Position numbers and translations under genes: made by a program. A stretch of DNA of 46,173 bases, taken from a virus (taxonomy: Duplodnaviria > Heunggongvirae > Uroviricota > Caudoviricetes). Positions 1 through 46,173 of the stretch are shown here, one piece after another. The notes below the pieces were generated by a model. That model was not told where the DNA came from. It searched no databases and saw only the letters and a list, made by a program, of their open reading frames with translations. The DNA lies in the IMG/VR virus record IMGVR_UViG_2778261505_000003, positions 1 through 46,173 of that record. One strand, written 5' to 3'. Numbering within the stretch: position 1 is the stretch's first letter; every line of letters begins with the position of its first letter.

Positions 1-1236
1 CTACGATAACCGCGCATTCAACATGGCTACCTGTTCGTCGTTCATGTCATCAATCCACATACCGTAAATTTCATACACCATCTGCGCAGTTTCATGCCCC
101 ATCTGGCTGGCTATAAACGCCGGGTTCGCTCCTGCCGTCAACAGCCAGCAGGCAAAAGTATGCCGCGTATGGTACGGATTACGGCGGCGAATACCAGCAC
201 GTTTTACTGCTGCATTCCATCTCGCACCCAAACTGCTTACCGAGTAATAAGGTTTCTGTTTTCCGTTACACACTCTGGGCATGAAAACAAAATGCAGTTT
301 TTGCTTTTCGGTTCTGCCGTACTCCCGATGATAAAAAGTGATTTCGCTTTTGCGATGATGCCCGGTCAGTTTGTATTGCTCCTTCAGTGCTTCAAGAGCA
401 GGCTGCAGTAGTGTTACTGTCCGGATCCCGGCATTTGTTTTTGGGGGACCGAACATATCAAGTATCGTCAGGTTTCTTCTGACATTCACTATTCCCTTTT
501 CGAGATCCACATCCTCCCACGCCAGAGCTGCCAGTTCCCCGTGACGAAGTCCTGAGTAAACGGCAAATTTCCACAAGTTCTGGCTCTGTCCTTTTTCACT
601 TTCCATTAATGCATTGAATTCTGTTTTAGATAACGGATCAGGCTTTATTCTGTTTCGCTGTAATTTTTTTACTCCTTCAAATGGTTTGGTTGATATAAAT
701 CCCGACTGATACGCAAAACGCAACAGCGAACAGAGCAGGGCGATATAGTTATCAACTGTGCGCACGGTTCTTCCTTTTTTGTTGGATCTTGGATTATCTA
801 GGTAAAGCGTTTCTCCATGCAGCAGTTCATTCCGGTAGTTTAAGATATCGCTATAACGAATATGTGATATCGGGGTACTTTCACAAATTATTATTCTGAG
901 TGTTTTTAATTGTGATTTCGTTTTCTTCATTGTGTTTGTTGTTAACTCTGTCTCTTTAATTTTTGTCCAGATATCACAAAGTTCTCCGAACGTTTTTATG
1001 ACTCTCGTTGTCACCATTTTTGCCCCAGTACTGGACTGGGGAAAACGTCTTGAATACTCAAATTCACCGGAGTTTATTTCATGAACTATCAGCGATCTTA
1101 AATTTCCGGCCTTTTTAATATTACTGTTTGTAATCTCCCAGCCTTTTAATGTTTCCCGACATCGTTTTCCTCGAAACATGAACCAGATGCGAATGTATCT
1201 ACCTCTAATCTCGACACCTGTTGGTAATTTAGACAT
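1..1236 (-). CDS. intR: Tyrosine site-specific integrase (Rac IntR-like), 411 aa, complete; stop codon at positions 1-3
   Basis: 411-aa ORF, same length and N-terminus as recalled K-12 IntR; C-terminal R...HxxR...Y catalytic region (HTRHTFAC); adjacent excisionase. Confidence 0.88.
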   Translation of the reverse strand: MSKLPTGVEIRGRYIRIWFMFRGKRCRETLKGWEITNSNIKKAGNLRSLIVHEINSGEFEYSRRFPQSSTGAKMVTTRVIKTFGELCDIWTKIKETELTTNTMKKTKSQLKTLRIIICESTPISHIRYSDILNYRNELLHGETLYLDNPRSNKKGRTVRTVDNYIALLCSLLRFAYQSGFISTKPFEGVKKLQRNRIKPDPLSKTEFNALMESEKGQSQNLWKFAVYSGLRHGELAALAWEDVDLEKGIVNVRRNLTILDMFGPPKTNAGIRTVTLLQPALEALKEQYKLTGHHRKSEITFYHREYGRTEKQKLHFVFMPRVCNGKQKPYYSVSSLGARWNAAVKRAGIRRRNPYHTRHTFACWLLTAGANPAFIASQMGHETAQMVYEIYGMWIDDMNDEQVAMLNARLS

Positions 1237-1237
1237 A

Positions 1238-1453
1238 TCATGAGTCTTTGATAAACTGATTTATCTTTGGATAGTTGTACCAGATAATCCCTCGCTTACT
1301 GTCTGGCTTCCCTAAAGGAGATACTCGTTTGAAGTGGAAGCCTTCCACCCAACAGTTCTGGCGGTATGCTTCAATTTGTCTGGCCCCCAGACCAGTGCGA
1401 AGCATCAGGCCGTATTCAACCATCCACTCTTCATTAAAGATTACTTGTGCCAT
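1238..1453 (-). CDS. xisR: Excisionase (YdaQ/XisR-like), 71 aa from [10 protein letters not shown]
   Basis: Small ORF immediately upstream of int on the same strand; sequence as recalled for K-12 YdaQ. Confidence 0.75.
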
Positions 1454-1552
1454 CGCATCACCTCTGGCAGGCGCCAATGTTAGACTGAAATTGACGCCCG
1501 ATGTTGATTATTAATAATCAGCTATGAAGTTTTAATTTGAATACAATGCAAT

Positions 1553-1753
1553 TCACGAGGACTGAAGTCTCTCGCAATTAAAATTTATCAGTTTTACTTT
1601 CTGCTCTCTGGAAACGGCTGCTTCTTTTTTACCTGAGAGCATTTTTTCGCATTCTGATTTCGTTAGTTTAGATTTTGAATATCTTGTCCAGTTAGTAGGA
1701 GTGCCACCTTCCTTTTCAATAGTGGCGGTAATTTTATACATGAACACCTCCAT
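1553..1753 (-). CDS. ydaC: Rac YdaC-like small protein; start uncertain (ORF extends to 1813)
   Basis: ORF position and sequence consistent with Rac ydaC between xis and ralR; start chosen at MEVFMY. Confidence 0.5.
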   Translation of the reverse strand: MEVFMYKITATIEKEGGTPTNWTRYSKSKLTKSECEKMLSGKKEAAVSREQKVKLINFNCERLQSS

Positions 1754-1928
1754 TATTATTTCCAGTGGTTCGTTTATTCCATCTTTCGAGTGCTTCTTTT
1801 TCACTTCCACCATAACCGGTTCGGGATTCGCATCCGTTACACTTCGCTCGGTAATATCCTGAAATGGCTTTCACCGTTACTGATGGACAACCACAAAATG
1901 GACATGGTTTAACATTGTCATATCTCAT
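1734..1928 (-). CDS. ralR: Restriction alleviation protein Lar/RalR, 64 aa from MRYDNVKPCPFCG
   Basis: Cys-rich small protein (CPFCGC...CNGC) matching recalled Lar/RalR; position upstream of recT as in Rac. Confidence 0.75.
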   Translation of the reverse strand: MRYDNVKPCPFCGCPSVTVKAISGYYRAKCNGCESRTGYGGSEKEALERWNKRTTGNNNGGVHV

Positions 1929-1984
1929 AATTTTTCTCATAAAAAATATTTCAAGTTGGCGGTGAATTACACCGCCAGACTGAA

Positions 1985-2794
1985 TTATTCCTCTGAATTA
2001 TCGATTACACTGTATTCCCCGGTTAATACAGAGGAATCTGCAGGATCGATTGTCAGTGGTTCCTTTTCATCCATTGATACTGCACGCTGGATCTCAATTG
2101 ATACGGGCAGATATTTGAACAGGCGACGAATAGCTGTTTTCTTTGCCATTTCTTCCCAGTGAGTTACCCACGGCCCGTTATTACCAGCTTTACTCTGGCT
2201 GCGCACCAGCTCAATCTGTCTGCGCGTCATAACTTCAAACTGAGTACCTCCGTCTTTCAGTCTTGCGACAGCATAGACGTGGGTAACCGGGGCATCTTCG
2301 TTTTCTCCTGGGCGGTGTATTAACTTTTCATCAAGGCCAAATTCGAAATTAAATTCGTCACCTTCACGGACAACACGGGCTGACAGGCTGGCGATTTGAC
2401 CTGAACGGCGAGCCAGATCAATCATGCCGCGATAGCCAATGATTAGCTGAACGTTTTTTTTACCGCTCTTTTCGTTTTTATTACCAAAAGGCAGTAAATA
2501 TGCATGACCGAGGGCGCTACCTGGCTCAAGTCCGAGCTGTGAACACTGTACGATTGCACTGACAAAACTCATAGTGTCACAGTTTCCTAACGCCGGAACT
2601 TTACGAATTTCTGTGGTGGCGATACGGATCATACGTTCAGCCGTCATATGGCGTGGAAGAGCTGCTGCCAGTTGCTCTTTCATTGATGGCTGGTTAATAA
2701 AACTAATCACGTCGTTATTTTTAATTGCTGCTGGTGCACGGTTTCCCTGAGTTTTTTGCAGATCGGCTTTTGCGATTGGTGGTTGCTTAGTCAT
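1985..2794 (-). CDS. recT: RecT single-strand annealing recombinase, 269 aa from MTKQPPIAK
   Basis: Translation matches recalled RecT; stop of recE overlaps its start as in Rac. Confidence 0.9.
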
Positions 2795-5387
2795 TTGCAT
2801 ATTCCTTAGCCCAGCGGGGCAGTGATAACGTCTTAATAGCTGGCCATTCATCGGTATTGAGGCAGTCAGCCAGGGTTCGCAGATTGCGGTGATATTCCAG
2901 CTGACCTGCCAGTTTTGCTTCTTCGCCCATCATGAAAATTTCAACCGGATAACGTCCGCATTCAATAGTTGTGCTGGCAACCAGAAAAACGAAAGTTGGC
3001 TGCACTCCAAACTGTGCTTCATAACCGTCACTGTAGAATGCATCCTGAACGTGATAGCGGTAGTCGTAATAAGCTGTTTTGAATCGTTGAATATCCGCCG
3101 TAGTTTTCACGTCCATGATCCAGTGAAATTCAGGGATAATTTTGTCCGGACGGCACCGACACAAAATTCCTGTTTCAGGATCTTCCCAGTAAATTGATGA
3201 TTCAGCGTGTCCGGCGCTTTCAACAAGCCATTGCCCCAGCGGCAAAGCCATAACGCTTTGATACATGAGTTCAATTTTCCGGCCTTCTTCCGCAGTGATA
3301 ACCGTTTTTCCTGTGCTTGCGCATTCCATCAGAAACGCTTTCTCCTCTTCTTTTCCGGCGTTTGTACGGCGGTTAAATTCAGGTGCTACGATAAAGCGGT
3401 TACTGAATTCTTCCGGTTCAAGTACCCGGCAGTGGAAAGCGGTTCCTAAATCGAGCGTTTTTGTCTTTGTGGTGTCCACGGGGGCATTTTTACGCCACAA
3501 ATACAATGCCGGAGTATCAGCAATGTCATCGAGCTGAGACTTACTGACACCGGGACCCGCGTGGTAATTCTCATTCGAAATTCCGTAATAAATACCTGGC
3601 TCTATGTCTTCTACGATTACGGGATCTGCGACTTTGCCAGTTTCATCACTGCAATCGCGATGCGGATCGCTGCCAGCATTCTCATTGTGCGGATGTTCAG
3701 CGCCTTCCATTTCCTCCGGATCATTTTCCTTAGCTTCAACCTGACTCTCTTCATCGAATGTTTCCTGGTATGTTGCGTCGCCCATCACCGCACCACAGTC
3801 AGGGCAGTTATCCCCGCCAGTCTGGCCGCAGGCATTGCAGGCTATTTCCGGTTCCTGTTGCACTACTGGCTCAGGTTGATTCATATCCGGGCTGGTTTTT
3901 TCCGTTTCTGGCTGGTTCTGGTACACAGAATCGCGAGTCTGGATCCCCTTTACCCATTTCGGATCGTTCGGGTCGCTAATTCCGTCAACAAATTCACCAC
4001 GTGATGCAGCAAGCAATTTATTGGCATCGACAGGATTTTTTGATGGAATGTTTTTCCGGGCTTCATGGAGTTCTGCCCGCAGTTCCTGATATTTCGCATC
4101 AACAGAATTTACCTGTGACTGAGCATCCAGCGGCTGCGTGTCCTGATGATGTTCAGTTGCGTCCGGTTCCATTGTTTCAGTCTCTCCCTGTTCAACTGCC
4201 GTTGTTCCAGATGGTTGCGGTTTTTCTTCATCATCCTGTTTTCCTTCTTCTGTTACTCGCTGCGGCATCGGGGCAGAGGAGCGACCGCAGGCAATATCCA
4301 CGATTTCCGGATCAGGGTTGGCATGATCGGTTTCAGTCAGTACTTTGTTCAGATATTCAGTGACGTGCGCGGGGATGATCTCGATCCCAATTGGTGCTTC
4401 TTTTACGGACGCAACCACGATGGCGCGGGAATAATCCAGCCCGCCAGGCATGGTGATGAATTTGTCGCGGAAAACAGAAAAGGGCGGTTTATTTTCAGCG
4501 ATAATTTCCTCAATGCGTTTAGCGTGTGCCGGATGAATGTTATAGATGTCCAGATCCATTGAACGGGCCAGTACGCCAGTGGCTACGTCGCGCGCCAGTG
4601 ACGTCAGATCGTGTACGAAACCTTTGCCGCGATCGGTGAGGTTTCCGCCGCCAGCATTAGCACCGGAAGCCGTGCGAGTGATGTGTGAAACACGATTACC
4701 CTTCATCCACTCTTTTGTCAGCAGTCCTCGATCGGTGTAGTCAGCGTTCAGGTATGCTTCGAAAAAAGCAGTTATCAGTCCCAGGTTTGAATTACCAGGA
4801 TTAGGGAAAACTTTGTCAGTGTCACGAACCAGTTTGTGGAGATCGCGAATTTCCAGCGGGTCGAGCAGGCTGGTTTTGTGGGAAACAGCCAGGGCAGTAA
4901 CAGCCGGTAGTTCTTCAGCCCGAGCAATGTGTAATGCCTGGAGTCCGTCGCGTGAAACGTGCGTTACCGGTTTTTCGCTGCCGTGTTGAGCAAGCCAACG
5001 AATGGGCAGTTCCTGGCCAGAAATTGGGAGTAGCATATTCTCCTCAATCTCAGTCATGTCTTCGCCGTTGACGTTGGTATTGCCTTGATAGTGAGCGTTG
5101 TCTGGTGCTGCTCCCGGTTTTAGTTCCCATGTCATGGAGTCTTTGCTGAGTTGATAGCGTTCACTCCAGGTAAAATCGATCTCACCTTCAGCGGGCAGGT
5201 CATTAACGACAGGAAAATTCGTGGCAACAGCTTTAAAATAGCTGCTCAGTTTTTTACCTGACTTAACGATCAGGTAGTCCAGAGTGGCACAGGTCGATTC
5301 AAAATCGTCGCTTGCCCACAGGACGACGTCAGGTTCACCGGATGATTTTTTCGCTTTCCGTAACAGGAAGAGTGGTTTTGTGCTCAT
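2787..5387 (-). CDS. recE: RecE exonuclease VIII, 866 aa
   Basis: 866-aa ORF, same length as K-12 RecE; acidic N-terminal region and C-terminal nuclease domain directly upstream of recT. Confidence 0.88.
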
Positions 5388-5488
5388 TGTTTTTTAACCT
5401 CAACTCAGATTAAAATTCGTTTTGTTCAGTGAATGATCTTGCCGGATACACACTGTTCATAGCCTGCGCCATACGCAGGCTATTTCTT

Positions 5489-5764
5489 TCAGATTTCACC
5501 TTTTAATTTCATTGCAATTAGAGTTGCCAGAAATTCGGCTTTTTTTTCTGCGGGCAGATTCTTTCCGGTATGCACCAGGCACATTTTTTTGACACCTTCG
5601 TGAAGTGTTTTAACGTTGCCTGATGGACCGTCGATATCAACCACAGTGAATGGGGTTTCTTTATTTTCTGTTTTAATCACGTAGCCAATACGCTTTCCTT
5701 CCAGATTAACTTCGTGAACAATGTCATCAGTAGTTACAACAGTGGCTTCATAACTGGTAATCAT
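5489..5764 (-). CDS. racC: RacC, 91 aa from MITSYEATVV
   Basis: Translation matches recalled Rac RacC; position between recE and ydaE. Confidence 0.75.
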   Translation of the reverse strand: MITSYEATVVTTDDIVHEVNLEGKRIGYVIKTENKETPFTVVDIDGPSGNVKTLHEGVKKMCLVHTGKNLPAEKKAEFLATLIAMKLKGEI

Positions 5765-5838
5765 GTTTTTCTCCTTAATTAAGGTTGAGCGAATCCCTGC
5801 CATTGCTGGCATAAATTCAGTTTCGCATAGTCAGTTAA

Positions 5839-6009
5839 TTAAAGTTCGTGTGCCATCTGGTCTTTTTCGGCACATATTTCACTACAATATTTTTTCATTT
5901 CCGTCGTTGGGATAACTCCACGCATGAAATGAAGTGGTCTTTTAATGCTTTTGCTTTCTTTAACTTCTTTATCGCAAAGATGGTAAGCACATTTTATTTT
6001 CTTAGCCAT
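5839..6009 (-). CDS. ydaE: YdaE-like Cys-rich small protein, 56 aa ([16 protein letters not shown]...)
   Basis: Translated by hand from the minus strand (below the ORF-track size cut-off); start overlaps the kilR stop by 1 nt. Confidence 0.65.
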   Translation of the reverse strand: MAKKIKCAYHLCDKEVKESKSIKRPLHFMRGVIPTTEMKKYCSEICAEKDQMAHEL

Positions 6010-6230
6010 CACCATGACTCCGCCTTTACAGGTAAACCATCACGACCGAGGAAGACTTTAATCATGCAGTCAGTAATGCATGTTTTTGTGGTCAGGTTAC
6101 GAATATAAAGTTTTCGCTTTTTAATATTGTTTGCCGAGGCAATATATGTCCGGCCGTTATGAAGAATATAATCACCAGGAGTCACACACTGACGAGGTAT
6201 TTCATCAGTTCCGAAGTGATGAGCAATCAT
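6009..6230 (-). CDS. kilR: KilR cell-division inhibitor, 73 aa from [12 protein letters not shown]
   Basis: Translation matches recalled Rac KilR apart from a few substitutions. Confidence 0.8.
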
Positions 6231-6640
6231 AATTATCTCCATTTTCACAAATGAACTTTGTTGATGCGGTGCCTGGTGCCTCCAGGTGACGTTAACCAGT
6301 TAACAATTAACGCCGGATAATCCACCCATAACACTGATGCTTTTAACTGTTCCGCGTGCGCTTAGCCGCATTCACCGCATCACAAAATTCACTTTAAAAA
6401 GGGCGGACATCAGCCGAACTTCAAGAAAAAACTGATGCCGCCAAGACTACACACAGCAATGTCGTTATTTACAACCGGAGGCGCACTCCCACCATTTAAA
6501 TTTAACAGACAAGACCGACTCTTTATGGATATCGGAAATGCGCCTTCGTGTTGCGCCCAGTTTTATTTCACCACCTCCGGGCTTCGGTGGTTTCTGCTAT
6601 ACCCCTACAGCGAGAATATTGAATTAATCCAAATAATGGA

Positions 6641-6793
6641 TTAGCAAGTATTTCTGGCAAGCCAGCGACGTGCGCCCGTTTCAGTTTTGAATGTCTTGCT
6701 TTTGGTATAAGTCATGGCAGTGAACGTTCCATCCTGGTTGGGGAACACGCCGCACACCAGGGATTCGTTGTTGCCGAGGTCGATTTTTTGCAT
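6641..6793 (-). CDS. ydaF: YdaF-like small protein, 50 aa (MQKIDLGNNESLVCGVF...)
   Basis: Hand-translated minus-strand ORF; matches recalled Rac YdaF. Confidence 0.55.
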   Translation of the reverse strand: MQKIDLGNNESLVCGVFPNQDGTFTAMTYTKSKTFKTETGARRWLARNTC

Positions 6794-6803
6794 TTTGCGA
6801 ATC

Positions 6804-6938
6804 TCACATCTTGTTGCTGCGTATAGCGACTTCTGCCTGCCAGAAATCCCAGTCGTTGCTGCGTAAAGCCTGCACAGCCTGGTTGTAAGTGATACCGCAA
6901 CAATCCATCAAATACTGAACTACTTCGTAATGCACCAT
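6804..6938 (-). CDS. ydaG: YdaG-like small protein, 44 aa from MVHYEVVQYL
   Basis: Small ORF between ydaF and racR in Rac order; start chosen at the internal Met. Confidence 0.5.
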   Translation of the reverse strand: MVHYEVVQYLMDCCGITYNQAVQALRSNDWDFWQAEVAIRSNKM

Positions 6939-7228
6939 CTTATCTCTCCCCTTAACGCCGGGTGGCGGAACTGAAACCTGCTGCACTGCAAAATCTGAAC
7001 CCTGCCGTCATGTTCATACGCCTCGGGCTGGCTACTTAACCCCTGACCACTGCCTGGTAACTCGAAGTATTGCCCTGCGTTCTGTGGGGCGGGGTGGGTT
7101 GGTAGGTATATAATGTACTTTGTGTTCATTGATGTAAAGTACTTTAAGTACATCTTGTGTGTAAAAAAATGAGATGGGATAAAGTGAAGCACAAACCCGG
7201 AGGGGGACGCTACCGGATTTATGCTGGT

Positions 7229-7648
7229 TTAAGAGGCTTTTTGTTTTTTCTTTCGTGCTAATTCTTCGTAAATTGCATTGTACTTCTGTTTTTTCTCCTC
7301 AAGAGTTTTTAAAAGTTCATCTGTCTCACTGTCAGGGAGCTCGTCCAGAAGGTCAATGATGATTTTTTGTCTTGGATTTAACTCCTGATAGAAACGTACC
7401 TGTCCACTTTCTTCTGTATCCTCTCCCAAAAGATAGGTTGGTGTTGTTCCAATGAGTGTTGCTAATTCCCTTAATTTCTCTCGGCGAGGAATTGTTTCGC
7501 CATTAAACCATTTGCTAACCGCTTTTGGTGTTAATTTCATTCGACGGGCAATTTCTGCCTGCCTTCCATGTTGTTCATAACCAGCGTTTTCACAGGCTAG
7601 CGCAAGCCTACTGGCGAACTCTTTACGCGCTTTATCTTCATGAACCAT
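7229..7648 (-). CDS. racR: Prophage repressor RacR (HTH, cI-like role)
   Basis: 139-aa ORF with N-terminal helix-turn-helix, divergent from ydaS/ydaT exactly as in Rac. Confidence 0.75.
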   Translation of the reverse strand: MVHEDKARKEFASRLALACENAGYEQHGRQAEIARRMKLTPKAVSKWFNGETIPRREKLRELATLIGTTPTYLLGEDTEESGQVRFYQELNPRQKIIIDLLDELPDSETDELLKTLEEKKQKYNAIYEELARKKKQKAS

Positions 7649-7727
7649 AAGTTCAATGATATTCGCTCTTGAATGTACTGTCAGTTCTGTTATAGCATGT
7701 ACTCAAAGTTCACATTGTGAGGGTGAT
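7649..7727. promoter_or_regulatory. racR/ydaS divergent control region with candidate operators (OR-like)
   Basis: 79-bp intergenic region containing two ATGTACT repeats and a perfect palindrome TCACATTGTGA; the ydaS RBS GAGGG lies at its end. Confidence 0.4.
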
Positions 7728-7982
7728 ATGAACCAGAAAACACTTGAAGATGTAATCAAAACTGTTCGCGTTTCTGTTGTGGCCGACGTTTGTGGTGTCA
7801 GCCAAAGAGCAATCTACAAATGGATGGATAACGGAAAATTGCCTCGCACAGAATATACCGGCGAAACAAATTACGCTGAAAAAATCGCTCATGCATCAAA
7901 CGGATTATTTTCTGCCGATGTGATTTTAACTATTGGCAGAAATAAAACTACTACGAAAAAGCTGATGGGAGTTGATTCATGA
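7728..7982 (+). CDS. ydaS: YdaS-like Cro-type HTH protein
   Basis: Small HTH ORF divergent from racR; start taken at MNQKTL (ORF track opens earlier at 7656). Confidence 0.7.
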   Translation: MNQKTLEDVIKTVRVSVVADVCGVSQRAIYKWMDNGKLPRTEYTGETNYAEKIAHASNGLFSADVILTIGRNKTTTKKLMGVDS

Positions 7983-8401
7983 AAATCAAGCATGAGCACA
8001 TCGAGTCAGTGTTGTTAGCCCTGGCAGCCGAAAAAGGGCAGGCATGGGTAGCCAATGCCATTACTGAAGAATATCTGCGCCAGGGGGGCGGCGAATTGCC
8101 CCTGGTACCAGGCAAGGACTGGAATAATCAGCAGAACATCTATCACCGTTGGTTAAAAGGTGAAACGGAAGCGCAAAGGGAAAAAATTCAGAAACTGATC
8201 CCTGCAATTCTGGCAATCCTTCCGCGCGAGCTGCGTCACCGACTCTGCATCTTCGATACCCTGGAACGCCGTGCATTACTGGCGGCGCAGGAAGCGTTAA
8301 GTACGGCAATTGATGCGCATGATGATGCAGTCCAGGCCGTTTACCGGAAAGCGCATTTCAGCGGCGGCGGGTCTTCCGACGATTCTGTCATTGTTCATTA
8401 A
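7979..8401 (+). CDS. ydaT: YdaT toxin-like protein, 140 aa
   Basis: 140-aa ORF overlapping the ydaS stop; matches recalled Rac YdaT in length and sequence. Confidence 0.8.
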   Translation: MKIKHEHIESVLLALAAEKGQAWVANAITEEYLRQGGGELPLVPGKDWNNQQNIYHRWLKGETEAQREKIQKLIPAILAILPRELRHRLCIFDTLERRALLAAQEALSTAIDAHDDAVQAVYRKAHFSGGGSSDDSVIVH

Positions 8402-8413
8402 GCAAAAGTTTCC

Positions 8414-9271
8414 ATGCTGTTTGTGCTTATTCTAAGCCACCGGGCAGCATCATACGGGGCAATTATGGCCGCATTACCATACATGCAACTGTACATAGCT
8501 GATTACCTGGCTGACACCATGCATTTGTCAGCAGAGGAGCATGGCGCGTATTTGTTGCTGATGTTCAATTACTGGCAAACAGGAAAGCCAATACCCAAAA
8601 ACAGGCTGGCAAAAATTGCCCGTCTGACTAACGAGCGATGGGCTGATGTTGAACCATCCTTGCGGGAGTTTTTTTGCGATAACGGCGAGGAATGGGTACA
8701 TCTTCGGATTGAGGAAGATCTGGCATCAGTCAGGGAAAAATTAACCAAAAAATCAGCCGCAGGAAAAGCATCTGTTCAGGCCAGAAGAAGCAGAAAGGAA
8801 GCAGATGTTCAAACAAAACAAGAGAGAAATTTAACAGGTGTTCAAACAGATGTTGAAGTGGTGTTTGAACATGATGTCAACACAAAGGCAACTAATAAAG
8901 ATACAGATAAAGATCTAAAAACAGCTCCCCCCCTAAATCCCCCCCGGGGGAATCGAGGTGTCAAAAAGTTTGACCCTCTGGATATTGCTTTGCCGAACTG
9001 GATTTCTGTCTCGCTTTGGCGTGAGTGGGTTGAATTTCGCCAGGCATTGCGTAAACCGATTCGAACGGAGCAGGGCGCTAACGGGGCGATACGGGAGCTG
9101 GAAAAATTCCGCCAGCAGGGTTTTTCACCTGAGCAGGTGATTCGACACAGCATCGCCAACGAATACCAGGGCTTGTTCGCGCCGAAAGGTGTTCGACCTG
9201 AGACGTTACTCCGACGGGTTAACACCGTTTCGTTACCGGACAGTGCGATCCCGCCAGGCTTCAGGGGGTAA
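8414..9271 (+). CDS. ydaU: YdaU-like replication protein (DUF1376-type), 285 aa
   Basis: 285-aa ORF in the lambda O position, same length as K-12 YdaU. Confidence 0.75.
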   Translation: MLFVLILSHRAASYGAIMAALPYMQLYIADYLADTMHLSAEEHGAYLLLMFNYWQTGKPIPKNRLAKIARLTNERWADVEPSLREFFCDNGEEWVHLRIEEDLASVREKLTKKSAAGKASVQARRSRKEADVQTKQERNLTGVQTDVEVVFEHDVNTKATNKDTDKDLKTAPPLNPPRGNRGVKKFDPLDIALPNWISVSLWREWVEFRQALRKPIRTEQGANGAIRELEKFRQQGFSPEQVIRHSIANEYQGLFAPKGVRPETLLRRVNTVSLPDSAIPPGFRG

Positions 9272-9277
9272 CTGACC

Positions 9278-10024
9278 ATGAAAAATATTGCGACAGGCGG
9301 CGTTCTTGAACGTATCCGCAGACTGGCCCCGTCACATGTAACCGCGCCATTCAAGACGGTAGCGGAGTGGCGTGAGTGGCAACTTTCCGAAGGCCAGAAA
9401 CGTTGTGAGGAGATCAACCGTCAGAATCGTCAGTTGCGGGTGGAAAAAATTCTGAATCGCTCTGGCATCCAGCCATTGCACCGCAAATGCTCGTTTGCGA
9501 ATTACCAGGTGCAGAACGACGGTCAGCGATATGCGTTGAACCAGGCGAAATCTATCGCTGATGAACTGATGACCGGGTGTACAAATTTTGCGTTCAGCGG
9601 AAAACCTGGTACCGGAAAAAACCATCTGGCGGCGGCTATCGGGAATCGCCTGCTGAAAGATGGCCAGACAGTGATTGTGGTTACCGTGGCTGATGTCATG
9701 AGTGCTCTACACGCTAGCTATGACGACGGGCAATCAGGCGAAAAATTTTTGCGGGAACTGTGCCAAGTGGATCTGCTGGTTCTTGATGAAATTGGCATTC
9801 AGCGCGAGACAAAAAACGAGCAGGTGGTGCTGCACCAGATTGTTGATCGCCGGACAGCGTCGATGCGCAGCGTGGGGATGCTGACAAACCTGAACTATGA
9901 GGCCATGAAAACATTGCTCGGCGAGAGGATTATGGATCGCATGACCATGAACGGCGGGCGATGGGTGAATTTTAACTGGGAGAGCTGGCGTCCGAATGTC
10001 GTCCAGCTAGGAATTGCGAAGTGA
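9278..10024 (+). CDS. ydaV: DnaC/IstB-like AAA+ helicase loader (YdaV)
   Basis: Walker A motif [15 protein letters not shown] and Walker B LLVLDEIG; occupies the lambda P position. Confidence 0.85.
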
Positions 10025-10046
10025 TTTTTACCGGGAGGAAATTTTA

Positions 10047-10808
10047 ATGGAAACCGTTTTTGATGCACTGAAAGCAATGGGAAAAGCCACGTCGGTAGAA
10101 CTGGCTGCGCGACTTGATATCAGTCGTGAAGAAGTGCTGAACGAGCTGTGGGAACTGAAAAAGGCTGGATTCGTTGATAAAAGCGTATACACCTGGCGTG
10201 TGGCCGATAACAACGTTCAGCAGGAACATCCAGTGCCGGAAGAACAGCCGGAAGAAATCGCCACAGCAACAGTGACGAAAATATCGGAGTGCGATTTAAC
10301 CGCGACGATTGAACAACGTGGTCCACTAACTGCGGATGAACTGGCTACGTTGTTCGGTACCACATCACGCAAAGTGGCTTCAACGCTGGCAATGGCAATC
10401 AGCAAGGGGCGTCTGATTCGCGTAAATCAGAACGGTAAATTTCGTTACTGCATGCCGGGCGATAATTTACCAGCAGAACCGAAAGCTGCATTGGTAACGA
10501 AAAATGATGGTAAAGCCTTTCCTCAGCCAGCCGGTGCTGCGTTACCAGTACAGGAAGCGGCAACACAGGAAGATATTAAAACAGAAACTGTGGCGGACAT
10601 TGTGCAGTCGCTGCCATCGTTTACTGAAACGCAAGCGGATGACTTGGTTTTACCATCGCTGCATATAGCAAACCGCGAACTGCGTCGGGCGAAAAATCAT
10701 GTCCAGAAGTGGGAGCGTGTCTGCGCCGCGCTGCGGGAGCTGAACAAGCACCGGGATATTGTTCGACAGATTGTCGATTCCTCCAGTCGTATTGTGTCGG
10801 AAAAGTGA
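10047..10808 (+). CDS. Hypothetical protein with N-terminal winged-helix-like region, in the position of Rac ydaW (apparently intact here)
   Basis: GGGAGGAA RBS followed by ATG at 10047; ORF follows ydaV directly. Confidence 0.5.
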
Positions 10809-10823
10809 TTGCCGGAGGCGCTT

Positions 10824-11246
10824 ATGGCAAAAGTTTTTACACAGGAAGAGCGTGAAAAAATTAAGGAGCAGGTTGTTGAGCTGGTACGCCAGAGTGGGCG
10901 CGAGACGTTAAGGCAACTGGAGGCCAAGACAGGGGCGACAAGATATCTGATGAGCATTCTTGCCAGAGAGTTGGTTGCCAGTGGCGATGTATACAACTCT
11001 GGCTATGGGTTATTTACCTCTGAACAGGCTCGTAAGGACTGGAATAACGCCCGCAAAAAACTATCCAGGGCAAAGGTGAAAAAAACGGTTGTGGTTGATC
11101 CTGACCTTATCTGGTCATTACCAGACGGAGAAATACGCCGATATGACGGGCGTCTGAATATAATCTGTAGCGAGTGCCGTAAGAGCGAAGTTATGAAGCG
11201 TGTACTGATGTTTTATCGAGGAAGTATCCAGGAATTTATTCGGTAA
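10824..11246 (+). CDS. Hypothetical protein (about 140 aa), last gene of the early rightward operon
   Basis: GGAGG RBS 6 nt upstream of the ATG at 10824; protein-like composition; no family recognised. Confidence 0.45.
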   Translation: MAKVFTQEEREKIKEQVVELVRQSGRETLRQLEAKTGATRYLMSILARELVASGDVYNSGYGLFTSEQARKDWNNARKKLSRAKVKKTVVVDPDLIWSLPDGEIRRYDGRLNIICSECRKSEVMKRVLMFYRGSIQEFIR

Positions 11247-11382
11247 GCAAAATCAAAATGTAATCGCTCAAGTTTAAGTTGGTGTATCTACGGCGCAGAG
11301 CCATCGCCTCATCTGGCACTGCGCTAAAATCAAATTTAGTTCCACTCTTTATTTCGTATCTGCTAAAACGCTACATAAAATT

Positions 11383-11655
11383 TTACTTTTTTAAAGAATA
11401 AGGGAATATGTGCACCATATTGGAGGCTAGTGGATATATTCCTATGCTACGAGTTGTCTTTTTTAGTTGATCTATGCTTGCTTCTTTATCGGGAGCCCGG
11501 CCTCCCCACACTGTAACTCCCTCAGGTATATCGATTGGGCGACTTTTGTTTTCATCTGTGATTTCAATCGTTTCCCCATTATTAAGCGTAATAATCAACG
11601 ATGACACGTCCAGGTGTTGTGTATTCCCATTTTTATTTTTAATGTCTATTTTCAT
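11383..11655 (-). CDS. Hypothetical 90-aa protein (AT-rich cargo)
   Basis: ORF in low-GC DNA, divergent from the QueH-like gene; no TM segment or recognisable motif. Confidence 0.4.
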   Translation of the reverse strand: MKIDIKNKNGNTQHLDVSSLIITLNNGETIEITDENKSRPIDIPEGVTVWGGRAPDKEASIDQLKKTTRSIGIYPLASNMVHIFPYSLKK

Positions 11656-11925
11656 GGCTATTTCATTATATGTTATCTGTGCTGGAGTAATAAGTTTACA
11701 GTATTAAGAAGCATTTTGACGAAACAATCAACTGACTTATCAGCTAAGGTGGCATTGTAATGCGATCTGATTGGTATCATCAGGACGCTGTTCAAAAAAG
11801 GGGGATTAGTTGATCTTGAAATCTTGCTCAAAATGTGTAGCCTCTCGTTTAACTGCCAACTTTTTGGGGCAGTACACTCTGATGCTACACAACTTGCAAG
11901 TTTCATTACCCCGACGTAAACATTT

Positions 11926-12594
11926 ATGACAGTTGCTGATTTCAAACGTCCTAAGTTGGAGCTCCCAAACGGGGCAAACAAACTACTATTACACTCTTGT
12001 TGTGCACCATGTTCCGGTGAAGTGATGGAGGCTCTTCAGACCTCAGGAATCGACTACACCATCTTCTTCTATAATCCGAACATTCATCCTCAGAAAGAGT
12101 ATATGATTCGTAAGAATGAGAATATTCGATTTGCTGAACAACATGGTGTACCGTTTATCGATGCTGATTACGACACTGACAACTGGTTTGAGCGAGCCAA
12201 AGGAATGGAATGGGAGCCCGAACGTGGGAGGCGTTGTACTATGTGTTTTGACATGCGTTTTGAACGGACGGCGCTGTACGCCGCTGAAAATGGTTTCAGT
12301 GTGATCAGCAGTTCACTGGGCATTTCACGCTGGAAAAATATGCAGCAGGTTAACGACAGCGGACGGCGAGCTGTCGCACATTATCCGGGCATGGTGTACT
12401 GGGATTATAACTGGCGCAAGCAGGGAGGCTCGTCCCGCATGATTGAAATCAGCAAACGCGAACAATTCTATCAGCAGGAATATTGTGGTTGCGTGTATTC
12501 ACTTCGCGATACCAATTTACACCGCAAATCCCAGGGACGCCCTCTTATCAAAATTGGTCAACTCCACTACGGTAAAGAAGAAGGGCAGGAATGA
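11926..12594 (+). CDS. queH: DUF208/QueH-like protein (putative epoxyqueuosine reductase), 222 aa
   Basis: N-terminal [11 protein letters not shown] motif and downstream Cys residues (CTMC, CGC) characteristic of the QueH family; located in the AT-rich cargo island. Confidence 0.65.
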
Positions 12595-12903
12595 TTTTTA
12601 CATTACGTCAACAGAGTGTCACAACGTTTCTATATATGGTATGCCGACCGTAATTTTCGAATCATCATGACTAATAGGCAGGTCACCTATGCCAGCAATG
12701 ACCTGCTCATCTTGAAATTAGCAGAAATCTTGTAGCTATGATGTAGCTCAAAATAGTTTTTCATTCTTTTACCTGATGTCTGTTCCTGGCTGAAAACAGA
12801 CTGTATTATTTGATTACGCACCACTGACACTTGTGTATTGAAGTAGTGAGTACAAAGCCACATATTTATCAGTGTATGTATACGTCAAAAACAGGAGATT
12901 GTT

Positions 12904-12993
12904 GTGCTGGTTCTGAAGTGTGCGTTAGCAATAGTGGCTGTGGTGGCAATTTATTGCCTTGTTGTTGTTCTTATGGAGCGACTTTCTGATTGA
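12904..12993 (+). CDS. Candidate 29-codon ORF encoding a hydrophobic single-TM peptide (type I toxin-like); unverified
   Basis: AGGAGA RBS 5 nt upstream of a GTG; translation VLVLKCALAIVAVVAIYCLVVVLMERLSD has a hydrophobic core and a charged C-terminal tail. Confidence 0.25.
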   Translation: MLVLKCALAIVAVVAIYCLVVVLMERLSD

Positions 12994-13206
12994 TTACATA
13001 CTGGCTAAAAAAAAGCGTTTGCCTGGCTTATCTTTGTCCGGCAAGGTGCGCTCATTAATCTGAAGTAAATTTATTTCTTAAGTATTCAGATTACTTCTTA
13101 TGGTCGAAGTCTCCTGGCAATGTAGAACCAAAATATTTACAAAAACGAGACCCGTCGAGGATAGCTCTGCCGGGTCTGATTGTTAAAGTATTTTTAATAT
13201 GATCAT

Positions 13207-13551
13207 CTATTTTTTGGTGCTATAGACTTTTTCGCCTGAGAAGTCTGGAGCGACCCAAAAGTTAATATTAAACTGAGCATCATCGCTTAGTTCAACACGG
13301 TGCCAGTATTGTGGTGGGCTTGTTGCAAAAGAGCCAGCATTAATAACTACTTTTATCTCTGGTTCAGTAGTATTCTCATCAGCAAAACCATAATATGTTA
13401 CAGTGCCTTCCATTACGCACAACTGCCCAAAAACACCTGCTGCTGTATTATGATGTGTTAATAACGCTGAAGGTACGTTCTCTTTTGTGAAGAACGGAGT
13501 TGAGCGTTTGATTACCCAATCTTTAGGAATTCTCTTGTGTGTCATAACCAC
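13207..13551 (-). CDS. YeaR/DUF1971-like protein (TehB N-terminal-like beta-barrel), 114 aa
   Basis: Pattern RSTPFF...YYGFADE...FNINFWVAPD resembles the recalled E. coli YeaR; AT-rich context. Family call is from memory only. Confidence 0.45.
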   Translation of the reverse strand: MVMTHKRIPKDWVIKRSTPFFTKENVPSALLTHHNTAAGVFGQLCVMEGTVTYYGFADENTTEPEIKVVINAGSFATSPPQYWHRVELSDDAQFNINFWVAPDFSGEKVYSTKK

Positions 13552-14416
13552 CTCCTATAAAACATGTATTATAAATGCACCTTTTGAGGAGTTATGTCAA
13601 GCTCTTATGAAACACATAATTGATATGTTGATTAGAGGAGAAGATAGAATAAATATGGTTGTTTTTCGTATAACTACTTGTTTTGCTTTTGGTTTATGCA
13701 TTCTGTGTGTTAGGAATAAGTTATTAAAGCTTAATCAAGAAATCTCGATGTATTCCACATAGATTACTGTTACTGAACCTTATTGTGTGCATTAGTTGTG
13801 TTCTGAAATTTCAGCTTAATTATTTATGATATATTTTTTAACGATAAATATTTTTCCAGGTAAAAGACAGTTGGGAATAAGATAAGTAATATATCATTAA
13901 TCTTGATTATTCCCAGGGTACCTTTACTGTGCATATAAATAAATCATATATGCATCAAATAATGTAAAGGCATCCTTTTAGATATGTCTTATCAAATGTT
14001 AATGACTTGAGTGGGAAACATGATTCCAGCAACTTATCATGTGGCTACTTTATAAAAATAATGCCCATATAAAACAACAAGCGAAAAGGATTACGGATAA
14101 AAAAGGAGCGAGATGTGCAAACTTGTTATTTTCCATGTTTAACCACCTTAAATAATTGATGATGACGGGATGATTGCATCTGTAATGCTTTTATTGAAAT
14201 GTTATGATAAAAAAGAACTTTTTCATAACATTAAAATGTAATTTAGCTAATCGTTTTTAATAATAAGTGTCGTATTTCTATCCTTGTACCAGCTATTTGA
14301 TATGTAGTGTTTGTTCATGCTATGTGGGGCTTTACACCATAGCCAGTTTATTTATACTTTATTCGTCAGCCTGAACAACTGGCATCTGCTGCACTGCGCC
14401 ATAGAGAGATTGAGAA

Positions 14417-15016
14417 ATGGCGCATATACAACTGGTCAAACAAACTTCTTCTGGTTTACTTCTCCCGGCGACGCCGGAGAGTTGTGATTTTCTGCATCAA
14501 ATTAAAATAGGCGAGTGGATACACGCTGATTTTAAGCGTGTGCGTAACTACGCATTCCACAAGCGTTTTTTCAAACTCCTGCAACTGGGATTCGATTACT
14601 GGACTCCGGTCGGTGGGGCGATCACGCCTCGCGAACGAGAACTGCTGTCTGGTTTCGTTGATTACCTGTGCGAATCAGTTGGTCGGGAACACACGCCAGC
14701 CCTGAGTGATGCCGCAGAGCAATACCTGAATACAGTTGCGACACGCAGAACCCGGGATACGGCATTGCTAAAGTCGTTTGAGGCTTTTCGCGAGTGGGTA
14801 ACCATTCAGGCTGGATTTTACACCGAACATTTTTATCCGGACGGTAGCCATGGGCGTCGGGCGAAATCCATAGCTTTTGCGAATATGGACGAAACCGAGT
14901 TTCAGCAGGTTTATAAATCTGTTCTGAATGTGCTGTGGAACTGGATTCTGTTCCGTAAATTTTCCTCTCTGGAACAAGTCGAAAATGTGGCCGCGCAGCT
15001 GCTGGAGTTTGCGTAA
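14417..15016 (+). CDS. YbcN/DUF1367-like nin-region protein
   Basis: 199-aa ORF immediately upstream of, and translationally coupled (TAATG) to, the YbcO-like gene, as in the DLP12 nin region. Confidence 0.45.
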   Translation: MAHIQLVKQTSSGLLLPATPESCDFLHQIKIGEWIHADFKRVRNYAFHKRFFKLLQLGFDYWTPVGGAITPRERELLSGFVDYLCESVGREHTPALSDAAEQYLNTVATRRTRDTALLKSFEAFREWVTIQAGFYTEHFYPDGSHGRRAKSIAFANMDETEFQQVYKSVLNVLWNWILFRKFSSLEQVENVAAQLLEFA

Positions 15017-15306
15017 TGGTGGATTTACGTAAAGCGGCGCGGGGGCAGATGTGCACCGTCAGAATTCCTGGCTACTGCAATCACGATCCGGAAACGTCTG
15101 TGCTGGCGCATTACCGACTGGCGGGAACGTGCGGAACAGCGACAAAACCACACGATATGCAGGCGGCGATTGCCTGTAGCTCATGCCACGATCTAATCGA
15201 CGGGCGGGTAAAAACCAGCGATTACACCAAAGAAGAATTACGCCTGATGCATGCAGAAGGTGTTTTTCGCACACAAGAAATCTGGAGAAAGGAGGGATAT
15301 TTGTGA
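15016..15306 (+). CDS. ybcO: YbcO/DUF1364-like putative nuclease, 96 aa
   Basis: 96 aa with conserved Cys/His pattern (CTVRIPGYCNHDPETSVLAHYRL...CSSCHD) as recalled for DLP12 YbcO. Confidence 0.6.
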   Translation: MVDLRKAARGQMCTVRIPGYCNHDPETSVLAHYRLAGTCGTATKPHDMQAAIACSSCHDLIDGRVKTSDYTKEELRLMHAEGVFRTQEIWRKEGYL

Positions 15307-15845
15307 TTTACCCAACGAATACAGGAAAAAGCGGAGAACACCTTCGTCTCGCCACGCTGGAAAGTGTCTGGATTCAGGGCAAACTGCGTATGTGGGGGCG
15401 CTGGTCGTATATTGGCGGTGGCAGGTCAGGAAATATGTTCAATCAGTTGTTGGCATCCAAAAAATTGACGAAAACAGCCATCAATGAAGCCCTGCGCAGA
15501 ATGAAAAAAGCGGGAATAGAGAAAGCTGAGCTGGAAGCGTTTTTGAGAGAGATGATCAACGGCAAGCAAAAGAGCTGGCTGGCGCATTGTACTGATGCAG
15601 AGGCGTTATGTATTGATCGAGTCATAAGTGAGGTGCTGGCAGAGCATCCAGGATTGATTAGCGTCCTTCGGCAACGGTATGAGGGGCGGGGGATGACCAA
15701 ACGCAAAATGGCTGAATTGCTAAATGATGCACACCCAGAGTGGTGTTTTAGCACATGCGAAAAGCGAATTGCTAATTGGTTGGCCGTTGCTGAGTATGCG
15801 CTATACATTCCCATGCGAGAATTATTCGCTCAAAAAACGGCTTGA
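15303..15845 (+). CDS. Late-gene antiterminator Q-like protein (GTG start)
   Basis: AGGAGG RBS then GTG overlapping the ybcO stop (GTGA); sits directly upstream of a promoter-terminator pair, tRNAs and the lysis cassette. Family assigned from position and size. Confidence 0.55.
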   Translation: MIYPTNTGKSGEHLRLATLESVWIQGKLRMWGRWSYIGGGRSGNMFNQLLASKKLTKTAINEALRRMKKAGIEKAELEAFLREMINGKQKSWLAHCTDAEALCIDRVISEVLAEHPGLISVLRQRYEGRGMTKRKMAELLNDAHPEWCFSTCEKRIANWLAVAEYALYIPMRELFAQKTA

Positions 15846-15876
15846 TTTTTTACGCATAAACTGCTTCAATTTTGCT
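15842..15876 (+). promoter_or_regulatory. Candidate late promoter pR'
   Basis: TTGATT, 17-nt spacer, TTCAAT immediately after the Q stop; weak match, positional inference. Confidence 0.3.
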
Positions 15877-15930
15877 ACGCTTCGCAAAGCTGTATCGCGT
15901 GGCGAATCAGGCGCAATTAAACTTTAATAG

Positions 15931-15960
15931 AACCCGCATCGAGCGGGTTTTGTTGTTTTT
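15931..15960 (+). terminator. Rho-independent terminator (tR'-like)
   Basis: Hairpin AACCCGC-atcga-GCGGGTT followed by TTGTTGTTTTT. Confidence 0.55.
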
Positions 15961-16197
15961 GTGGTGTGATATAAGAAACGACATTTAATAATTGCCTTCA
16001 AAATAAATTTGTTTATATATTGTCGCGTATATTTTAAATGAAGGTGAAATGTTCACATAAAATAAAAATACATAAATAAATTTACATAACTTGACGCAAA
16101 GTGTTGTTGCGATTGGAATATTAAATCGTATTATCGAAAACGGTTCTGAGGGGGAACTCTTCTTTGATCGGTGATATCGCTCCCCTGAAGAACCAAT

Positions 16198-16272
<75 letters not shown>

Positions 16273-16275
16273 TAT

Positions 16276-16350
<75 letters not shown>

Positions 16351-16714
16351 GCATTTGAAACAAGCCTTATTGTATTGCGGCACTGGCGTATTTTTTATTA
16401 CGTGGGAGCAGGTTGTTTTGGAAAAGCATTCTGTTCTCTGGCTATAATTTGAGGCCAGGTGTAGCCTCAGTGCTGATTTTTTTACGACAGCAGAATGGTG
16501 CATTATCGGTGGAGATTTTGTATTTCCTGGCAGGGTCGGTGATGCATCATTCTGGTGTTGTAAAAGCACCACAGAGGTGTTCCTCAGTGCGAGGGTGGTT
16601 TATATAGTGGTTTAGCGGGGAATCACAATATTTGTTGTAGGGACAGATATTTCGGGAGGCACCCGACACCTCGATTTTTATTACAATTAAAATGATTTAT
16701 CTTATACATTGACC

Positions 16715-16741
16715 AACCGCCATATCTGGCGGTTTTTTTTA
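16715..16741 (+). terminator. Rho-independent terminator
   Basis: Hairpin AACCGCCA-tatc-TGGCGGTT followed by a run of 8 T. Confidence 0.55.
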
Positions 16742-17127
16742 TACCTGCATCAGACAAAAAAAGACACGAGCATCCAGGAATCCTCGTGGGACAACGTCCT
16801 TTAGATAGCAATTTGCGAGAGGGTGAAAAGTAGCGCGGTCGTCGGATTAAGACCGCGGGACAAAGTCCATGAAGAATAATAAGTATTGGCCCCCTTCTGG
16901 GGACATGTCCATACTACTAAGCTTCAGAAGTGGTTTAAATCATCAAATTAACCTTAATTTTCGATAAGTCTTATTTCATTTCTTTGCGCCACATCTGGCG
17001 CGCATCAAATAACGCCACGCAAAGGGCATCTGCGGATGCCGGTGCTTTTGACGGGGTGTTTTTACGGGCCGCTGGTGGCCATTTTTTGTTTCCGTTACAC
17101 AGCGCCCGCATCTGCGAGGTGGGAGTT

Positions 17128-17343
17128 ATGAAATCCATGGATAAGTTAACAACGGGTGTCGCCTATGGCACCTCCGCAGGCAGTGCTGGCTACTGGTTTT
17201 TACAGTTGCTCGATAGAGTAACTCCGTCACAGTGGGCTGCAATCGGTGTGCTGGGTAGTCTGGTATTTGGCCTGCTGACGTACCTGACAAACCTTTATTT
17301 CAAGATTAAAGAAGATAAGCGCAAGGCTGCACGGGGAGAGTAA
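17128..17343 (+). CDS. S: Pinholin, phage 21 S-type, with dual-start motif (71-aa antiholin / 68-aa holin)
   Basis: [26 protein letters not shown]... closely matches recalled S21; two in-frame ATGs at 17128 and 17137. Confidence 0.85.
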
Positions 17344-17347
17344 TTCA

Positions 17348-17692
17348 ATGACTCAAAACTATGAAGTGATTATGAAAGGGATCCGCAATTTTGAGAATAA
17401 AGTTACGGTAACTTTAGCGTTACGGGACAAAAAACGCTTTGACGGTGAAATTTTTGACCTGGACATCTCGCTGGACCGTGTTGAAGGTGCCGCGCTGGAG
17501 TTTTATGAGGCAGCAGCCAGAAGGAGCATCAGACAGGTCTTCCTGGATGTTGCTGCCGGGTTATGTGAAGGGGATGGGCAGTCGCCGGAAAAGCGCCCCG
17601 TAATTTTAGATGCGCAGAATGTGTGGATAACCTACAAAGGAAAGCTACCAGGAAGAATTACTAATTCTCTGAAGACTCCACCGAAATGGTAA
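17348..17692 (+). CDS. Hypothetical protein between holin and endolysin, possibly YdfR/DUF1327-like
   Basis: ORF starts 5 nt after the holin stop; a ydfR gene occupies this position in the K-12 Qin lysis cassette. Family not verified. Confidence 0.45.
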   Translation: MTQNYEVIMKGIRNFENKVTVTLALRDKKRFDGEIFDLDISLDRVEGAALEFYEAAARRSIRQVFLDVAAGLCEGDGQSPEKRPVILDAQNVWITYKGKLPGRITNSLKTPPKW

Positions 17693-17930
17693 TTTTACCA
17701 GCATATTTTTCTTCCAGTAATGCCGCCAGCCACTTGAAAGAATTTTGTTGTTCCTGGGACCATTTGGAGTTGCGTGATTCAAGCAAGAGCGATGCAAGTG
17801 TTGGTTGCATTTGTTCTCTGGGAATTGATAAGGCCAGATATGAAAATGCAACAGTGAGGGCATTTACATCATCCCGAAGCTTGGAAATGCAGTCGAGCAA
17901 CTCCTGTAGAGAAATGGTGTTATTGTCCAT
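17661..17930 (-). CDS. Hypothetical 89-aa protein, convergent with and overlapping the 3' end of the preceding ORF
   Basis: AAGAGGA RBS 6 nt upstream of the ATG; protein-like composition; the opposite-strand ORF over this interval is Cys/Ser-rich junk. Confidence 0.35.
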   Translation of the reverse strand: MDNNTISLQELLDCISKLRDDVNALTVAFSYLALSIPREQMQPTLASLLLESRNSKWSQEQQNSFKWLAALLEEKYAGKITISVESSEN

Positions 17931-18035
17931 AAATAATCCTCTTGATTGTCTTTACCTTTTCCCCGCCTGATTCAACAGGCCGGGACAGATAAACATATCC
18001 AGGGTTCAGAAACCGATAAATCCTGATAAATATCC

Positions 18036-18569
18036 ATGAACGCAAAAATCAGATACGGCCTGTCGGCTGCCGTTCTGGCACTGATTGCCGTCGGTGCGCC
18101 TGCGCCTGATATTCTCGACCAGTTTCTGGATGAAAAAGAAGGTAACCACACAACGGCATACCGCGATGGTTCCGGCATCTGGACCATCTGTCGGGGTGCC
18201 ACGGTGGTGGATGGAAAACCCGTTTTTCCCGGTATGAAACTGTCGAAGGAAAAATGCGACCAGGTTAACGCCATTGAACGGGATAAGGCGCTGGTATGGG
18301 TGGAGCGCAATATTAAAGTGCCACTGACCGAACCACAGAAAGCGGGTATAGCGTCATTTTGTCCCTATAACATTGGCCCCGGTAAGTGTTTCCCGTCGAC
18401 GTTTTATAAGCGGCTGAATGCTGGTGATCGTAAAGGTGCATGCGAGGCGATTCGCTGGTGGATTAAGGACGGTGGCCGTGATTGCCGCATTCGTTCAAAT
18501 AACTGTTACGGTCAGGTTATTCGTCGTGACCAGGAAAGCGCATTAGCCTGTTGGGGAATAGATCAGTGA
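18036..18569 (+). CDS. R: SAR endolysin (lysozyme with N-terminal signal-anchor-release domain)
   Basis: N-terminal weakly hydrophobic Ala/Gly-rich segment ([16 protein letters not shown]) followed by a T4-lysozyme-like catalytic region; partner of the pinholin. Confidence 0.85.
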
Positions 18570-19033
18570 GCAGAGTCGCCGCGATTATTTATGCTCTGGT
18601 TATCTGCACTATCGTCTGCCTGTCGTGGGCGGTCAATCATTACCGTGATAACGCCATCGCCTACAAAGAACAACGTGATAAAAAAGTCAGTGAGCTGAAG
18701 CAGGCGATCGCCACCATCGCTGACATGCAGCAGCGTCAGCGTGATGTTGCTGCGCTCGATGCAAAGTACTCGAGAGAATTAGCCAATGCGAAAGCTGAAA
18801 ATGAAACTCTGCGCGCTGATGTTGCCGCTGGTCGTAAGCGCCTGCGGGTCAATGCCAGTTGCTCCGCAGCCGTGCGTGAAGCCACCGGCCCCACCAGCGT
18901 GGATAATGCAACCATCCCCCGACTGGCAGACACCGCTGAACGGGATTATTTCACCCTCAGAGACCGATTGATGACGATGCAGAAGCAACTGGAAGGGGCA
19001 CAGCTATACATTCGTGAGCAATGCCTCAGATAA
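18566..19033 (+). CDS. Rz: Rz i-spanin (GTG start)
   Basis: [34 protein letters not shown]... near-identical to recalled lambda Rz; GTG overlaps the endolysin stop (GTGA). Confidence 0.8.
18786..18971 (+). CDS. Rz1: Rz1 o-spanin lipoprotein, embedded in the +1 frame of Rz
   Basis: Lipobox LVVSAC and Pro-rich body ([30 protein letters not shown]) matching recalled lambda Rz1; true start may be the Met at 18801. Confidence 0.7.
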
Positions 19034-19330
19034 AAACCGGCCAAGGATAATCCGCTGAAGATTTGCCGGCGGCGAAAGAGAGCCAAGGGTTCAGCCTACG
19101 CCATTACTCCTGTCGATGCAATGCATTCAATGGATGCTTGATTTATTTCTGTGCGCTATATCGTCGCTGTCTCCTGCATTAACTATGACCGTAACTTGAC
19201 GGGGAACCCCTTCTGCGTGAGTTTGCGGGAATAATCAAAAACGATGCACACCGGGTTTTACTGTGCTGACAGACGCAGGGTTACCCTCATAGTCGCTTTT
19301 CCGGTGCGATGGTGGAAGAAACCGGGATGT

Positions 19331-19525
19331 TCATCCATCATCACTTTTGATTGATGTATATGCTCTCTTTTCTGACGTTAGTCTCCGACGGCAGGCTTCA
19401 ATGACCCAGGCTGAGAAATTCCCGGACCCTTTTTGCTCAAGAGCGATGTTAATTTGTTCAATCATTTGGTTAGGAAAGCGGATGTTGCGGGTTGTTGTTC
19501 TGCGGGTTCTGTTCTTCGTTGACAT
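19331..19525 (-). CDS. YlcI/DUF3950-like small protein, 64 aa
   Basis: Small basic ORF between the lysis genes and cos, as in DLP12; family from memory only. Confidence 0.45.
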   Translation of the reverse strand: MSTKNRTRRTTTRNIRFPNQMIEQINIALEQKGSGNFSAWVIEACRRRLTSEKRAYTSIKSDDG

Positions 19526-19714
19526 GAGGTTGCCCCGTATTCAGTGTCGCTGATTTGTATTGTCTGAAGTTGTTTTTACGTTAAGTGGATGCAGATCAAT
19601 TAATACGATACCTGCGTCATAATTGATTATTTGACGTGGTTTGATGGCGTAGATGCACGTTGTGACATGTAGATGATAATTATTATCATTTTGCGGGTCC
19701 TTTCCGGCGATCCG

Positions 19715-19745
19715 ACAGGTTACGGGGCGGCGACCTCGCGGTTTT
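19715..19745. other. cos site (cosN), 12-nt cohesive end GGGCGGCGACCT at 19725-19736
   Basis: Sequence ...GATCCGACAGGTTACG|GGGCGGCGACCTCGCGG... is the lambda cos junction; Nu1 starts about 180 bp downstream as in lambda. Confidence 0.7.
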
Positions 19746-19911
19746 TCACTATTTATGAAAATTTTTCAGGGAAAATCGTGTCGGTATTTATCGAATATAA
19801 CTCTTTGTTTTTTTTAATATTGCATTCATAAATATTCGACATGAAAGTGTCCGAAAATGCCTTTTACTGGCGTTTTTATGTCGGGCCTTGTATTTGATAA
19901 TGGGTTGTTTT

Positions 19912-20460
19912 ATGAAGGTTAATAAAAAGAGGCTTGCCGAAATTTTCAACGTGGACCCGCGGACGATTGAACGCTGGCAGTCTCAGGGGCTCCCTTGTGT
20001 CTCCAAAGGCAGTAAGGGCATTGAATCTGTATTTGATACTGCCATGGCAATTCAGTGGTATGCGCAGAGGGAAACTGATATCGAATACGAAAAGCTCCGC
20101 AAAGAACTGGCCGATTTGCGTGCGGCTGCGGAGTCAGATTTACAACCCGGCACCATTGACTATGAACGCTACCGGCTCACAAAAGCGCAGGCAGATGCGC
20201 AGGAACTGAAAAATGCCCGTGAAGACGGAGTGGTGCTGGAAACTGAACTGTTTACCTTCATTCTGCAACGTGTGGCACAGGAGATTTCGGGGATACTTGT
20301 GCGTGTGCCGTTGACATTACAGCGTAAATATCCGGACATTTCACCATCACACCTTGATGTGGTGAAAACTGAAATCGCGAAAGCCTCCAATGTTGCAGCT
20401 AAAGCAGGTGAAAACGTGGACGGGTGGATCGATGATTTCAGACGCACAGAAGGCAGCTAA
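19912..20460 (+). CDS. nu1: Terminase small subunit (lambda Nu1-like)
   Basis: [12 protein letters not shown]...[27 protein letters not shown] closely matches recalled lambda Nu1. Confidence 0.85.
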
Positions 20461-22360
20461 TGCAGCCGGTGCGATAGCTACAGGGCTTTTATCTCTCATT
20501 ATTCCTGTTCCACTGACGACAGTTCAGTGGGCCAATAAACATTATTACCTTCCTAAAGAGTCGTCTTATACCCCGGGGCGGTGGGAAACACTGCCGTTTC
20601 AGGTTGGCATCATGAACTGTATGGGCAACGATTTGATTCGCACGGTTAACCTGATTAAATCTGCCCGTGTTGGTTATACAAAGATGTTGCTGGGAGTGGA
20701 GGCTTATTTTATTGAGCATAAAGCACGCAACAGCCTTCTTTTTCAGCCCACGGACTCAGCTGCTGAAGATTTTATGAAATCTCATGTTGAGCCAACGATA
20801 AGGGATGTTCCTGCATTGCTGGAGCTGGCTCCATGGTTCGGAAGAAAACACCGCGATAATACGCTCACCCTGAAGCGTTTTTCCTCCGGTGTGGGGTTCT
20901 GGTGTTTGGGTGGTGCGGCAGCAAAAAACTACCGTGAAAAATCCGTGGATGTGGTCTGTTATGACGAGCTTTCCTCGTTCGAACCGGATGTTGAAAAAGA
21001 GGGTTCGCCAACCCTGCTGGGGGATAAACGTATTGAGGGCTCTGTATGGCCAAAATCCATTCGCGGCTCGACGCCTAAAATCAAAGGTTCCTGCCAGATC
21101 GAAAAAGCCGCTAACGAGTCGGCACATTTCATGCGTTTTTATGTGCCCTGTCCGCACTGTGGGGAGGAGCAGTATCTGAAATTTGGCGATGATGCCTCGC
21201 CTTTCGGTCTTAAGTGGGAGAAGAATAAGCCAGAAAGTGTTTTCTACCTTTGTGAGCATCATGGCTGTGTGATCCATCAGTCTGAGCTTGACCAGAGTAA
21301 CGGGCGGTGGATCTGTGAAAACACGGGCATGTGGACCCGTGACGGCCTGATGTTTTTCAGCGCCCGGGGTGATGAAATTCCGCCGCCGCGCTCCATCACT
21401 TTCCATATCTGGACGGCGTACAGTCCGTTCACCACCTGGGTACAGATTGTCTATGACTGGCTGGATGCACTGAAAGATCCCAACGGCCTGAAAACTTTTG
21501 TGAACACCACGCTGGGCGAGACCTGGGAAGAGGCCGTGGGCGAAAAACTCGATCACCAGGTGCTGATGGATAAGGTTGTTCATTACACGGCGGCGGTGCC
21601 AGCCCGGGTGGTTTATCTGACGGCGGGCATTGACTCGCAGCGAAACCGTTTTGAGATGTATGTCTGGGGATGGGCTCCGGGAGAGGAAGCCTTTCTGGTG
21701 GATAAAATCATCATTATGGGACGTCCCGATGAGGAAGAGACGCTGTTACGTGTGGATGCGGCGATCAACAAAAAATACCGCCATGCAGACGGAACCGAAA
21801 TGACCATTTCCCGTGTCTGCTGGGACATCGGGGGGATCGATGGCGAAATCGTTTATCAGAGGTCAAAAAAACACGGTGTTTTCCGGGTGCTGCCGGTAAA
21901 AGGCGCATCTGTCTATGGCAAGCCGGTGATCACCATGCCAAAAACCCGCAATCAGCGGGGCGTGTATCTGTGTGAAGTGGGGACGGACACCGCAAAAGAA
22001 ATTCTCTATGCCCGTATGAAAGCCGATCCCACGCCTGCGGATGAAGCCACGTCTTATGCCATCCGTTTTCCTGATGATCCGGAGATTTTTTCGCAGACAG
22101 AGGCGCAGCAACTGGTGGCGGAAGAGCTTGTGGAGAAGTGGGAAAAAGGAAAGATGCGTCTGCTGTGGGATAACAAAAAGCGGCGTAACGAAGCGCTGGA
22201 CTGCCTGGTGTATGCCTACGCGGCATTACGTGTGTCCGTGCAACGCTGGCAGCTTGATCTGGCTGTACTGGCAAAATCCCGGGAAGAAGAGACGACCCGG
22301 CCAACCCTTAAAGAACTGGCAGCGAAGCTGTCCGGAGGAGTGAATGGTTACAGTCGCTGA
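20432..22360 (+). CDS. A: Terminase large subunit (lambda gpA-like)
   Basis: High identity to recalled lambda gpA across ATPase and nuclease regions; start overlaps the Nu1 3' end as in lambda. Confidence 0.9.
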
Positions 22361-22550
22361 ACTGCAGGCGCTACGTCAGGCGCGCCTTGATTTATTAACC
22401 GGTAAACGGGTGGTGTCTGTCCAGAAAGATGGTCGCAGAATTGAATATACGGCGGCTTCTCTGGATGAGCTTAACCGGGCGATCAATGATGCGGAGTCGG
22501 TACTGGGGACAACCCGCCGTCGCCGTCGTCCGCTGGGAGTGAGGTTATGA
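22344..22550 (+). CDS. W: Head-tail connector protein gpW, 68 aa
   Basis: Size, position and LTGKRVVSVQKDGRRIEYTAASL match to recalled lambda W. Confidence 0.85.
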   Translation: MVTVAELQALRQARLDLLTGKRVVSVQKDGRRIEYTAASLDELNRAINDAESVLGTTRRRRRPLGVRL

Positions 22551-24139
22551 AACGAACGCCTGTCCTGATTGATGTGAACGGCGTTCCGCTTCGGGAGAGC
22601 CTCAGCTACAACGGGGGCGGCGCAGGATTTGGCGGGCAAATGGCGGAGTGGTTGCCACCGGCGCAGAGTGCCGATGCAGCTCTGTTGCCCGCGTTGCGTC
22701 TGGGGAATGCCCGTGCAGATGATCTGGTACGCAATAACGGGATAGCGGCCAATGCGGTGGCACTGCATAAGGATCACATTGTCGGGCATATGTTTCTTAT
22801 CAGCTACCGTCCGAACTGGCGCTGGCTGGGGATGCGGGAGACCGCGGCAAAACGTTTTGTCGATGAGGTGGAGGCGGCCTGGTCGGAATACGCAGAAGGG
22901 ATGTTTGGCGAGATCGACGTGGAAGGGAAACGCACGTTTACGGAATTTATCCGTGAAGGTGTGGGCGTTCATGCGTTTAACGGCGAAATCTTTGTGCAGC
23001 CGGTCTGGGATGCGGAGACCACGCAGTTATTCCGTACGCGTTTTAAAGCCGTGAGTCCGAAACGGGTGGACACGCCAGGACACGGTATGGGGAACCGCTT
23101 TCTGCGGGCCGGTGTGGAGGTCGATCGATATGGCCGTGCCGTTGCGTACCATATCTGTGAGGATGATTTTCCGTTCTCTGGTAGTGGACGATGGGAACGG
23201 ATCCCGCGTGAACTACCCACCGGGCGTCCGGCCATGCTGCATATTTTCGAGCCGGTGGAGGACGGGCAGACCCGTGGGGCTAATCAGTTTTACAGCGTCA
23301 TGGAACGGTTGAAGATGCTGGATTCCCTGCAGGCAACACAGCTTCAGTCAGCCATAGTGAAGGCAATGTATGCAGCGACAATTGAAAGTGAACTTGATAC
23401 CGAAAAGGCCTTTGAATATATCGCCGGTGCGCCGCAGGGGCAGAAGGATAATCCGCTTATTAATATTCTGGAGAAGTTCTCCAGCTGGTATGACACGAAT
23501 AACGTGACGCTGGGCGGTGTCAAAATTCCGCACCTTTTCCCCGGGGATGATCTGAAACTGCAGACTGCGCAGGATTCAGACAATGGATTTTCGGCACTTG
23601 AACAGGCGCTGCTGCGGTATATCGCCGCCGGTCTTGGCGTTTCCTACGAACAGTTGTCCCGTGATTACTCGAAGGTCAGTTATTCAAGTGCCCGCGCATC
23701 CGCCAATGAGTCGTGGCGCTATTTTATGGGGCGGCGAAAATTTATTGCGGCCCGGCTGGCCACGCAGATGTTTTCCTGCTGGCTGGAAGAGGCACTTCTT
23801 CGGGGGATTATTCGTCCGCCACGGGCGCGTTTTGATTTTTATCAGGCGCGATCAGCCTGGTCACGGGCAGAGTGGATTGGTGCCGGAAGAATGGCCATTG
23901 ACGGGCTCAAGGAGGTTCAGGAATCAGTGATGCGCATTGAGGCCGGACTGAGCACGTATGAGAAAGAGCTGGCGCTGATGGGCGAGGATTATCAGGACAT
24001 TTTCCGCCAGCAGGTCAGGGAATCTGCAGAGCGGCAAAAAGCCGGGCTCTCACGTCCGGTGTGGATAGCGCAGGCGTATCAGCAGCAGATAGCGGAGAGT
24101 CGCAGGCCGGAAGAGGAGACAACACCACGTGAAACGTAA
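22547..24139 (+). CDS. B: Portal protein (lambda gpB-like)
   Basis: 530-aa ORF following W; lambda gene order and similarity. Confidence 0.88.
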   Translation: MKRTPVLIDVNGVPLRESLSYNGGGAGFGGQMAEWLPPAQSADAALLPALRLGNARADDLVRNNGIAANAVALHKDHIVGHMFLISYRPNWRWLGMRETAAKRFVDEVEAAWSEYAEGMFGEIDVEGKRTFTEFIREGVGVHAFNGEIFVQPVWDAETTQLFRTRFKAVSPKRVDTPGHGMGNRFLRAGVEVDRYGRAVAYHICEDDFPFSGSGRWERIPRELPTGRPAMLHIFEPVEDGQTRGANQFYSVMERLKMLDSLQATQLQSAIVKAMYAATIESELDTEKAFEYIAGAPQGQKDNPLINILEKFSSWYDTNNVTLGGVKIPHLFPGDDLKLQTAQDSDNGFSALEQALLRYIAAGLGVSYEQLSRDYSKVSYSSARASANESWRYFMGRRKFIAARLATQMFSCWLEEALLRGIIRPPRARFDFYQARSAWSRAEWIGAGRMAIDGLKEVQESVMRIEAGLSTYEKELALMGEDYQDIFRQQVRESAERQKAGLSRPVWIAQAYQQQIAESRRPEEETTPRET

Positions 24140-25634
24140 TCTTTCACACATTATTGCCGCAGCATTCAATGAACCGCTGCTTCTGGAGCCCGCCTATGCG
24201 CGGGTTTTCTTTTGCGCGCTCGGGCGCGAGATGGGGGCAGCAAGTCTTTCGGTACCACAGCAGCAGGTACAGCTTGATGCTCCCGGAATGCTGGCTGAAA
24301 CGGACGAGTACATGGCCGGAGGTAAACGACCGGCCCGTGTTTACAGGGTGGTGAACGGTATTGCTGTACTGCCGGTGATCGGCACGCTGGTGCACCGGCT
24401 GGGTGGTATGCGGCCATTTTCCGGAATGACAGGCTATGACGGTATTGTCGCCTGTCTTCAGCAGGCAATGGCGGATAGCCAGGTGCGGGGCGTACTGCTG
24501 GACATTGACAGTCCGGGCGGGCAGGCCGCCGGCGCGTTTGACTGTGCTGACATGATTTACCGCCTCCGTCAGCAGAAGCCGGTCTGGGCACTGTGCAATG
24601 ACGCGGCCTGTTCTGCAGCCATGCTGCTGGCGTCGGCCTGCTCCCGACGGCTGGTTACCCAGACATCCCGTATCGGCTCCATTGGCGTGATGATGAGCCA
24701 TGTCAGCTATGCCGGTCATCTGGCGCAGGCCGGTGTGGATATCACGCTGATTTACTCAGGGACGCACAAGGTGGATGGCAATCAGTTTGAAGCGTTGCCG
24801 GCAGAGGTTCGCCAGGATATGCAGCAGCGGATTGATGCGGCGCGCCGGATGTTTGCCGAAAAAGTGGCGATGTATACCGGTCTGTCTGTTGATGCCGTCA
24901 CGGGAACAGAGGCCGCCGTTTTTGAAGGTCAGTCCGGCATTGAGGCCGGGCTGGCGGATGAATTAATCAATGCGTCGGATGCCATCAGTGTGATGGCCAC
25001 GGCGCTGAACAGTAATGTCAGAGGAGGCACTATGCCGCAATTAACTGCAACGGAAGCCGCCGCGCAGGAGAACCAGCGAGTGATGGGGATCCTGACATGC
25101 CAGGAAGCGAAAGGACGTGAACAGCTTGCCACGATGCTGGCAGGACAACAGGGCATGAGCGTTGAACAGGCCCGGGCGATTCTGGCCGCGGCGGCACCGC
25201 AGCAGCCGGTGGCATCCACGCAGAGTGAAGCCGATCGCATTATGGCGTGTGAAGAAGCGAACGGTCGTGAACAACTGGCGGCAACGCTGGCGGCGATGCC
25301 GGAGATGACGGTGGAAAAAGCCCGCCCGATCCTGGCTGCTTCACCGCAGGCGGATGCCGGACCATCACTCCGTGATCAGATCATGGCCCTGGATGAGGCA
25401 AAAGGGGCTGAGGCGCAGGCTGAACAGCTGGCTGCCTGCCCGGGAATGACTGTGGAGAGCGCCCGGGCTGTGCTGGCTGCGGGATCAGGTAAGGCAGAAC
25501 CGGTCTCTGCATCCACAACCGCCATGTTTGAACATTTCATGGCGAACCATTCACCGGCAGCGGTACAGGGTGGCGTGCCACAGACGTCAGCAGACGGTGA
25601 TGCGGACGTAAAAATGCTCATGGCCATGCCATGA
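24129..25634 (+). CDS. C: Prohead protease/scaffold (lambda C/Nu3-like, S49 family) with C-terminal tandem repeats
   Basis: Position after portal; S49/ClpP-like core (GIAVLPVIGTLV...DSPGGQAAG); three roughly 40-aa repeats in the C-terminal third. Confidence 0.8.
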   Translation: MKRNLSHIIAAAFNEPLLLEPAYARVFFCALGREMGAASLSVPQQQVQLDAPGMLAETDEYMAGGKRPARVYRVVNGIAVLPVIGTLVHRLGGMRPFSGMTGYDGIVACLQQAMADSQVRGVLLDIDSPGGQAAGAFDCADMIYRLRQQKPVWALCNDAACSAAMLLASACSRRLVTQTSRIGSIGVMMSHVSYAGHLAQAGVDITLIYSGTHKVDGNQFEALPAEVRQDMQQRIDAARRMFAEKVAMYTGLSVDAVTGTEAAVFEGQSGIEAGLADELINASDAISVMATALNSNVRGGTMPQLTATEAAAQENQRVMGILTCQEAKGREQLATMLAGQQGMSVEQARAILAAAAPQQPVASTQSEADRIMACEEANGREQLAATLAAMPEMTVEKARPILAASPQADAGPSLRDQIMALDEAKGAEAQAEQLAACPGMTVESARAVLAAGSGKAEPVSASTTAMFEHFMANHSPAAVQGGVPQTSADGDADVKMLMAMP

Positions 25635-25670
25635 AGTCAGTGCAGACCATCAATAGGAGGTTTTTACAAT

Positions 25671-26018
25671 ATGGTGACGAAAACCATCACTGAACAGCGT
25701 GCGGAAGTACGTATTTTTGCCGGTAATGATCCGGTTCATACCGCCACAGGCAGCAGCGGGATTTCCTCGCCAACACCGGCACTGACGCCCCTGATGCTGG
25801 ATGAAGCCACCGGGAAACTGGTGGTCTGGGACGGACAGAAAGCCGGTGGTGCGGTTGGCATACTGGTACTGCCGCTTGAAGGCACAGAGACGGCGCTGAC
25901 GTATTACAAGTCGGGAACCTTTGAGACGGAGGCAATCCACTGGCCTGAAAGTGTGGATGAACACAAAAAGGCCAACGCCTTTGCCGGCAGTGCCCTGAGT
26001 CACGCGGCGCTGCCGTAA
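25671..26018 (+). CDS. D: Head decoration protein gpD
   Basis: HTATG...LTPLMLD...WDG...GILV...YYKSGTFE matches recalled lambda D; the overlapping minus-strand ORF is rejected. Confidence 0.85.
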   Translation: MVTKTITEQRAEVRIFAGNDPVHTATGSSGISSPTPALTPLMLDEATGKLVVWDGQKAGGAVGILVLPLEGTETALTYYKSGTFETEAIHWPESVDEHKKANAFAGSALSHAALP

Positions 26019-26075
26019 CACGTTATCAGGCCACCGTGGTGGCCTGACTGATTTCTGAATGAAAGGAACTGATTT

Positions 26076-27104
26076 ATGGGATTGTTTACGACCCGCCAGT
26101 TACTCGGTTATACCGAACAAAAAGTGAAATTTCGTGCGCTGTTTCTGGAGCTGTTTTTCCGCCGTACGGTGAATTTCCATACCGAAGAAGTGATGCTGGA
26201 CAAAATTACCGGAAAAACGCCGGTGGCGGCCTATGTCTCCCCGGTTGTTGAAGGAAAAGTGCTGCGTCATCGTGGTGGTGAAACCCGCGTGTTGCGTCCG
26301 GGCTACGTCAAGCCGAAACACGAATTTAATTACCAGCAGGCGGTTGAGCGCCTTCCTGGTGAAGATCCATCTCAACTGAACGATCCGGCTTACCGCCGTC
26401 TGCGTATCATTACCGATAACCTCAAACAGGAAGAGCACGCGATTGTCCAGGTGGAAGAAATGCAGGCGGTAAATGCTGTGTTGTATGGCAAATACACCAT
26501 GGAAGGAGACCAGTTCGAGAAAATTGAGGTCGATTTTGGCAGGTCGACGAAGAATAACATCACTCAGGGTAGTGGTAAGGAGTGGTCAAAACAGGATCGT
26601 GACACGTTCGATCCTGCGCATGATATTGACCTCTACTGCGACCAGGCCAGCGGTCTTGTGAATATTGCCATTATGGACGGTACCGTCTGGCGTCTTCTGA
26701 ATGGTTTTAAGCTGTTCCGCGAAAAACTGGATACCCGTCGCGGTTCAAATTCTCAACTCGAAACGGCAGTGAAAGATCTGGGCGCTGTGGTGTCCTTCAA
26801 GGGGTATTACGGCGATCTGGCCATTGTTGTGGCGAAAACGTCTTATATAGCAGAAGACGGTATCGAAAAACGTTATCTTCCAGATGGCATGCTGGTACTG
26901 GGGAATACTGCTGCAGATGGGATCCGTTGTTACGGTGCCATTCAGGATGCTCAGGCGTTGTCCGAAGGTGTGGTGGCCTCTTCCCGTTATCCGAAACACT
27001 GGCTGACGGTGGGGGATCCCGCCCGTGAATTTACCATGACGCAGTCCGCGCCGCTGATGGTGTTGCCGGACCCGGATGAGTTTGTGGTGGTACAGGTGAA
27101 ATAA
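26076..27104 (+). CDS. E: Major capsid protein gpE
   Basis: 342 aa; extensive identity to recalled lambda E (PGYVKPKHE..., TGDPAREFTM.QSAPLM). Confidence 0.9.
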   Translation: MGLFTTRQLLGYTEQKVKFRALFLELFFRRTVNFHTEEVMLDKITGKTPVAAYVSPVVEGKVLRHRGGETRVLRPGYVKPKHEFNYQQAVERLPGEDPSQLNDPAYRRLRIITDNLKQEEHAIVQVEEMQAVNAVLYGKYTMEGDQFEKIEVDFGRSTKNNITQGSGKEWSKQDRDTFDPAHDIDLYCDQASGLVNIAIMDGTVWRLLNGFKLFREKLDTRRGSNSQLETAVKDLGAVVSFKGYYGDLAIVVAKTSYIAEDGIEKRYLPDGMLVLGNTAADGIRCYGAIQDAQALSEGVVASSRYPKHWLTVGDPAREFTMTQSAPLMVLPDPDEFVVVQVK

Positions 27105-27155
27105 TCCGTGAGCGGGGGCGAAATGCCCCCGTGTCTTTTTTCACAGGGGGCTGAT

Positions 27156-27530
27156 ATGGCAACGAAAGAGCAAAATCTGAAACGGCTTAATGAACTGGCC
27201 CTGATTCTGGGGCGTGAGCCGGATATATCCGGGAGTGCCGCAGAGATAGCGCAGCGGGTGGCAGAATGGGAAGAAGAAATGCAGTCATCCGGCGATGATG
27301 TACAGGTTATGAATATGGATATCCGGGAGCGGGAAACCGCGGCTCATGATGTTCGTGAGGAAACATCCGGCGCGTTAACGCGCATCAGAGTTCTGACCTG
27401 CCTCCATCTCTGTGGCGTTGATGGTGAAACGGGGGAATCCGTCGAGCTTGCGGATGTTGGTCGGGTGATTCTGATTATGTCCTCAGATGCAAAAACACAC
27501 GTTGATGGTGGAATGGCTGTTTATGCGTGA
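27156..27530 (+). CDS. FI: DNA packaging protein FI-like
   Basis: Position between E and FII; start chosen at MATKEQNLKRL. Confidence 0.7.
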   Translation: MATKEQNLKRLNELALILGREPDISGSAAEIAQRVAEWEEEMQSSGDDVQVMNMDIRERETAAHDVREETSGALTRIRVLTCLHLCGVDGETGESVELADVGRVILIMSSDAKTHVDGGMAVYA

Positions 27531-27876
27531 TTTTCAGAATGCCTTTGATGCCGCCCTTGCCGGGGTGGACAGTACGATTGTTGAAGTGATGGGCATCAGT
27601 GCGCAGTTCACCTCCGGTGCACAGCGTGGCGGCGAGGTTCATGGCGTTTTTGACGATCCGGAGTCGCTGGGTTTTGCCAGTAGTGGGATCCGTATTGAAG
27701 GAAGTAACCCGTCATTATTTGTGCTTACGGATACGGTTTGTGCTGTACGGCGTGGTGACACGCTGACCATTAACGGCGAGATGTTCTGGGTGGACCGTGT
27801 TTCTCCTGATGACAGAGGGAGTTGTTATCTCTGGCTCAACCGGGGGCAACCACCTGCCGCCAGCCGTCGCCGCTGA
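27523..27876 (+). CDS. FII: Head completion protein FII
   Basis: MRDFQNAFDAAL...GDTLTINGEMFWVDRVSPDDRGSCYLWL matches recalled lambda FII. Confidence 0.85.
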   Translation: MRDFQNAFDAALAGVDSTIVEVMGISAQFTSGAQRGGEVHGVFDDPESLGFASSGIRIEGSNPSLFVLTDTVCAVRRGDTLTINGEMFWVDRVSPDDRGSCYLWLNRGQPPAASRRR

Positions 27877-27887
27877 AAGGGGGATGT

Positions 27888-28466
27888 ATGGCCATACAGG
27901 GTCTTGAGCAGGCAGTTGAAAACCTCAGCCGTATCAGCAAAACGGCGGTGCGCGGTGCCGCCGCAATGGTCATTAACCGCGTTGCTTCATCCGCGATATC
28001 GCAGTCGGCGACACAGGTTGCCCGTGAGACAAAGGTACGCCGGAAACTGGTAAAGGAAAGGGCCAGGCTGAAAAGGGCCACGGTCAAAAATCCGCAGGCC
28101 AGAATCAAAGTTAACCGGGGGGATTTGCCCGTAATCAAGCTGGGTAATGCGCGGGTTGTCCTTTCGCGCCGCAGGCGTCGTAAAAAGGGGCAGCGTTCAT
28201 CCCTGAAAGGTGGCGGCAGCGTGCTTGTGGTGGGTAACCGTCGTATTCCCGGCGCGTTTATTCAGCAACTGAAAAATGGCCGGTGGCATGTCATGCAGCG
28301 TGTGGCCGGGAAAAACCGTTACCCCATTGATGTGGTGAAAATCCCGATGGCGGTGCCGCTGACCACGGCGTTTAAACAGAATATTGAGCGGATACGGCGT
28401 GAGCGTCTTCCGAAAGAGCTGGGCTATGCGCTGCAGCATCAACTGAGGATGGTAATAAAGCGATGA
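27888..28466 (+). CDS. Z: Tail completion protein gpZ
   Basis: From MAIQGLEQAVENLSRISKTAV, near-identical to recalled lambda Z. Confidence 0.9.
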   Translation: MAIQGLEQAVENLSRISKTAVRGAAAMVINRVASSAISQSATQVARETKVRRKLVKERARLKRATVKNPQARIKVNRGDLPVIKLGNARVVLSRRRRRKKGQRSSLKGGGSVLVVGNRRIPGAFIQQLKNGRWHVMQRVAGKNRYPIDVVKIPMAVPLTTAFKQNIERIRRERLPKELGYALQHQLRMVIKR

Positions 28467-28858
28467 AACATACTGAACTCCGTGCAGCCGTACTGGATGC
28501 ACTGGAGAAGCATGACACCGGGGCGACGTTTTTTGATGGTCGCCCCGCTGTTTTTGATGAGGCGGATTTTCCGGCAGTTGCCGTTTATCTCACCGGCGCT
28601 GAATACACGGGCGAAGAGCTGGACAGCGATACCTGGCAGGCGGAGCTGCATATCGAAGTTTTCCTGCCTGCTCAGGTGCCGGATTCAGAGCTGGATTCGT
28701 GGATGGAGTCCCGGATTTATCCGGTGATGAGTGATATCCCGGCACTGTCAGATTTGATCACCAGTATGGTGGCCAGCGGCTATGACTACCGGCGCGACGA
28801 TGATGCGGGCCTGTGGAGTTCAGCCGATCTGACTTATGTCATTACCTATGAAATGTGA
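28463..28858 (+). CDS. U: Tail terminator gpU
   Basis: 131 aa, essentially identical to recalled lambda U. Confidence 0.9.
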
Positions 28859-28865
28859 GGACGAT

Positions 28866-29606
28866 ATGCCTGTACCAAATCCAGTAATGCCGGTGAAAGG
28901 GGCCGGGACCACCCTGTGGGTTTATAAGGGGAACGGTGACCCTTATGCGAACCCGCTTTCAGACGTTGACTGGTCGCGTCTGGCTAAAGTTAAAGACCTG
29001 ACGCCCGGCGAACTGACCGCTGAGTCCTATGACGACAGCTATCTCGATGATGAAGATGCGGACTGGACTGCGACCGGGCAGGGGCAGAAATCAGCCGGAG
29101 ATACCAGCTTCACGCTGGCGTGGATGCCCGGAGAGCAGGGGCAGCAGGCGCTGCTGGCGTGGTTTAATGAAGGTGATACCCGTGCCTATAAAATCCGCTT
29201 CCCGAACGGCACGGTCGATGTGTTCCGCGGCTGGGTCAGCAGTATCGGTAAGGCGGTGACGGCGAAGGAAGTGATCACCCGTACGGTGAAGGTCACCAAT
29301 GTGGGCCGTCCGTCAATGGCAGAAGATCGCAGTACGGTGACGGCGGCAACCGGTATGACTGTGACGCCTGCCAGCTCCTCGGTGGTGAAAGGGCAGAGCA
29401 CCACGCTGACCGTGGCATTCCAGCCGGAAGGCGCAACCGACAAGAGCTTCCGTGCGGTGTCAGCGGATAAAACAACAGCCACCGTGTCGGTCAGTGGTAT
29501 GACCATCACCGTGAAAGGCGTTGCTGCAGGTAAGGTCAACATTCCGGTTGTATCCGGTAATGGTGAACTTGCTGTGGTTGCAGAAATCACCGTCACCGAC
29601 AGTTAA
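28866..29606 (+). CDS. V: Major tail tube protein gpV
   Basis: From [22 protein letters not shown]; near-identical to recalled lambda V including the C-terminal Ig-like region. Confidence 0.9.
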
Positions 29607-29621
29607 TCCGGAGAGTCAGCG

Positions 29622-30044
29622 ATGTTCCTGAAAACCGAATCATTTGAACATAACGGCGTGACCGTCACGCTTTCTGAACTGTCAGCCCTGCAGCGTATTG
29701 AGCATCTTTTTCTGATGAAACAACAGGCAGAACAGGCGGACTCCGACAGCAACCAACAGGTTGCTTTGGCAGACCTTATCAGAACCGGTGCTTTTGTGGT
29801 GGCGATGTCCCTGTGGCATAACCATCCGAAGAAGACGCAGATGCCGTCCATGAATGAAGCCGTTAAACAGATTGAGCAGGAAGTGCTTACCACCTGGCCC
29901 GCGGAGGCAATTTCTCATGCTGAAAACGTGGTGTACCGGCTGTCCGGTATGTATGAATTTGTGGTGAATGATGCTCCTGAACAGACAGAGGACGCCGGGC
30001 CTGCAGAGCCTGTTTCTGCGGGAAAGTGTTCGACGGTGAGCTGA
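29622..30044 (+). CDS. G: Tail assembly chaperone gpG
   Basis: 140 aa, near-identical to recalled lambda G. Confidence 0.9.
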   Translation: MFLKTESFEHNGVTVTLSELSALQRIEHLFLMKQQAEQADSDSNQQVALADLIRTGAFVVAMSLWHNHPKKTQMPSMNEAVKQIEQEVLTTWPAEAISHAENVVYRLSGMYEFVVNDAPEQTEDAGPAEPVSAGKCSTVS

Positions 30045-30460
30045 GTTTTGCCCTGAAACTGGCGCGTGAGATGGGGCGACCTGACTGGCGCGCCATGCTT
30101 GCCGGGATGTCATCCACAGAGTATGCCGACTGGCACCGCTTTTACAGTACCCATTATTTTCATGATGTTCTGCTGGATATGCACTTTTCCGGGCTGACGT
30201 ACACCGTGCTCAGCCTGTTTTTCAGCGATCCGGAGATGCATCCGCTGGATTTCAGTCTGCTGAATCGGTGTGAGGCTGACGAAGAGCCTGAAGATGATGT
30301 GCTGATGCAGAAAGCGGCAGGGCTTGCCGGAGGCGTCCGCTTTGGTCCGGACGGGAATAAAGTTATCCCCGCTTCCCCGGATGTGGCGGACATGACGGAG
30401 GATGACGTAATGCTGATGACAGTATCAGAAGGGATCGCAGGAGGAGTCCGGTATGGCTGA
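29622..30460 (+). CDS. GT: Tail assembly chaperone gpGT, produced by programmed -1 frameshift at GGGAAAG (30020-30026)
   Basis: Slippery heptamer present near the end of G; T-frame ORF 30026-30460 matches recalled lambda T. Confidence 0.75.
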
Positions 30461-33002
30461 ACCGGTAGGCGATCTGGTCGTTGATTTAAGTCTGGATGCG
30501 GCCAGATTTGACGAGCAGATGGCCAGAGTCAGGCGTCATTTTTCCGGTACGGAAAGTGATGCGAAAAAAACAGCGGCAGTCGTTGAACAGTCGATGAACC
30601 GGCAGGCGCTGGCTGCACAGAAAGCGGGAATTTCCGTCGGGCAGTATAAAGCCGCCATGCGTATGCTGCCTGCGCAGTTCACTGACGTGGCCACGCAGCT
30701 TGCAGGCGGGCAAAGTCCGTGGCTGATCCTGCTGCAACAGGGGGGGCAGGTGAAGGACTCCTTCGGCGGGATTATCCCCATGTTCAAGGGGCTTGCCGGT
30801 GCGATCACCCTGCCGATGGTGGGGGCCACCTCGCTGGCGGTGGCGACCGGTGCGCTGGCGTATGCCTGGTATCAGGGCAACTCAACCCTGTCCGATTTCA
30901 ACAAAACGCTGGTCCTTTCCGGCAATCAGGCCGGGCTGACGGCAGATCGTATGCTGGTCCTGTCCAGAGCCGGGCAGGCGGCAGGGCTGACGTTTAACCA
31001 GACCAGCGAGTCACTCAGCGCACTGGTTAAGGCGGGGGTAAGCGGTGAGGCTCAGATTGCGTCCATCAGCCAGAGTGTGGCGCGTTTCTCCTCTGCATCC
31101 GGCGTGGAGGTGGACAAAGTCGCTGAAGCCTTCGGGAAGCTGACCACTGACCCGACGTCGGGGCTGACAGCGATGGCGCGCCAGTTCCATAACGTGACGG
31201 CGGAGCAGATTGCGTATGTTGCTCAGTTGCAGCGTTCCGGCGAAGAAGCCGGGGCATTGCAGGCGGCGAACGAGGCCGCGACGAAAGGGTTTGATGACCA
31301 GACCCGCCGCCTGAAAGAGAACATGGGCACGCTGGAAACCTGGGCAGACAGGACAGCACGGGCATTCAAATCCATGTGGGATGCGGTGCTGGATATTGGT
31401 CGTCCTGATACCGCGCAGGAGATGCTGATTAAGGCAGAGGCCGCGTTTAAGAAAGCGGACGATATCTGGAATCTGCGCAAGGATGATTATTTTGTTAACG
31501 ATGAAGCGCGGGCGCGTTACTGGGATGATCGTGAAAAGGCCCGTCTTGCGCTTGAAGCCGCCCGAAAGAAGGCTGAGCAGCAGAGTCAACAGGACAAAAA
31601 TGCGCAGCAGCAGAGCGATACCGAAGCGTCACGGCTGAAATATACCGAAGAGGCGCAGAAGGCTTACGAACGTCTGCAGACGCCGCTGGAGAAATATACC
31701 GCCCGTCAGGAAGAACTGAATAAGGCACTGAAAGACGGGAAAATCCTGCAGGCAGATTACAACACGCTGATGGCGGCGGCGAAAAAGGACTATGAAGCGA
31801 CGCTGAAAAAGCCGAAACAGTCCGGCGTGAAGGTGTCTGCGGGCGATCGTCAGGAAGACAGTGCTCATGCTGCCCTGCTGACGCTTCAGGCAGAACTCCG
31901 GATGCTGGAGAAGCATGCCGGAGCGAATGAGAAAATCAGCCAGCAGCGCCGGGATTTGTGGAAGGCAGAAAGTCAGTTCGCGGTACTGGAGGAGGCGGCA
32001 CAACGTCGCCAGCTGTCCGCACAGGAGAAATCCCTGCTGGCGCATAAAGACGAGACGCTGGAGTACAAACGCCAGCTGGCTGTACTTGGCGACAAGGTCA
32101 CCTATCAGGAGCACCTGAACGCGCTGGCACAGCAGGCGGATAAATTCGCACAGCAACAACGGGCAAAACGGGCCGCCATTGATGCAAAAAACCGGGGGCT
32201 GACTGACCGGCAGGCAGCGTGGGAAGCCACGGAACAGCGCCTGAAGGAACAGTATGGCGATAATCCTCTGGCGCTGAATAACGTCATGTCAGAGCAGAAA
32301 AAGACCTGGGCAGCTGAAGACCAGCTTCGCGGGAGCTGGATGGCAGGCCTCAGGTCAGGCTGGAGTGAGTGGGAAGAGAGCGCCACGGACAGTATGTCGC
32401 AGGTTAAAAGTGCTGCCACGCAGACCTTTGATGGTATTGCACAGAATATGGCGGCGATGCTGACCGGCAGTGAACAGAACTGGCGCAGCTTCACCCGTTC
32501 CGTGCTGTCCATGATGACAGAAATTCTGCTTAAGCAGGCAATGGTGGGGATTGTCGGAAGTATAGGCAGCGCCATTGGCGGCGGCGCATCAGCGTCAGGC
32601 GGTACAGCCATTCAGGCAGCTGCGGCGAAATTCCATTTTGCGGCCGGAGGGTTTACGGGAACCGGCGGCAAATATGAGCCAGCGGGGATTGTTCACCGTG
32701 GTGAATTTGTCTTCACGAAGGAGGCAACCAGCCGGATTGGCGTAGGAAATCTTTACCGGCTGATGCGCGGCTATGCCACCGGCGGTTATGTCGGTACACC
32801 GGGCAGCATGGCGGACAGCCGGTCGCAGGCGTCCGGGACGTTTGAGCAGAATAACCATGTGGTGATTAACAACGACGGCACGAACGGTCAGATAGGGCCA
32901 CAGGCACTGAAGGCGGTTTATGACGTAGCCCGTAAGGCGGCAATGGATGTTGTGACCGGGCAGATGCGCGATGGTGGTCTGTTCTCCGGAGGTGGACGAT
33001 GA
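30453..33002 (+). CDS. H: Tail tape measure protein gpH
   Basis: 849 aa, lambda H position and similarity. Confidence 0.9.
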   Translation: MAEPVGDLVVDLSLDAARFDEQMARVRRHFSGTESDAKKTAAVVEQSMNRQALAAQKAGISVGQYKAAMRMLPAQFTDVATQLAGGQSPWLILLQQGGQVKDSFGGIIPMFKGLAGAITLPMVGATSLAVATGALAYAWYQGNSTLSDFNKTLVLSGNQAGLTADRMLVLSRAGQAAGLTFNQTSESLSALVKAGVSGEAQIASISQSVARFSSASGVEVDKVAEAFGKLTTDPTSGLTAMARQFHNVTAEQIAYVAQLQRSGEEAGALQAANEAATKGFDDQTRRLKENMGTLETWADRTARAFKSMWDAVLDIGRPDTAQEMLIKAEAAFKKADDIWNLRKDDYFVNDEARARYWDDREKARLALEAARKKAEQQSQQDKNAQQQSDTEASRLKYTEEAQKAYERLQTPLEKYTARQEELNKALKDGKILQADYNTLMAAAKKDYEATLKKPKQSGVKVSAGDRQEDSAHAALLTLQAELRMLEKHAGANEKISQQRRDLWKAESQFAVLEEAAQRRQLSAQEKSLLAHKDETLEYKRQLAVLGDKVTYQEHLNALAQQADKFAQQQRAKRAAIDAKNRGLTDRQAAWEATEQRLKEQYGDNPLALNNVMSEQKKTWAAEDQLRGSWMAGLRSGWSEWEESATDSMSQVKSAATQTFDGIAQNMAAMLTGSEQNWRSFTRSVLSMMTEILLKQAMVGIVGSIGSAIGGGASASGGTAIQAAAAKFHFAAGGFTGTGGKYEPAGIVHRGEFVFTKEATSRIGVGNLYRLMRGYATGGYVGTPGSMADSRSQASGTFEQNNHVVINNDGTNGQIGPQALKAVYDVARKAAMDVVTGQMRDGGLFSGGGR

Positions 33003-33328
33003 AAACCTTCCGCTGGAAAGTGAAACCCGGTATGGATGTGGCTTCGGCCCCTTCCGTAAGAAAGGTGCGCTTTGGTGATGGCTATTCCCAGCGAGCGCCT
33101 GCCGGGCTGAATGCCGACCTGAAAACGTACAGCGTGACGCTTTCTGTTCCCCGTTGGGAGGCCACGGCGCTTGAATCGTTTCTGGCTGAGCACGGGGGCT
33201 GGAAATCCTTTCTGTGGACGCCGCCTTATGAGTGGCGGCAGATAAAGGTGACCTGCGCAAAATGGTCGTCGCGGGTCAGTATGCTGCGTGTTGAGTTCAG
33301 CGCAGAGTTTGAACAGGTGGTGAACTGA
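32999..33328 (+). CDS. M: Tail tip protein gpM
   Basis: 109 aa, near-identical to recalled lambda M. Confidence 0.9.
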   Translation: MKTFRWKVKPGMDVASAPSVRKVRFGDGYSQRAPAGLNADLKTYSVTLSVPRWEATALESFLAEHGGWKSFLWTPPYEWRQIKVTCAKWSSRVSMLRVEFSAEFEQVVN

Positions 33329-34026
33329 TGCAGGATATCCGGCAGGAAACACTGAATGAATGCACCCGTGCGGAGCAGTCGGCCAGCGTGGTGCTCTGGG
33401 AAATCGATCTGACAGAGGTCGGTGGAGAACGTTATTTTTTCTGTAATGAGCAGAACGAAAAAGGTGAGCCGGTCACCTGGCAGGGGCGACAGTATCAGCC
33501 GTATCCCATTCAGGGGAGTGGTTTTGAACTGAATGGCAAAGGCACCAGTACGCGCCCCACGCTGACGGTTTCTAACCTGTACGGTATGGTCACCGGGATG
33601 GCGGAAGATCTGCAGAGTCTGGTCGGCGGAACGGTGGTCCGGCGTAAGGTTTACGCCCGTTTTCTGGATGCGGTGAACTTCGTCAACGGAAACAGTGACG
33701 CCGATCCGGAGCAGGAGGTGATCAGCCGCTGGCGCATTGAGCAGTGCAGCGAACTGAGCGCGGTGAGTGCCTCTTTTGTACTGTCCACGCCGACGGAAAC
33801 GGACGGCGCTGTTTTTCCGGGACGTATCATGCTGGCCAACACCTGCACCTGGACCTATCGCGGCGATGAGTGCGGTTATCACGGTCCGGCGGTCGCGGAT
33901 GAATATGATCAGCCGACGTCCGATATCACGAAGGATAAATGCAGCAAATGCCTGAGTGGCTGTAATTTCCGCAATAACGTCGGCAACTTTGGCGGCTTCC
34001 TTTCCATTAACAAACTTTCGCAGTAA
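33328..34026 (+). CDS. L: Tail tip protein gpL
   Basis: 232 aa, lambda L position, length and similarity. Confidence 0.88.
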   Translation: MQDIRQETLNECTRAEQSASVVLWEIDLTEVGGERYFFCNEQNEKGEPVTWQGRQYQPYPIQGSGFELNGKGTSTRPTLTVSNLYGMVTGMAEDLQSLVGGTVVRRKVYARFLDAVNFVNGNSDADPEQEVISRWRIEQCSELSAVSASFVLSTPTETDGAVFPGRIMLANTCTWTYRGDECGYHGPAVADEYDQPTSDITKDKCSKCLSGCNFRNNVGNFGGFLSINKLSQ

Positions 34027-34031
34027 ATACC

Positions 34032-34775
34032 ATGACACAGACAGGATCAGCGATTCTGGCGCACGCCCGGCGATGTGCGCCAGCGGAGTCGTGCGGCTTC
34101 GTGGTAAGCACGCCGGAGGGGGAAAGATATTTCCCCTGCGTGAATATCTCCGGTGAGCCGGAGGCGTATTTCCGTATGTCGCCGGAAGACTGGCTGCAGG
34201 CAGAAATGCAGGGTGAGATTGTGGCGCTGGTCCACAGCCACCCCGGTGGTCTGCCCTGGCTGAGTGAGGCCGACCGGCGACTGCAGGTGCAGAGTGATTT
34301 GCCGTGGTGGCTGGTCTGCCGGGGGACGATTCATAAGTTCCGCTGTGTGCCGCATCTCACCGGGCGGCGCTTTGAGCACGGGGTGACGGACTGTTACACG
34401 CTGTTCCGGGATGCTTATCATCTGGCGGGGATTGAGATGCCGGATTTTCATCGCGAGGATGACTGGTGGCGTCACGGTCAGAATCTCTATCTGGATAATC
34501 TGGAGGCCACAGGGCTGTATCAGGTGCCGTTGTCATCAGCACAACCGGGCGATGTGCTGCTGTGCTGTTTTGGTTCATCGGTGCCGAATCATGCCGCCAT
34601 TTACTGTGGTGATGGCGAGCTGCTGCACCATATTCCTGAACAACTGAGCAAACGAGAGAGGTATACCGACAAATGGCAGCGACGCACACACTCCCTCTGG
34701 CGTCACCGGGCATGGCACGCATCTGCCTTTACGGGGATTTACAACGATTTGGTCGCCGCATCGACCTTCTTGTGA
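34032..34775 (+). CDS. K: Tail tip assembly protein gpK (NlpC/P60-JAB-like)
   Basis: Lambda K similarity; overlaps the start of I as in lambda. Confidence 0.85.
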   Translation: MTQTGSAILAHARRCAPAESCGFVVSTPEGERYFPCVNISGEPEAYFRMSPEDWLQAEMQGEIVALVHSHPGGLPWLSEADRRLQVQSDLPWWLVCRGTIHKFRCVPHLTGRRFEHGVTDCYTLFRDAYHLAGIEMPDFHREDDWWRHGQNLYLDNLEATGLYQVPLSSAQPGDVLLCCFGSSVPNHAAIYCGDGELLHHIPEQLSKRERYTDKWQRRTHSLWRHRAWHASAFTGIYNDLVAASTFL

Positions 34776-35344
34776 AAACGGGGGCTGAAGCCATCCGGGC
34801 ACTGGCCACACAGCTCCCGGCGTTTCGTCAGAAACTGAGCGACGGCTGGTATCAGGTACGGATTGCCGGGCGGGACGTCAGCACGTCCGGATTAACGGCG
34901 CAGTTACATGAGACTCTGCCTGACGGCGCTGTGATTCATATTGTTCCCAGAGTCGCCGGGGCCAAGTCAGGTGGTGTATTCCAGATTGTCCTGGGAGCAG
35001 CCGCCATTGCCGGATCATTCTTTACCGCCGGAGCCACCCTTGCAGCATGGGGGGCAGCCATTGGGGCCGGTGGTATGACCGGCATCCTGTTTTCTCTCGG
35101 TGCCAGTATGGTGCTCGGTGGTGTGGCGCAGATGCTGGCACCGAAAGCCAGAACTCCCCGTACACAGACAACGGATAACGGTAAGCAGAACACCTATTTC
35201 TCCTCACTGGATAACATGGTTGCCCAGGGCAATGTTATGCCTGTTCTGTATGGTGAAATGCGCGTGGGGTCACGTGTGGTATCTCAGGAGATCAGCACGG
35301 CAGATGAAGGGGACGGTGGTCAGGTTGTGGTGATTGGTCGATGA
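34673..35344 (+). CDS. I: Tail tip assembly protein gpI
   Basis: 223 aa, near-identical to recalled lambda I. Confidence 0.85.
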   Translation: MAATHTLPLASPGMARICLYGDLQRFGRRIDLLVKTGAEAIRALATQLPAFRQKLSDGWYQVRIAGRDVSTSGLTAQLHETLPDGAVIHIVPRVAGAKSGGVFQIVLGAAAIAGSFFTAGATLAAWGAAIGAGGMTGILFSLGASMVLGGVAQMLAPKARTPRTQTTDNGKQNTYFSSLDNMVAQGNVMPVLYGEMRVGSRVVSQEISTADEGDGGQVVVIGR

Positions 35345-35404
35345 TGCAAAATGTTTTATGTGAAACCGCCTGCGGGCGGTTTTGTCGTTTATGGAGCATG
35401 ACGA

Positions 35405-38400
35405 ATGGGTAAAGGCAGCAGTAAGGGACATACCCCGCGCGAAGCAAAGGACAATCTGAAGTCCACGCAGTTGCTGAGTGTGATCGATGCCATCAGCGAA
35501 GGGCCGATTGAAGGTCCGGTGGATGGATTAAAAAGCGTGCTGCTGAACAGTACACCGGTGCTGGACAGTGAGGGGAATACCAACATCTCCGGTGTCACGG
35601 TGGTGTTCCGGGCAGGTGAGCAGGAACAGACACCGCCGGAGGGATTTGAATCCTCCGGATCCGAGACGGTGCTGGGTACGGAAGTGAAATACGACACGCC
35701 GATCACCCGGACTATCACGTCTGCAAATATCGACCGTCTGCGCTTTACCTTCGGTGTGCAGGCACTGGTGGAAACCACCTCAAAGGGGGACCGGAATCTG
35801 TCGGAAGTTCGCCTGCTGGTTCAGATACAGCGTAATGGTGGCTGGGTGACGGAAAAAGACATCACCATTAAGGGCAAAACCACCTCACAGTATCTGGCCT
35901 CGGTGGTGGTGGATAACCTGCCGCCGCGCCCGTTTAATATCCGGATGCGCAGAATGACGCCGGACAGCACCACAGACCAGCTGCAGAACAAAACGCTCTG
36001 GTCGTCATACACCGAAATCATCGATGTGAAACAGTGCTACCCGAACACGGCACTGGTCGGCGTGCAGGTGGACTCGGAGCAGTTCGGCAGCCAGCAGGTG
36101 AGCCGTAATTATCATCTTCGCGGGCGCATTCTGCAGGTGCCGTCGAATTATAACCCGCAGACGCGGCAATACAGCGGTATCTGGGACGGAACGTTTAAAC
36201 CGGCATACAGCAACAACATGGCCTGGTGTCTGTGGGATATGCTGACCCATCCGCGCTACGGCATGGGGAAACGTCTTGGTGCGGCGGATGTGGATAAATG
36301 GGCGCTGTATGTCATCGGCCAGAATTGCGACCAGTCGGTGCCGGATGGCTTTGGTGGAACGGAACCGCGTATCACCTGTAATGCGTACCTGACCACGCAG
36401 CGCAAGGCGTGGGATGTGCTCAGTGATTTCTGCTCGGCGATGCGCTGTATGCCGGTATGGAACGGGCAGACGCTGACGTTCGTGCAGGACCGACCGTCGG
36501 ATAAGGTGTGGACCTATAACCGCAGTAATGTGGTGATGCCGGATGATGGTGCGCCGTTCCGCTACAGCTTCAGCGCCCTGAAAGACCGCCATAATGCCGT
36601 TGAGGTGAACTGGATTGACCCGGATAACGGCTGGGAGACGGCGACAGAGCTTGTGGAGGACACGCAGGCCATTGCCCGTTACGGTCGTAACGTCACGAAG
36701 ATGGATGCTTTTGGCTGTACCAGCCGGGGGCAGGCACACCGCGCCGGGCTGTGGCTGATTAAAACGGAGCTGCTGGAAACGCAGACCGTGGACTTCAGCG
36801 TGGGCGCAGAAGGGCTTCGCCATGTACCGGGCGATGTCATTGAAATCTGTGATGATGACTATGCGGGTATCAGCATCGGCGGGCGCGTGCTGGCGGTGAA
36901 CAGCCAGACGCGGACGCTGACGCTCGACCGTGAAATCACGCTGCCATCCTCCGGCATCACGCTGATAAGTCTGGTTGACGGACAGGGGAATCCGGTCAGC
37001 GTGGAGGTTCAGTCCGTCACCGACGGCGTGAAGGTAAAAGTGAGCCGTGTTCCTGGCGGTGTTGCTGAATACAGCGTATGGGGGCTGAAGCTGCCGACGC
37101 TGCGCCAGCGACTGTTCCGCTGCGTGAGTATCCGTGAGAACGACGACGGCACGTATGCCATCACCGCCGTGCAGCATGTGCCGGAGAAAGAGGCCATCGT
37201 GGATAACGGGGCGCACTTTGACGGCGACCAGAGCGGCACGGTGAATGGTGTCACGCCGCCAGCGGTGCAGCACCTGACCGCCGAAGTCACCGCAGACAGC
37301 GGGGAATATCAGGTGCTGGCGCGATGGGACACGCCGAAGGTGGTGAAGGGCGTGAGCTTTATGCTTCGTCTGACCGTGGCAGCGGATGACGGCAGTGAGC
37401 GGCTGGTCAGCACGGCCAGGACGACGGAAACCACATACCGCTTCACGCAGCTGGCGCTGGGAAACTACAGGCTGACAGTCCGGGCGGCAAATGCCTGGGG
37501 GCAGCAGGGCGATCCGGCATCGGTATCGTTCCGGATTGCCGCACCGGCAGCGCCGTCGCGGATTGAGCTGACGCCGGGCTATTTTCAGATAACCGCCACG
37601 CCGTATCTTGCCGTTTATGATCCGACGGTACAGTTTGAGTTCTGGTTCTCGGAAAAGCGGATTGCGGATATCAGGCAGGTTGAAACCACAGCCCGCTATC
37701 TTGGCACGGCGCTGTACTGGATAGCTGCCAGTATCAATATCAAGCCGGGCCATGATTATTATTTTTACATCCGCAGTGTGAACACCGTTGGCAAATCGGC
37801 ATTCGTGGAGGCTGTTGGCCAGCCGAGTGATGATGCATCCGGCTATCTGGATTTTTTCAAAGGAGAGATAGGGAAAACCCATCTGGCTCAGGAGTTGTGG
37901 ACGCAGATTGATAACGGTCAGCTTGCGCCTGACCTGGCGGAAATCAGAACGTCCATCACGGATGTCAGTAATGAAATCACGCAGACCGTCAATAAGAAAC
38001 TGGAAGACCAGAGTGCAGCGATCCAGCAGATACAGAAGGTTCAGGTTGATACAAATAATAACCTGAACAGCATGTGGGCTGTGAAGCTGCAGCAGATGCA
38101 GGACGGACGCCTTTATATCGCGGGTATTGGTGCCGGTATTGAAAACACCCCTGACGGCATGCAGAGTCAGGTGCTGCTGGCGGCAGACAGGATTGCGATG
38201 ATTAATCCTGCGAATGGCAACACAAAGCCGATGTTTGTTGGGCAGGGCGATCAGATATACATGAATGAAGTGTTCCTGAAATATCTGACGGCTCCCACCA
38301 TTACCAGCGGCGGTAATCCTCCGGCATTTTCCCTGACACCGGACGGGCGGCTGACGGCGAAAAATGCCGATATCAGCGGTAACGTGAATGCGAACTCCGG

Positions 38401-38884
38401 GACGCTCAACAACGTCACGATTAACGAGAACTGTCGGGTTCTGGGAAAACTGTCCGCCAACCAGATTGAAGGTGATCTCGTTAAAACAGTGGGCAAAGCT
38501 TTCCCCCGGGACTCCCGTGCACCGGAGCGGTGGCCATCAGGAACCATTACCGTCAGGGTTTATGACGATCAGCCGTTTGACCGGCAAATTGTTATCCCGG
38601 CGGTGGCATTCAGTGGCGCTAAACATGAGCAAGATCATACTGATATCTACTCCTCATGCCGTCTGATAGTACGAAAAAACGGTGCTGAAATTTATAACCG
38701 AACGGCTCTGGATAATACGCTGATATATACGGGTGTTATTGATATGCCTGCAGGCAGTGGTGTCATGACACTGGAATTTTCTGTATCGGCATGGCTGGTA
38801 AATGGCTGGTATCCCACAGCAAGTATCAGCGATTTGCTGGTTGTGGTGATGAAGAAAGCCACTGCAGGCATCACTATTAGCTGA
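35405..38884 (+). CDS. J: Central tail fibre / host specificity protein gpJ, with a C-terminal receptor-binding region that differs from lambda
   Basis: 1159 aa; lambda-like over most of its length, but the last roughly 150 residues diverge from the recalled lambda LamB-binding region. Confidence 0.9.
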
Positions 38885-38951
38885 ATTTTATAACCCAGAT
38901 ACGGGCGTCAGAAATGGCGCCTTTTTTATTGCAGAAAAGCGAGAGGTAATT

Positions 38952-39551
38952 ATGCGTAAATTATGTGCTGTTATTCTGTCCGCAGTAGTCTGGCTGGTTG
39001 CCGCTGGTACGCCAGCGAGCGCAGCAGAGCATCAGTCCACACTAAGCGCCGGGTATCTTCAGACCCATACTGATATGCCAGGCAGCGATAATCTGAACGG
39101 GATTAACGTGAAATACCGTTATGAATTTACGGACACGCTGGGGCTGGTGACGTCATTCAGTTATGCCAATGCCAAAGATGAGCAAAAAACGCATTACAGC
39201 GATACCCGCTGGCATGAAGATTCAGTGCGTAACCGCTGGTTCAGCATGATGGCGGGGCCATCTGTACGCGTGAATGAATGGTTCAGTGCTTATGCGATGG
39301 CGGGTGTGGCTTACAGCCGTGTTTCGACGTTCTCCGGGGATTATCTCCGCGTAACTGACAACAAGGGGAAAACGCACGATGTGCTGACCGGGAGTGATGG
39401 CGGTCGCCACAGCAACACGTCTCTGGCGTGGGGGGCTGGAGTGCAGTTTAACCCGACCGAATCCGTGGCCATTGACCTTGCTTATGAAGGTTCCGGCAGT
39501 GGCGACTGGCGCACTGACGGTTTCATCGTGGGTGTCGGTTATAAATTCTGA
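38952..39551 (+). CDS. lom: Lom outer-membrane beta-barrel protein (Ail/PagC family)
   Basis: Signal peptide and Ail/Lom-family barrel; ends in aromatic GYKF; lambda lom position after J. Confidence 0.85.
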   Translation: MRKLCAVILSAVVWLVAAGTPASAAEHQSTLSAGYLQTHTDMPGSDNLNGINVKYRYEFTDTLGLVTSFSYANAKDEQKTHYSDTRWHEDSVRNRWFSMMAGPSVRVNEWFSAYAMAGVAYSRVSTFSGDYLRVTDNKGKTHDVLTGSDGGRHSNTSLAWGAGVQFNPTESVAIDLAYEGSGSGDWRTDGFIVGVGYKF

Positions 39552-39609
39552 TTAGCCAGGTAACACAGTGTTATGACAGCCCGCCGGTTCAGGCGGGCTT
39601 TTTTGTGGA

Positions 39610-42000
39610 GTGGATATGGCAGCAGTAAAACTCTCAGGTGTGCTGAAAGACGGTGCAGGAAAACCAATACAGAACTGCACTATTCAACTGAAGGCAAAGC
39701 GTAACAGCACCACGGTACTGGTGAACACGGTGGCCTCTGAAAATCCTGATGAAGCCGGGCGTTACAGCATGGATGTTGAGTATGGCCAGTACAGCGTCAC
39801 CCTGCTGGTTGAAGGTTTTCCGCCTTCACATGCCGGGACCATTACCGTCTATGAAGGCTCCAGACCAGGTACGCTGAATGATTTTCTCGGTGCCATGACG
39901 GAAGATGATGTCATGCCGGAGGCATTGCGCCGTTTTGAGGCAATGGTGGAAGAAGCGGCACGCAACGCCGAAGCCGCCTCTCAGAGCGCAGCGTCGGCAA
40001 AGAAATCCGAAACTGCAGCGGCATCATCGAAGAACGCGGCGAAAACCTCAGAAACGAATGCAGCTAACAGCGCACAGGCGGCAGCGACCTCACAGATTGC
40101 ATCGGCAAACTCCGCGACAGCAGCCAAAAAATCAGAAACCAACGCGAAAAACAGCGAGACAGCCGCAAAGACGAGCGAAACCAACGCAAAGTCCAGCCAG
40201 ACGGCAGCGAAGACCAGCGAAACGAATGCCAAAGCCAGTGAAACTGCGGCAAAAAACAGCCAGGTTGCAGCAGCCCAAAGCGAGAGCGCGGCAGCCGGTT
40301 CTGCGACTTCAGCAGCTGGATCAGCAACTGCTGCGGCTAACAGCCAGAAAGCTGCGAAGACGAGTGAAACTAACGCAAAGTCCAGCCAGACGGCAGCGAA
40401 GACCAGCGAAACGAATGCCAAAGCCAGCGAAACTGCGGCGAAAAGCAGTCAGGATGCAGCAGCCGAAAGCGAGAGTGCTGCAGCTGGTTCTGCAAGCGCG
40501 GCGGCTGCTTCTGCCACTGCATCAGCTAACAGCCAAAAAGCAGCAAAAGCCAGTGAAACCAATGCAAAGACAAGTGAGACTGCAGCGGCGAACTCGGCGC
40601 AAGCATCGGCAGCAAGCCAGACAGCAGCTAAAGCAAGTGAGGATGCAGCCAGAGAGTACGCAAGCCAGGCAGCAGAACCGTATAAATATGTCTTACAGCC
40701 GCTTCCCGATGTGTGGATACCGTTTAACGATTCACTGGATATGATTACGGGCTTTTCGCCATCATATAAAAAGATTGTTATTGGTGACGATGAAATAACA
40801 ATGCCTGGCGACAAGATTGTAAAGTTTAAACGCGCATCAAAAGCAACTTACATTAATAAATCTGGTGTGCTGACAGAGGCTGCAATCGATGAACCTCGCT
40901 TTGAAAAGTATGGATTGCTGATTGAAGGACAGCGTACAAACCTGTTAATAAACAGCACAAATCCATCAAAGTGGAACAAGTCATCAAATATGATTTTAAA
41001 TACATCAGGTGTAGATGATTTTGGTTTCCAGTACGCAAAATTCACATTAAAACCAGAAATGGTGGGGCAAACCTCAGCCATTTCTATTGTCACAGTATCT
41101 GGAAGCAAAGGATATAATGTTACTGGCGATGAAAAGTATGTAACTATCTCATGCAGGGTACAAAGTGGGACTCCAAATTTAAGATGTCGATTACGATTTG
41201 AAGAATATGATGGATCTACCTACAAATTCCTGGGTGATGCTTACTTAAATATGACAGATTTATCGATTGATAAAACTGGCGGCGCTGCAAGTCGTATTAC
41301 TGCAAGGGCTATTAAAAATGAAGCAAGCAAATGGATTTTCTTTGAGGCAACAATTAAGGCACTTGATACAGAAAATATGATCGGTGCGATGGTGCAATAT
41401 GCACCACCAAAAGGGGGAAGCACTGGTGCAGATGATTATATTTATGTTGCAACTCCTCAGGTCGAAGGCGGTTCGTGCGCTTCTTCGTTTATTATTACTG
41501 AGGCAACGCCAGTCACAAGAGCCAGTGATATGGTGAATATACCAACAAATAACAATATCGGTACACCACCTTTAACATTTTTAGCTGAAGTTCATACAAA
41601 CTGGAACGAAACGCCAAATGCAGCACCACGAGTTTTTGATACCAGTGGTGGGAGTACAACTCCGGGGCAATATATAAGTGTTGCTATCAGTTCAACATTA
41701 TTTCCTGGTGTTACGATGTATAATAAAAACGGTAGTACAGTAGCCGCCGTATCGCCAGTATTATTTGAACAAAAATCTGTTCTTGGATTTGTTTTAAATG
41801 AATCTGGTAATGTGCATTTCGTTAGCAATGCCCAGCATGGGACTCCTAAAACCACGGATCATGTCGGTGTTAAATCTGGTTATTTCTTCAGGATTGGGGG
41901 ACAGACTAATAGCGGTCTACGTCATCTTTTCGGTCACATTCGTAATTTTCGTATATGGCATAAAGAATTAACCGATGCACAAATGGGAGAGGTAATATAA
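39610..42000 (+). CDS. stf: Side tail fibre (Stf): lambda-like N-terminus, SETNA-type repeat shaft, AT-rich C-terminal LamG/concanavalin-like domain
   Basis: First roughly 120 aa match recalled lambda Stf; Ala/Ser-rich repeats (KTSETNAKSSQTAAK); C-terminal end GHIRNFRIWHKELTDAQMGEVI resembles the LamG_3 motif; GC drops after about 40700. Confidence 0.8.
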   Translation: MDMAAVKLSGVLKDGAGKPIQNCTIQLKAKRNSTTVLVNTVASENPDEAGRYSMDVEYGQYSVTLLVEGFPPSHAGTITVYEGSRPGTLNDFLGAMTEDDVMPEALRRFEAMVEEAARNAEAASQSAASAKKSETAAASSKNAAKTSETNAANSAQAAATSQIASANSATAAKKSETNAKNSETAAKTSETNAKSSQTAAKTSETNAKASETAAKNSQVAAAQSESAAAGSATSAAGSATAAANSQKAAKTSETNAKSSQTAAKTSETNAKASETAAKSSQDAAAESESAAAGSASAAAASATASANSQKAAKASETNAKTSETAAANSAQASAASQTAAKASEDAAREYASQAAEPYKYVLQPLPDVWIPFNDSLDMITGFSPSYKKIVIGDDEITMPGDKIVKFKRASKATYINKSGVLTEAAIDEPRFEKYGLLIEGQRTNLLINSTNPSKWNKSSNMILNTSGVDDFGFQYAKFTLKPEMVGQTSAISIVTVSGSKGYNVTGDEKYVTISCRVQSGTPNLRCRLRFEEYDGSTYKFLGDAYLNMTDLSIDKTGGAASRITARAIKNEASKWIFFEATIKALDTENMIGAMVQYAPPKGGSTGADDYIYVATPQVEGGSCASSFIITEATPVTRASDMVNIPTNNNIGTPPLTFLAEVHTNWNETPNAAPRVFDTSGGSTTPGQYISVAISSTLFPGVTMYNKNGSTVAAVSPVLFEQKSVLGFVLNESGNVHFVSNAQHGTPKTTDHVGVKSGYFFRIGGQTNSGLRHLFGHIRNFRIWHKELTDAQMGEVI

Positions 42001-42281
42001 TGCGAGACTTAATTATCAAATTCACAGACAAGGCCGACTTTTCGGCCTTTATGGAGAGTATTGGCTATTATGATGACGAGTCGATGCAGGGTGATATTCT
42101 TATTGACGTGATAGGTAACGTGTACAAAGAAACCGGAGAACTGACTGAAGATGGCGAACCGGTATGTGTTAAGGAGGACGGATATTTTGTAAACGTGCGC
42201 ATCATTAATGATGCAAAAAAATCGTCAATATTCGATAAATACGCGATTGTTGTTGAGCATCAACTTCGTGGCTGGATGTGA
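42000..42281 (+). CDS. Hypothetical 93-aa protein translationally coupled to stf (possible fibre chaperone)
   Basis: TAATG overlap with the stf stop; acidic small protein; no similarity to lambda Tfa noticed. Confidence 0.4.
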   Translation: MRDLIIKFTDKADFSAFMESIGYYDDESMQGDILIDVIGNVYKETGELTEDGEPVCVKEDGYFVNVRIINDAKKSSIFDKYAIVVEHQLRGWM

Positions 42282-42290
42282 GGGAGACAA

Positions 42291-42995
42291 ATGGCTACAT
42301 CGACAGTAATTCCAGGAGACATCACCACGTTAAAGGGAGATGTCAGTAAAGCCAAGGAAGATATTTCCTCAATTAACGGAAAAGTATCAACGCTTCAGAC
42401 TGATATGACCAGTGCAAAGCAGGATATCAGCACCAGATACACAAAAACTGAAGTTGATAATAAGCTGAAAAACAAAGTGGAAGTGAACGATCTGGAAAGT
42501 GGTCGTTATGGTGGAGATTTTTACCCGCTGACTGGTCGTGAAGCGTTTTATTTGTGGGGATTGGGCACGACTACAGCGGCGGCAAACCTTTATCTTAATC
42601 CTGACCCCGCAATTTCGTCTGTACTGCGGTCCACATCGTCTATCCGCTATAAACATTCAGTAGAGACGATAGATTCGGAGCACGCCGATCTCATTTTCAA
42701 GATGCGCCCTGTGTGGTACAGGTCGCAATGCGAAAATGACAGGCGCGATTGGGGATTCTATGGATTGATTGCCGAGGAAGTAGGAGAAATTGCCCCTCAG
42801 TTTGTTCACTGGCGACCAGCTAACGAGAATGATGCTCCTGAAGCTATTTCCAGCAATGGCCTTGTTGCCGAAGGTGTAATGTACGAACGTCTGGTTGTTC
42901 CACTGATTCACCATATCCAGAAACTGACTGAAAGAGTTGATGAACTTGAGTCAGAATTAAAGTTGTTATCAACTTCCCGAAGCGATATCGGATAA
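42291..42995 (+). CDS. Tail-fibre-like protein with C-terminal intramolecular chaperone (peptidase S74-like) domain
   Basis: N-terminal coiled-coil-like segment; C-terminal SIRYKHSVETI...GFYGLIAEEVGEIAPQFV...LTERVDELESELKLL resembles the endosialidase chaperone domain. Confidence 0.5.
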   Translation: MATSTVIPGDITTLKGDVSKAKEDISSINGKVSTLQTDMTSAKQDISTRYTKTEVDNKLKNKVEVNDLESGRYGGDFYPLTGREAFYLWGLGTTTAAANLYLNPDPAISSVLRSTSSIRYKHSVETIDSEHADLIFKMRPVWYRSQCENDRRDWGFYGLIAEEVGEIAPQFVHWRPANENDAPEAISSNGLVAEGVMYERLVVPLIHHIQKLTERVDELESELKLLSTSRSDIG

Positions 42996-43005
42996 AGGAG
43001 GAGTA

Positions 43006-43299
43006 ATGGATATAACACCTTTCCTTCATGCACTTTGTGCTGTGGCTGCGCAGGTACTGGTTGGTCTTTTTACCGGAAACTGGGCTTACGGGGCGATAGC
43101 CGGTTGTACGTTCTTCATTGCTCGTGAACATACCCAGGCAGAATATCGCTGGATTGAAATGTTCGGGCATGGCAAGCGAATGAATATGCCGTGGTGGGGC
43201 GGTTTTGATCCGCGCGCGTGGGATGTAGCAAGTCTGATGGATTTTGCTGTGCCGGTGGTGGCGTGTCTGCTGGTCTGGCTGTTGGTTAATCGTGGGTGA
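43006..43299 (+). CDS. Hypothetical small membrane protein (two predicted TM segments)
   Basis: 97-aa ORF with hydrophobic N- and C-terminal helices and a Trp-rich middle; function unknown. Confidence 0.4.
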   Translation: MDITPFLHALCAVAAQVLVGLFTGNWAYGAIAGCTFFIAREHTQAEYRWIEMFGHGKRMNMPWWGGFDPRAWDVASLMDFAVPVVACLLVWLLVNRG

Positions 43300-43309
43300 A
43301 AAAAGGTGA

Positions 43310-43435
43310 GCTGTATATGCAACGGAGGAAGAAACCTCGTTGCTGGAAGCCTGGAAGAAGTATCGGGTGTTGCTGAACCGTGTGGACACTTCCGTAGCAC
43401 CAGATATCGAGTGGCCAGCTGCACCTATAGGGTAA
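43310..43435 (+). pseudogene. 3' remnant of a tail fibre assembly (tfa) gene
   Basis: Open frame ...[35 protein letters not shown] resembles the conserved C-terminus of Tfa chaperones; no start codon or upstream body. Confidence 0.4.
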
Positions 43436-43632
43436 AAATATAGTTCTATATGGGAGCGCTATTTTTACAATATAAATGCTGAACGGAAGAATCTAACCAG
43501 TTACAAAAAACATAGTTATGTAATCCAGTTGCCTGGGCATGCGTGTGATGTTGATAGCTATTACTGTATCTTCCGTTCACTTATCTTATTGTGAACAGTT
43601 ATAAATAATTTGATCTGCTCTTATTCAGCCTG

Positions 43633-44835
43633 CTAGGCTGCTGTAAATCTTCGATACTTTCTTAACATAAAGATCATGATTAGAATAATTGAAAGTAAGT
43701 AAACAATCCAAATGGTGATATTTCGTTCAATTAAAAAGCTACCAATTCCGCCGATCACTGAAGGAATCACCAGAGAAGCGGCCCCCATTAACGCAGATGT
43801 GGCACCCAGACTGGTACGTTGGCTGGACATAGTTAGATAAGTATAAAGTGATTCGAACATACCTCCGGCAAACATCAAAATAATGAAGAATAATATAAAG
43901 ACATTGACATGATGAACGAATGTTATTAGCGGAGTGCACAATACGATAAATGAAGCAATGAGCTTCAGCCATAAACTCAAAATTTGTGGTGCAGACCGCT
44001 TCTTAAGTAGTTTACCTGATAGTGCTGCTCCCAGCAGAAGGAATCCTCCAATAATTGATGAGATAACACCAAATTGCGTAGATGAGTATCCATACTTAAC
44101 CATCAAAATAAATGGGGAAGCTGTGACATAACAATAAATTAGAGAGAATGAAAGTCCAAGAGAAAGGCAAGGTAGATAAAATCTTGGTTGCTTACTTATC
44201 TCTTTGTACGTAAGAAATGATGATTTTAGTGAATATGTAATCCGTTTTTTATGACTGAGTGTTTCAGGGAAGTTAAAATAGACATACGTTAATGTTACAA
44301 CAGAATATCCTAATATCATTAGAAAAATTGCACGCCATCCCCATACATCATTAATTATTCCTCCCAGCAGTGGAGAAGCAATAGGCACGACACCTTCAAT
44401 AGTTATGATAATAGCGTACAGTGTAGCAGCCACTGAACCGCGTGTTACATCACGAACAGCACTAATTGCTGTAACCAGAGTTATTGATATAGAAAGCCCC
44501 TGTATGATGCGTATTGTAAGAAACGTACCCAATCCGGTCGAGAGTGTGAGGCAATATGTTGTCACACAATAAATAATAGCACCTGAAAGCATAATTCTTC
44601 GACGACCAATAGAATCAGATAATGGGCCAAAAATTAGCTGTCCAAAACCTATGCAAAGGGTATAAACCATGATAGACAATTGCATGGACGGGATGTTTTG
44701 TCTAAATTCTTTTGCGATGTCAGGAATTGAAGGCAAATAAGTGTCCACACCTAGAATGCCCATAATAGTCAGCAGCGATAGGCCAATAGTAAAGAAAAGT
44801 ATATTCTTTCTGTGAATAACAGCTTGTGATTTCAT
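43633..44835 (-). CDS. MFS transporter (Bcr/CflA-like drug:H+ antiporter type), 400 aa, AT-rich
   Basis: Twelve predicted TM segments; MFS signature GRRRIMLSG between TM2 and TM3; markedly lower GC than the flanking phage genes. Confidence 0.8.
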   Translation of the reverse strand: MKSQAVIHRKNILFFTIGLSLLTIMGILGVDTYLPSIPDIAKEFRQNIPSMQLSIMVYTLCIGFGQLIFGPLSDSIGRRRIMLSGAIIYCVTTYCLTLSTGLGTFLTIRIIQGLSISITLVTAISAVRDVTRGSVAATLYAIIITIEGVVPIASPLLGGIINDVWGWRAIFLMILGYSVVTLTYVYFNFPETLSHKKRITYSLKSSFLTYKEISKQPRFYLPCLSLGLSFSLIYCYVTASPFILMVKYGYSSTQFGVISSIIGGFLLLGAALSGKLLKKRSAPQILSLWLKLIASFIVLCTPLITFVHHVNVFILFFIILMFAGGMFESLYTYLTMSSQRTSLGATSALMGAASLVIPSVIGGIGSFLIERNITIWIVYLLSIILIMIFMLRKYRRFTAA

Positions 44836-45188
44836 TATTTATCACCATGAATAAATTAAAAGAATGAAAAAAACTCCATTTAAATGGAAGGAGGTGGATA
44901 ATTATCGTGTAGGCAATACAACAGAGTTGAAAAGAACTGTCAAACTTTTAACTCAAAAAAGTGAGATGTGAATCACAGACATAAAAATCATCTTTTTCAG
45001 TCCTATGGTTCAGTTAAATTTGATTGTTATCGTACGAAGGTTTGAACGTGTGTGTGCGTATGCGGTATTTTTTCTTGCGAGTGCCGGAGTTATGAGAACG
45101 TTGTATTAACCTTCATAATCTGACCTATTCAATTGATTCCAGTACACCAATGGGTATTTTGGTGTTATGGTATGTGACTCCAAATAAA

Positions 45189-45410
45189 ATGGAGCGTGAA
45201 CTGATAGTTGAGCGAACAAAAGTCGGACTAGAAACCGCTCGGGTACAGTGGCGAATTGGAGTTGGCGACCCAAACTGACCTAGGAACAATCGTTGCAGAT
45301 CGGACGATTAATTTCATCAGAAATTCCTCGCTAAAAGGTGGCTATCACTGTGATGTTAACGTATCTAATTTGTACAAGAAATTTCTGCGGGGGAAAATGA
45401 AACCGCAGAC
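45189..45410 (+). pseudogene. Remnant of a serine DNA invertase (Pin/Hin/Gin family) C-terminus, frameshifted
   Basis: MERELIVERTKVGLETAR matches the conserved invertase motif; after a frame change ...DVNVSNLYKKF matches the C-terminal HTH; the N-terminal catalytic domain is absent. Confidence 0.45.
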
Positions 45411-45597
45411 TCGTTGTATGCAAAAACGTGCTGCGGCTAACTGGTGAACTTTCGATAGTGCGGGTATTGAATGATTTCTAGGCGTTATCGATTTTACGTA
45501 TTTTTTGCATGATAGAATTCGTACCTCCTCCCAACGACCTTCCATGGCTTTCCGGACTTCTGTAGGCCGGCGGACGATGCTGTCCTCGGATGTTGTG

Positions 45598-46173
45598 CTA
45601 ATTGGGTGATAACAGATCCTGTGTATGGGAGTTTCCCTTTGTGCGTGCGTTGATGCTGGTAACGGTAAACGTCATGATGAACACGACCGCGAATAAGACG
45701 ACAATCGTCGGAGCTGGTGCGCTGTCGATAAAAAAGGACAACCAGACACCAGTCATTGACACTATTACCGATATGCCAGTTGCCAGTAGGAGCGCAATAT
45801 GAAAGCGTTGTGTCAGGAGTACCGCAATGGCGCCAGGCGCAATGAGCAGAGAAATGGAGAGAATGATACCTACTGCTTTCAGCGTCGCCACAATGGTCAG
45901 AGAGACCATGCACAGCAGCCCATAATGCAGCCATCTCGTATGCAAACCGCTTACCTGCGCCTGTTGATAATCAAAGCTGAACAGCAAAAAATCCCGCCAT
46001 TTTACGCTAATAACAAGTGTAACCAGCCCGGCAATAATCATCGTCTGGATTATATCGCCGATGGTTATCCCGAGCATGTCGCCGAAAAGAATATGGTCAA
46101 GATGTACGTCTGGTTTGACTGCAATATACAAGATCAGACCTGCGGCAAACATGCCAGAAAAAACAATCCCCAT
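45598..46173 (-). CDS. sitD: C-terminal part of a SitD/MntD-like ABC-3 metal transporter permease; N-terminus lies beyond the window end
   Basis: Polytopic membrane ORF open to the window edge; family resemblance to Mn/Fe ABC permeases (from memory). Confidence 0.6.
   Translation of the reverse strand: MGIVFSGMFAAGLILYIAVKPDVHLDHILFGDMLGITIGDIIQTMIIAGLVTLVISVKWRDFLLFSFDYQQAQVSGLHTRWLHYGLLCMVSLTIVATLKAVGIILSISLLIAPGAIAVLLTQRFHIALLLATGISVIVSMTGVWLSFFIDSAPAPTIVVLFAVVFIMTFTVTSINARTKGNSHTQDLLSPN

Follow-up and report, generated by a model that had tools for sequence, protein, structure and literature searches.

The lambdoid morons already known include lambda bor and lom and HK97 gp15, and hotspots in P2 and P4 prophages were reportedly described by Rousset and colleagues in 2022. 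To our knowledge, the slot that runs from the DUF977 gene to the DUF1367/DUF968 genes, and its repertoire, have so far not been described as a hotspot. Two protein families matter for what follows. QueH (DUF208) is said, after work by Zallot and colleagues in 2017, to be an epoxyqueuosine reductase, and STM1808 is reportedly (Karlinsey and colleagues, 2012) a zinc protein with His32 and His82 as ligands that acts in nitric oxide (NO) resistance. Published work distinguishes the cobalamin-dependent queG from the cobalamin-independent queH (PMC11906303) and describes STM1808 as a member of the NsrR regulon with a role in virulence (PMC7527575, PMC7082413). A tehB homolog is a predicted NsrR target in enterobacteria (PMC1274295), and chromosomal yeaR is an NsrR target too (PMC5320621).

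We analyzed an AT-rich island within a stretch of 46,173 nucleotides of viral DNA (the window). The host element of the island is a full-length Rac-like Escherichia coli prophage inserted at ttcA. Like lambdoid morons and cargo hotspots, the island has atypical GC, a predicted promoter and terminator of its own, an orientation opposite to that of the flanking operon, and a presence that varies between otherwise syntenic prophages. Unlike lambdoid morons and defense hotspots, its present cargo is mainly metabolic or stress-related. The reading we favor, to which we assign a probability of about 68%, is that this is a slot for cargo (morons) in a lambdoid prophage of the Rac/Qin type, with four stacked modules, given over to the conversion of host physiology rather than to defense. 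The feature is of an ordinary kind, a moron hotspot, with three details that have gone unreported.

A mosaic island in a variable prophage slot

The GC content was 0.383 over positions 11,250–14,416, compared with 0.501 on the left (8000–11,249) and 0.485 on the right (14,417–16,000). Only 0.26% of the 3167-bp segments across the 46 kb were as GC-poor, the lowest of all beginning at 11,201, so that the sliding GC comparison places the island within the lowest 0.3% of such stretches and bears out the markedly lower GC reported in a preliminary description of this DNA. The same description held that K-12 Rac is deleted here, and we found that K-12 Rac indeed lacks the whole area, with ydaW (a truncated DUF1627 gene) directly adjoining rzpR. 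The divergent pair of genes that it listed was recovered (the 90-aa gene and queH) (Table 1); of perfect hairpins, of which it mentioned one, there are several. No RNA family was detected within the island in Rfam searches, whether run with the gathering cut-offs or with permissive ones.

The island lies between the DUF977 gene, which was the 5′ neighbor of the slot in all related prophages that we looked at, and the DUF1367/DUF1364/DUF1133 (nin/Q) genes. Among 5426 complete E. coli genomes, only 43 had the exact 3.2-kb arrangement, which is therefore no syntenic core shared by most relatives. The earlier view that the region falls outside the lambdoid core (nin region) therefore holds for its accessory part but not for positions 14,049–14,416, which alone are conserved together with the DUF1367 operon, as its leader.

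Table 1. Features of the island and its borders (positions in the window)
Feature	Position	Strand	Details
DUF977 gene	10809..11246	+	PF06163, E 8e-29; final conserved gene in the early-right (replication) operon; borders the slot on the left
90-aa orphan gene	11383..11655	-	Module A, ~11250-11877
QueH, cobalamin-independent epoxyqueuosine reductase (predicted)	11926..12594	+	Module B, ~11877-12598
Sigma70-type promoter of the micro-ORF (predicted)	12838..12866	+	-35 TTGAAG at 12838-12843; 17-nt spacer; -10 CATATT at 12861-12866
29-aa transmembrane micro-ORF	12904..12993	+	GTG start; AGGAG at 12893-12897, 6 nt upstream
Intrinsic-terminator-like hairpin 3′ of the DUF1971 gene	13147..13178	-	CAGACCCG...CGGGUCUC, then GUUUUUG
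DUF1971 gene, STM1808-like, 112 aa	13207..13545	-	ATG at 13545 (ORF to 13551); module D, ~13206-14048
Shine-Dalgarno site of the DUF1971 gene	13551..13556		AGGAGG
NsrR 11-1-11 operator (predicted)	13561..13583	-	AAGGTGCATTTATAATACATGTT on the gene strand
-10-like element of the DUF1971 gene	13568..13573		TATAAT
-35-like element of the DUF1971 gene	13595..13600		TTGACA
AT-rich non-coding spacer	13588..14048	.	GC ~0.30; part of the DUF1971 module
Leader/promoter region of the DUF1367-DUF1364-DUF1133 operon	14049..14416	+	Not cargo
Promoter-like element in the leader	14331..14358		TTTACA-16-TATACT (promoter scan)
DUF1367 gene	14417..15016	+	PF07105, E 5.9e-96, and annotation of an identical prophage; first nin/Q gene; right border of the slot
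Perfect hairpins	14198-14232, 13872-13915, 13056-13093, 14395-14424, 12678-12706		10 bp at 14198-14232; 8 bp at 14395-14424

BLAST matches broke at ~11,877, 12,598, 12,834, 13,005, 13,206, and 14,049. The modules so delimited occurred in very different numbers among the 5426 E. coli genomes: 43 for the 90-aa gene, 995 for QueH, up to 1903 for the micro-ORF, and 457 for the DUF1971 gene. The island is a mosaic of at least four independently distributed modules next to a conserved regulatory leader, and not one unit as had been implied; a single co-inherited system was rejected because the distributions differ ~40-fold.

Among related prophages, the interval from DUF977 to the nin/Q genes held no fewer than eight different cargos. 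Occupants in other E. coli prophages included hokD, PD-T7-1 (E = 2.4e-145), a BstA-like KilA-N protein, and an NgoMIV-type restriction–modification (R-M) system, and the slot is therefore a true cargo hotspot, confirming the variability at this position that had been suspected. It combines the atypical GC (0.383 vs. 0.50) of a prophage moron or cargo hotspot with variable occupancy between conserved flanks. Signals of autonomous expression were seen for the micro-ORF (promoter) and the DUF1971 gene (operator, −10, and terminator); the promoter scan gave none for QueH or the 90-aa gene.

QueH and an orphan gene

QueH matched PF02677 over profile positions 1–174 of 175 (E = 1e-65; 221.5 bits, Pfam gathering score 23.5) and also phrog_3217; PHROGs lists the family under 'unknown function'. 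When aligned to T. maritima QueH (7LC5), the segments hsCCAPC, rrCtmC, and yCGCvyS were all conserved, and the metal-center cysteine motifs (CCAPC, CxxC, and CGC, for an Fe-S cluster and an extra iron) are intact. At the level of sequence, family membership and motifs are clear. In comparison with the copy in phage HannyBb, the protein was 96.4% identical and the DNA 86.5%, and the gene is apparently under purifying selection.

The enzyme would be expected to carry out the cobalamin-independent reduction of epoxyqueuosine in host tRNA, yielding queuosine. Unlike described QueH/DUF208 proteins, the island copy sits in a prophage whose host already has the B12-dependent QueG, which it would back up. 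We found neither a recognizable promoter of its own nor a strong Shine-Dalgarno site. QueH may be made solely when the phage grows lytically, by expression of the early operon, and this would speak against a role in the lysogen. A codon-usage rationale, by which the prophage itself would need queuosine-modified tRNA, was dismissed on the grounds of its ordinary NAU codon fraction (0.58). The RNA fold after QueH was not unusually stable (z = −0.2).

The product of the 90-aa gene had no match in Pfam, PHROG, PADLOC, or PDB, with nothing below E = 0.38 in a PDB profile search. Its relatives form a small Enterobacteriaceae family (61%–94% identity), and in Enterobacter and Citrobacter the gene is chromosomal and stands alone. 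All E. coli genomes that carry module A do so at 99% identity or above. A profile search against 1.8 billion representatives recovered further small homologs and a short motif of giant LapA/BapA-type adhesin repeats; residues ~16–45 carry this motif, which is common to LapA/BapA-prefix/HCBP_related repeats and hints at a fold rather than at a function. An AlphaFold2 model (10-sequence alignment) reached a pLDDT of 48.6 and was therefore too poor for a fold search. The gene is probably a recent passenger.

A conserved 29-residue hydrophobic peptide

The toxin-like micro-ORF proposed earlier exists as a reading frame with a conserved Shine-Dalgarno site (Table 1), encoding the peptide MLVLKCALAIVAVVAIYCLVVVLMERLSD. 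Its length was exactly 29 aa in 117 of 118 viral-contig copies, which comprised 21 protein variants, and dN/dS between the island allele and other alleles was ~0.1. Of 38 distinct upstream versions, 37 had the −10 element CATATT at a constant distance, and 30 of these 37 also carried TTGAA(T/G) as the −35 element; the two are separated by 15 different spacers, every one 17 nt long. The promoter of the island's own allele was read by eye. Taken together, these comparisons mark the micro-ORF as a coding gene under selection with its own predicted promoter. PGAP leaves it unannotated in the E. coli genomes matched by the ~170-bp module, and where it is named at all, it is called only 'putative membrane protein' or 'hypothetical'.

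The peptide is strongly hydrophobic (GRAVY 2.06; 3.07 over a 19-residue window) and resembles type I toxins in being a small hydrophobic peptide with a single transmembrane segment. It would form one transmembrane helix and most likely acts at the membrane, either in a toxin-like manner or as a regulator of a membrane protein. There was no significant match in Pfam, NCBIfam, PHROGs, or PADLOC; a tblastn search against phages returned nothing, possibly owing to the BLAST low-complexity filter, and a literature search with the peptide string returned only an unrelated paper.

The closest described neighbor is hokD (relF), the hok/sok-type locus of Qin-like prophages, which occupies the same position in the slot. 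The micro-ORF normally ends ~40 nt upstream of the 5′ end of the hokD mRNA, and in most cases the gene travels with hokD, directly 5′ of it. Unlike that locus, it lacks sequence similarity to Hok as well as an overlapping mok-like frame and a Sok-like RNA, and hokD itself is absent from the island, with the DUF1971 module in its place.

A DUF1971 gene with a predicted NsrR operator

The gene described earlier as YeaR-like does carry the DUF1971 domain (PF09313, E = 2.7e-26) that it shares with E. coli YeaR (yeaR-yoaG; 3BB6), but it matches the STM1808/3DL3 subgroup far better (3DL3, E = 2.8e-59; YeaR, E = 3.3e-25). YeaR is only a distant paralog, and the island gene has no yoaG partner because a predicted terminator follows it. 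Its product was 79% identical to that of a gene between dsbB and ycgN in S. enterica diarizonae and 75%–83% identical to those of 79 loci of other species, and it retains His32 and His82 (motifs THHNT and QYWHRVE). In Klebsiella and Salmonella, chromosomal orthologs lie between dsbB and ycgN. Since the island gene is prophage-borne and the dsbB-ycgN locus of K-12 is occupied by umuDC-hlyE, the gene is to be read as a xenolog of STM1808, not as a positional ortholog.

A predicted NsrR operator lies upstream of the gene, 15 nt from its start codon, and overlaps the TATAAT element. With a scoring matrix derived from 26 NsrR sites of CFT073 (PMC5320621, Table 4), it reached 25.7 bits; the second-best site in the 46 kb scored 13.5, and none of 2000 shuffles reached 25.7. 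Sites of 18–30 bits were present at 54 of 80 orthologous loci, 15–43 nt (mostly 15–27) upstream of the start, including nearly all enterobacterial loci and only two of 27 from Vibrionaceae and other marine species. Prophage variants of the locus have retained the site. The operator and its conservation are thus clear from sequence comparison. Salmonella Typhimurium STM1808 shares with the island gene the domain, both histidines, and an NsrR operator just upstream of the start, and differs in its location at dsbB-ycgN; upstream of the operator, the island has AT-rich sequence from the phage side. Homology to the chromosomal orthologs stops at 13,587 and covers the coding sequence and operator only.

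These features suggest that an STM1808-type gene was captured from an enterobacterial chromosome as a unit of coding sequence, Shine-Dalgarno site, and NsrR operator. In a lysogen, host NsrR would sit on the −10 region and repress the gene, and NO would relieve the repression; the gene would then supply E. coli with a nitrosative-stress protein that is missing from its core genome. The perfect TTGACA and TATAAT elements are an odd 21 nt apart, so the true −35 is uncertain. The region downstream folds stably (positions 13,130–13,206, minus strand; −16.9 kcal/mol, z = −2.9), and the predicted terminator and own promoter elements would fit a transcriptionally autonomous moron. Upstream of the gene there was no significant NarL 7-2-7 site (the whole window holds 28 sites with three or fewer mismatches), and the best matches there to FNR, CRP, Fur, IHF, and LexA sites were judged to be at chance level.

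The AT-rich spacer and the operon leader

The preliminary description assigned the gene an 865-bp AT-rich upstream region. This stretch (13,552–14,416) does have a GC of 0.308 and holds no conserved ORF, but its right ~370 bp (14,049–14,416) belong to the leader of the DUF1367 operon. The spacer to the left of the leader had no Rfam match, and in relatives of 89%–96% identity, stop codons or indels interrupt most of the small ORFs considered there. ORFs of 91, 36, 38, and 35 aa in the AT-rich DNA were ruled out in this way. One of 34 aa is intact, yet its few differences are mostly amino-acid-changing; one of 58 aa had no match among the compared loci, and one of 102 aa had a partial match only.

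The leader is ∼76%–100% conserved and follows either hokD or DUF1971. In addition to a promoter-like element, it contains the longest of the perfect hairpins (10 bp), and a second one (8 bp) covers the start codon of the operon.

Discussion

In the favored reading, the slot would lie between the replication module, which ends with DUF977, and the nin/Q module, which starts with DUF1367, and illegitimate recombination would have stacked four independently circulating modules beside the conserved nin/Q promoter and leader. The island had previously been taken as a likely place for defense or counter-defense functions. That description suits the slot, since relatives carry defense genes in it, but not the island's own content: none of its six ORFs matched any PADLOC-DB 2.0 family at E values up to 0.1, and the identifiable cargo consists of a predicted enzyme of tRNA queuosine maturation and a nitrosative-stress protein apparently wired to NsrR. 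An unrecognized anti-phage system could still be sought in the 90-aa/QueH pair, in the 29-aa peptide as an abortive-infection or superinfection-exclusion effector, or in QueH if it altered anticodons targeted by anticodon nucleases. Such a system would be in keeping with the hokD, PD-T7-1, BstA-like, and R-M cargos of related prophages, with the lack of an assignable function for two of the four island genes, and with a micro-ORF that lies nearly always beside hokD and resembles membrane toxins in size and hydrophobicity. We nevertheless judge it improbable: the modules are distributed independently and therefore do not make up one defense system, the 90-aa gene stands alone on chromosomes of other genera, QueH retains all its catalytic cysteine motifs and therefore looks like an ordinary enzyme, and the DUF1971 gene appears to be wired to NO sensing instead of infection.

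For the micro-ORF alone, a more specific alternative is that its product serves as toxin in a hitherto undescribed type I toxin–antitoxin system that stabilizes the prophage. One transmembrane helix and a short acidic tail, a strong Shine-Dalgarno site, a conserved promoter of its own, purifying selection, and a position at or adjoining that of hokD are what such a toxin gene might show. The idea is doubtful all the same, as no toxin model in Pfam, NCBIfam, or PADLOC matched (Hok, Ldr, Ibs, and Fst included), Rfam gave no antitoxin RNA, and by eye there was no conserved antisense promoter inside the ~170-bp conserved module; moreover, the sequence 3′ of the stop codon varies with context, and the mRNA fold is not unusually stable (z = −0.8). 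Least probable is that the stretch consists of foreign DNA in decay, silenced by H-NS and made up of remnants of repeated recombination that now have no function. A GC down to 0.30, 460 nt of AT-rich non-coding DNA, and the loss of the whole area from K-12 Rac at no obvious cost agree with decay, as does the junction in strain E118, which truncates hokD and therefore points to messy illegitimate recombination. Yet each of the four ORFs is intact and conserved: the QueH protein has kept its sequence while its DNA diverged, the micro-ORF bears the marks of selection given above, the 90-aa family is conserved across genera, and prophage copies that have diverged still carry the NsrR operator.

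We propose only tentatively that, through this moron slot, a common E. coli prophage family plugs an STM1808-type gene, QueH, and the 29-aa peptide into host regulons and pathways. If so, a virulence-associated NO-resistance gene under control of host NsrR would be delivered to ~8% of E. coli strains, QueH would free tRNA queuosine maturation from vitamin B12 in ~18%, and the peptide, whose module occurs in up to ~35%, would be a new membrane-acting toxin or exclusion factor with a functional link to hokD. A widespread prophage family would then alter how E. coli lysogens handle host-derived NO, by way of a phage-borne gene linked to virulence in Salmonella and controlled by the host's own NO sensor, and the gene would illustrate cleanly how a moron can be captured along with its operator. 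None of this overturns current ideas. Because PD-T7-1, BstA-like, R-M, and hok cargos are found there, the interval from DUF977 to nin/Q is a practical place to mine for defense genes, and a conserved 29-residue predicted membrane protein with its own promoter has been missed by standard annotation in about one-third of E. coli genomes.

A variable cargo slot in a Rac-like prophage

The window holds a lambdoid prophage of Rac-like type at full length, integrated beside ttcA. An annotated, 99.9% identical copy is found in E. coli SCU-109, where the gene order begins with intR, xisR, ralR, recT, recE, and kilR and continues through repressor and cro-like genes, ydaT, ydaU, ydaV, DUF1627, and DUF977. 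There follow a hypothetical gene, QueH, and DUF1971, and then DUF1367, DUF1364, DUF1133, tRNA-Thr, and tRNA-Gly, leading into lysis, terminase, and head genes. The Rfam matches in the window were the two tRNAs and RalA, the antitoxin sRNA of the RalR/RalA type I toxin–antitoxin system (see table).

The stretch between DUF977 and DUF1367 (11250–14416) had been singled out as a markedly AT-rich accessory island, and a sliding GC profile agreed. Its GC content is 0.383, compared with 0.501 in the left flank and 0.485 in the right; among 3167-bp windows taken across the 46 kb, only 0.26% go this low, the minimum starting at 11201. All ORFs named in the preliminary description are present: the divergent pair of a 90-aa ORF and QueH, the DUF1971 gene, and a toxin-like micro-ORF of 29 aa. 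The proposed deletion in K-12 Rac was also borne out, the whole area being missing there, with a truncated DUF1627 gene (ydaW) abutting rzpR. Further low-GC stretches (0.36–0.44) lie at 1–2500, 5000–6500, and 40500–45500 and may be additional prophage cargo sites.

Some part of the island was detected by megablast in 1817 of 5426 complete E. coli genomes, and the whole arrangement in only 43, with matches breaking at about 11877, 12598, 12834, 13005, 13206, and 14049. Separate searches of the same 5426 genomes found the 90-aa module in 43 (every copy with at least 99% identity), QueH in 995, the DUF1971 gene in 457, and matches to the micro-ORF module in up to 1903. The island is a mosaic rather than a single unit.

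Related prophages carry different cargo with the same genes on either side. Strains 042 and ST131 have QueH and hokD; O157:H7 has QueH and an NgoMIV-type R-M system; BL21 has the micro-ORF and hokD, and nothing else. Other prophages carry two hypothetical genes with the micro-ORF and DUF1971; a KilA-N/BstA-like gene with a truncated Hok and DUF1971 (E. coli E118); or PD-T7-1 with the micro-ORF and hokD. In HannyBb, an isolated phage, QueH comes first, then the micro-ORF, then hok/mok. The slot is therefore a genuine cargo hotspot, with validated defense genes in relatives, and belongs to a familiar kind of feature, the prophage moron hotspot. The general view of the stretch as an accessory island, sited in a cargo hotspot, is supported; the defense content expected of it found no support, and no ORF of this island matched PADLOC.

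In E118, hokD is cut to 41 aa precisely at the start of the DUF1971 module, which shows that illegitimate recombination brought the module into a hokD locus. In E. coli HS13-1, the same slot holds a two-gene pair encoding a 320-aa protein with a weak HEPN_RES_NTD1 match and a 333-aa protein with a weak GNAT match. Neither matched PADLOC, and we regard the pair as a candidate new defense pair.

Features of the prophage and of the same slot in related E. coli prophages (L-numbered loci; other positions refer to the window)
Feature	Position	Strand	Details
RalA	1557–1735		prophage left end; 220 bits
90-aa ORF	11383–11655	−	divergent from QueH
QueH	11926–12594	+	full-length PF02677 match, E 1e-65
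Micro-ORF, 29 aa	12904–12993	+	GTG start at 12904, preceded by AGGAG
DUF1971 gene	13207–13545	−	PF09313 match
Predicted NsrR operator, 11-1-11	13561–13583	−	AAGGTGCATTTATAATACATGTT on gene strand; 15 nt upstream of DUF1971 start codon
Longest perfect hairpin of the island	14198–14232		10 bp
Promoter-like site	14331–14358		TTTACA-16-TATACT; best of region in promoter scan; invariant
Perfect hairpin, 8 bp	within 14331–14424		TGCGCCAT/ATGGCGCA; after promoter-like site; 3' arm includes DUF1367 start codon
tRNA-Thr(UGU), tRNA-Gly(UCC)	16198–16350		downstream of Q-like gene
Dcm and NgoMIV-type R-M system	L003 6900–8910
BstA-like KilA-N protein	L007 (E118) 3496–4266		E 3.2e-21
Truncated hokD	L007 (E118) 4789–4914
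Two-gene pair	L008 (HS13-1) 1773–3749		pair also in L005
PD-T7-1	L009 2282–3496		E 2.4e-145

An STM1808-type gene with a predicted NsrR operator

The DUF1971 protein is far nearer to PDB 3DL3 ("TehB," E 2.8e-59), presumably a Vibrio fischeri protein, than to E. coli YeaR (3BB6, E 3.3e-25). When a single genome from each species was scanned, relatives with 75%–83% identity turned up in Kluyvera, Leclercia, Citrobacter, Klebsiella, Raoultella, S. enterica diarizonae, Vibrio, Photobacterium, and others. In Klebsiella oxytoca and S. diarizonae the ortholog sits between dsbB and ycgN, which we take to be where STM1808 lies in S. Typhimurium; the E. coli K-12 locus has umuDC-hlyE there and lacks the DUF1971 gene. 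Karlinsey et al. are said to have found STM1808 to be a zinc protein requiring His32 and His82, both of which are kept in the prophage protein. Two later papers, both citing Karlinsey et al. 2012, place STM1808 in the NsrR regulon and ascribe to it a role in virulence (PMC7527575; PMC7082413).

We scored the window with an NsrR position matrix built from 26 distinct 11-1-11 site sequences of E. coli CFT073 (PMC5320621, Table 4). The predicted operator upstream of the DUF1971 gene scored 25.7 bits and would come third if ranked with the CFT073 sites. The second-best score in the 46 kb was 13.5, and shuffling the AT-rich 865 bp 2000 times never gave 25.7. Upstream of the gene, a site of at least 15 bits occurs in 54 of 80 orthologous loci (observed scores 18.3–30.4), 15–43 nt (mostly 15–27) from the start, and in these loci no other position scores above ∼14. 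The 54 comprise two Photobacterium loci and 52 of the 53 enterobacterial ones, the exception being a Leclercia (12.2); the matrix scan found no site at that position in the other 25 loci, from Vibrio, Photobacterium, Shewanella, and related marine bacteria. Four marine loci (L081, L087, L093, and L094; Neptunomonas, Parendozoicomonas, and Vibrio) lack a site directly upstream of the ortholog and have one of 20–24 bits elsewhere within the 6-kb locus, where the ortholog may lie inside an NsrR-regulated operon.

Diverged prophage copies retain the site (20.7–28.6 bits), and homology between the prophage module and chromosomal orthologs is limited to 13209–13587, which holds the coding sequence, Shine–Dalgarno site, and operator. 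We infer from these sequence comparisons that the gene is a moron captured along with its operator. The operator overlaps a perfect TATAAT (13568–13573); a perfect TTGACA lies 21 nt farther upstream, an unusual spacing that makes the −35 assignment tentative. A hairpin and then a U-run follow the stop codon (fold z −2.9). Host NsrR would repress the prophage gene and NO would derepress it; if this control holds, E. coli gains a nitrosative-stress protein that is not part of its core genome.

QueH and two small genes

The prophage QueH keeps every Cys motif of the T. maritima QueH structure in an alignment, and purifying selection is plain from its identity to the HannyBb copy (96.4% in protein vs. 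86.5% in DNA). PHROGs labels the family "unknown function." E. coli has queG and does not synthesize B12 de novo. The epoxyqueuosine reductase encoded by queG needs cobalamin, and the one encoded by queH does not (PMC11906303). The prophage enzyme would thus free the last step of tRNA-Q synthesis from B12. This reading is weakened by a promoter scan that found neither a promoter nor a good Shine–Dalgarno site, by the lack of a GUN-anticodon (queuosine) tRNA among the prophage tRNAs, tRNA-Thr(UGU) and tRNA-Gly(UCC), and by ordinary NAU codon usage in the prophage.

The micro-ORF product has a single predicted transmembrane helix and an acidic tail (GRAVY 2.06). Changes among six alleles are mostly synonymous or conservative, with a dN/dS of ∼0.1 when the window allele is set against the rest. 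Among 118 viral-contig copies, 117 have a length of exactly 29 aa, represent 21 protein variants, and keep the Shine–Dalgarno site; of the 118, 101 are followed by hokD and nine by DUF1971-type sequence. Of 38 distinct upstream versions, 37 carry the −10 CATATT unchanged and at the same distance, and 30 of these 37 have a −35 of TTGAA(T/G). These fixed elements around a 17-nt spacer of variable sequence (15 versions) are the footprint of a real promoter. The micro-ORF is a real gene. PGAP leaves it unannotated; sources that name it call it a "putative membrane protein." It matched no toxin family in Pfam, NCBIfam, PHROGs, or PADLOC, Rfam yielded no antisense RNA candidate, and its mRNA fold has no unusual structure. 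A toxin, an exclusion factor, and a small membrane regulator are all possible.

The 90-aa protein belongs to a small family within Enterobacteriaceae (61%–94% identity), the gene being stand-alone and chromosomal in Enterobacter and Citrobacter. No domain was found in Pfam, NCBIfam, PHROGs, PADLOC, or a PDB profile search, and its AlphaFold2 model is poor. A profile search with the protein recovered further homologs of 80–110 aa and tandem-duplicated forms of 160–210 aa. Residues ∼16–45 of the 90-aa protein (whole protein encoded at 11386–11655, minus strand) match a motif of ∼25 residues, of which giant LapA/BapA-prefix/HCBP_related adhesins carry up to 29 repeats.

Three details appear to be unreported and are directly testable: the putatively NsrR-wired STM1808-type gene on a prophage, the widespread prophage QueH, and the membrane protein of 29 aa, which is conserved, lacks annotation, and has a promoter of its own.

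The right end of the AT-rich stretch

The 865 bp of AT-rich DNA noted beside the DUF1971 gene do extend to the DUF1367 start at 14417 (30.8% GC). Within 13588–14048, most of the candidate small ORFs are interrupted in closely related sequences and Rfam gave no match; our guess is that this part may be an H-NS target. The last ∼370 bp (14049–14416) are conserved upstream of DUF1367 with either hokD or DUF1971 preceding, and show almost no variation over their last ∼90 nt. This segment, which holds the promoter-like site and the 8-bp hairpin of the table, forms the nin/Q operon leader and is not cargo. The preliminary description had reported a perfect hairpin, and the island has several; the one over the DUF1367 start codon may exert translational control of the nin/Q operon.

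Follow-up and report, generated by a model that had tools for sequence, protein, structure and literature searches.

A gene of the epoxyqueuosine reductase QueH family carried at the ren/nin junction of lambdoid prophages of Escherichia coli and Shigella

Cobalamin is not synthesised by E. coli. Mutants of strain K-12 with queG deleted accumulate epoxyqueuosine (oQ), and the deletion is complemented by QueH genes from other bacteria. To our knowledge, no functional difference between oQ and queuosine (Q) has been established. In the pathway, oQ34 is formed by QueA on tRNAs with GUN anticodons, and the epoxide is reduced to Q by either QueG or QueH (PMC5372724, PMC9508795). QueG, whose route requires cobalamin (PMC4646009, citing Frey 1988), and QueH belong to unrelated families and catalyze the same reaction, oQ34 to Q34 (PMC5372724, PMC4646009). 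Genes recruited from the queuosine pathway are also known from phages, where clusters of dpdA with folE, queD, queE and queC provide the early steps and direct 7-deazaguanines to DNA; these clusters contain no queA, queG or queH, and a survey of deazaguanine genes in viruses published in 2019 reported no homologues of the three (PMC6884629). No account of a QueH encoded by a phage or prophage in E. coli was found in the literature searched.

The DNA analysed here, referred to as the window, is the whole 46,173-nucleotide stretch of the IMG/VR virus record IMGVR_UViG_2778261505_000003. Its first-pass annotation, made from the letters alone, had proposed a QueH-like (DUF208) gene carried as phage cargo, and the gene was found at exactly the position given there (Table 1). 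The start of the open reading frame is fixed at 11926 by an in-frame TAA at 11917, which excludes a longer N-terminus. The Pfam profile PF02677 (QueH, formerly DUF208) matches the product with E = 1e-65 and 221.5 bits, against a curated gathering score of 23.5, and the match spans profile positions 1-174 of 175, i.e., the full-length domain. Thermotoga maritima QueH (PDB 7lc5) matches residues 20-196 with E = 2e-22, and the entries of this protein (7lc5 and its variants) are the only solved relatives. No NCBIfam model matches the window protein, while the gene of a 99.9% identical prophage is named 'epoxyqueuosine reductase QueH' by PGAP/RefSeq (WP_001595668.1).

The fold was modeled with AlphaFold2. 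The model from the single sequence was unusable (pLDDT 40), and a 54-sequence alignment was used as input instead, giving a pLDDT of 80 and a pTM of 0.83. In a Foldseek search of the PDB, T. maritima QueH accounts for the best five matches, with a TM-score of 0.86 (normalised to target) to 7lc5 and an rmsd of 2.2 A over 180 columns, so that the comparison with QueH structures bears out the proposed family. The next best matches are distant relatives in the adenine-nucleotide alpha-hydrolase superfamily, e.g., TtuA and LarE.

The signature from which the first-pass annotation had assigned the family is present as residues 20-30. Conservation was assessed in an alignment of 65 sequences, comprising the window QueH, T. 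maritima QueH and 63 full-length sequences, each of which represents a 50%-identity cluster and shares 35-72% identity with the window protein, and in a second alignment of 33 sequences (35-73% identity). Residues C25 and C26 are invariant in all 65 members, and at position 29, 60 members have Cys and five have Asp; Cys predominates, so CCAPC represents the canonical motif rather than a deviation. The window protein retains the invariant columns C25, C26, N52, R62, E99, R103, C104, C107, K137, Q184, C187, G188 and C189 of the larger alignment, as well as the near-invariant E58, Y59 and R111; in the smaller alignment, it retains all 15 of the invariant columns, namely, the same thirteen together with C29 and R111. 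In the T. maritima structure (7lc5), six cysteines and the Cys or Asp four residues behind the first of them reportedly serve as ligands of a [4Fe-4S] cluster and an adjacent iron, and structures of the C9S and D13N mutants of that protein are also present in the PDB. In all of the sequence and structure comparisons made, the product of the window gene thus behaves as a family member, and it is, as judged from sequence and model, a full-length QueH with a complete set of predicted metal ligands.

Table 1. Features of the queH locus and of the two tRNA genes in the window
Feature	Coordinates	Strand	Description
DUF977 / Ren-like gene	10809..11246	+	Pfam DUF977, PHROG 142; last gene of the replication module and constant upstream neighbour of queH
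5' leader of queH	11878..11925	+	about 48 nt, travels with queH; begins with invariant TCTGATGCTACAC; A/T-rich right before the ATG
queH CDS	11926..12594	+	222 aa plus stop, ATG to TGA; epoxyqueuosine reductase QueH family
CCAPC motif codons	11998..12012	+	C25-C26-A27-P28-C29; align with T. maritima C9, C10, D13
CxxC motif codons	12235..12246	+	C104-T-M-C107; T. maritima C87, C90; invariant in 65/65 and 33/33
CGC motif codons	12484..12492	+	C187-G188-C189; T. maritima C169, C171; invariant in 65/65
NinB-like (DUF1367) gene	14417..15016	+	Pfam DUF1367, PHROG 319 NinB/Orf; start of the nin/Q region and right edge of the island
tRNA Thr(TGT)	16198-16272
tRNA Gly(TCC)	16276-16350

The prophage protein has the same fold, the same six cysteines and the other invariant residues of T. 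maritima QueH over a full-length domain. It differs in being only 31% identical, in the presence of Cys29 where T. maritima has Asp13, in extensions of 19 aa at the N-terminus and about 26 aa at the C-terminus, and in its location in a prophage rather than in a chromosomal housekeeping locus. The closest relatives are found in Enterobacterales chromosomes, with amino acid identities of 85-92% in Enterobacter, about 85% in Erwinia, 83-85% in Providencia and Proteus, and 78% in Photorhabdus, over the whole length and with the same termini. At 78-92% identity, the prophage copy is closely related to the usual bacterial QueH and does not represent a divergent viral paralogue.

In Providencia, queH encodes an 83% identical protein and is located in a core neighbourhood, dapE-tmcA-DUF441-queH-...-purC, which contains no phage genes. 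No chromosomal context of queH is shared across the 80 species-representative genomes compared; the contexts in Enterobacter differ from one another and from that in Providencia. Lambdoid neighbours of queH were found only in Escherichia albertii and Shigella flexneri among these genomes, and such phage neighbours distinguish the Escherichia/Shigella copies from the chromosomal ones. In Enterobacter hormaechei B56 (locus positions 5160-6669), a 92% identical queH is located right after a 234-aa fragment of the phage integrase family, beside budR-budAB; none of the loci from the remaining 79 species combines an integrase fragment with the bud operon, and the context hints at an old, decayed delivery by a mobile element.

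The phage setting claimed for the gene is fully represented: genes of an integrase, RecET recombination, replication, a Q-like antiterminator, lysis, terminase, head and tail surround the ORF. Over the segment compared (11400-13000), the window is 99.9% identical to a prophage of E. coli SCU-109, integrated adjoining ttcA. The left part of the SCU-109 prophage is represented by intR, xisR, ralR, recT, recE and kilR, followed by the repressor, a cro-like gene, ydaT, ydaU, ydaV, and the DUF1627 and DUF977 genes, after which the island with queH is located; behind the island are the NinB-like DUF1367 gene, ybcO, the gene for a Q-like antiterminator (DUF1133) and two tRNA genes, and the right end comprises lysis genes and genes for terminase, portal, capsid and lambda-like tail proteins. 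This gene order identifies the window as a full-length relative of Rac, the cryptic prophage of K-12. In K-12 Rac, ydaW is followed directly by rzpR, and the segment from DUF977 through queH, nin, Q and lysis to the head genes is lost.

The gene queH belongs to an accessory island of 3.2 kb (11250-14400), the GC content of which is 28-43% compared with about 50% on both sides; that of queH itself is 47%. Its position at the ren/ninB junction, the AT-rich flanks and its absence from K-12 Rac and from E. coli BL21(DE3) correspond to a moron-type placement. In the Qin-like prophage of BL21(DE3), DUF977 is directly followed by hokD and queH is missing, while the E. coli B derivative B-StaR has kept an intact queH in its Qin-like element. 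Among 80 IMG/VR loci, 75 have DUF977(+) followed by queH(+), and in the remaining five queH is not preceded by any gene; the two genes are most often separated by 181 bp. Downstream of queH, the loci vary, containing hokD, a Dcm/NgoMIV restriction-modification pair, or a small ORF with a DUF1971 gene, with nin genes after these. The layout of the window, an antisense 90-aa ORF, queH(+), a 29-aa ORF(+) and DUF1971(-), was found in only two of the 80. In the prophage of E. coli O157:H7 Z1486 (locus positions 7851-9861), genes for a Dcm-type methyltransferase and a restriction endonuclease of the NgoMIV family are located directly after queH, which marks the junction as a hot spot for defence cargo. 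Like hokD and the restriction-modification cassettes of the ren/nin junction, queH thus shares the hot spot, the AT-rich flanks and the variable presence in related prophages; unlike these morons, no promoter or terminator of its own was detected, and in the 80 queH-carrying loci the gene is found intact without exception, whereas the genes downstream of it change from locus to locus.

Searching by megablast, queH was found in 995 of 5426 complete E. coli genomes (about 18%), with at least 80% of the gene covered in 985 of the 995 matches. Of these matches, 43 are at least 99% identical to the window gene and 952 represent an allele of 90-95% identity; every match among those listed is labeled epoxyqueuosine reductase QueH by PGAP. 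Carriers include O157:H7, ST131 and one E. coli B derivative. As the first-pass annotation had assumed, E. coli uses QueG: the gene queG is core and was found in all 5426 genomes, so that every carrier of the accessory queH has both enzymes. In IMG/VR, at least 184 contigs contain close relatives of queH, as judged by close-relative patterns, and broad family patterns retrieve 215 viral contigs; phage-borne QueH is therefore almost confined to the clade of the window. All of the 80 IMG/VR alleles examined are intact and encode nine distinct proteins. A single cultured phage with queH, Escherichia phage HannyBb, is present in INPHARED; its protein, annotated as hypothetical, is 96% identical in amino acids. 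Prophage alleles compared with one another have a dN/dS of 0.04-0.06 at dS 0.27-0.46, and such low values at such divergence indicate that queH has long resided in the phage pool and is strongly constrained by purifying selection.

The published statement that viruses lack QueH (PMC6884629) is corrected by these prophage genes. The enzyme itself is known and named in RefSeq, and its phage context appears to be undescribed. There is also an annotation gap: the window protein is assigned to phrog_3217, the label of which is 'unknown function', and the profile of PHROG 3217 starts at residue 34, so that many phage records seem to start at an internal Met and lose the catalytic CCAPC.

The leader of queH (Table 1) is conserved in five aligned alleles although the sequence further upstream differs, and the megablast match to phage HannyBb starts at window position 11878. 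The same five-allele alignment contains no Shine-Dalgarno sequence before the queH ATG. Neither a sigma-70-like promoter on the + strand upstream of queH nor a + strand terminator between DUF977 and queH was found in three contexts, namely, the window, O157 and E. coli B, by simple consensus matching, in which the absence of a match is weak evidence. The nearest terminator-like site on the + strand (12945-12982) is 350 nt downstream of queH. The simplest reading of the missing promoter and terminator is co-transcription with the early-right operon; in the window, the AT-rich spacer of 680 bp and the antisense 90-aa ORF make read-through less certain than in the 181-bp arrangement. On this reading, queH probably shares a transcript with the phage early genes rather than using a promoter of its own, and its expression may follow prophage induction rather than serve the repressed lysogen. 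A promoter or leaderless-mRNA signal in the conserved leader was also looked for and not found, the hexamers being poor and wrongly spaced. When the leader and the 3' flank were folded, the z-scores were +0.55 and -0.34, respectively, and no structured element stood out from the shuffled controls.

Overall, the locus is likely best explained by a catalytically competent, captured QueH that would be expressed with the early operon, act on host tRNA and complete Q without cobalamin. According to this explanation, queH would have been captured from an Enterobacterales chromosome and would by now have become fixed as an accessory gene at the ren/nin junction in a lineage of lambdoid prophages of E. 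coli and Shigella. Its product would be an iron-sulfur, cobalamin-independent enzyme converting oQ34 to Q34 on the host tRNA-Asp, tRNA-Asn, tRNA-His and tRNA-Tyr. It would most likely be made when the early-right (replication) operon is transcribed, on infection or induction, with some expression possible in lysogens or in derepressed defective prophages. The activity would require iron-sulfur assembly and a host reductant, and the benefit would be completion of Q in cells that have no cobalamin or can no longer take it up, in which QueG stands idle. That a prophage copy would give the lysogen a second, B12-independent route to Q-tRNA had been suggested from the outset, and we regard this as soundly inferred. 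For the unknown phage process named there as the alternative, the prophage offers no partner gene. The two phage tRNAs named together with it, Gly-UCC and Thr-UGU, are real, and neither has a GUN anticodon; they cannot be substrates of the queuosine pathway, so the targets would be host tRNAs.

A different expression of the same enzyme would make queH a classical lysogenic-conversion gene, a moron with its own promoter that provides B12-independent queuosine as a standing fitness trait of the host. Its location in an AT-rich accessory island at a known moron hot spot, the exchange of its neighbours (hokD, restriction-modification genes or DUF1971) from phage to phage and the leader of about 48 nt that moves along with it are all consistent with such a gene, as is the intact queH in defective prophages, e.g., the Qin-like element of B-StaR, where a benefit in the lytic cycle is unlikely. 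However, the consensus scans revealed no sigma-70-like promoter on the + strand upstream of it in the three contexts, the conserved leader does not offer enough room for a promoter as well as an untranslated region, and queH is without exception close to the early operon and on the same strand. A moron of this kind is regarded as rather doubtful. Carriage of queH as a functionless passenger of hot-spot recombination would fit the presence of queG in the host and the existence of related prophages without queH (K-12 Rac and the Qin-like element of BL21(DE3)). A passenger would not be expected to retain all invariant residues, to be intact in 80 of 80 alleles or to have a dN/dS of about 0.05 at dS up to 0.46; from these selection data, the passenger is already disfavoured, and we consider it the least probable of all the explanations.

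The remaining explanations assign the enzyme to the phage itself. In Shewanella, phage infection up-regulates queG alone among the Q genes and shifts oQ to Q, and effects on NAT-biased genes were described in the same preprint (bioRxiv 10.64898/2026.03.05.709803). In Vibrio anguillarum, repeated queG frameshifts were found in phage-resistant isolates. These reports suggest that the step from oQ to Q can matter in phage-host encounters, and together with the early-operon position of queH they are consistent with QueH as a phage tool, by which oQ would be forced to Q in infection and NAU/NAC decoding, or the recognition of tRNAs by anticodon-targeting nucleases, would be altered. Against this, the codon usage of the phage for the four Q-decoded amino acids equals that of the host sample: NAU has a share of 0.585 among the codons for Asn, Asp, His and Tyr in a set of 36 phage genes, compared with 0.586 in the 10 genes of the host, with no phage enrichment, and a codon-usage rationale for phage queH was rejected on these values. 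The window also contains no adjacent defence or anti-defence partner, and we know of no nuclease that tells oQ from Q, which likewise counts against such a tool; it is regarded as quite improbable. A related proposal is that temperate coliphages carry QueH to control the normally vitamin-limited last step of queuosine formation, reprogramming decoding or evading a tRNA-directed host response in infection, and we consider this improbable. A substrate other than tRNA, e.g., a 7-deazaguanine or an epoxide-bearing base in phage DNA, is suggested by the phages known to place 7-deazaguanines in their DNA (PMC6884629). A transglycosylase of the DpdA/TGT type and genes for preQ0 synthesis would be required; genes for DpdA/TGT, QueC, QueD, QueE, FolE and QueA are all absent from the annotated genes of the 99.9% identical SCU-109 prophage. 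In addition, the 7-deazaguanine phages are without QueH (PMC6884629), and the prophage protein is 83% identical to a Providencia copy in a core chromosomal neighbourhood. While the DNA clusters contain early pathway steps, the prophage here contains only the last, tRNA-specific step of queuosine synthesis and no transglycosylase. The role in DNA modification was rejected because the partner genes are absent, and any non-tRNA substrate is considered very improbable.

Returning to the preferred explanation, a captured QueH acting on host tRNA, its consequences concern the reference organism of queuosine biology, the K-12 Rac prophage of which is without the queH-bearing segment. If the prophage enzyme is active, tRNA modification in B12-poor conditions would differ among E. 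coli strains in a way so far unaccounted for, and a comparison of natural strains with and without queH would directly address whether oQ differs from Q in function. If control of the last step by the phage were true, QueH would be the first known phage enzyme editing the anticodon modification of host tRNA for the benefit of the phage, and oQ versus Q would be a physiologically meaningful switch.

The other ORFs in the island of the window are the antisense 90-aa ORF, a 29-aa hydrophobic ORF and an antisense DUF1971 gene. The 90-aa ORF (11383-11655, - strand) is located between DUF977 and queH, antisense to the early operon, and is annotated by PGAP as hypothetical (WP_000686865.1); its product has no Pfam or PHROG match. 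The 29-aa ORF, MLVLKCALAIVAVVAIYCLVVVLMERLSD (12904-12993, + strand), has a strong ribosome-binding site, AGGAG six nt upstream of a GTG start, and the terminator-like hairpin downstream of queH overlaps it. Its product, also without a Pfam or PHROG match, is conserved in phage HannyBb and E. coli B-StaR, where the substitutions are conservative and the ORF is located between queH and hokD, and could be a small membrane peptide or a type I toxin. The DUF1971 gene (13207-13551, - strand) encodes a domain similar to YeaR and to the N-terminal part of TehB (PF09313, E 3e-26). The region 13600-14400, before the NinB-like gene, has a GC content of 28-33% and contains only short ORFs, the longest of which wholly inside it is 38 aa.

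Of RNA genes, only RalA and the two tRNAs were found in the window by an Rfam scan. The antitoxin sRNA RalA (1557-1735, + strand; RF02694, 220 bits) is located opposite ralR, and the two represent a type I toxin-antitoxin pair of the Rac type. At the other end of the window, beyond the tail-fibre genes, a gene for an MFS efflux protein of the Bcr/CflA type and the start of the genes for the sitABCD iron/manganese transporter were found (43633-46173, - strand), which shows that the window extends beyond the prophage into a sit island.

Follow-up and report, generated by a model that had tools for sequence, protein, structure and literature searches.

Here we report that a 29-codon micro-gene in an Escherichia coli prophage is a genuine coding gene for a one-helix hydrophobic peptide. 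The product is probably a benign single-pass inner-membrane micro-protein that acts through helix contacts, a member of a hok-linked family restricted to Escherichia and Shigella, and not an RNA-controlled type I toxin. The stretch of DNA analysed (the window, 46,173 nucleotides) is an E. coli Rac-like lambdoid prophage with RalA sRNA, ydaU/ydaV, phage tRNAs and lambda-type tail genes. A preceding sequence-only reading had described a type I toxin-like micro-ORF at this locus; the one-helix peptide with its charged tail proved to be genuinely encoded, whereas the toxin label did not stand.

The micro-gene and its product

The elements on which that reading was built, an AGGAGA placed 5 nt ahead of a GTG that opens a 29-codon frame, are all present at 12893-12993 (Table 1), with the TGA stop at 12991-12993 and the predicted peptide (M/V)LVLKCALAIVAVVAIYCLVVVLMERLSD. 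The GGAG core of the Shine-Dalgarno (SD) sequence is invariant across 20 diverse leaders. The description of the product as a hydrophobic helix with a charged tail is likewise accurate, as the peptide has a GRAVY of 2.06 and an uncharged 19-residue stretch between K5 and E25 with a mean hydropathy of 3.07. The micro-gene lies in AT-rich intergenic DNA, as had been noted, with a G+C of 0.38 in 12595-13206 against 0.50 for the whole window. Among ORFs of 15-60 codons that follow an SD-like motif and encode a 19-residue stretch with a mean hydropathy of at least 2.5, it stands alone in the 46-kb window, and 100 dinucleotide-preserving shuffles yielded 0 comparable ORFs. The micro-ORF is therefore more than a chance occurrence.

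Features shared by all alleles of the peptide are a small-residue face, a Y-C-L motif and an L-M-[DE]-R tail. Searches of the peptide against Pfam, NCBIfam, PHROGs, PADLOC and Rfam returned nothing meaningful, the sole family-profile matches being weak ones to the ATP-synthase c-subunit (E 0.023), which are typical for any TM helix. The claim that the frame falls below the size cut-off of standard gene callers holds for RefSeq/PGAP, which omits the window allele, but not in general: several submitters have annotated copies as 'hypothetical' or 'putative membrane protein', Prokka called the copy on the Shigella virulence plasmid pINV, and in RefSeq the EHEC allele of Sakai carries the annotation ECs_5710.

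Table 1. Coordinates of the micro-gene, its flanking features in the window and the pINV copy
Feature	Position	Strand	Basis or description
QueH cargo gene, upstream	11926..12594	+	Pfam PF02677 1e-65
Weak sigma-70 promoter-like element	12838..12866	+	TTGAAG 12838-12843, 17 nt, CATATT 12861-12866
Shine-Dalgarno AGGAGA	12893..12898	+	Spacer TTGTT (5 nt) to GTG 12904
Micro-gene, GTG start, TGA stop	12904..12993	+	29 sense codons, single-pass hydrophobic peptide MLVLKCALAIVAVVAIYCLVVVLMERLSD
Remnant TTACATACTGGCT	12994..13006	+	Homologous to the stop-to-hokD-promoter -35 joiner TTTCATATTGGCG (alignments)
Second intrinsic terminator, hairpin + U8 (plus-strand A8)	13007..13051	-	Sequence, minus-strand fold
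Bidirectional terminator, A-tract/GC hairpin/T-tract	13141..13184	.	Inverted repeat I2, fold; after DUF1971 gene
DUF1971 (TehB-like) convergent gene	13207..13551	-	Pfam PF09313 2.7e-26, RefSeq annotation
pINV copy	L088 3001-3090; Shigella flexneri CP037924 complement 90908..90997		>=99% identity among ~135 pINV

Selection on the reading frame

Variation among the alleles follows the codon structure of the proposed frame. Across 17 unique alleles drawn from 84 loci, the variable sites are distributed 4/4/15 by codon position, and pN/pS is 0.21 in frame compared with ~1.0 in two control sense frames. When the plasmid and phage copies are included (29 unique alleles), the in-frame value is 0.27, the lowest of the six frames; the other five give 0.42-1.37 and contain 7-95 stops, leaving the micro-gene frame alone stop-free. 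Every independent comparison gives a significant excess of synonymous changes (Fisher p 2.5e-5 to 2.8e-4), and pN/pS is still 0.2-0.6 in diverged alleles at 57-67% nucleotide identity. Because the 84 loci had been found by a peptide pattern, we drew a second, ORF-independent sample anchored on the upstream non-coding DNA, in which the 29-codon frame was intact in 108 of 110 informative loci and cleanly deleted in the other 2, with no frameshift or nonsense mutation among the 110. The frame, the conservation of which the sequence-only reading had put forward as a check, is thus kept under purifying selection in 29/29 alleles. Since the N-terminal extensions chosen by gene callers run in different reading frames among the copies, conservation begins at the GTG. 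An antisense ORF of 61 codons annotated in phage HannyBb (L089 2908-3093) was rejected as a gene; it is interrupted by stops in other alleles, has a pN/pS of 0.62 and lacks a coding signature, so that this annotation is probably on the wrong strand.

Transcription and translation of the family

The promoter-like element upstream of the micro-gene has 8/12 consensus matches and a predicted transcription start near 12873. Its geometry (TTGAAx-17-CATATT, with the -10 ending at -37) recurs in 6/8 independent contexts with divergent spacers. The element is absent in the L213, L215 and L054 lineages; in L213, L215 and Sakai the micro-gene lies 50-115 nt behind an early gene on its own strand, again with no such element. 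A terminator scan of the window found no terminator-like site between QueH and the micro-gene, so read-through from the early operon can extend into it, and we infer that transcription proceeds from the weak promoter of the micro-gene itself and/or from such read-through. No transcription start was detected at the pINV copy in dRNA-seq of exponential-phase Shigella M90T, in which only two icsP starts lie nearby; this negative is a weak one because the copy borders a region needed for H-NS silencing of icsP.

The sequence-only reading had named Ribo-seq as a further check, and published ribosome profiling supports the translation of two homologous alleles in uninduced cultures. In E. coli O157:H7 Sakai the allele was reported as the novel translated gene XECs145 (…MSDDISLAMEGALAVIAVVGVYCLVVFLMDRLGN), predicted to be an inner-membrane protein with one TM helix (Hücker et al. 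2017, PMC5597208). Its transcriptome RPKM, translatome RPKM, RCV and coverage were 79.1, 346.1, 4.35 and 0.99 in LB at 37 °C, 121.3, 150.1, 1.14 and 0.84 in the BHI control, and 73.3, 1.1, 0.01 and 0.37 under BHI stress (PMC5597208). XECs145 is identical to ECs_5710 of prophage Sp6, with AGGAGG 5 nt before an ATG and Mok/Hok 189 nt downstream. The BL21 allele VLVLKCTLAIVAVMAIYCLVIVLMDHLSD, identical to that of phage HannyBb, belongs to cluster Escherichia_98807, with 13 retapamulin start-site reads at a fraction of 1 (PMC11188072, Table S4), 38 footprints over 90% of the ORF and a dN/dS of 0.46 as calculated by the authors (PMC11188072). These are published counts for alleles with 83% and ~74% core identity to the window allele, which RefSeq leaves unannotated, and they may include reads shared between multiple prophage copies. 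The true hokD of MG1655 also gives start-site reads, with only 6-10 footprints and a coverage of 0.35-0.58 (PMC11188072), so evidence of translation cannot by itself rule out a toxin.

Distribution and genomic context

The micro-gene is present in roughly one in three complete E. coli genomes. It stands in tandem with hokD in at least 1602 of 5426 complete genomes, where RefSeq annotates nothing in its place, and it is missing from K-12. The arrangement of the window, with DUF1971 downstream, occurs in ~350 complete E. coli genomes; the copies are 85-89% identical and all retain the GTG, SD, frame and stop, and the upstream cargo is unrelated (QueH, TPR, SIR2, MFS, IS1). Over the 611-nt stretch 12600-13210 of the window, strain AR436 is an exact match. 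The copy on ~135 Shigella/EIEC pINV plasmids is 79% identical, has an ATG start and lies ~290 nt upstream of the icsP coding start, with only a ~100-nt hok stub remaining downstream. Four isolated temperate phages also carry the gene, and the start codon is GTG in 28/29 unique alleles. Species-wide and exhaustive HMMER profile searches, together with a protein search that used a 42-aa annotated variant as query, limit the family to Escherichia, Shigella and E. albertii; among 1.84 billion proteins the profile recovered the EHEC allele (P0057 and P0058, E 5.9e-5 and 4.1e-4). In some hokD prophages nothing is left of the micro-gene, or no more than its last 25-45 nt, and such frequent truncation or deletion shows it to be dispensable. 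In E. coli ECJXMCRH7 (L007) the micro-gene is interrupted by an IS1 after codon 20, with another IS1 beyond the DUF1971 gene.

The conserved unit extends from ~-65 to ~+12 relative to the ORF, and the flanks vary on both sides. At 54 of the 84 loci, the promoter (TTGGCG-17-TAGAAT) and 5' end of a complete hokD/sok locus directly follow the micro-gene stop; the downstream hokD/sok matches the Rfam sok model at 119 bits and Pfam HOK_GEF at 3e-23. The few strongly diverged alleles again each have a Hok/Gef gene 150-250 nt downstream, and the tandem of micro-gene and hok is therefore ancestral. The hok locus is nearly identical between these prophages, in which the micro-genes share only 57-81% nucleotide identity, at a pN/pS of 0.2-0.6. 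Judged from the alignments, the DUF1971 arrangement of the window is derived, hok having been replaced and the micro-gene kept: homology to the hok-type loci ends at 13006, inside the old hok -35, and the DUF1971 gene is cargo that replaced hokD/sok in this lineage.

The terminator at 13007..13051 is part of the DUF1971 module that replaced hok. It acts on leftward transcripts, ends 14 nt short of the micro-gene stop and is placed as if shielding the micro-gene from leftward transcription. The bidirectional hairpin at 13141..13184 carries a compensatory change between alleles (GAG/CTC versus GGG/CCC) and is likely to form the 3' end of the micro-gene transcript. No promoter was found in the ~90 nt of conserved DNA between the two minus-strand terminators. 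By the same comparisons the window allele is a mosaic, its identity to L003/L005 rising from 70-72% in the leader through 80-83% over the 5' half of the ORF and 93% over the 3' half to 98-100% in DUF1971.

The slot upstream of the micro-gene (L002-L006, L030 and L216) is a hotspot for cargo with defence-like genes, including SIR2 with an adenosine deaminase and an NTP pyrophosphatase, an 865-aa AAA_13/AbiEii-like ATPase, a HigB-HTH pair, a TPR protein with an HNH endonuclease, QueH and an MFS transporter. The EHEC allele (L217 2570-2600, Sakai Sp6; L213) has a perfectly palindromic 22-nt hairpin, CGATATGGGAATTCCCATATCG, inserted between the stop and the hok promoter, which is missing from other lineages. 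Beyond the DUF1971 gene of the window, the 865 nt at 13552-14416 that lead to the DUF1367 gene have a G+C of 0.31 and no ORF of at least 100 codons, and include a ~60-nt segment unrelated to relatives that are otherwise 93-100% identical.

Search for RNA control

A type I toxin is a small hydrophobic membrane peptide (<~60 aa) with a translationally inert mRNA and an RNA antitoxin complementary to that mRNA. The 29-aa peptide matches the first part of this description; the sequence scans revealed no complementary RNA, and the mRNA has an exposed SD and, in the homologous EHEC allele, a high RCV in LB. Expression of such a toxin would also arrest growth or damage the membrane; indirectly, the cultures in which homologous alleles are translated tolerate this at native levels. 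An antisense sRNA promoter had been proposed as something to look for on the opposite strand, and consensus as well as relaxed position-aware scans of eight contexts recovered no antisense promoter or terminator that recurs in the conserved unit. Direct repeats of at least 12 nt, the mark of a divergent trans-RNA gene, are absent from the locus, the duplex energies between nearby candidate RNAs and the initiation region equal those of shuffles, and no Rfam antitoxin matches at the micro-gene. Folds of the micro-gene mRNA have z-scores of -1.5 to +1.3 against shuffles, with the SD and start codon in an open loop, and neither the weak RNAalifold consensus nor a stem between the leader and the codons shows covariation. 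The peptide has no match to Hok/Gef (PF01848) in Pfam/NCBIfam at E<=10. With neither an antisense RNA, a sequestered SD nor a family match, the label of a canonical antisense-RNA-controlled type I toxin is not supported by the sequence.

Individual candidates for RNA control were rejected one by one. The stem between the leader and codons 4-9 seen in single-sequence folds is 82.7% paired across alleles, with covariation equal to that of shuffles. A divergent promoter (-16-TATAGT) at -84, which would produce a ~110-nt upstream RNA, is absent in the window and in L030, and the pairing of this RNA with the initiation region is no better than that of shuffles. A minus-strand RNA between the terminators (13003-13140) has neither a promoter nor pairing.

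Proposed role and alternative explanations

The family has a fixed place among the early-right genes of lambdoid prophages and shares its strand with the replication and Q genes; ancestrally it stands immediately upstream of the hokD/sok promoter, and in the window lineage hok has given way to DUF1971. The peptide would insert as one helix, with K5 probably cytoplasmic and the acidic tail outside, and at native levels would act benignly via helix-helix contacts, either with itself or with a membrane partner, in which its conserved features (small-residue face, Y-C-L, L-M-[DE]-R tail) may take part. This topology may not be general, because the N-terminus of the EHEC allele is acidic. The micro-protein has the attributes of a small inner-membrane protein, namely a length below 50 aa, one predicted TM helix, translation of homologues and purifying selection, and by homology and by its slot upstream of hok the window micro-gene belongs to the XECs145/Escherichia_98807 family.

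An alternative is that the micro-gene is an adjunct of hok/sok, its peptide modulating the membrane-located Hok, or its transcription or translation tuning the hok promoter. The tandem is retained in all alleles, the most diverged included, the micro-gene stop falls a few nt before the hok -35, and the loci that have lost the gene keep its last 25-45 nt before hok, as expected if this segment doubles as DNA upstream of the promoter. We nevertheless consider this role unlikely, since the gene is intact in the hok-less window lineage and beside the stub on pINV, many hokD loci, K-12 among them, lack it entirely, the near identity of hok across prophages with diverging micro-genes speaks against co-evolution, and the purifying selection acts on the peptide, beyond the mere act of translation. 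A version in which the peptide is a partner of Hok, which it would modulate, buffer or potentiate, or a gate on the hok promoter, is distinctly improbable; if true, it would explain the retention of the tandem through allelic divergence and mean that a classic type I system under RNA control has a further layer made of peptide. It is also quite unlikely that the peptide is a canonical type I toxin, a membrane-depolarising peptide silenced by an unrecognised antisense or trans small RNA. Its size, hydrophobic helix and charged tail suit the class, as do the near-universal GTG start, the location next to hok/sok in a part of the prophage with many toxin-antitoxin loci, the frequent loss (by IS1 insertion in one case), the start-site reads that a true hokD shares, and a lineage restriction like that of Ldr, Ibs and ZorO, which are themselves lineage-restricted. 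Against this, the window and pINV copies keep the gene despite the loss of all flanks, and the conserved unit that survives lacks a recurrent antisense promoter or terminator, a pairing RNA or a direct repeat; the exposed SD, the structures devoid of covariation, the lack of a toxin family or Rfam antitoxin match and the efficient translation of the homologous EHEC allele in healthy exponential cultures, unlike that of an antisense-silenced toxin, point the same way.

The micro-gene might instead encode an early-operon peptide for host takeover or lysis timing, harmful but needing no antitoxin because it would be made mainly after prophage induction, through read-through from pR. Its constant placement on the early-right strand, the copies close behind an early gene in L213, L215 and Sakai and the terminator-free stretch from QueH to the ORF in the window fit this proposal; transcription and good translation in uninduced cultures, retention on pINV outside any phage and conservation of the promoter-like element in most lineages do not, and we regard it as very unlikely. 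That the frame is open by chance, or that the DNA is conserved for a non-coding reason (for example, as hok upstream promoter DNA) and the peptide has no function, is scarcely credible. The frame is short, has no known domain and partly overlaps hok upstream DNA, but the codon-position pattern, the frame-specific pN/pS, the absence of stops in this frame alone, the outcome of the shuffles and the Ribo-seq signal all contradict such an origin. The benign inner-membrane micro-protein thus remains our preferred explanation.

Relation to known small proteins

XECs145/ECs_5710 and Escherichia_98807 are homologous alleles of the micro-gene in an identical slot upstream of hok. Both have been listed as translated small ORFs, the latter in the 'Entero67K' micro-protein set (PMC11188072), with records confined to supplementary tables and with no function, name or discussion; the sources link them neither to each other nor to hok or the pINV copy. 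A full-text literature search for the peptide strings gave matches in supplements only. Two supplementary catalogues and one annotation (ECs_5710) already record the family, which is uncharacterised, and its internal relationships, hok linkage and pINV copy are not described in the sources searched. Our analysis joins three scattered records into one family, namely XECs145/ECs_5710, the Ribo-RET cluster of BL21 and an ORF that lies 200-290 bp ahead of the icsP start site, and fixes its ancestral position beside hok/sok. In the case of the window allele, standard RefSeq annotation passes over a gene that about one third of the complete E. coli genomes and the Shigella virulence plasmid carry. 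The family offers a concrete small-protein target for membrane biology, for the function of prophage accessory genes and for hok regulation.

AcrZ, MgtS, CydX, KdpF and YohP are non-toxic small inner-membrane proteins of E. coli. The micro-protein resembles them in its size, single TM helix, strong SD of its own, detectable translation in normal growth and purifying selection, but shows no homology to them and is borne on prophages and plasmids, from which it is often lost, rather than on the core genome. With Hok/Gef, Ldr, Ibs, ShoB, TisB, DinQ and ZorO it shares a length of under 50 residues, one hydrophobic helix, an occurrence in few taxa and residence in mobile DNA, in its case beside a true hok/sok locus. 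In contrast to these toxins, to which no sequence relationship was found, it has no antitoxin RNA that we could find, no sequestered SD and no long structured leader, and its homologue is translated in growing cells. Hok/Gef proteins in particular have ~50 aa with a Cys-containing periplasmic domain and are accompanied by mok/sok/fbi elements, whereas the micro-gene peptide matches no family. The case also cautions against calling every hydrophobic micro-ORF a type I toxin.

A genuine type I pair is encoded elsewhere in the window, where the RalA sRNA (1557-1735, plus strand; Rfam 220 bits) overlaps the 3' end of RalR (1734-1940, minus strand; MRKIMRYDNVKPCPFCGC...).

What the first reader, a model, noticed from the sequence alone, without database searches (positions are those of the whole stretch)
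17348..17930. Two convergent, overlapping ORFs inserted between pinholin and SAR endolysin
In phage 21 the S and R genes are adjacent; here about 700 bp separate them. The insert holds a plus-strand 114-aa ORF starting 5 nt after the holin stop and a minus-strand 89-aa ORF with a strong RBS, overlapping by 32 bp tail to tail. One may be a YdfR/DUF1327-type moron as seen in the K-12 Qin lysis cassette; the antisense partner is unexpected inside a late operon and could modulate lysis timing or act as an embedded accessory gene.
Basis: partly seen in the sequence, partly recalled or inferred. Interest (0 to 1): 0.5.

Follow-up and report, generated by a model that had tools for sequence, protein, structure and literature searches.

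The report
Backward accessory gene in lysis cassette
Between the membrane-hole gene and the wall-degrading gene of an E. coli prophage lie a known-family gene (ydfR) and, on the opposite strand, a small conserved gene of unknown function inserted at a recombination hot spot; both are already annotated in about a thousand genomes, so the arrangement is real but fairly ordinary.

Summary
The + ORF 17348-17692 (114 aa) and the - ORF 17661-17930 (89 aa) overlap tail to tail by 32 bp. They lie between an S21-type pinholin (17128-17343) and a SAR endolysin (18036-18569).

- **Plus ORF.** It is a YdfR/DUF1327 protein (Pfam 3.4e-41).
- **Minus ORF ("X").** It looks like a real gene. It is intact in 41 of 43 haplotypes, with dN/dS about 0.3. 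It has a good ribosome-binding site and a confident three-helix model. Relatives at 30-40% identity occur in Citrobacter prophages and as a syntenic chromosomal gene (dinI-X-bssS) in Serratia and Chimaeribacter. It matches only phrog_2411 (unknown function).
- **Annotation.** RefSeq annotates both genes. X DNA is in 1125 of 5426 complete E. coli genomes, including E. coli B.
- **Origin of the overlap.** X lies on a ~295-bp insert that most S-ydfR-R cassettes lack. Each gene borrows its last codons from across the insertion joint, so the overlap is a by-product of the joint.
- **Hot spot.** The same slot holds at least four other unrelated minus-strand small ORFs. All follow a shared promoter-like block and a hairpin.

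Best reading: an independently expressed accessory gene ("moron"). A role in lysis timing is untested and not favoured. Function remains unknown.

The parts
17128..17343 (+). S21-type pinholin (71 aa, dual start MKSM)
   Evidence: PF04971 'Bacteriophage P21 holin S', 4.8e-35. PGAP annotates it as essD.
17348..17692 (+). ydfR (114 aa, DUF1327). Its SD, GGAGAG, lies inside the holin 3' end. The last two codons (KW) and the stop come from the insert.
   Evidence: PF07041 3.4e-41 and phrog_406 4.9e-66. dN/dS 0.31. Joint mapped.
17661..17930 (-). Gene X: 89-aa acidic (pI 4.6) soluble protein, modelled as a three-helix bundle, phrog_2411 family. Residues 83-89 are read from the antisense of the ydfR 3' end.
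   Evidence: phrog_2411 3.7e-55. Intact in 41/43 haplotypes; synonymous fraction 0.47 against 0.26 expected. Distant homologues. AF2 pLDDT 82. Physical properties.
17661..17692 (.). 32-bp tail-to-tail overlap of ydfR and X
   Evidence: Coordinates. It is the most variable stretch (11 of 32 columns vary). The X tail has pLDDT below 50.
17685..17980 (.). About 295-bp insert relative to cassettes that lack X. GC is 42%, against 49.6% for the whole window.
   Evidence: Homology with PhiR40_1, 2H10 and Stx2a_1447 ends at 17683-17687 and resumes at 17980-17992. GC.
17960..17985 (-). GC-rich hairpin in the presumed 5' leader of X (CCCGGCCUG-UUGAAU-CAGGCGGGG)
   Evidence: -20.5 kcal/mol for the 60-nt leader, z -2.98. 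The core stem is kept in all X haplotypes. Other cassettes have a hairpin at the same place.
17992..18020 (-). Candidate promoter for X: TTTATC, 17 nt, TATGTT. It matches only 7 of 12 consensus positions and lies in the reverse complement of the R leader.
   Evidence: TATGTT is invariant in all X haplotypes. The block is shared upstream of five other minus-strand ORFs. Activity was not tested.
18036..18569 (+). SAR endolysin R (177 aa)
   Evidence: PF00959 4.3e-24. The N-terminal G/A/S-rich hydrophobic stretch and the E-8-D-5-T motif are read directly from the translation.
18566..19033 (+). Rz i-spanin (GTG start overlapping the R stop), with embedded Rz1 lipoprotein at 18786-18971
   Evidence: PF03245 1.2e-47. 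PGAP coordinates. Rz1 ORF.

Best explanation
The window carries an intact S21-type lysis cassette, S-ydfR-R-Rz/Rz1.

**ydfR.** It is a regular passenger of such cassettes. It is most likely co-transcribed and translationally coupled with S from the late promoter. This is inferred from the 4-nt gap and from the SD inside the S 3' end.

**Gene X.** It is a separate accessory gene (a 'moron'). It arrived on a ~295-bp AT-richer segment by mosaic recombination at a hot spot between the ydfR core (...LKTPP) and the R leader. It encodes a 10-kDa acidic cytoplasmic protein modelled as a three-helix bundle.

**Expression (inferred, not shown).** X is probably transcribed on its own, leftward, from a weak promoter-like block in the reverse complement of the R leader. 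The mRNA would start with a stabilising stem-loop and carries a good SD. Expression would then occur mainly in the lysogen and not as part of the late transcript.

**The overlap.** The 32-bp overlap is a by-product of the joint. ydfR takes KW plus its stop codon from the insert. X runs seven codons into the antisense of ydfR until it meets a stop.

**Function.** The biochemical role of X is unknown. Relatives are core chromosomal genes in Serratia and Chimaeribacter, among small stress-response genes (dinI, bssS). The most likely mode of action is therefore binding to a host protein to adjust host physiology, and not control of the holin or endolysin.
For: **Shown: annotation and prevalence.**
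- Both ORFs are annotated, and the full arrangement is present in 1046 complete E. coli genomes.
- X DNA is in 1125 of 5426 genomes. These include the Rac prophage of E. coli B and three isolated phages.

**Shown: X is coding.**
- The X frame is intact in 41/43 haplotypes. Third-position changes number 32 of 59. The synonymous fraction is 0.47 against 0.26 expected, and dN/dS is 0.31, equal to ydfR.
- The competing + strand 94-aa ORF is stop-interrupted in 27 of 43 haplotypes.
- Homologues at 30-40% identity share the motifs AFSYLAFS and ALxFES.N.
- The AF2 model has pLDDT 82.

**Shown: X is an insert at a hot spot.**
- Cassettes without X exist: PhiR40_1, Stx2a_1447 and K-12 Qin. Joints are at 17683-17687 and 17980-17992.
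- Of 80 IMG/VR loci chosen by YdfR similarity, 64 have no insert, 8 carry X, 4 carry a 2H10-type cassette and 1 carries a further cassette type.
- Other cassettes in the slot also carry minus-strand ORFs: phrog_2572, phrog_21218, phrog_1853 and a 91-aa ORF.
- Insert GC is 42%, against 49.6% for the window.

**Shown: X is independent of lysis genes and of ydfR.**
- Serratia and Chimaeribacter have the synteny pyrC-dinI-X-bssS-solA, with a terminator between dinI and X.
- A Citrobacter prophage has X without ydfR.

**Inferred: own expression signals.**
- A conserved block with TATGTT, then a hairpin, then an SD lies upstream of six different minus-strand genes.
Against: - There are no expression data of any kind.
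- The candidate promoter matches only 7 of 12 consensus positions. The standard scan did not call it.
- No convincing terminator follows X.
- The conserved upstream block could be conserved for its plus-strand role as the R leader.
- In three prophage types, X or its homologue sits next to late or lysis genes on the opposite strand. This could hint at a lysis-linked role.
- About 10% of database sequences are truncated or frameshifted, so selection is not strong everywhere.
- Structure searches gave no functional lead.
Confidence: 0.7

Rival explanations
1. Antisense safety device or lysis-timing control. Leftward transcription from the R-leader block runs through X and, lacking a terminator, on into ydfR and S. 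In the lysogen this antisense RNA, or the collision of polymerases, would damp leaky S/ydfR/R expression. It could also tune lysis timing after induction. X protein would be secondary or additional.
For: - There is no strong terminator between the X stop and the S gene.
- Tail-to-tail overlap recurs in other cassettes: 53 bp in 2H10, 4 bp in Perceval and 14 bp in Citrobacter.
- All alternative ORFs in the slot are on the minus strand behind one shared upstream block.
- Lambda has precedents for antisense control (PaQ, oop). This is background knowledge and was not tested here.
Against: - X shows a protein-coding substitution pattern and has distant protein homologues, which an RNA-only role does not need.
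- 64 of 80 sampled cassettes have no insert. The commonest no-insert type has CAGGTT in place of TATGTT.
- Q-modified late transcription should overwhelm a weak convergent promoter. This is an inference.
- There are no expression data.
Confidence: 0.12
2. X and YdfR form a functional pair, such as inhibitor and target or a toxin-antitoxin-like couple. The acidic X (pI 4.6) would neutralise the basic YdfR (pI 8.8), which in K-12 binds the RNase E catalytic domain.
For: - The two proteins are adjacent and have opposite charge.
- In each cassette type, the variable YdfR C-terminus changes together with the minus-strand gene.
- K-12 YdfR interacts with RNase E residues 1-597 and co-purifies with RNA (PMC13232886).
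Against: - X homologues occur without ydfR: in the Serratia and Chimaeribacter chromosomes, in a Citrobacter prophage and in L093.
- Most ydfR copies have no X.
- The minus-strand partners in other cassettes are unrelated to X.
- Joint variation is expected from physical linkage alone.
Confidence: 0.07
3. X is an anti-phage (superinfection-exclusion or defence) or anti-defence gene sitting in a prophage accessory hot spot.
For: - The slot behaves like a hot spot with interchangeable small genes.
- The genes are oriented for expression independent of the late operon.
- X is small, acidic and helical, a type common among phage inhibitors. This last point is background knowledge.
Against: - PADLOC gave no hit for X, YdfR or the other slot proteins.
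- X has a syntenic chromosomal orthologue among stress genes in Yersiniaceae.
- No fold match was found.
Confidence: 0.08
4. The minus ORF is not a gene. It would be a chance open frame opposite non-coding DNA, or opposite the + strand 94-aa ORF 17686-17970, whose ATG overlaps the ydfR stop.
For: - The + 94-aa ORF is open in the window and in 16 haplotypes.
- It shares wobble positions with X, so dN/dS alone cannot separate the two frames (0.25 against 0.31).
- X has no Pfam or NCBIfam family.
Against: - The + ORF carries 1-2 stops in 27 of 43 haplotypes, whereas X is intact in 41.
- X-frame homologues at 30-40% identity exist in other genera and in other genomic contexts.
- X has a strong SD, a confident helical model and a full-length phrog_2411 match.
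Confidence: 0.03

Closest known systems
E. coli K-12 Qin lysis cassette essQ-ydfR-rrrQ-rzpQ/rzoQ
   Same: It has the same S21-type holin, a DUF1327 gene directly after it and a lysozyme after that. The holin and the first ~200 nt of ydfR are 88% identical, and R is 93% identical.
   Different: Qin ydfR is 103 aa and has a different C-terminal third. Its stop overlaps the rrrQ start. There is no minus-strand gene and no ~295-bp insert.
Lambdoid 'morons' on the opposite strand of the late region (lambda bor downstream of Rz; ylcI/ynfO genes)
   Same: X is a discrete extra gene between genes that are adjacent in related phages. It has a lower GC content and the opposite orientation, and is presumably expressed from the prophage. 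The window itself has a YlcI/YnfO gene at 19331-19525 (-).
   Different: X sits inside the lysis cassette, between ydfR and R, and not after Rz. It has no signal peptide or lipobox. Its promoter and terminator are not evident. Its function is unknown, whereas Bor is a known outer-membrane lipoprotein (background knowledge).
PHROG family phrog_2411 (unknown function)
   Same: Full-length match: 3.7e-55 over residues 1-89 of a 90-position profile.
   Different: Nothing differs. The window protein is one residue shorter than most members. The family has no annotation, and this work extends it to chromosomal genes in Serratia, Chimaeribacter, Sodalis and others.
Antisense control elements in lambdoid phages (lambda PaQ within Q, oop RNA against cII; P22 sar)
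   Same: A leftward transcription unit would be embedded in, and convergent with, a rightward operon whose untimely expression is harmful. This is a resemblance only.
   Different: Those elements are short non-coding RNAs with mapped promoters. Here the unit encodes a conserved protein, and neither its promoter nor any effect on S or R has been shown.
Accessory-gene hot spots in temperate phages (for example the P2/P4 defence hot spots)
   Same: A fixed slot between conserved genes is occupied by alternative, unrelated cassettes in different genomes.
   Different: Cassettes here are single small ORFs (79-104 aa) with no PADLOC match. No defence function has been shown.

Membership tests
DUF1327 / YdfR family (plus ORF) | Match to Pfam PF07041 above the gathering score | tested here: met
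   139.8 bits against a cut-off of 25, E 3.4e-41, covering residues 1-112. PGAP names it 'YdfR family protein'.
DUF1327 / YdfR family (plus ORF) | Position directly downstream of an S21-type holin in a lambdoid lysis cassette | tested here: met
   The gene starts 4 nt after the holin stop. The order is the same in Qin, PhiR40_1, Stx phages and 2H10.
DUF1327 / YdfR family (plus ORF) | Binding to the RNase E N-terminal domain, reported for K-12 YdfR | not testable with these tools
   Reported only for K-12 YdfR, residues 1-72 (PMC13232886). The window protein is 67% identical overall.
phrog_2411 (minus ORF X) | Full-length HMM match | tested here: met
   E 3.7e-55, residues 1-89 against profile positions 1-89 of 90.
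Moron (extra transcription unit in a phage genome) | Discrete insertion between genes that are adjacent in related phages | tested here: met
   The ~295-bp segment is absent from PhiR40_1, Stx2a_1447 and 64 of 80 sampled loci.
Moron (extra transcription unit in a phage genome) | Base composition different from the neighbouring genes | tested here: met
   Insert GC is 42.2%. S is 49%, R is 52% and the window is 49.6%.
Moron (extra transcription unit in a phage genome) | Own promoter and terminator | tested here: inconclusive
   Only a 7-of-12 sigma-70-like site was found (18020-17992), and no clear terminator. The shared TATGTT block and 5' hairpin upstream of six minus-strand genes are suggestive. 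Homologues elsewhere do have terminator-like hairpins downstream.
Moron (extra transcription unit in a phage genome) | Expression from the repressed prophage | not testable with these tools
   This needs RNA-seq, Ribo-seq or proteomics of a lysogen.
S21 pinholin / SAR endolysin lysis cassette (context) | P21-type holin with dual start, plus a lysozyme with a SAR N-terminus and the E-8-D-5-T motif, plus Rz/Rz1 | tested here: met
   PF04971 4.8e-35, PF00959 4.3e-24 and PF03245 1.2e-47. MKSM start, [17 protein letters not shown] stretch, [16 protein letters not shown] motif and the embedded Rz1 ORF are read. Function was not tested.
Known anti-phage defence systems | Match to a PADLOC model | tested here: not met
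   No hit at E<=1 for X, YdfR or the proteins of the other cassettes.
Antisense regulatory RNA (PaQ/oop-like) | Mapped antisense promoter, a non-coding transcript, and an effect on the sense gene | not testable with these tools
   X has a coding signature, so it is not a purely non-coding unit. No Rfam hit in 17900-18040.

The most novel reading that the evidence does not exclude
The reverse complement of the R leader (TTTATC-17-TATGTT, window 18020-17992) plus the stem-loop after it may be a conserved leftward expression platform built into S21-type lysis cassettes. Unrelated small ORFs are swapped in behind it: X/phrog_2411, phrog_2572, phrog_21218, phrog_1853 and a 91-aa ORF. Because no terminator follows, its transcript would also run antisense across ydfR and the pinholin gene. 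One element would then both express a lysogen-phase accessory protein and guard against accidental firing of the lysis genes.
Probability: 0.15. Interest if true: 0.6.

Novelty: new member of a known kind. Interest (0 to 1): 0.35.

Why it matters
About one complete E. coli genome in five, including the laboratory B/BL21 lineage, carries this uncharacterised 10-kDa protein inside a lysis cassette. Showing that it is a real, selected gene with chromosomal orthologues in Serratia gives a concrete target for small-protein studies.

The slot between ydfR and R repeatedly holds different opposite-strand small genes behind one shared upstream block. That slot is a tidy natural system for studying how temperate phages acquire and express accessory genes without disturbing lysis timing.

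It does not change how pinholin/SAR-endolysin lysis is understood.

Tried and rejected
- **Family searches for X.** Pfam, NCBIfam and PADLOC scans of X and of 14 family members gave nothing. A PDB sequence profile search gave only a chance hit, E 0.48.
- **YdfR structure.** The AF2 model was too poor to search (pLDDT 52).
- **+ strand 94-aa ORF 17686-17970 as the real gene.** Rejected because it is stop-interrupted in most haplotypes. dN/dS could not discriminate because the two frames share wobble positions.
- **Homology between X and the other slot ORFs.** None was detected by hhalign.
- **LexA box upstream of X.** None was seen. The Serratia dinI LexA box is separated from X by a terminator.
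- **Shared upstream motif between prophage and chromosomal X genes.** None was found beyond the prophage hairpin.
- **Rfam scan of 15800-19700.** It found only the two tRNAs and sub-threshold hits.
- **Literature.** Nothing was found on X, its accession numbers, 'ybl58' or phrog_2411. A survey of Stx-phage lysis cassettes does not discuss genes between S and R.

Full report
**Observation.**
- The ORF list gives + 17348..17692 (114 aa) and - 17661..17930 (89 aa), sharing 32 bp.
- The holin is 17128-17343 (71 aa, MKSM dual start). The endolysin starts at 18036, so 692 bp separate the two.
- ydfR begins 4 nt after the holin stop, with GGAGAG inside the holin 3' end. The minus ORF has AAGAGGA 6 nt before its ATG.
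- The description is accurate.

**Identity of the flanking genes.** Pfam gives PF04971 (P21 holin S, 4.8e-35), PF00959 (phage lysozyme, 4.3e-24) and PF03245 (Rz, 1.2e-47). The lysozyme has a G/A/S-rich N-terminal stretch and the [16 protein letters not shown] (E-8-D-5-T) motif. Rz1 is embedded at 18786-18971. The window is a lambdoid E. coli prophage. The 1-kb region is 99.8% identical to several E. coli chromosomes.

**The plus ORF.**
- It is a YdfR/DUF1327 protein: PF07041 3.4e-41 and phrog_406 4.9e-66.
- K-12 Qin has essQ-ydfR-rrrQ with no gene on the other strand.
- YdfR variants of 103, 104, 114, 116, 176 and 183 aa share the first ~112 residues (fewer in Qin and Perceval) and then diverge after ...LKTPP.
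- A 2026 paper reports that K-12 YdfR binds the RNase E catalytic half and co-purifies with RNA (PMC13232886). Whether that holds for this copy is an inference.
- The AF2 model was poor (pLDDT 52).

**Is the minus ORF (X) a gene?**
- PGAP annotates it as a hypothetical protein, and it matches phrog_2411 over its full length (3.7e-55).
- 77 related sequences gave 43 distinct haplotypes. X is intact in 41 of them.
- The + strand 94-aa ORF 17686-17970 is interrupted in 27 of the 43.
- Variable sites in X fall mainly on codon position 3 (32 of 59). The synonymous fraction is 0.47 against 0.26 expected, the same as for ydfR (0.46 against 0.28).
- Pairwise dN/dS is 0.31 for both genes. The antisense frame cannot be separated by this measure.
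- A full HMM search and a profile search found relatives at 30-40% identity in Citrobacter, Serratia, Sodalis, Chania, Gibbsiella, Chimaeribacter and Acerihabitans. They share the motifs AFSYLAFS and ALxFES.N.
- AF2 gives three helices (8-34, 38-52, 59-77; pLDDT 82) and a disordered tail.
- The protein is 10.1 kDa, pI 4.6, with no membrane segment.
- I conclude that X is a real protein-coding gene (about 0.9). About 10% of database sequences are truncated or frameshifted, often at a CCC run after KWS.

**How common is X?**
- X DNA is in 1125 of 5426 complete E. coli genomes. The whole S-ydfR-X-R arrangement is in 1046.
- It is in the Rac prophage of E. coli B.
- It is in only 3 of 50,697 phage records: Chlobot, vB_EcoS-783R2 and phiSTEC1575-Stx2k. 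In the last, a different lysis module follows it.

**X is an insert, and the overlap is a joint artefact.**
- Homology with cassettes that lack X ends at 17683-17687 and resumes at 17980-17992.
- The insert supplies ydfR's last two codons and its stop (AAA TGG TAA).
- The X core (residues 1-82, homologous as far as ...ITI in the Citrobacter protein) lies inside the insert. Residues 83-89 (SVESSEN) are read from the antisense of the shared ydfR 3' end until a stop appears.
- The overlap is the most variable stretch (11 of 32 columns), and the X tail is disordered.
- Insert GC is 42%, against 49.6% for the window.

**The slot is a hot spot.**
- Of 80 IMG/VR loci chosen by YdfR similarity, the distance between two fixed anchors (window 17683 and 18010) was 52 nt in 64 loci (no insert), 326 nt in 8 (X), 511 nt in 4, and 33, 897 and 1230 nt in one each.
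- The 511-nt type (phage 2H10) has a 70-aa YdfR extension and an unannotated minus-strand 88-aa ORF, phrog_2572 (1.3e-53), overlapping ydfR by 53 bp.
- Phage Perceval has a minus-strand 79-aa ORF, phrog_21218 (1.9e-57).
- L138 has a longer YdfR fusion (phrog_1085) and a minus-strand phrog_1853 ORF.
- L195 has yet another minus-strand ORF of 91 aa.
- These proteins show no detectable homology to X and no PADLOC match.

**Shared upstream architecture.**
- On the minus strand, all these genes follow the same sequence: the reverse complement of the R start, then GGATATTTATCAGGATTTATCGGTTTCTGAACCCTGGATATGTT, then 8-12 nt, then a GC-rich hairpin, then 40-60 nt with an SD.
- The hairpin is (C)GCCAGTG-GTAGGA-CACTGGC(G) in Perceval, L195, L138 and the Citrobacter X gene. 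It is a shorter-loop form in 2H10. In L093 it is CGACTGTG-GTGGGA-CACAGTCG, with compensating changes.
- In the window, a different hairpin sits at the same place (17960-17985). The 60-nt leader folds at -20.5 kcal/mol, z -2.98. Its core stem and the TATGTT are kept in all X haplotypes.
- Cassettes diverge right after the hairpin.
- I read this as a weak promoter plus a 5' stem-loop. That reading is inference: the hexamers match only 7 of 12 positions, and the block may be conserved as the R leader.
- The commonest no-insert type has CAGGTT instead of TATGTT. The Stx2a_1447 type looks like a deletion running from inside the hairpin to the ydfR end.

**Context of the distant homologues.**
- In Serratia marcescens and Chimaeribacter, X is a syntenic chromosomal gene: rne-ABM-pyrC-dinI-X-bssS-solA. 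A terminator lies between dinI and X.
- In a Citrobacter freundii prophage, X lies just upstream of holin-lysozyme-spanin on the opposite strand. It overlaps a 63-aa ORF tail to tail.
- In another prophage, X lies opposite to late genes next to the terminase.
- X therefore does not need ydfR or lysis genes. In prophages it is nevertheless repeatedly placed backward in the late region.

**Function.** No family, fold or defence match was found. No literature was found. The committed reading is a lysogen-expressed accessory protein acting by protein binding on a host target. Lysis-timing control, an antisense guard, a YdfR partner and a defence role are kept as rivals with low weights.

**Verdict.** This is a correct observation of an already annotated, widespread arrangement. 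The 'unexpected antisense partner' is best explained as an ordinary moron at a hot spot. The hot spot, and the shared upstream block with its hairpin, are the only mildly new points.

Noticed in passing
L003 2221-2487 (-), L102 1348-1587 (-), L138 ~2617-2931 (-), L195 ~1665-1940 (+ in locus): Four further unrelated small ORFs (phrog_2572, phrog_21218, phrog_1853 and a 91-aa ORF MSEENSKEY...) occupy the same ydfR|R slot in other phages. All are opposite to the late operon. At least the first two (2H10, Perceval) are unannotated in their GenBank records.
   Followed up: partly
window 17992-18035 (-) and 17960-17985 (-); L102 1640-1670, L089 4903-4947, L093 4925-4947: A conserved block containing TATGTT/TATGAT is followed by a GC-rich hairpin upstream of six different minus-strand genes. 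The L093 hairpin has compensating base changes. This may be a promoter plus 5' stem-loop platform. It is not in Rfam.
   Followed up: partly
window 19331-19525 (-): A second opposite-strand small gene (YlcI/YnfO family, 64 aa) lies downstream of Rz. Backward genes in this late region are therefore not exceptional.
   Followed up: no
window 16198-16272 and 16276-16350 (+): tRNA-Thr(TGT) and tRNA-Gly(TCC) genes lie between the Q-region genes and the lysis cassette.
   Followed up: no
window 16419-16448 (+) and 16715-16734 (+): A good sigma-70-like site (TGGAAA-18-TATAAT, 10 of 12) is followed ~270 nt later by a strong terminator (AACCGCC...GGCGGTT plus T-run). This is the layout expected of a late promoter pR' and its tR'. 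A sub-threshold Rfam hit to STnc100 covers 16547-16744 (27 bits, gathering score 47).
   Followed up: no
window 17686-17970 (+): A 94-aa ORF lies antisense to X, and its ATG overlaps the ydfR stop (ATGGTAA). It is open in the window's own clade but stop-interrupted in 27 of 43 haplotypes. It is not a conserved gene.
   Followed up: yes
window 17661-17663; codon 106 of ydfR: The window and its two closest haplotypes have TAG where the other haplotypes have CAG (X Q90). The same base change turns YdfR G/D106 into N. One mutation therefore alters both overlapping genes.
   Followed up: partly
L015 2923-4233: One IMG/VR relative has a ~1.3-kb insertion (probably an IS element) splitting ydfR upstream of X.
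   Followed up: no
L004 2422-3459 (phiSTEC1575-Stx2k): In this Stx2k phage, S21-ydfR-X is followed by a second, different lysis module (two holin-like genes plus an M15 peptidase) and not by R. The recombination joint is at the R start codon.
   Followed up: no
L088 5001-5282; L098 5001-5270: Serratia and Chimaeribacter chromosomes carry an X homologue between dinI and bssS. In E. coli K-12, dinI and bssS are neighbours without it (from memory, not checked here).
   Followed up: partly
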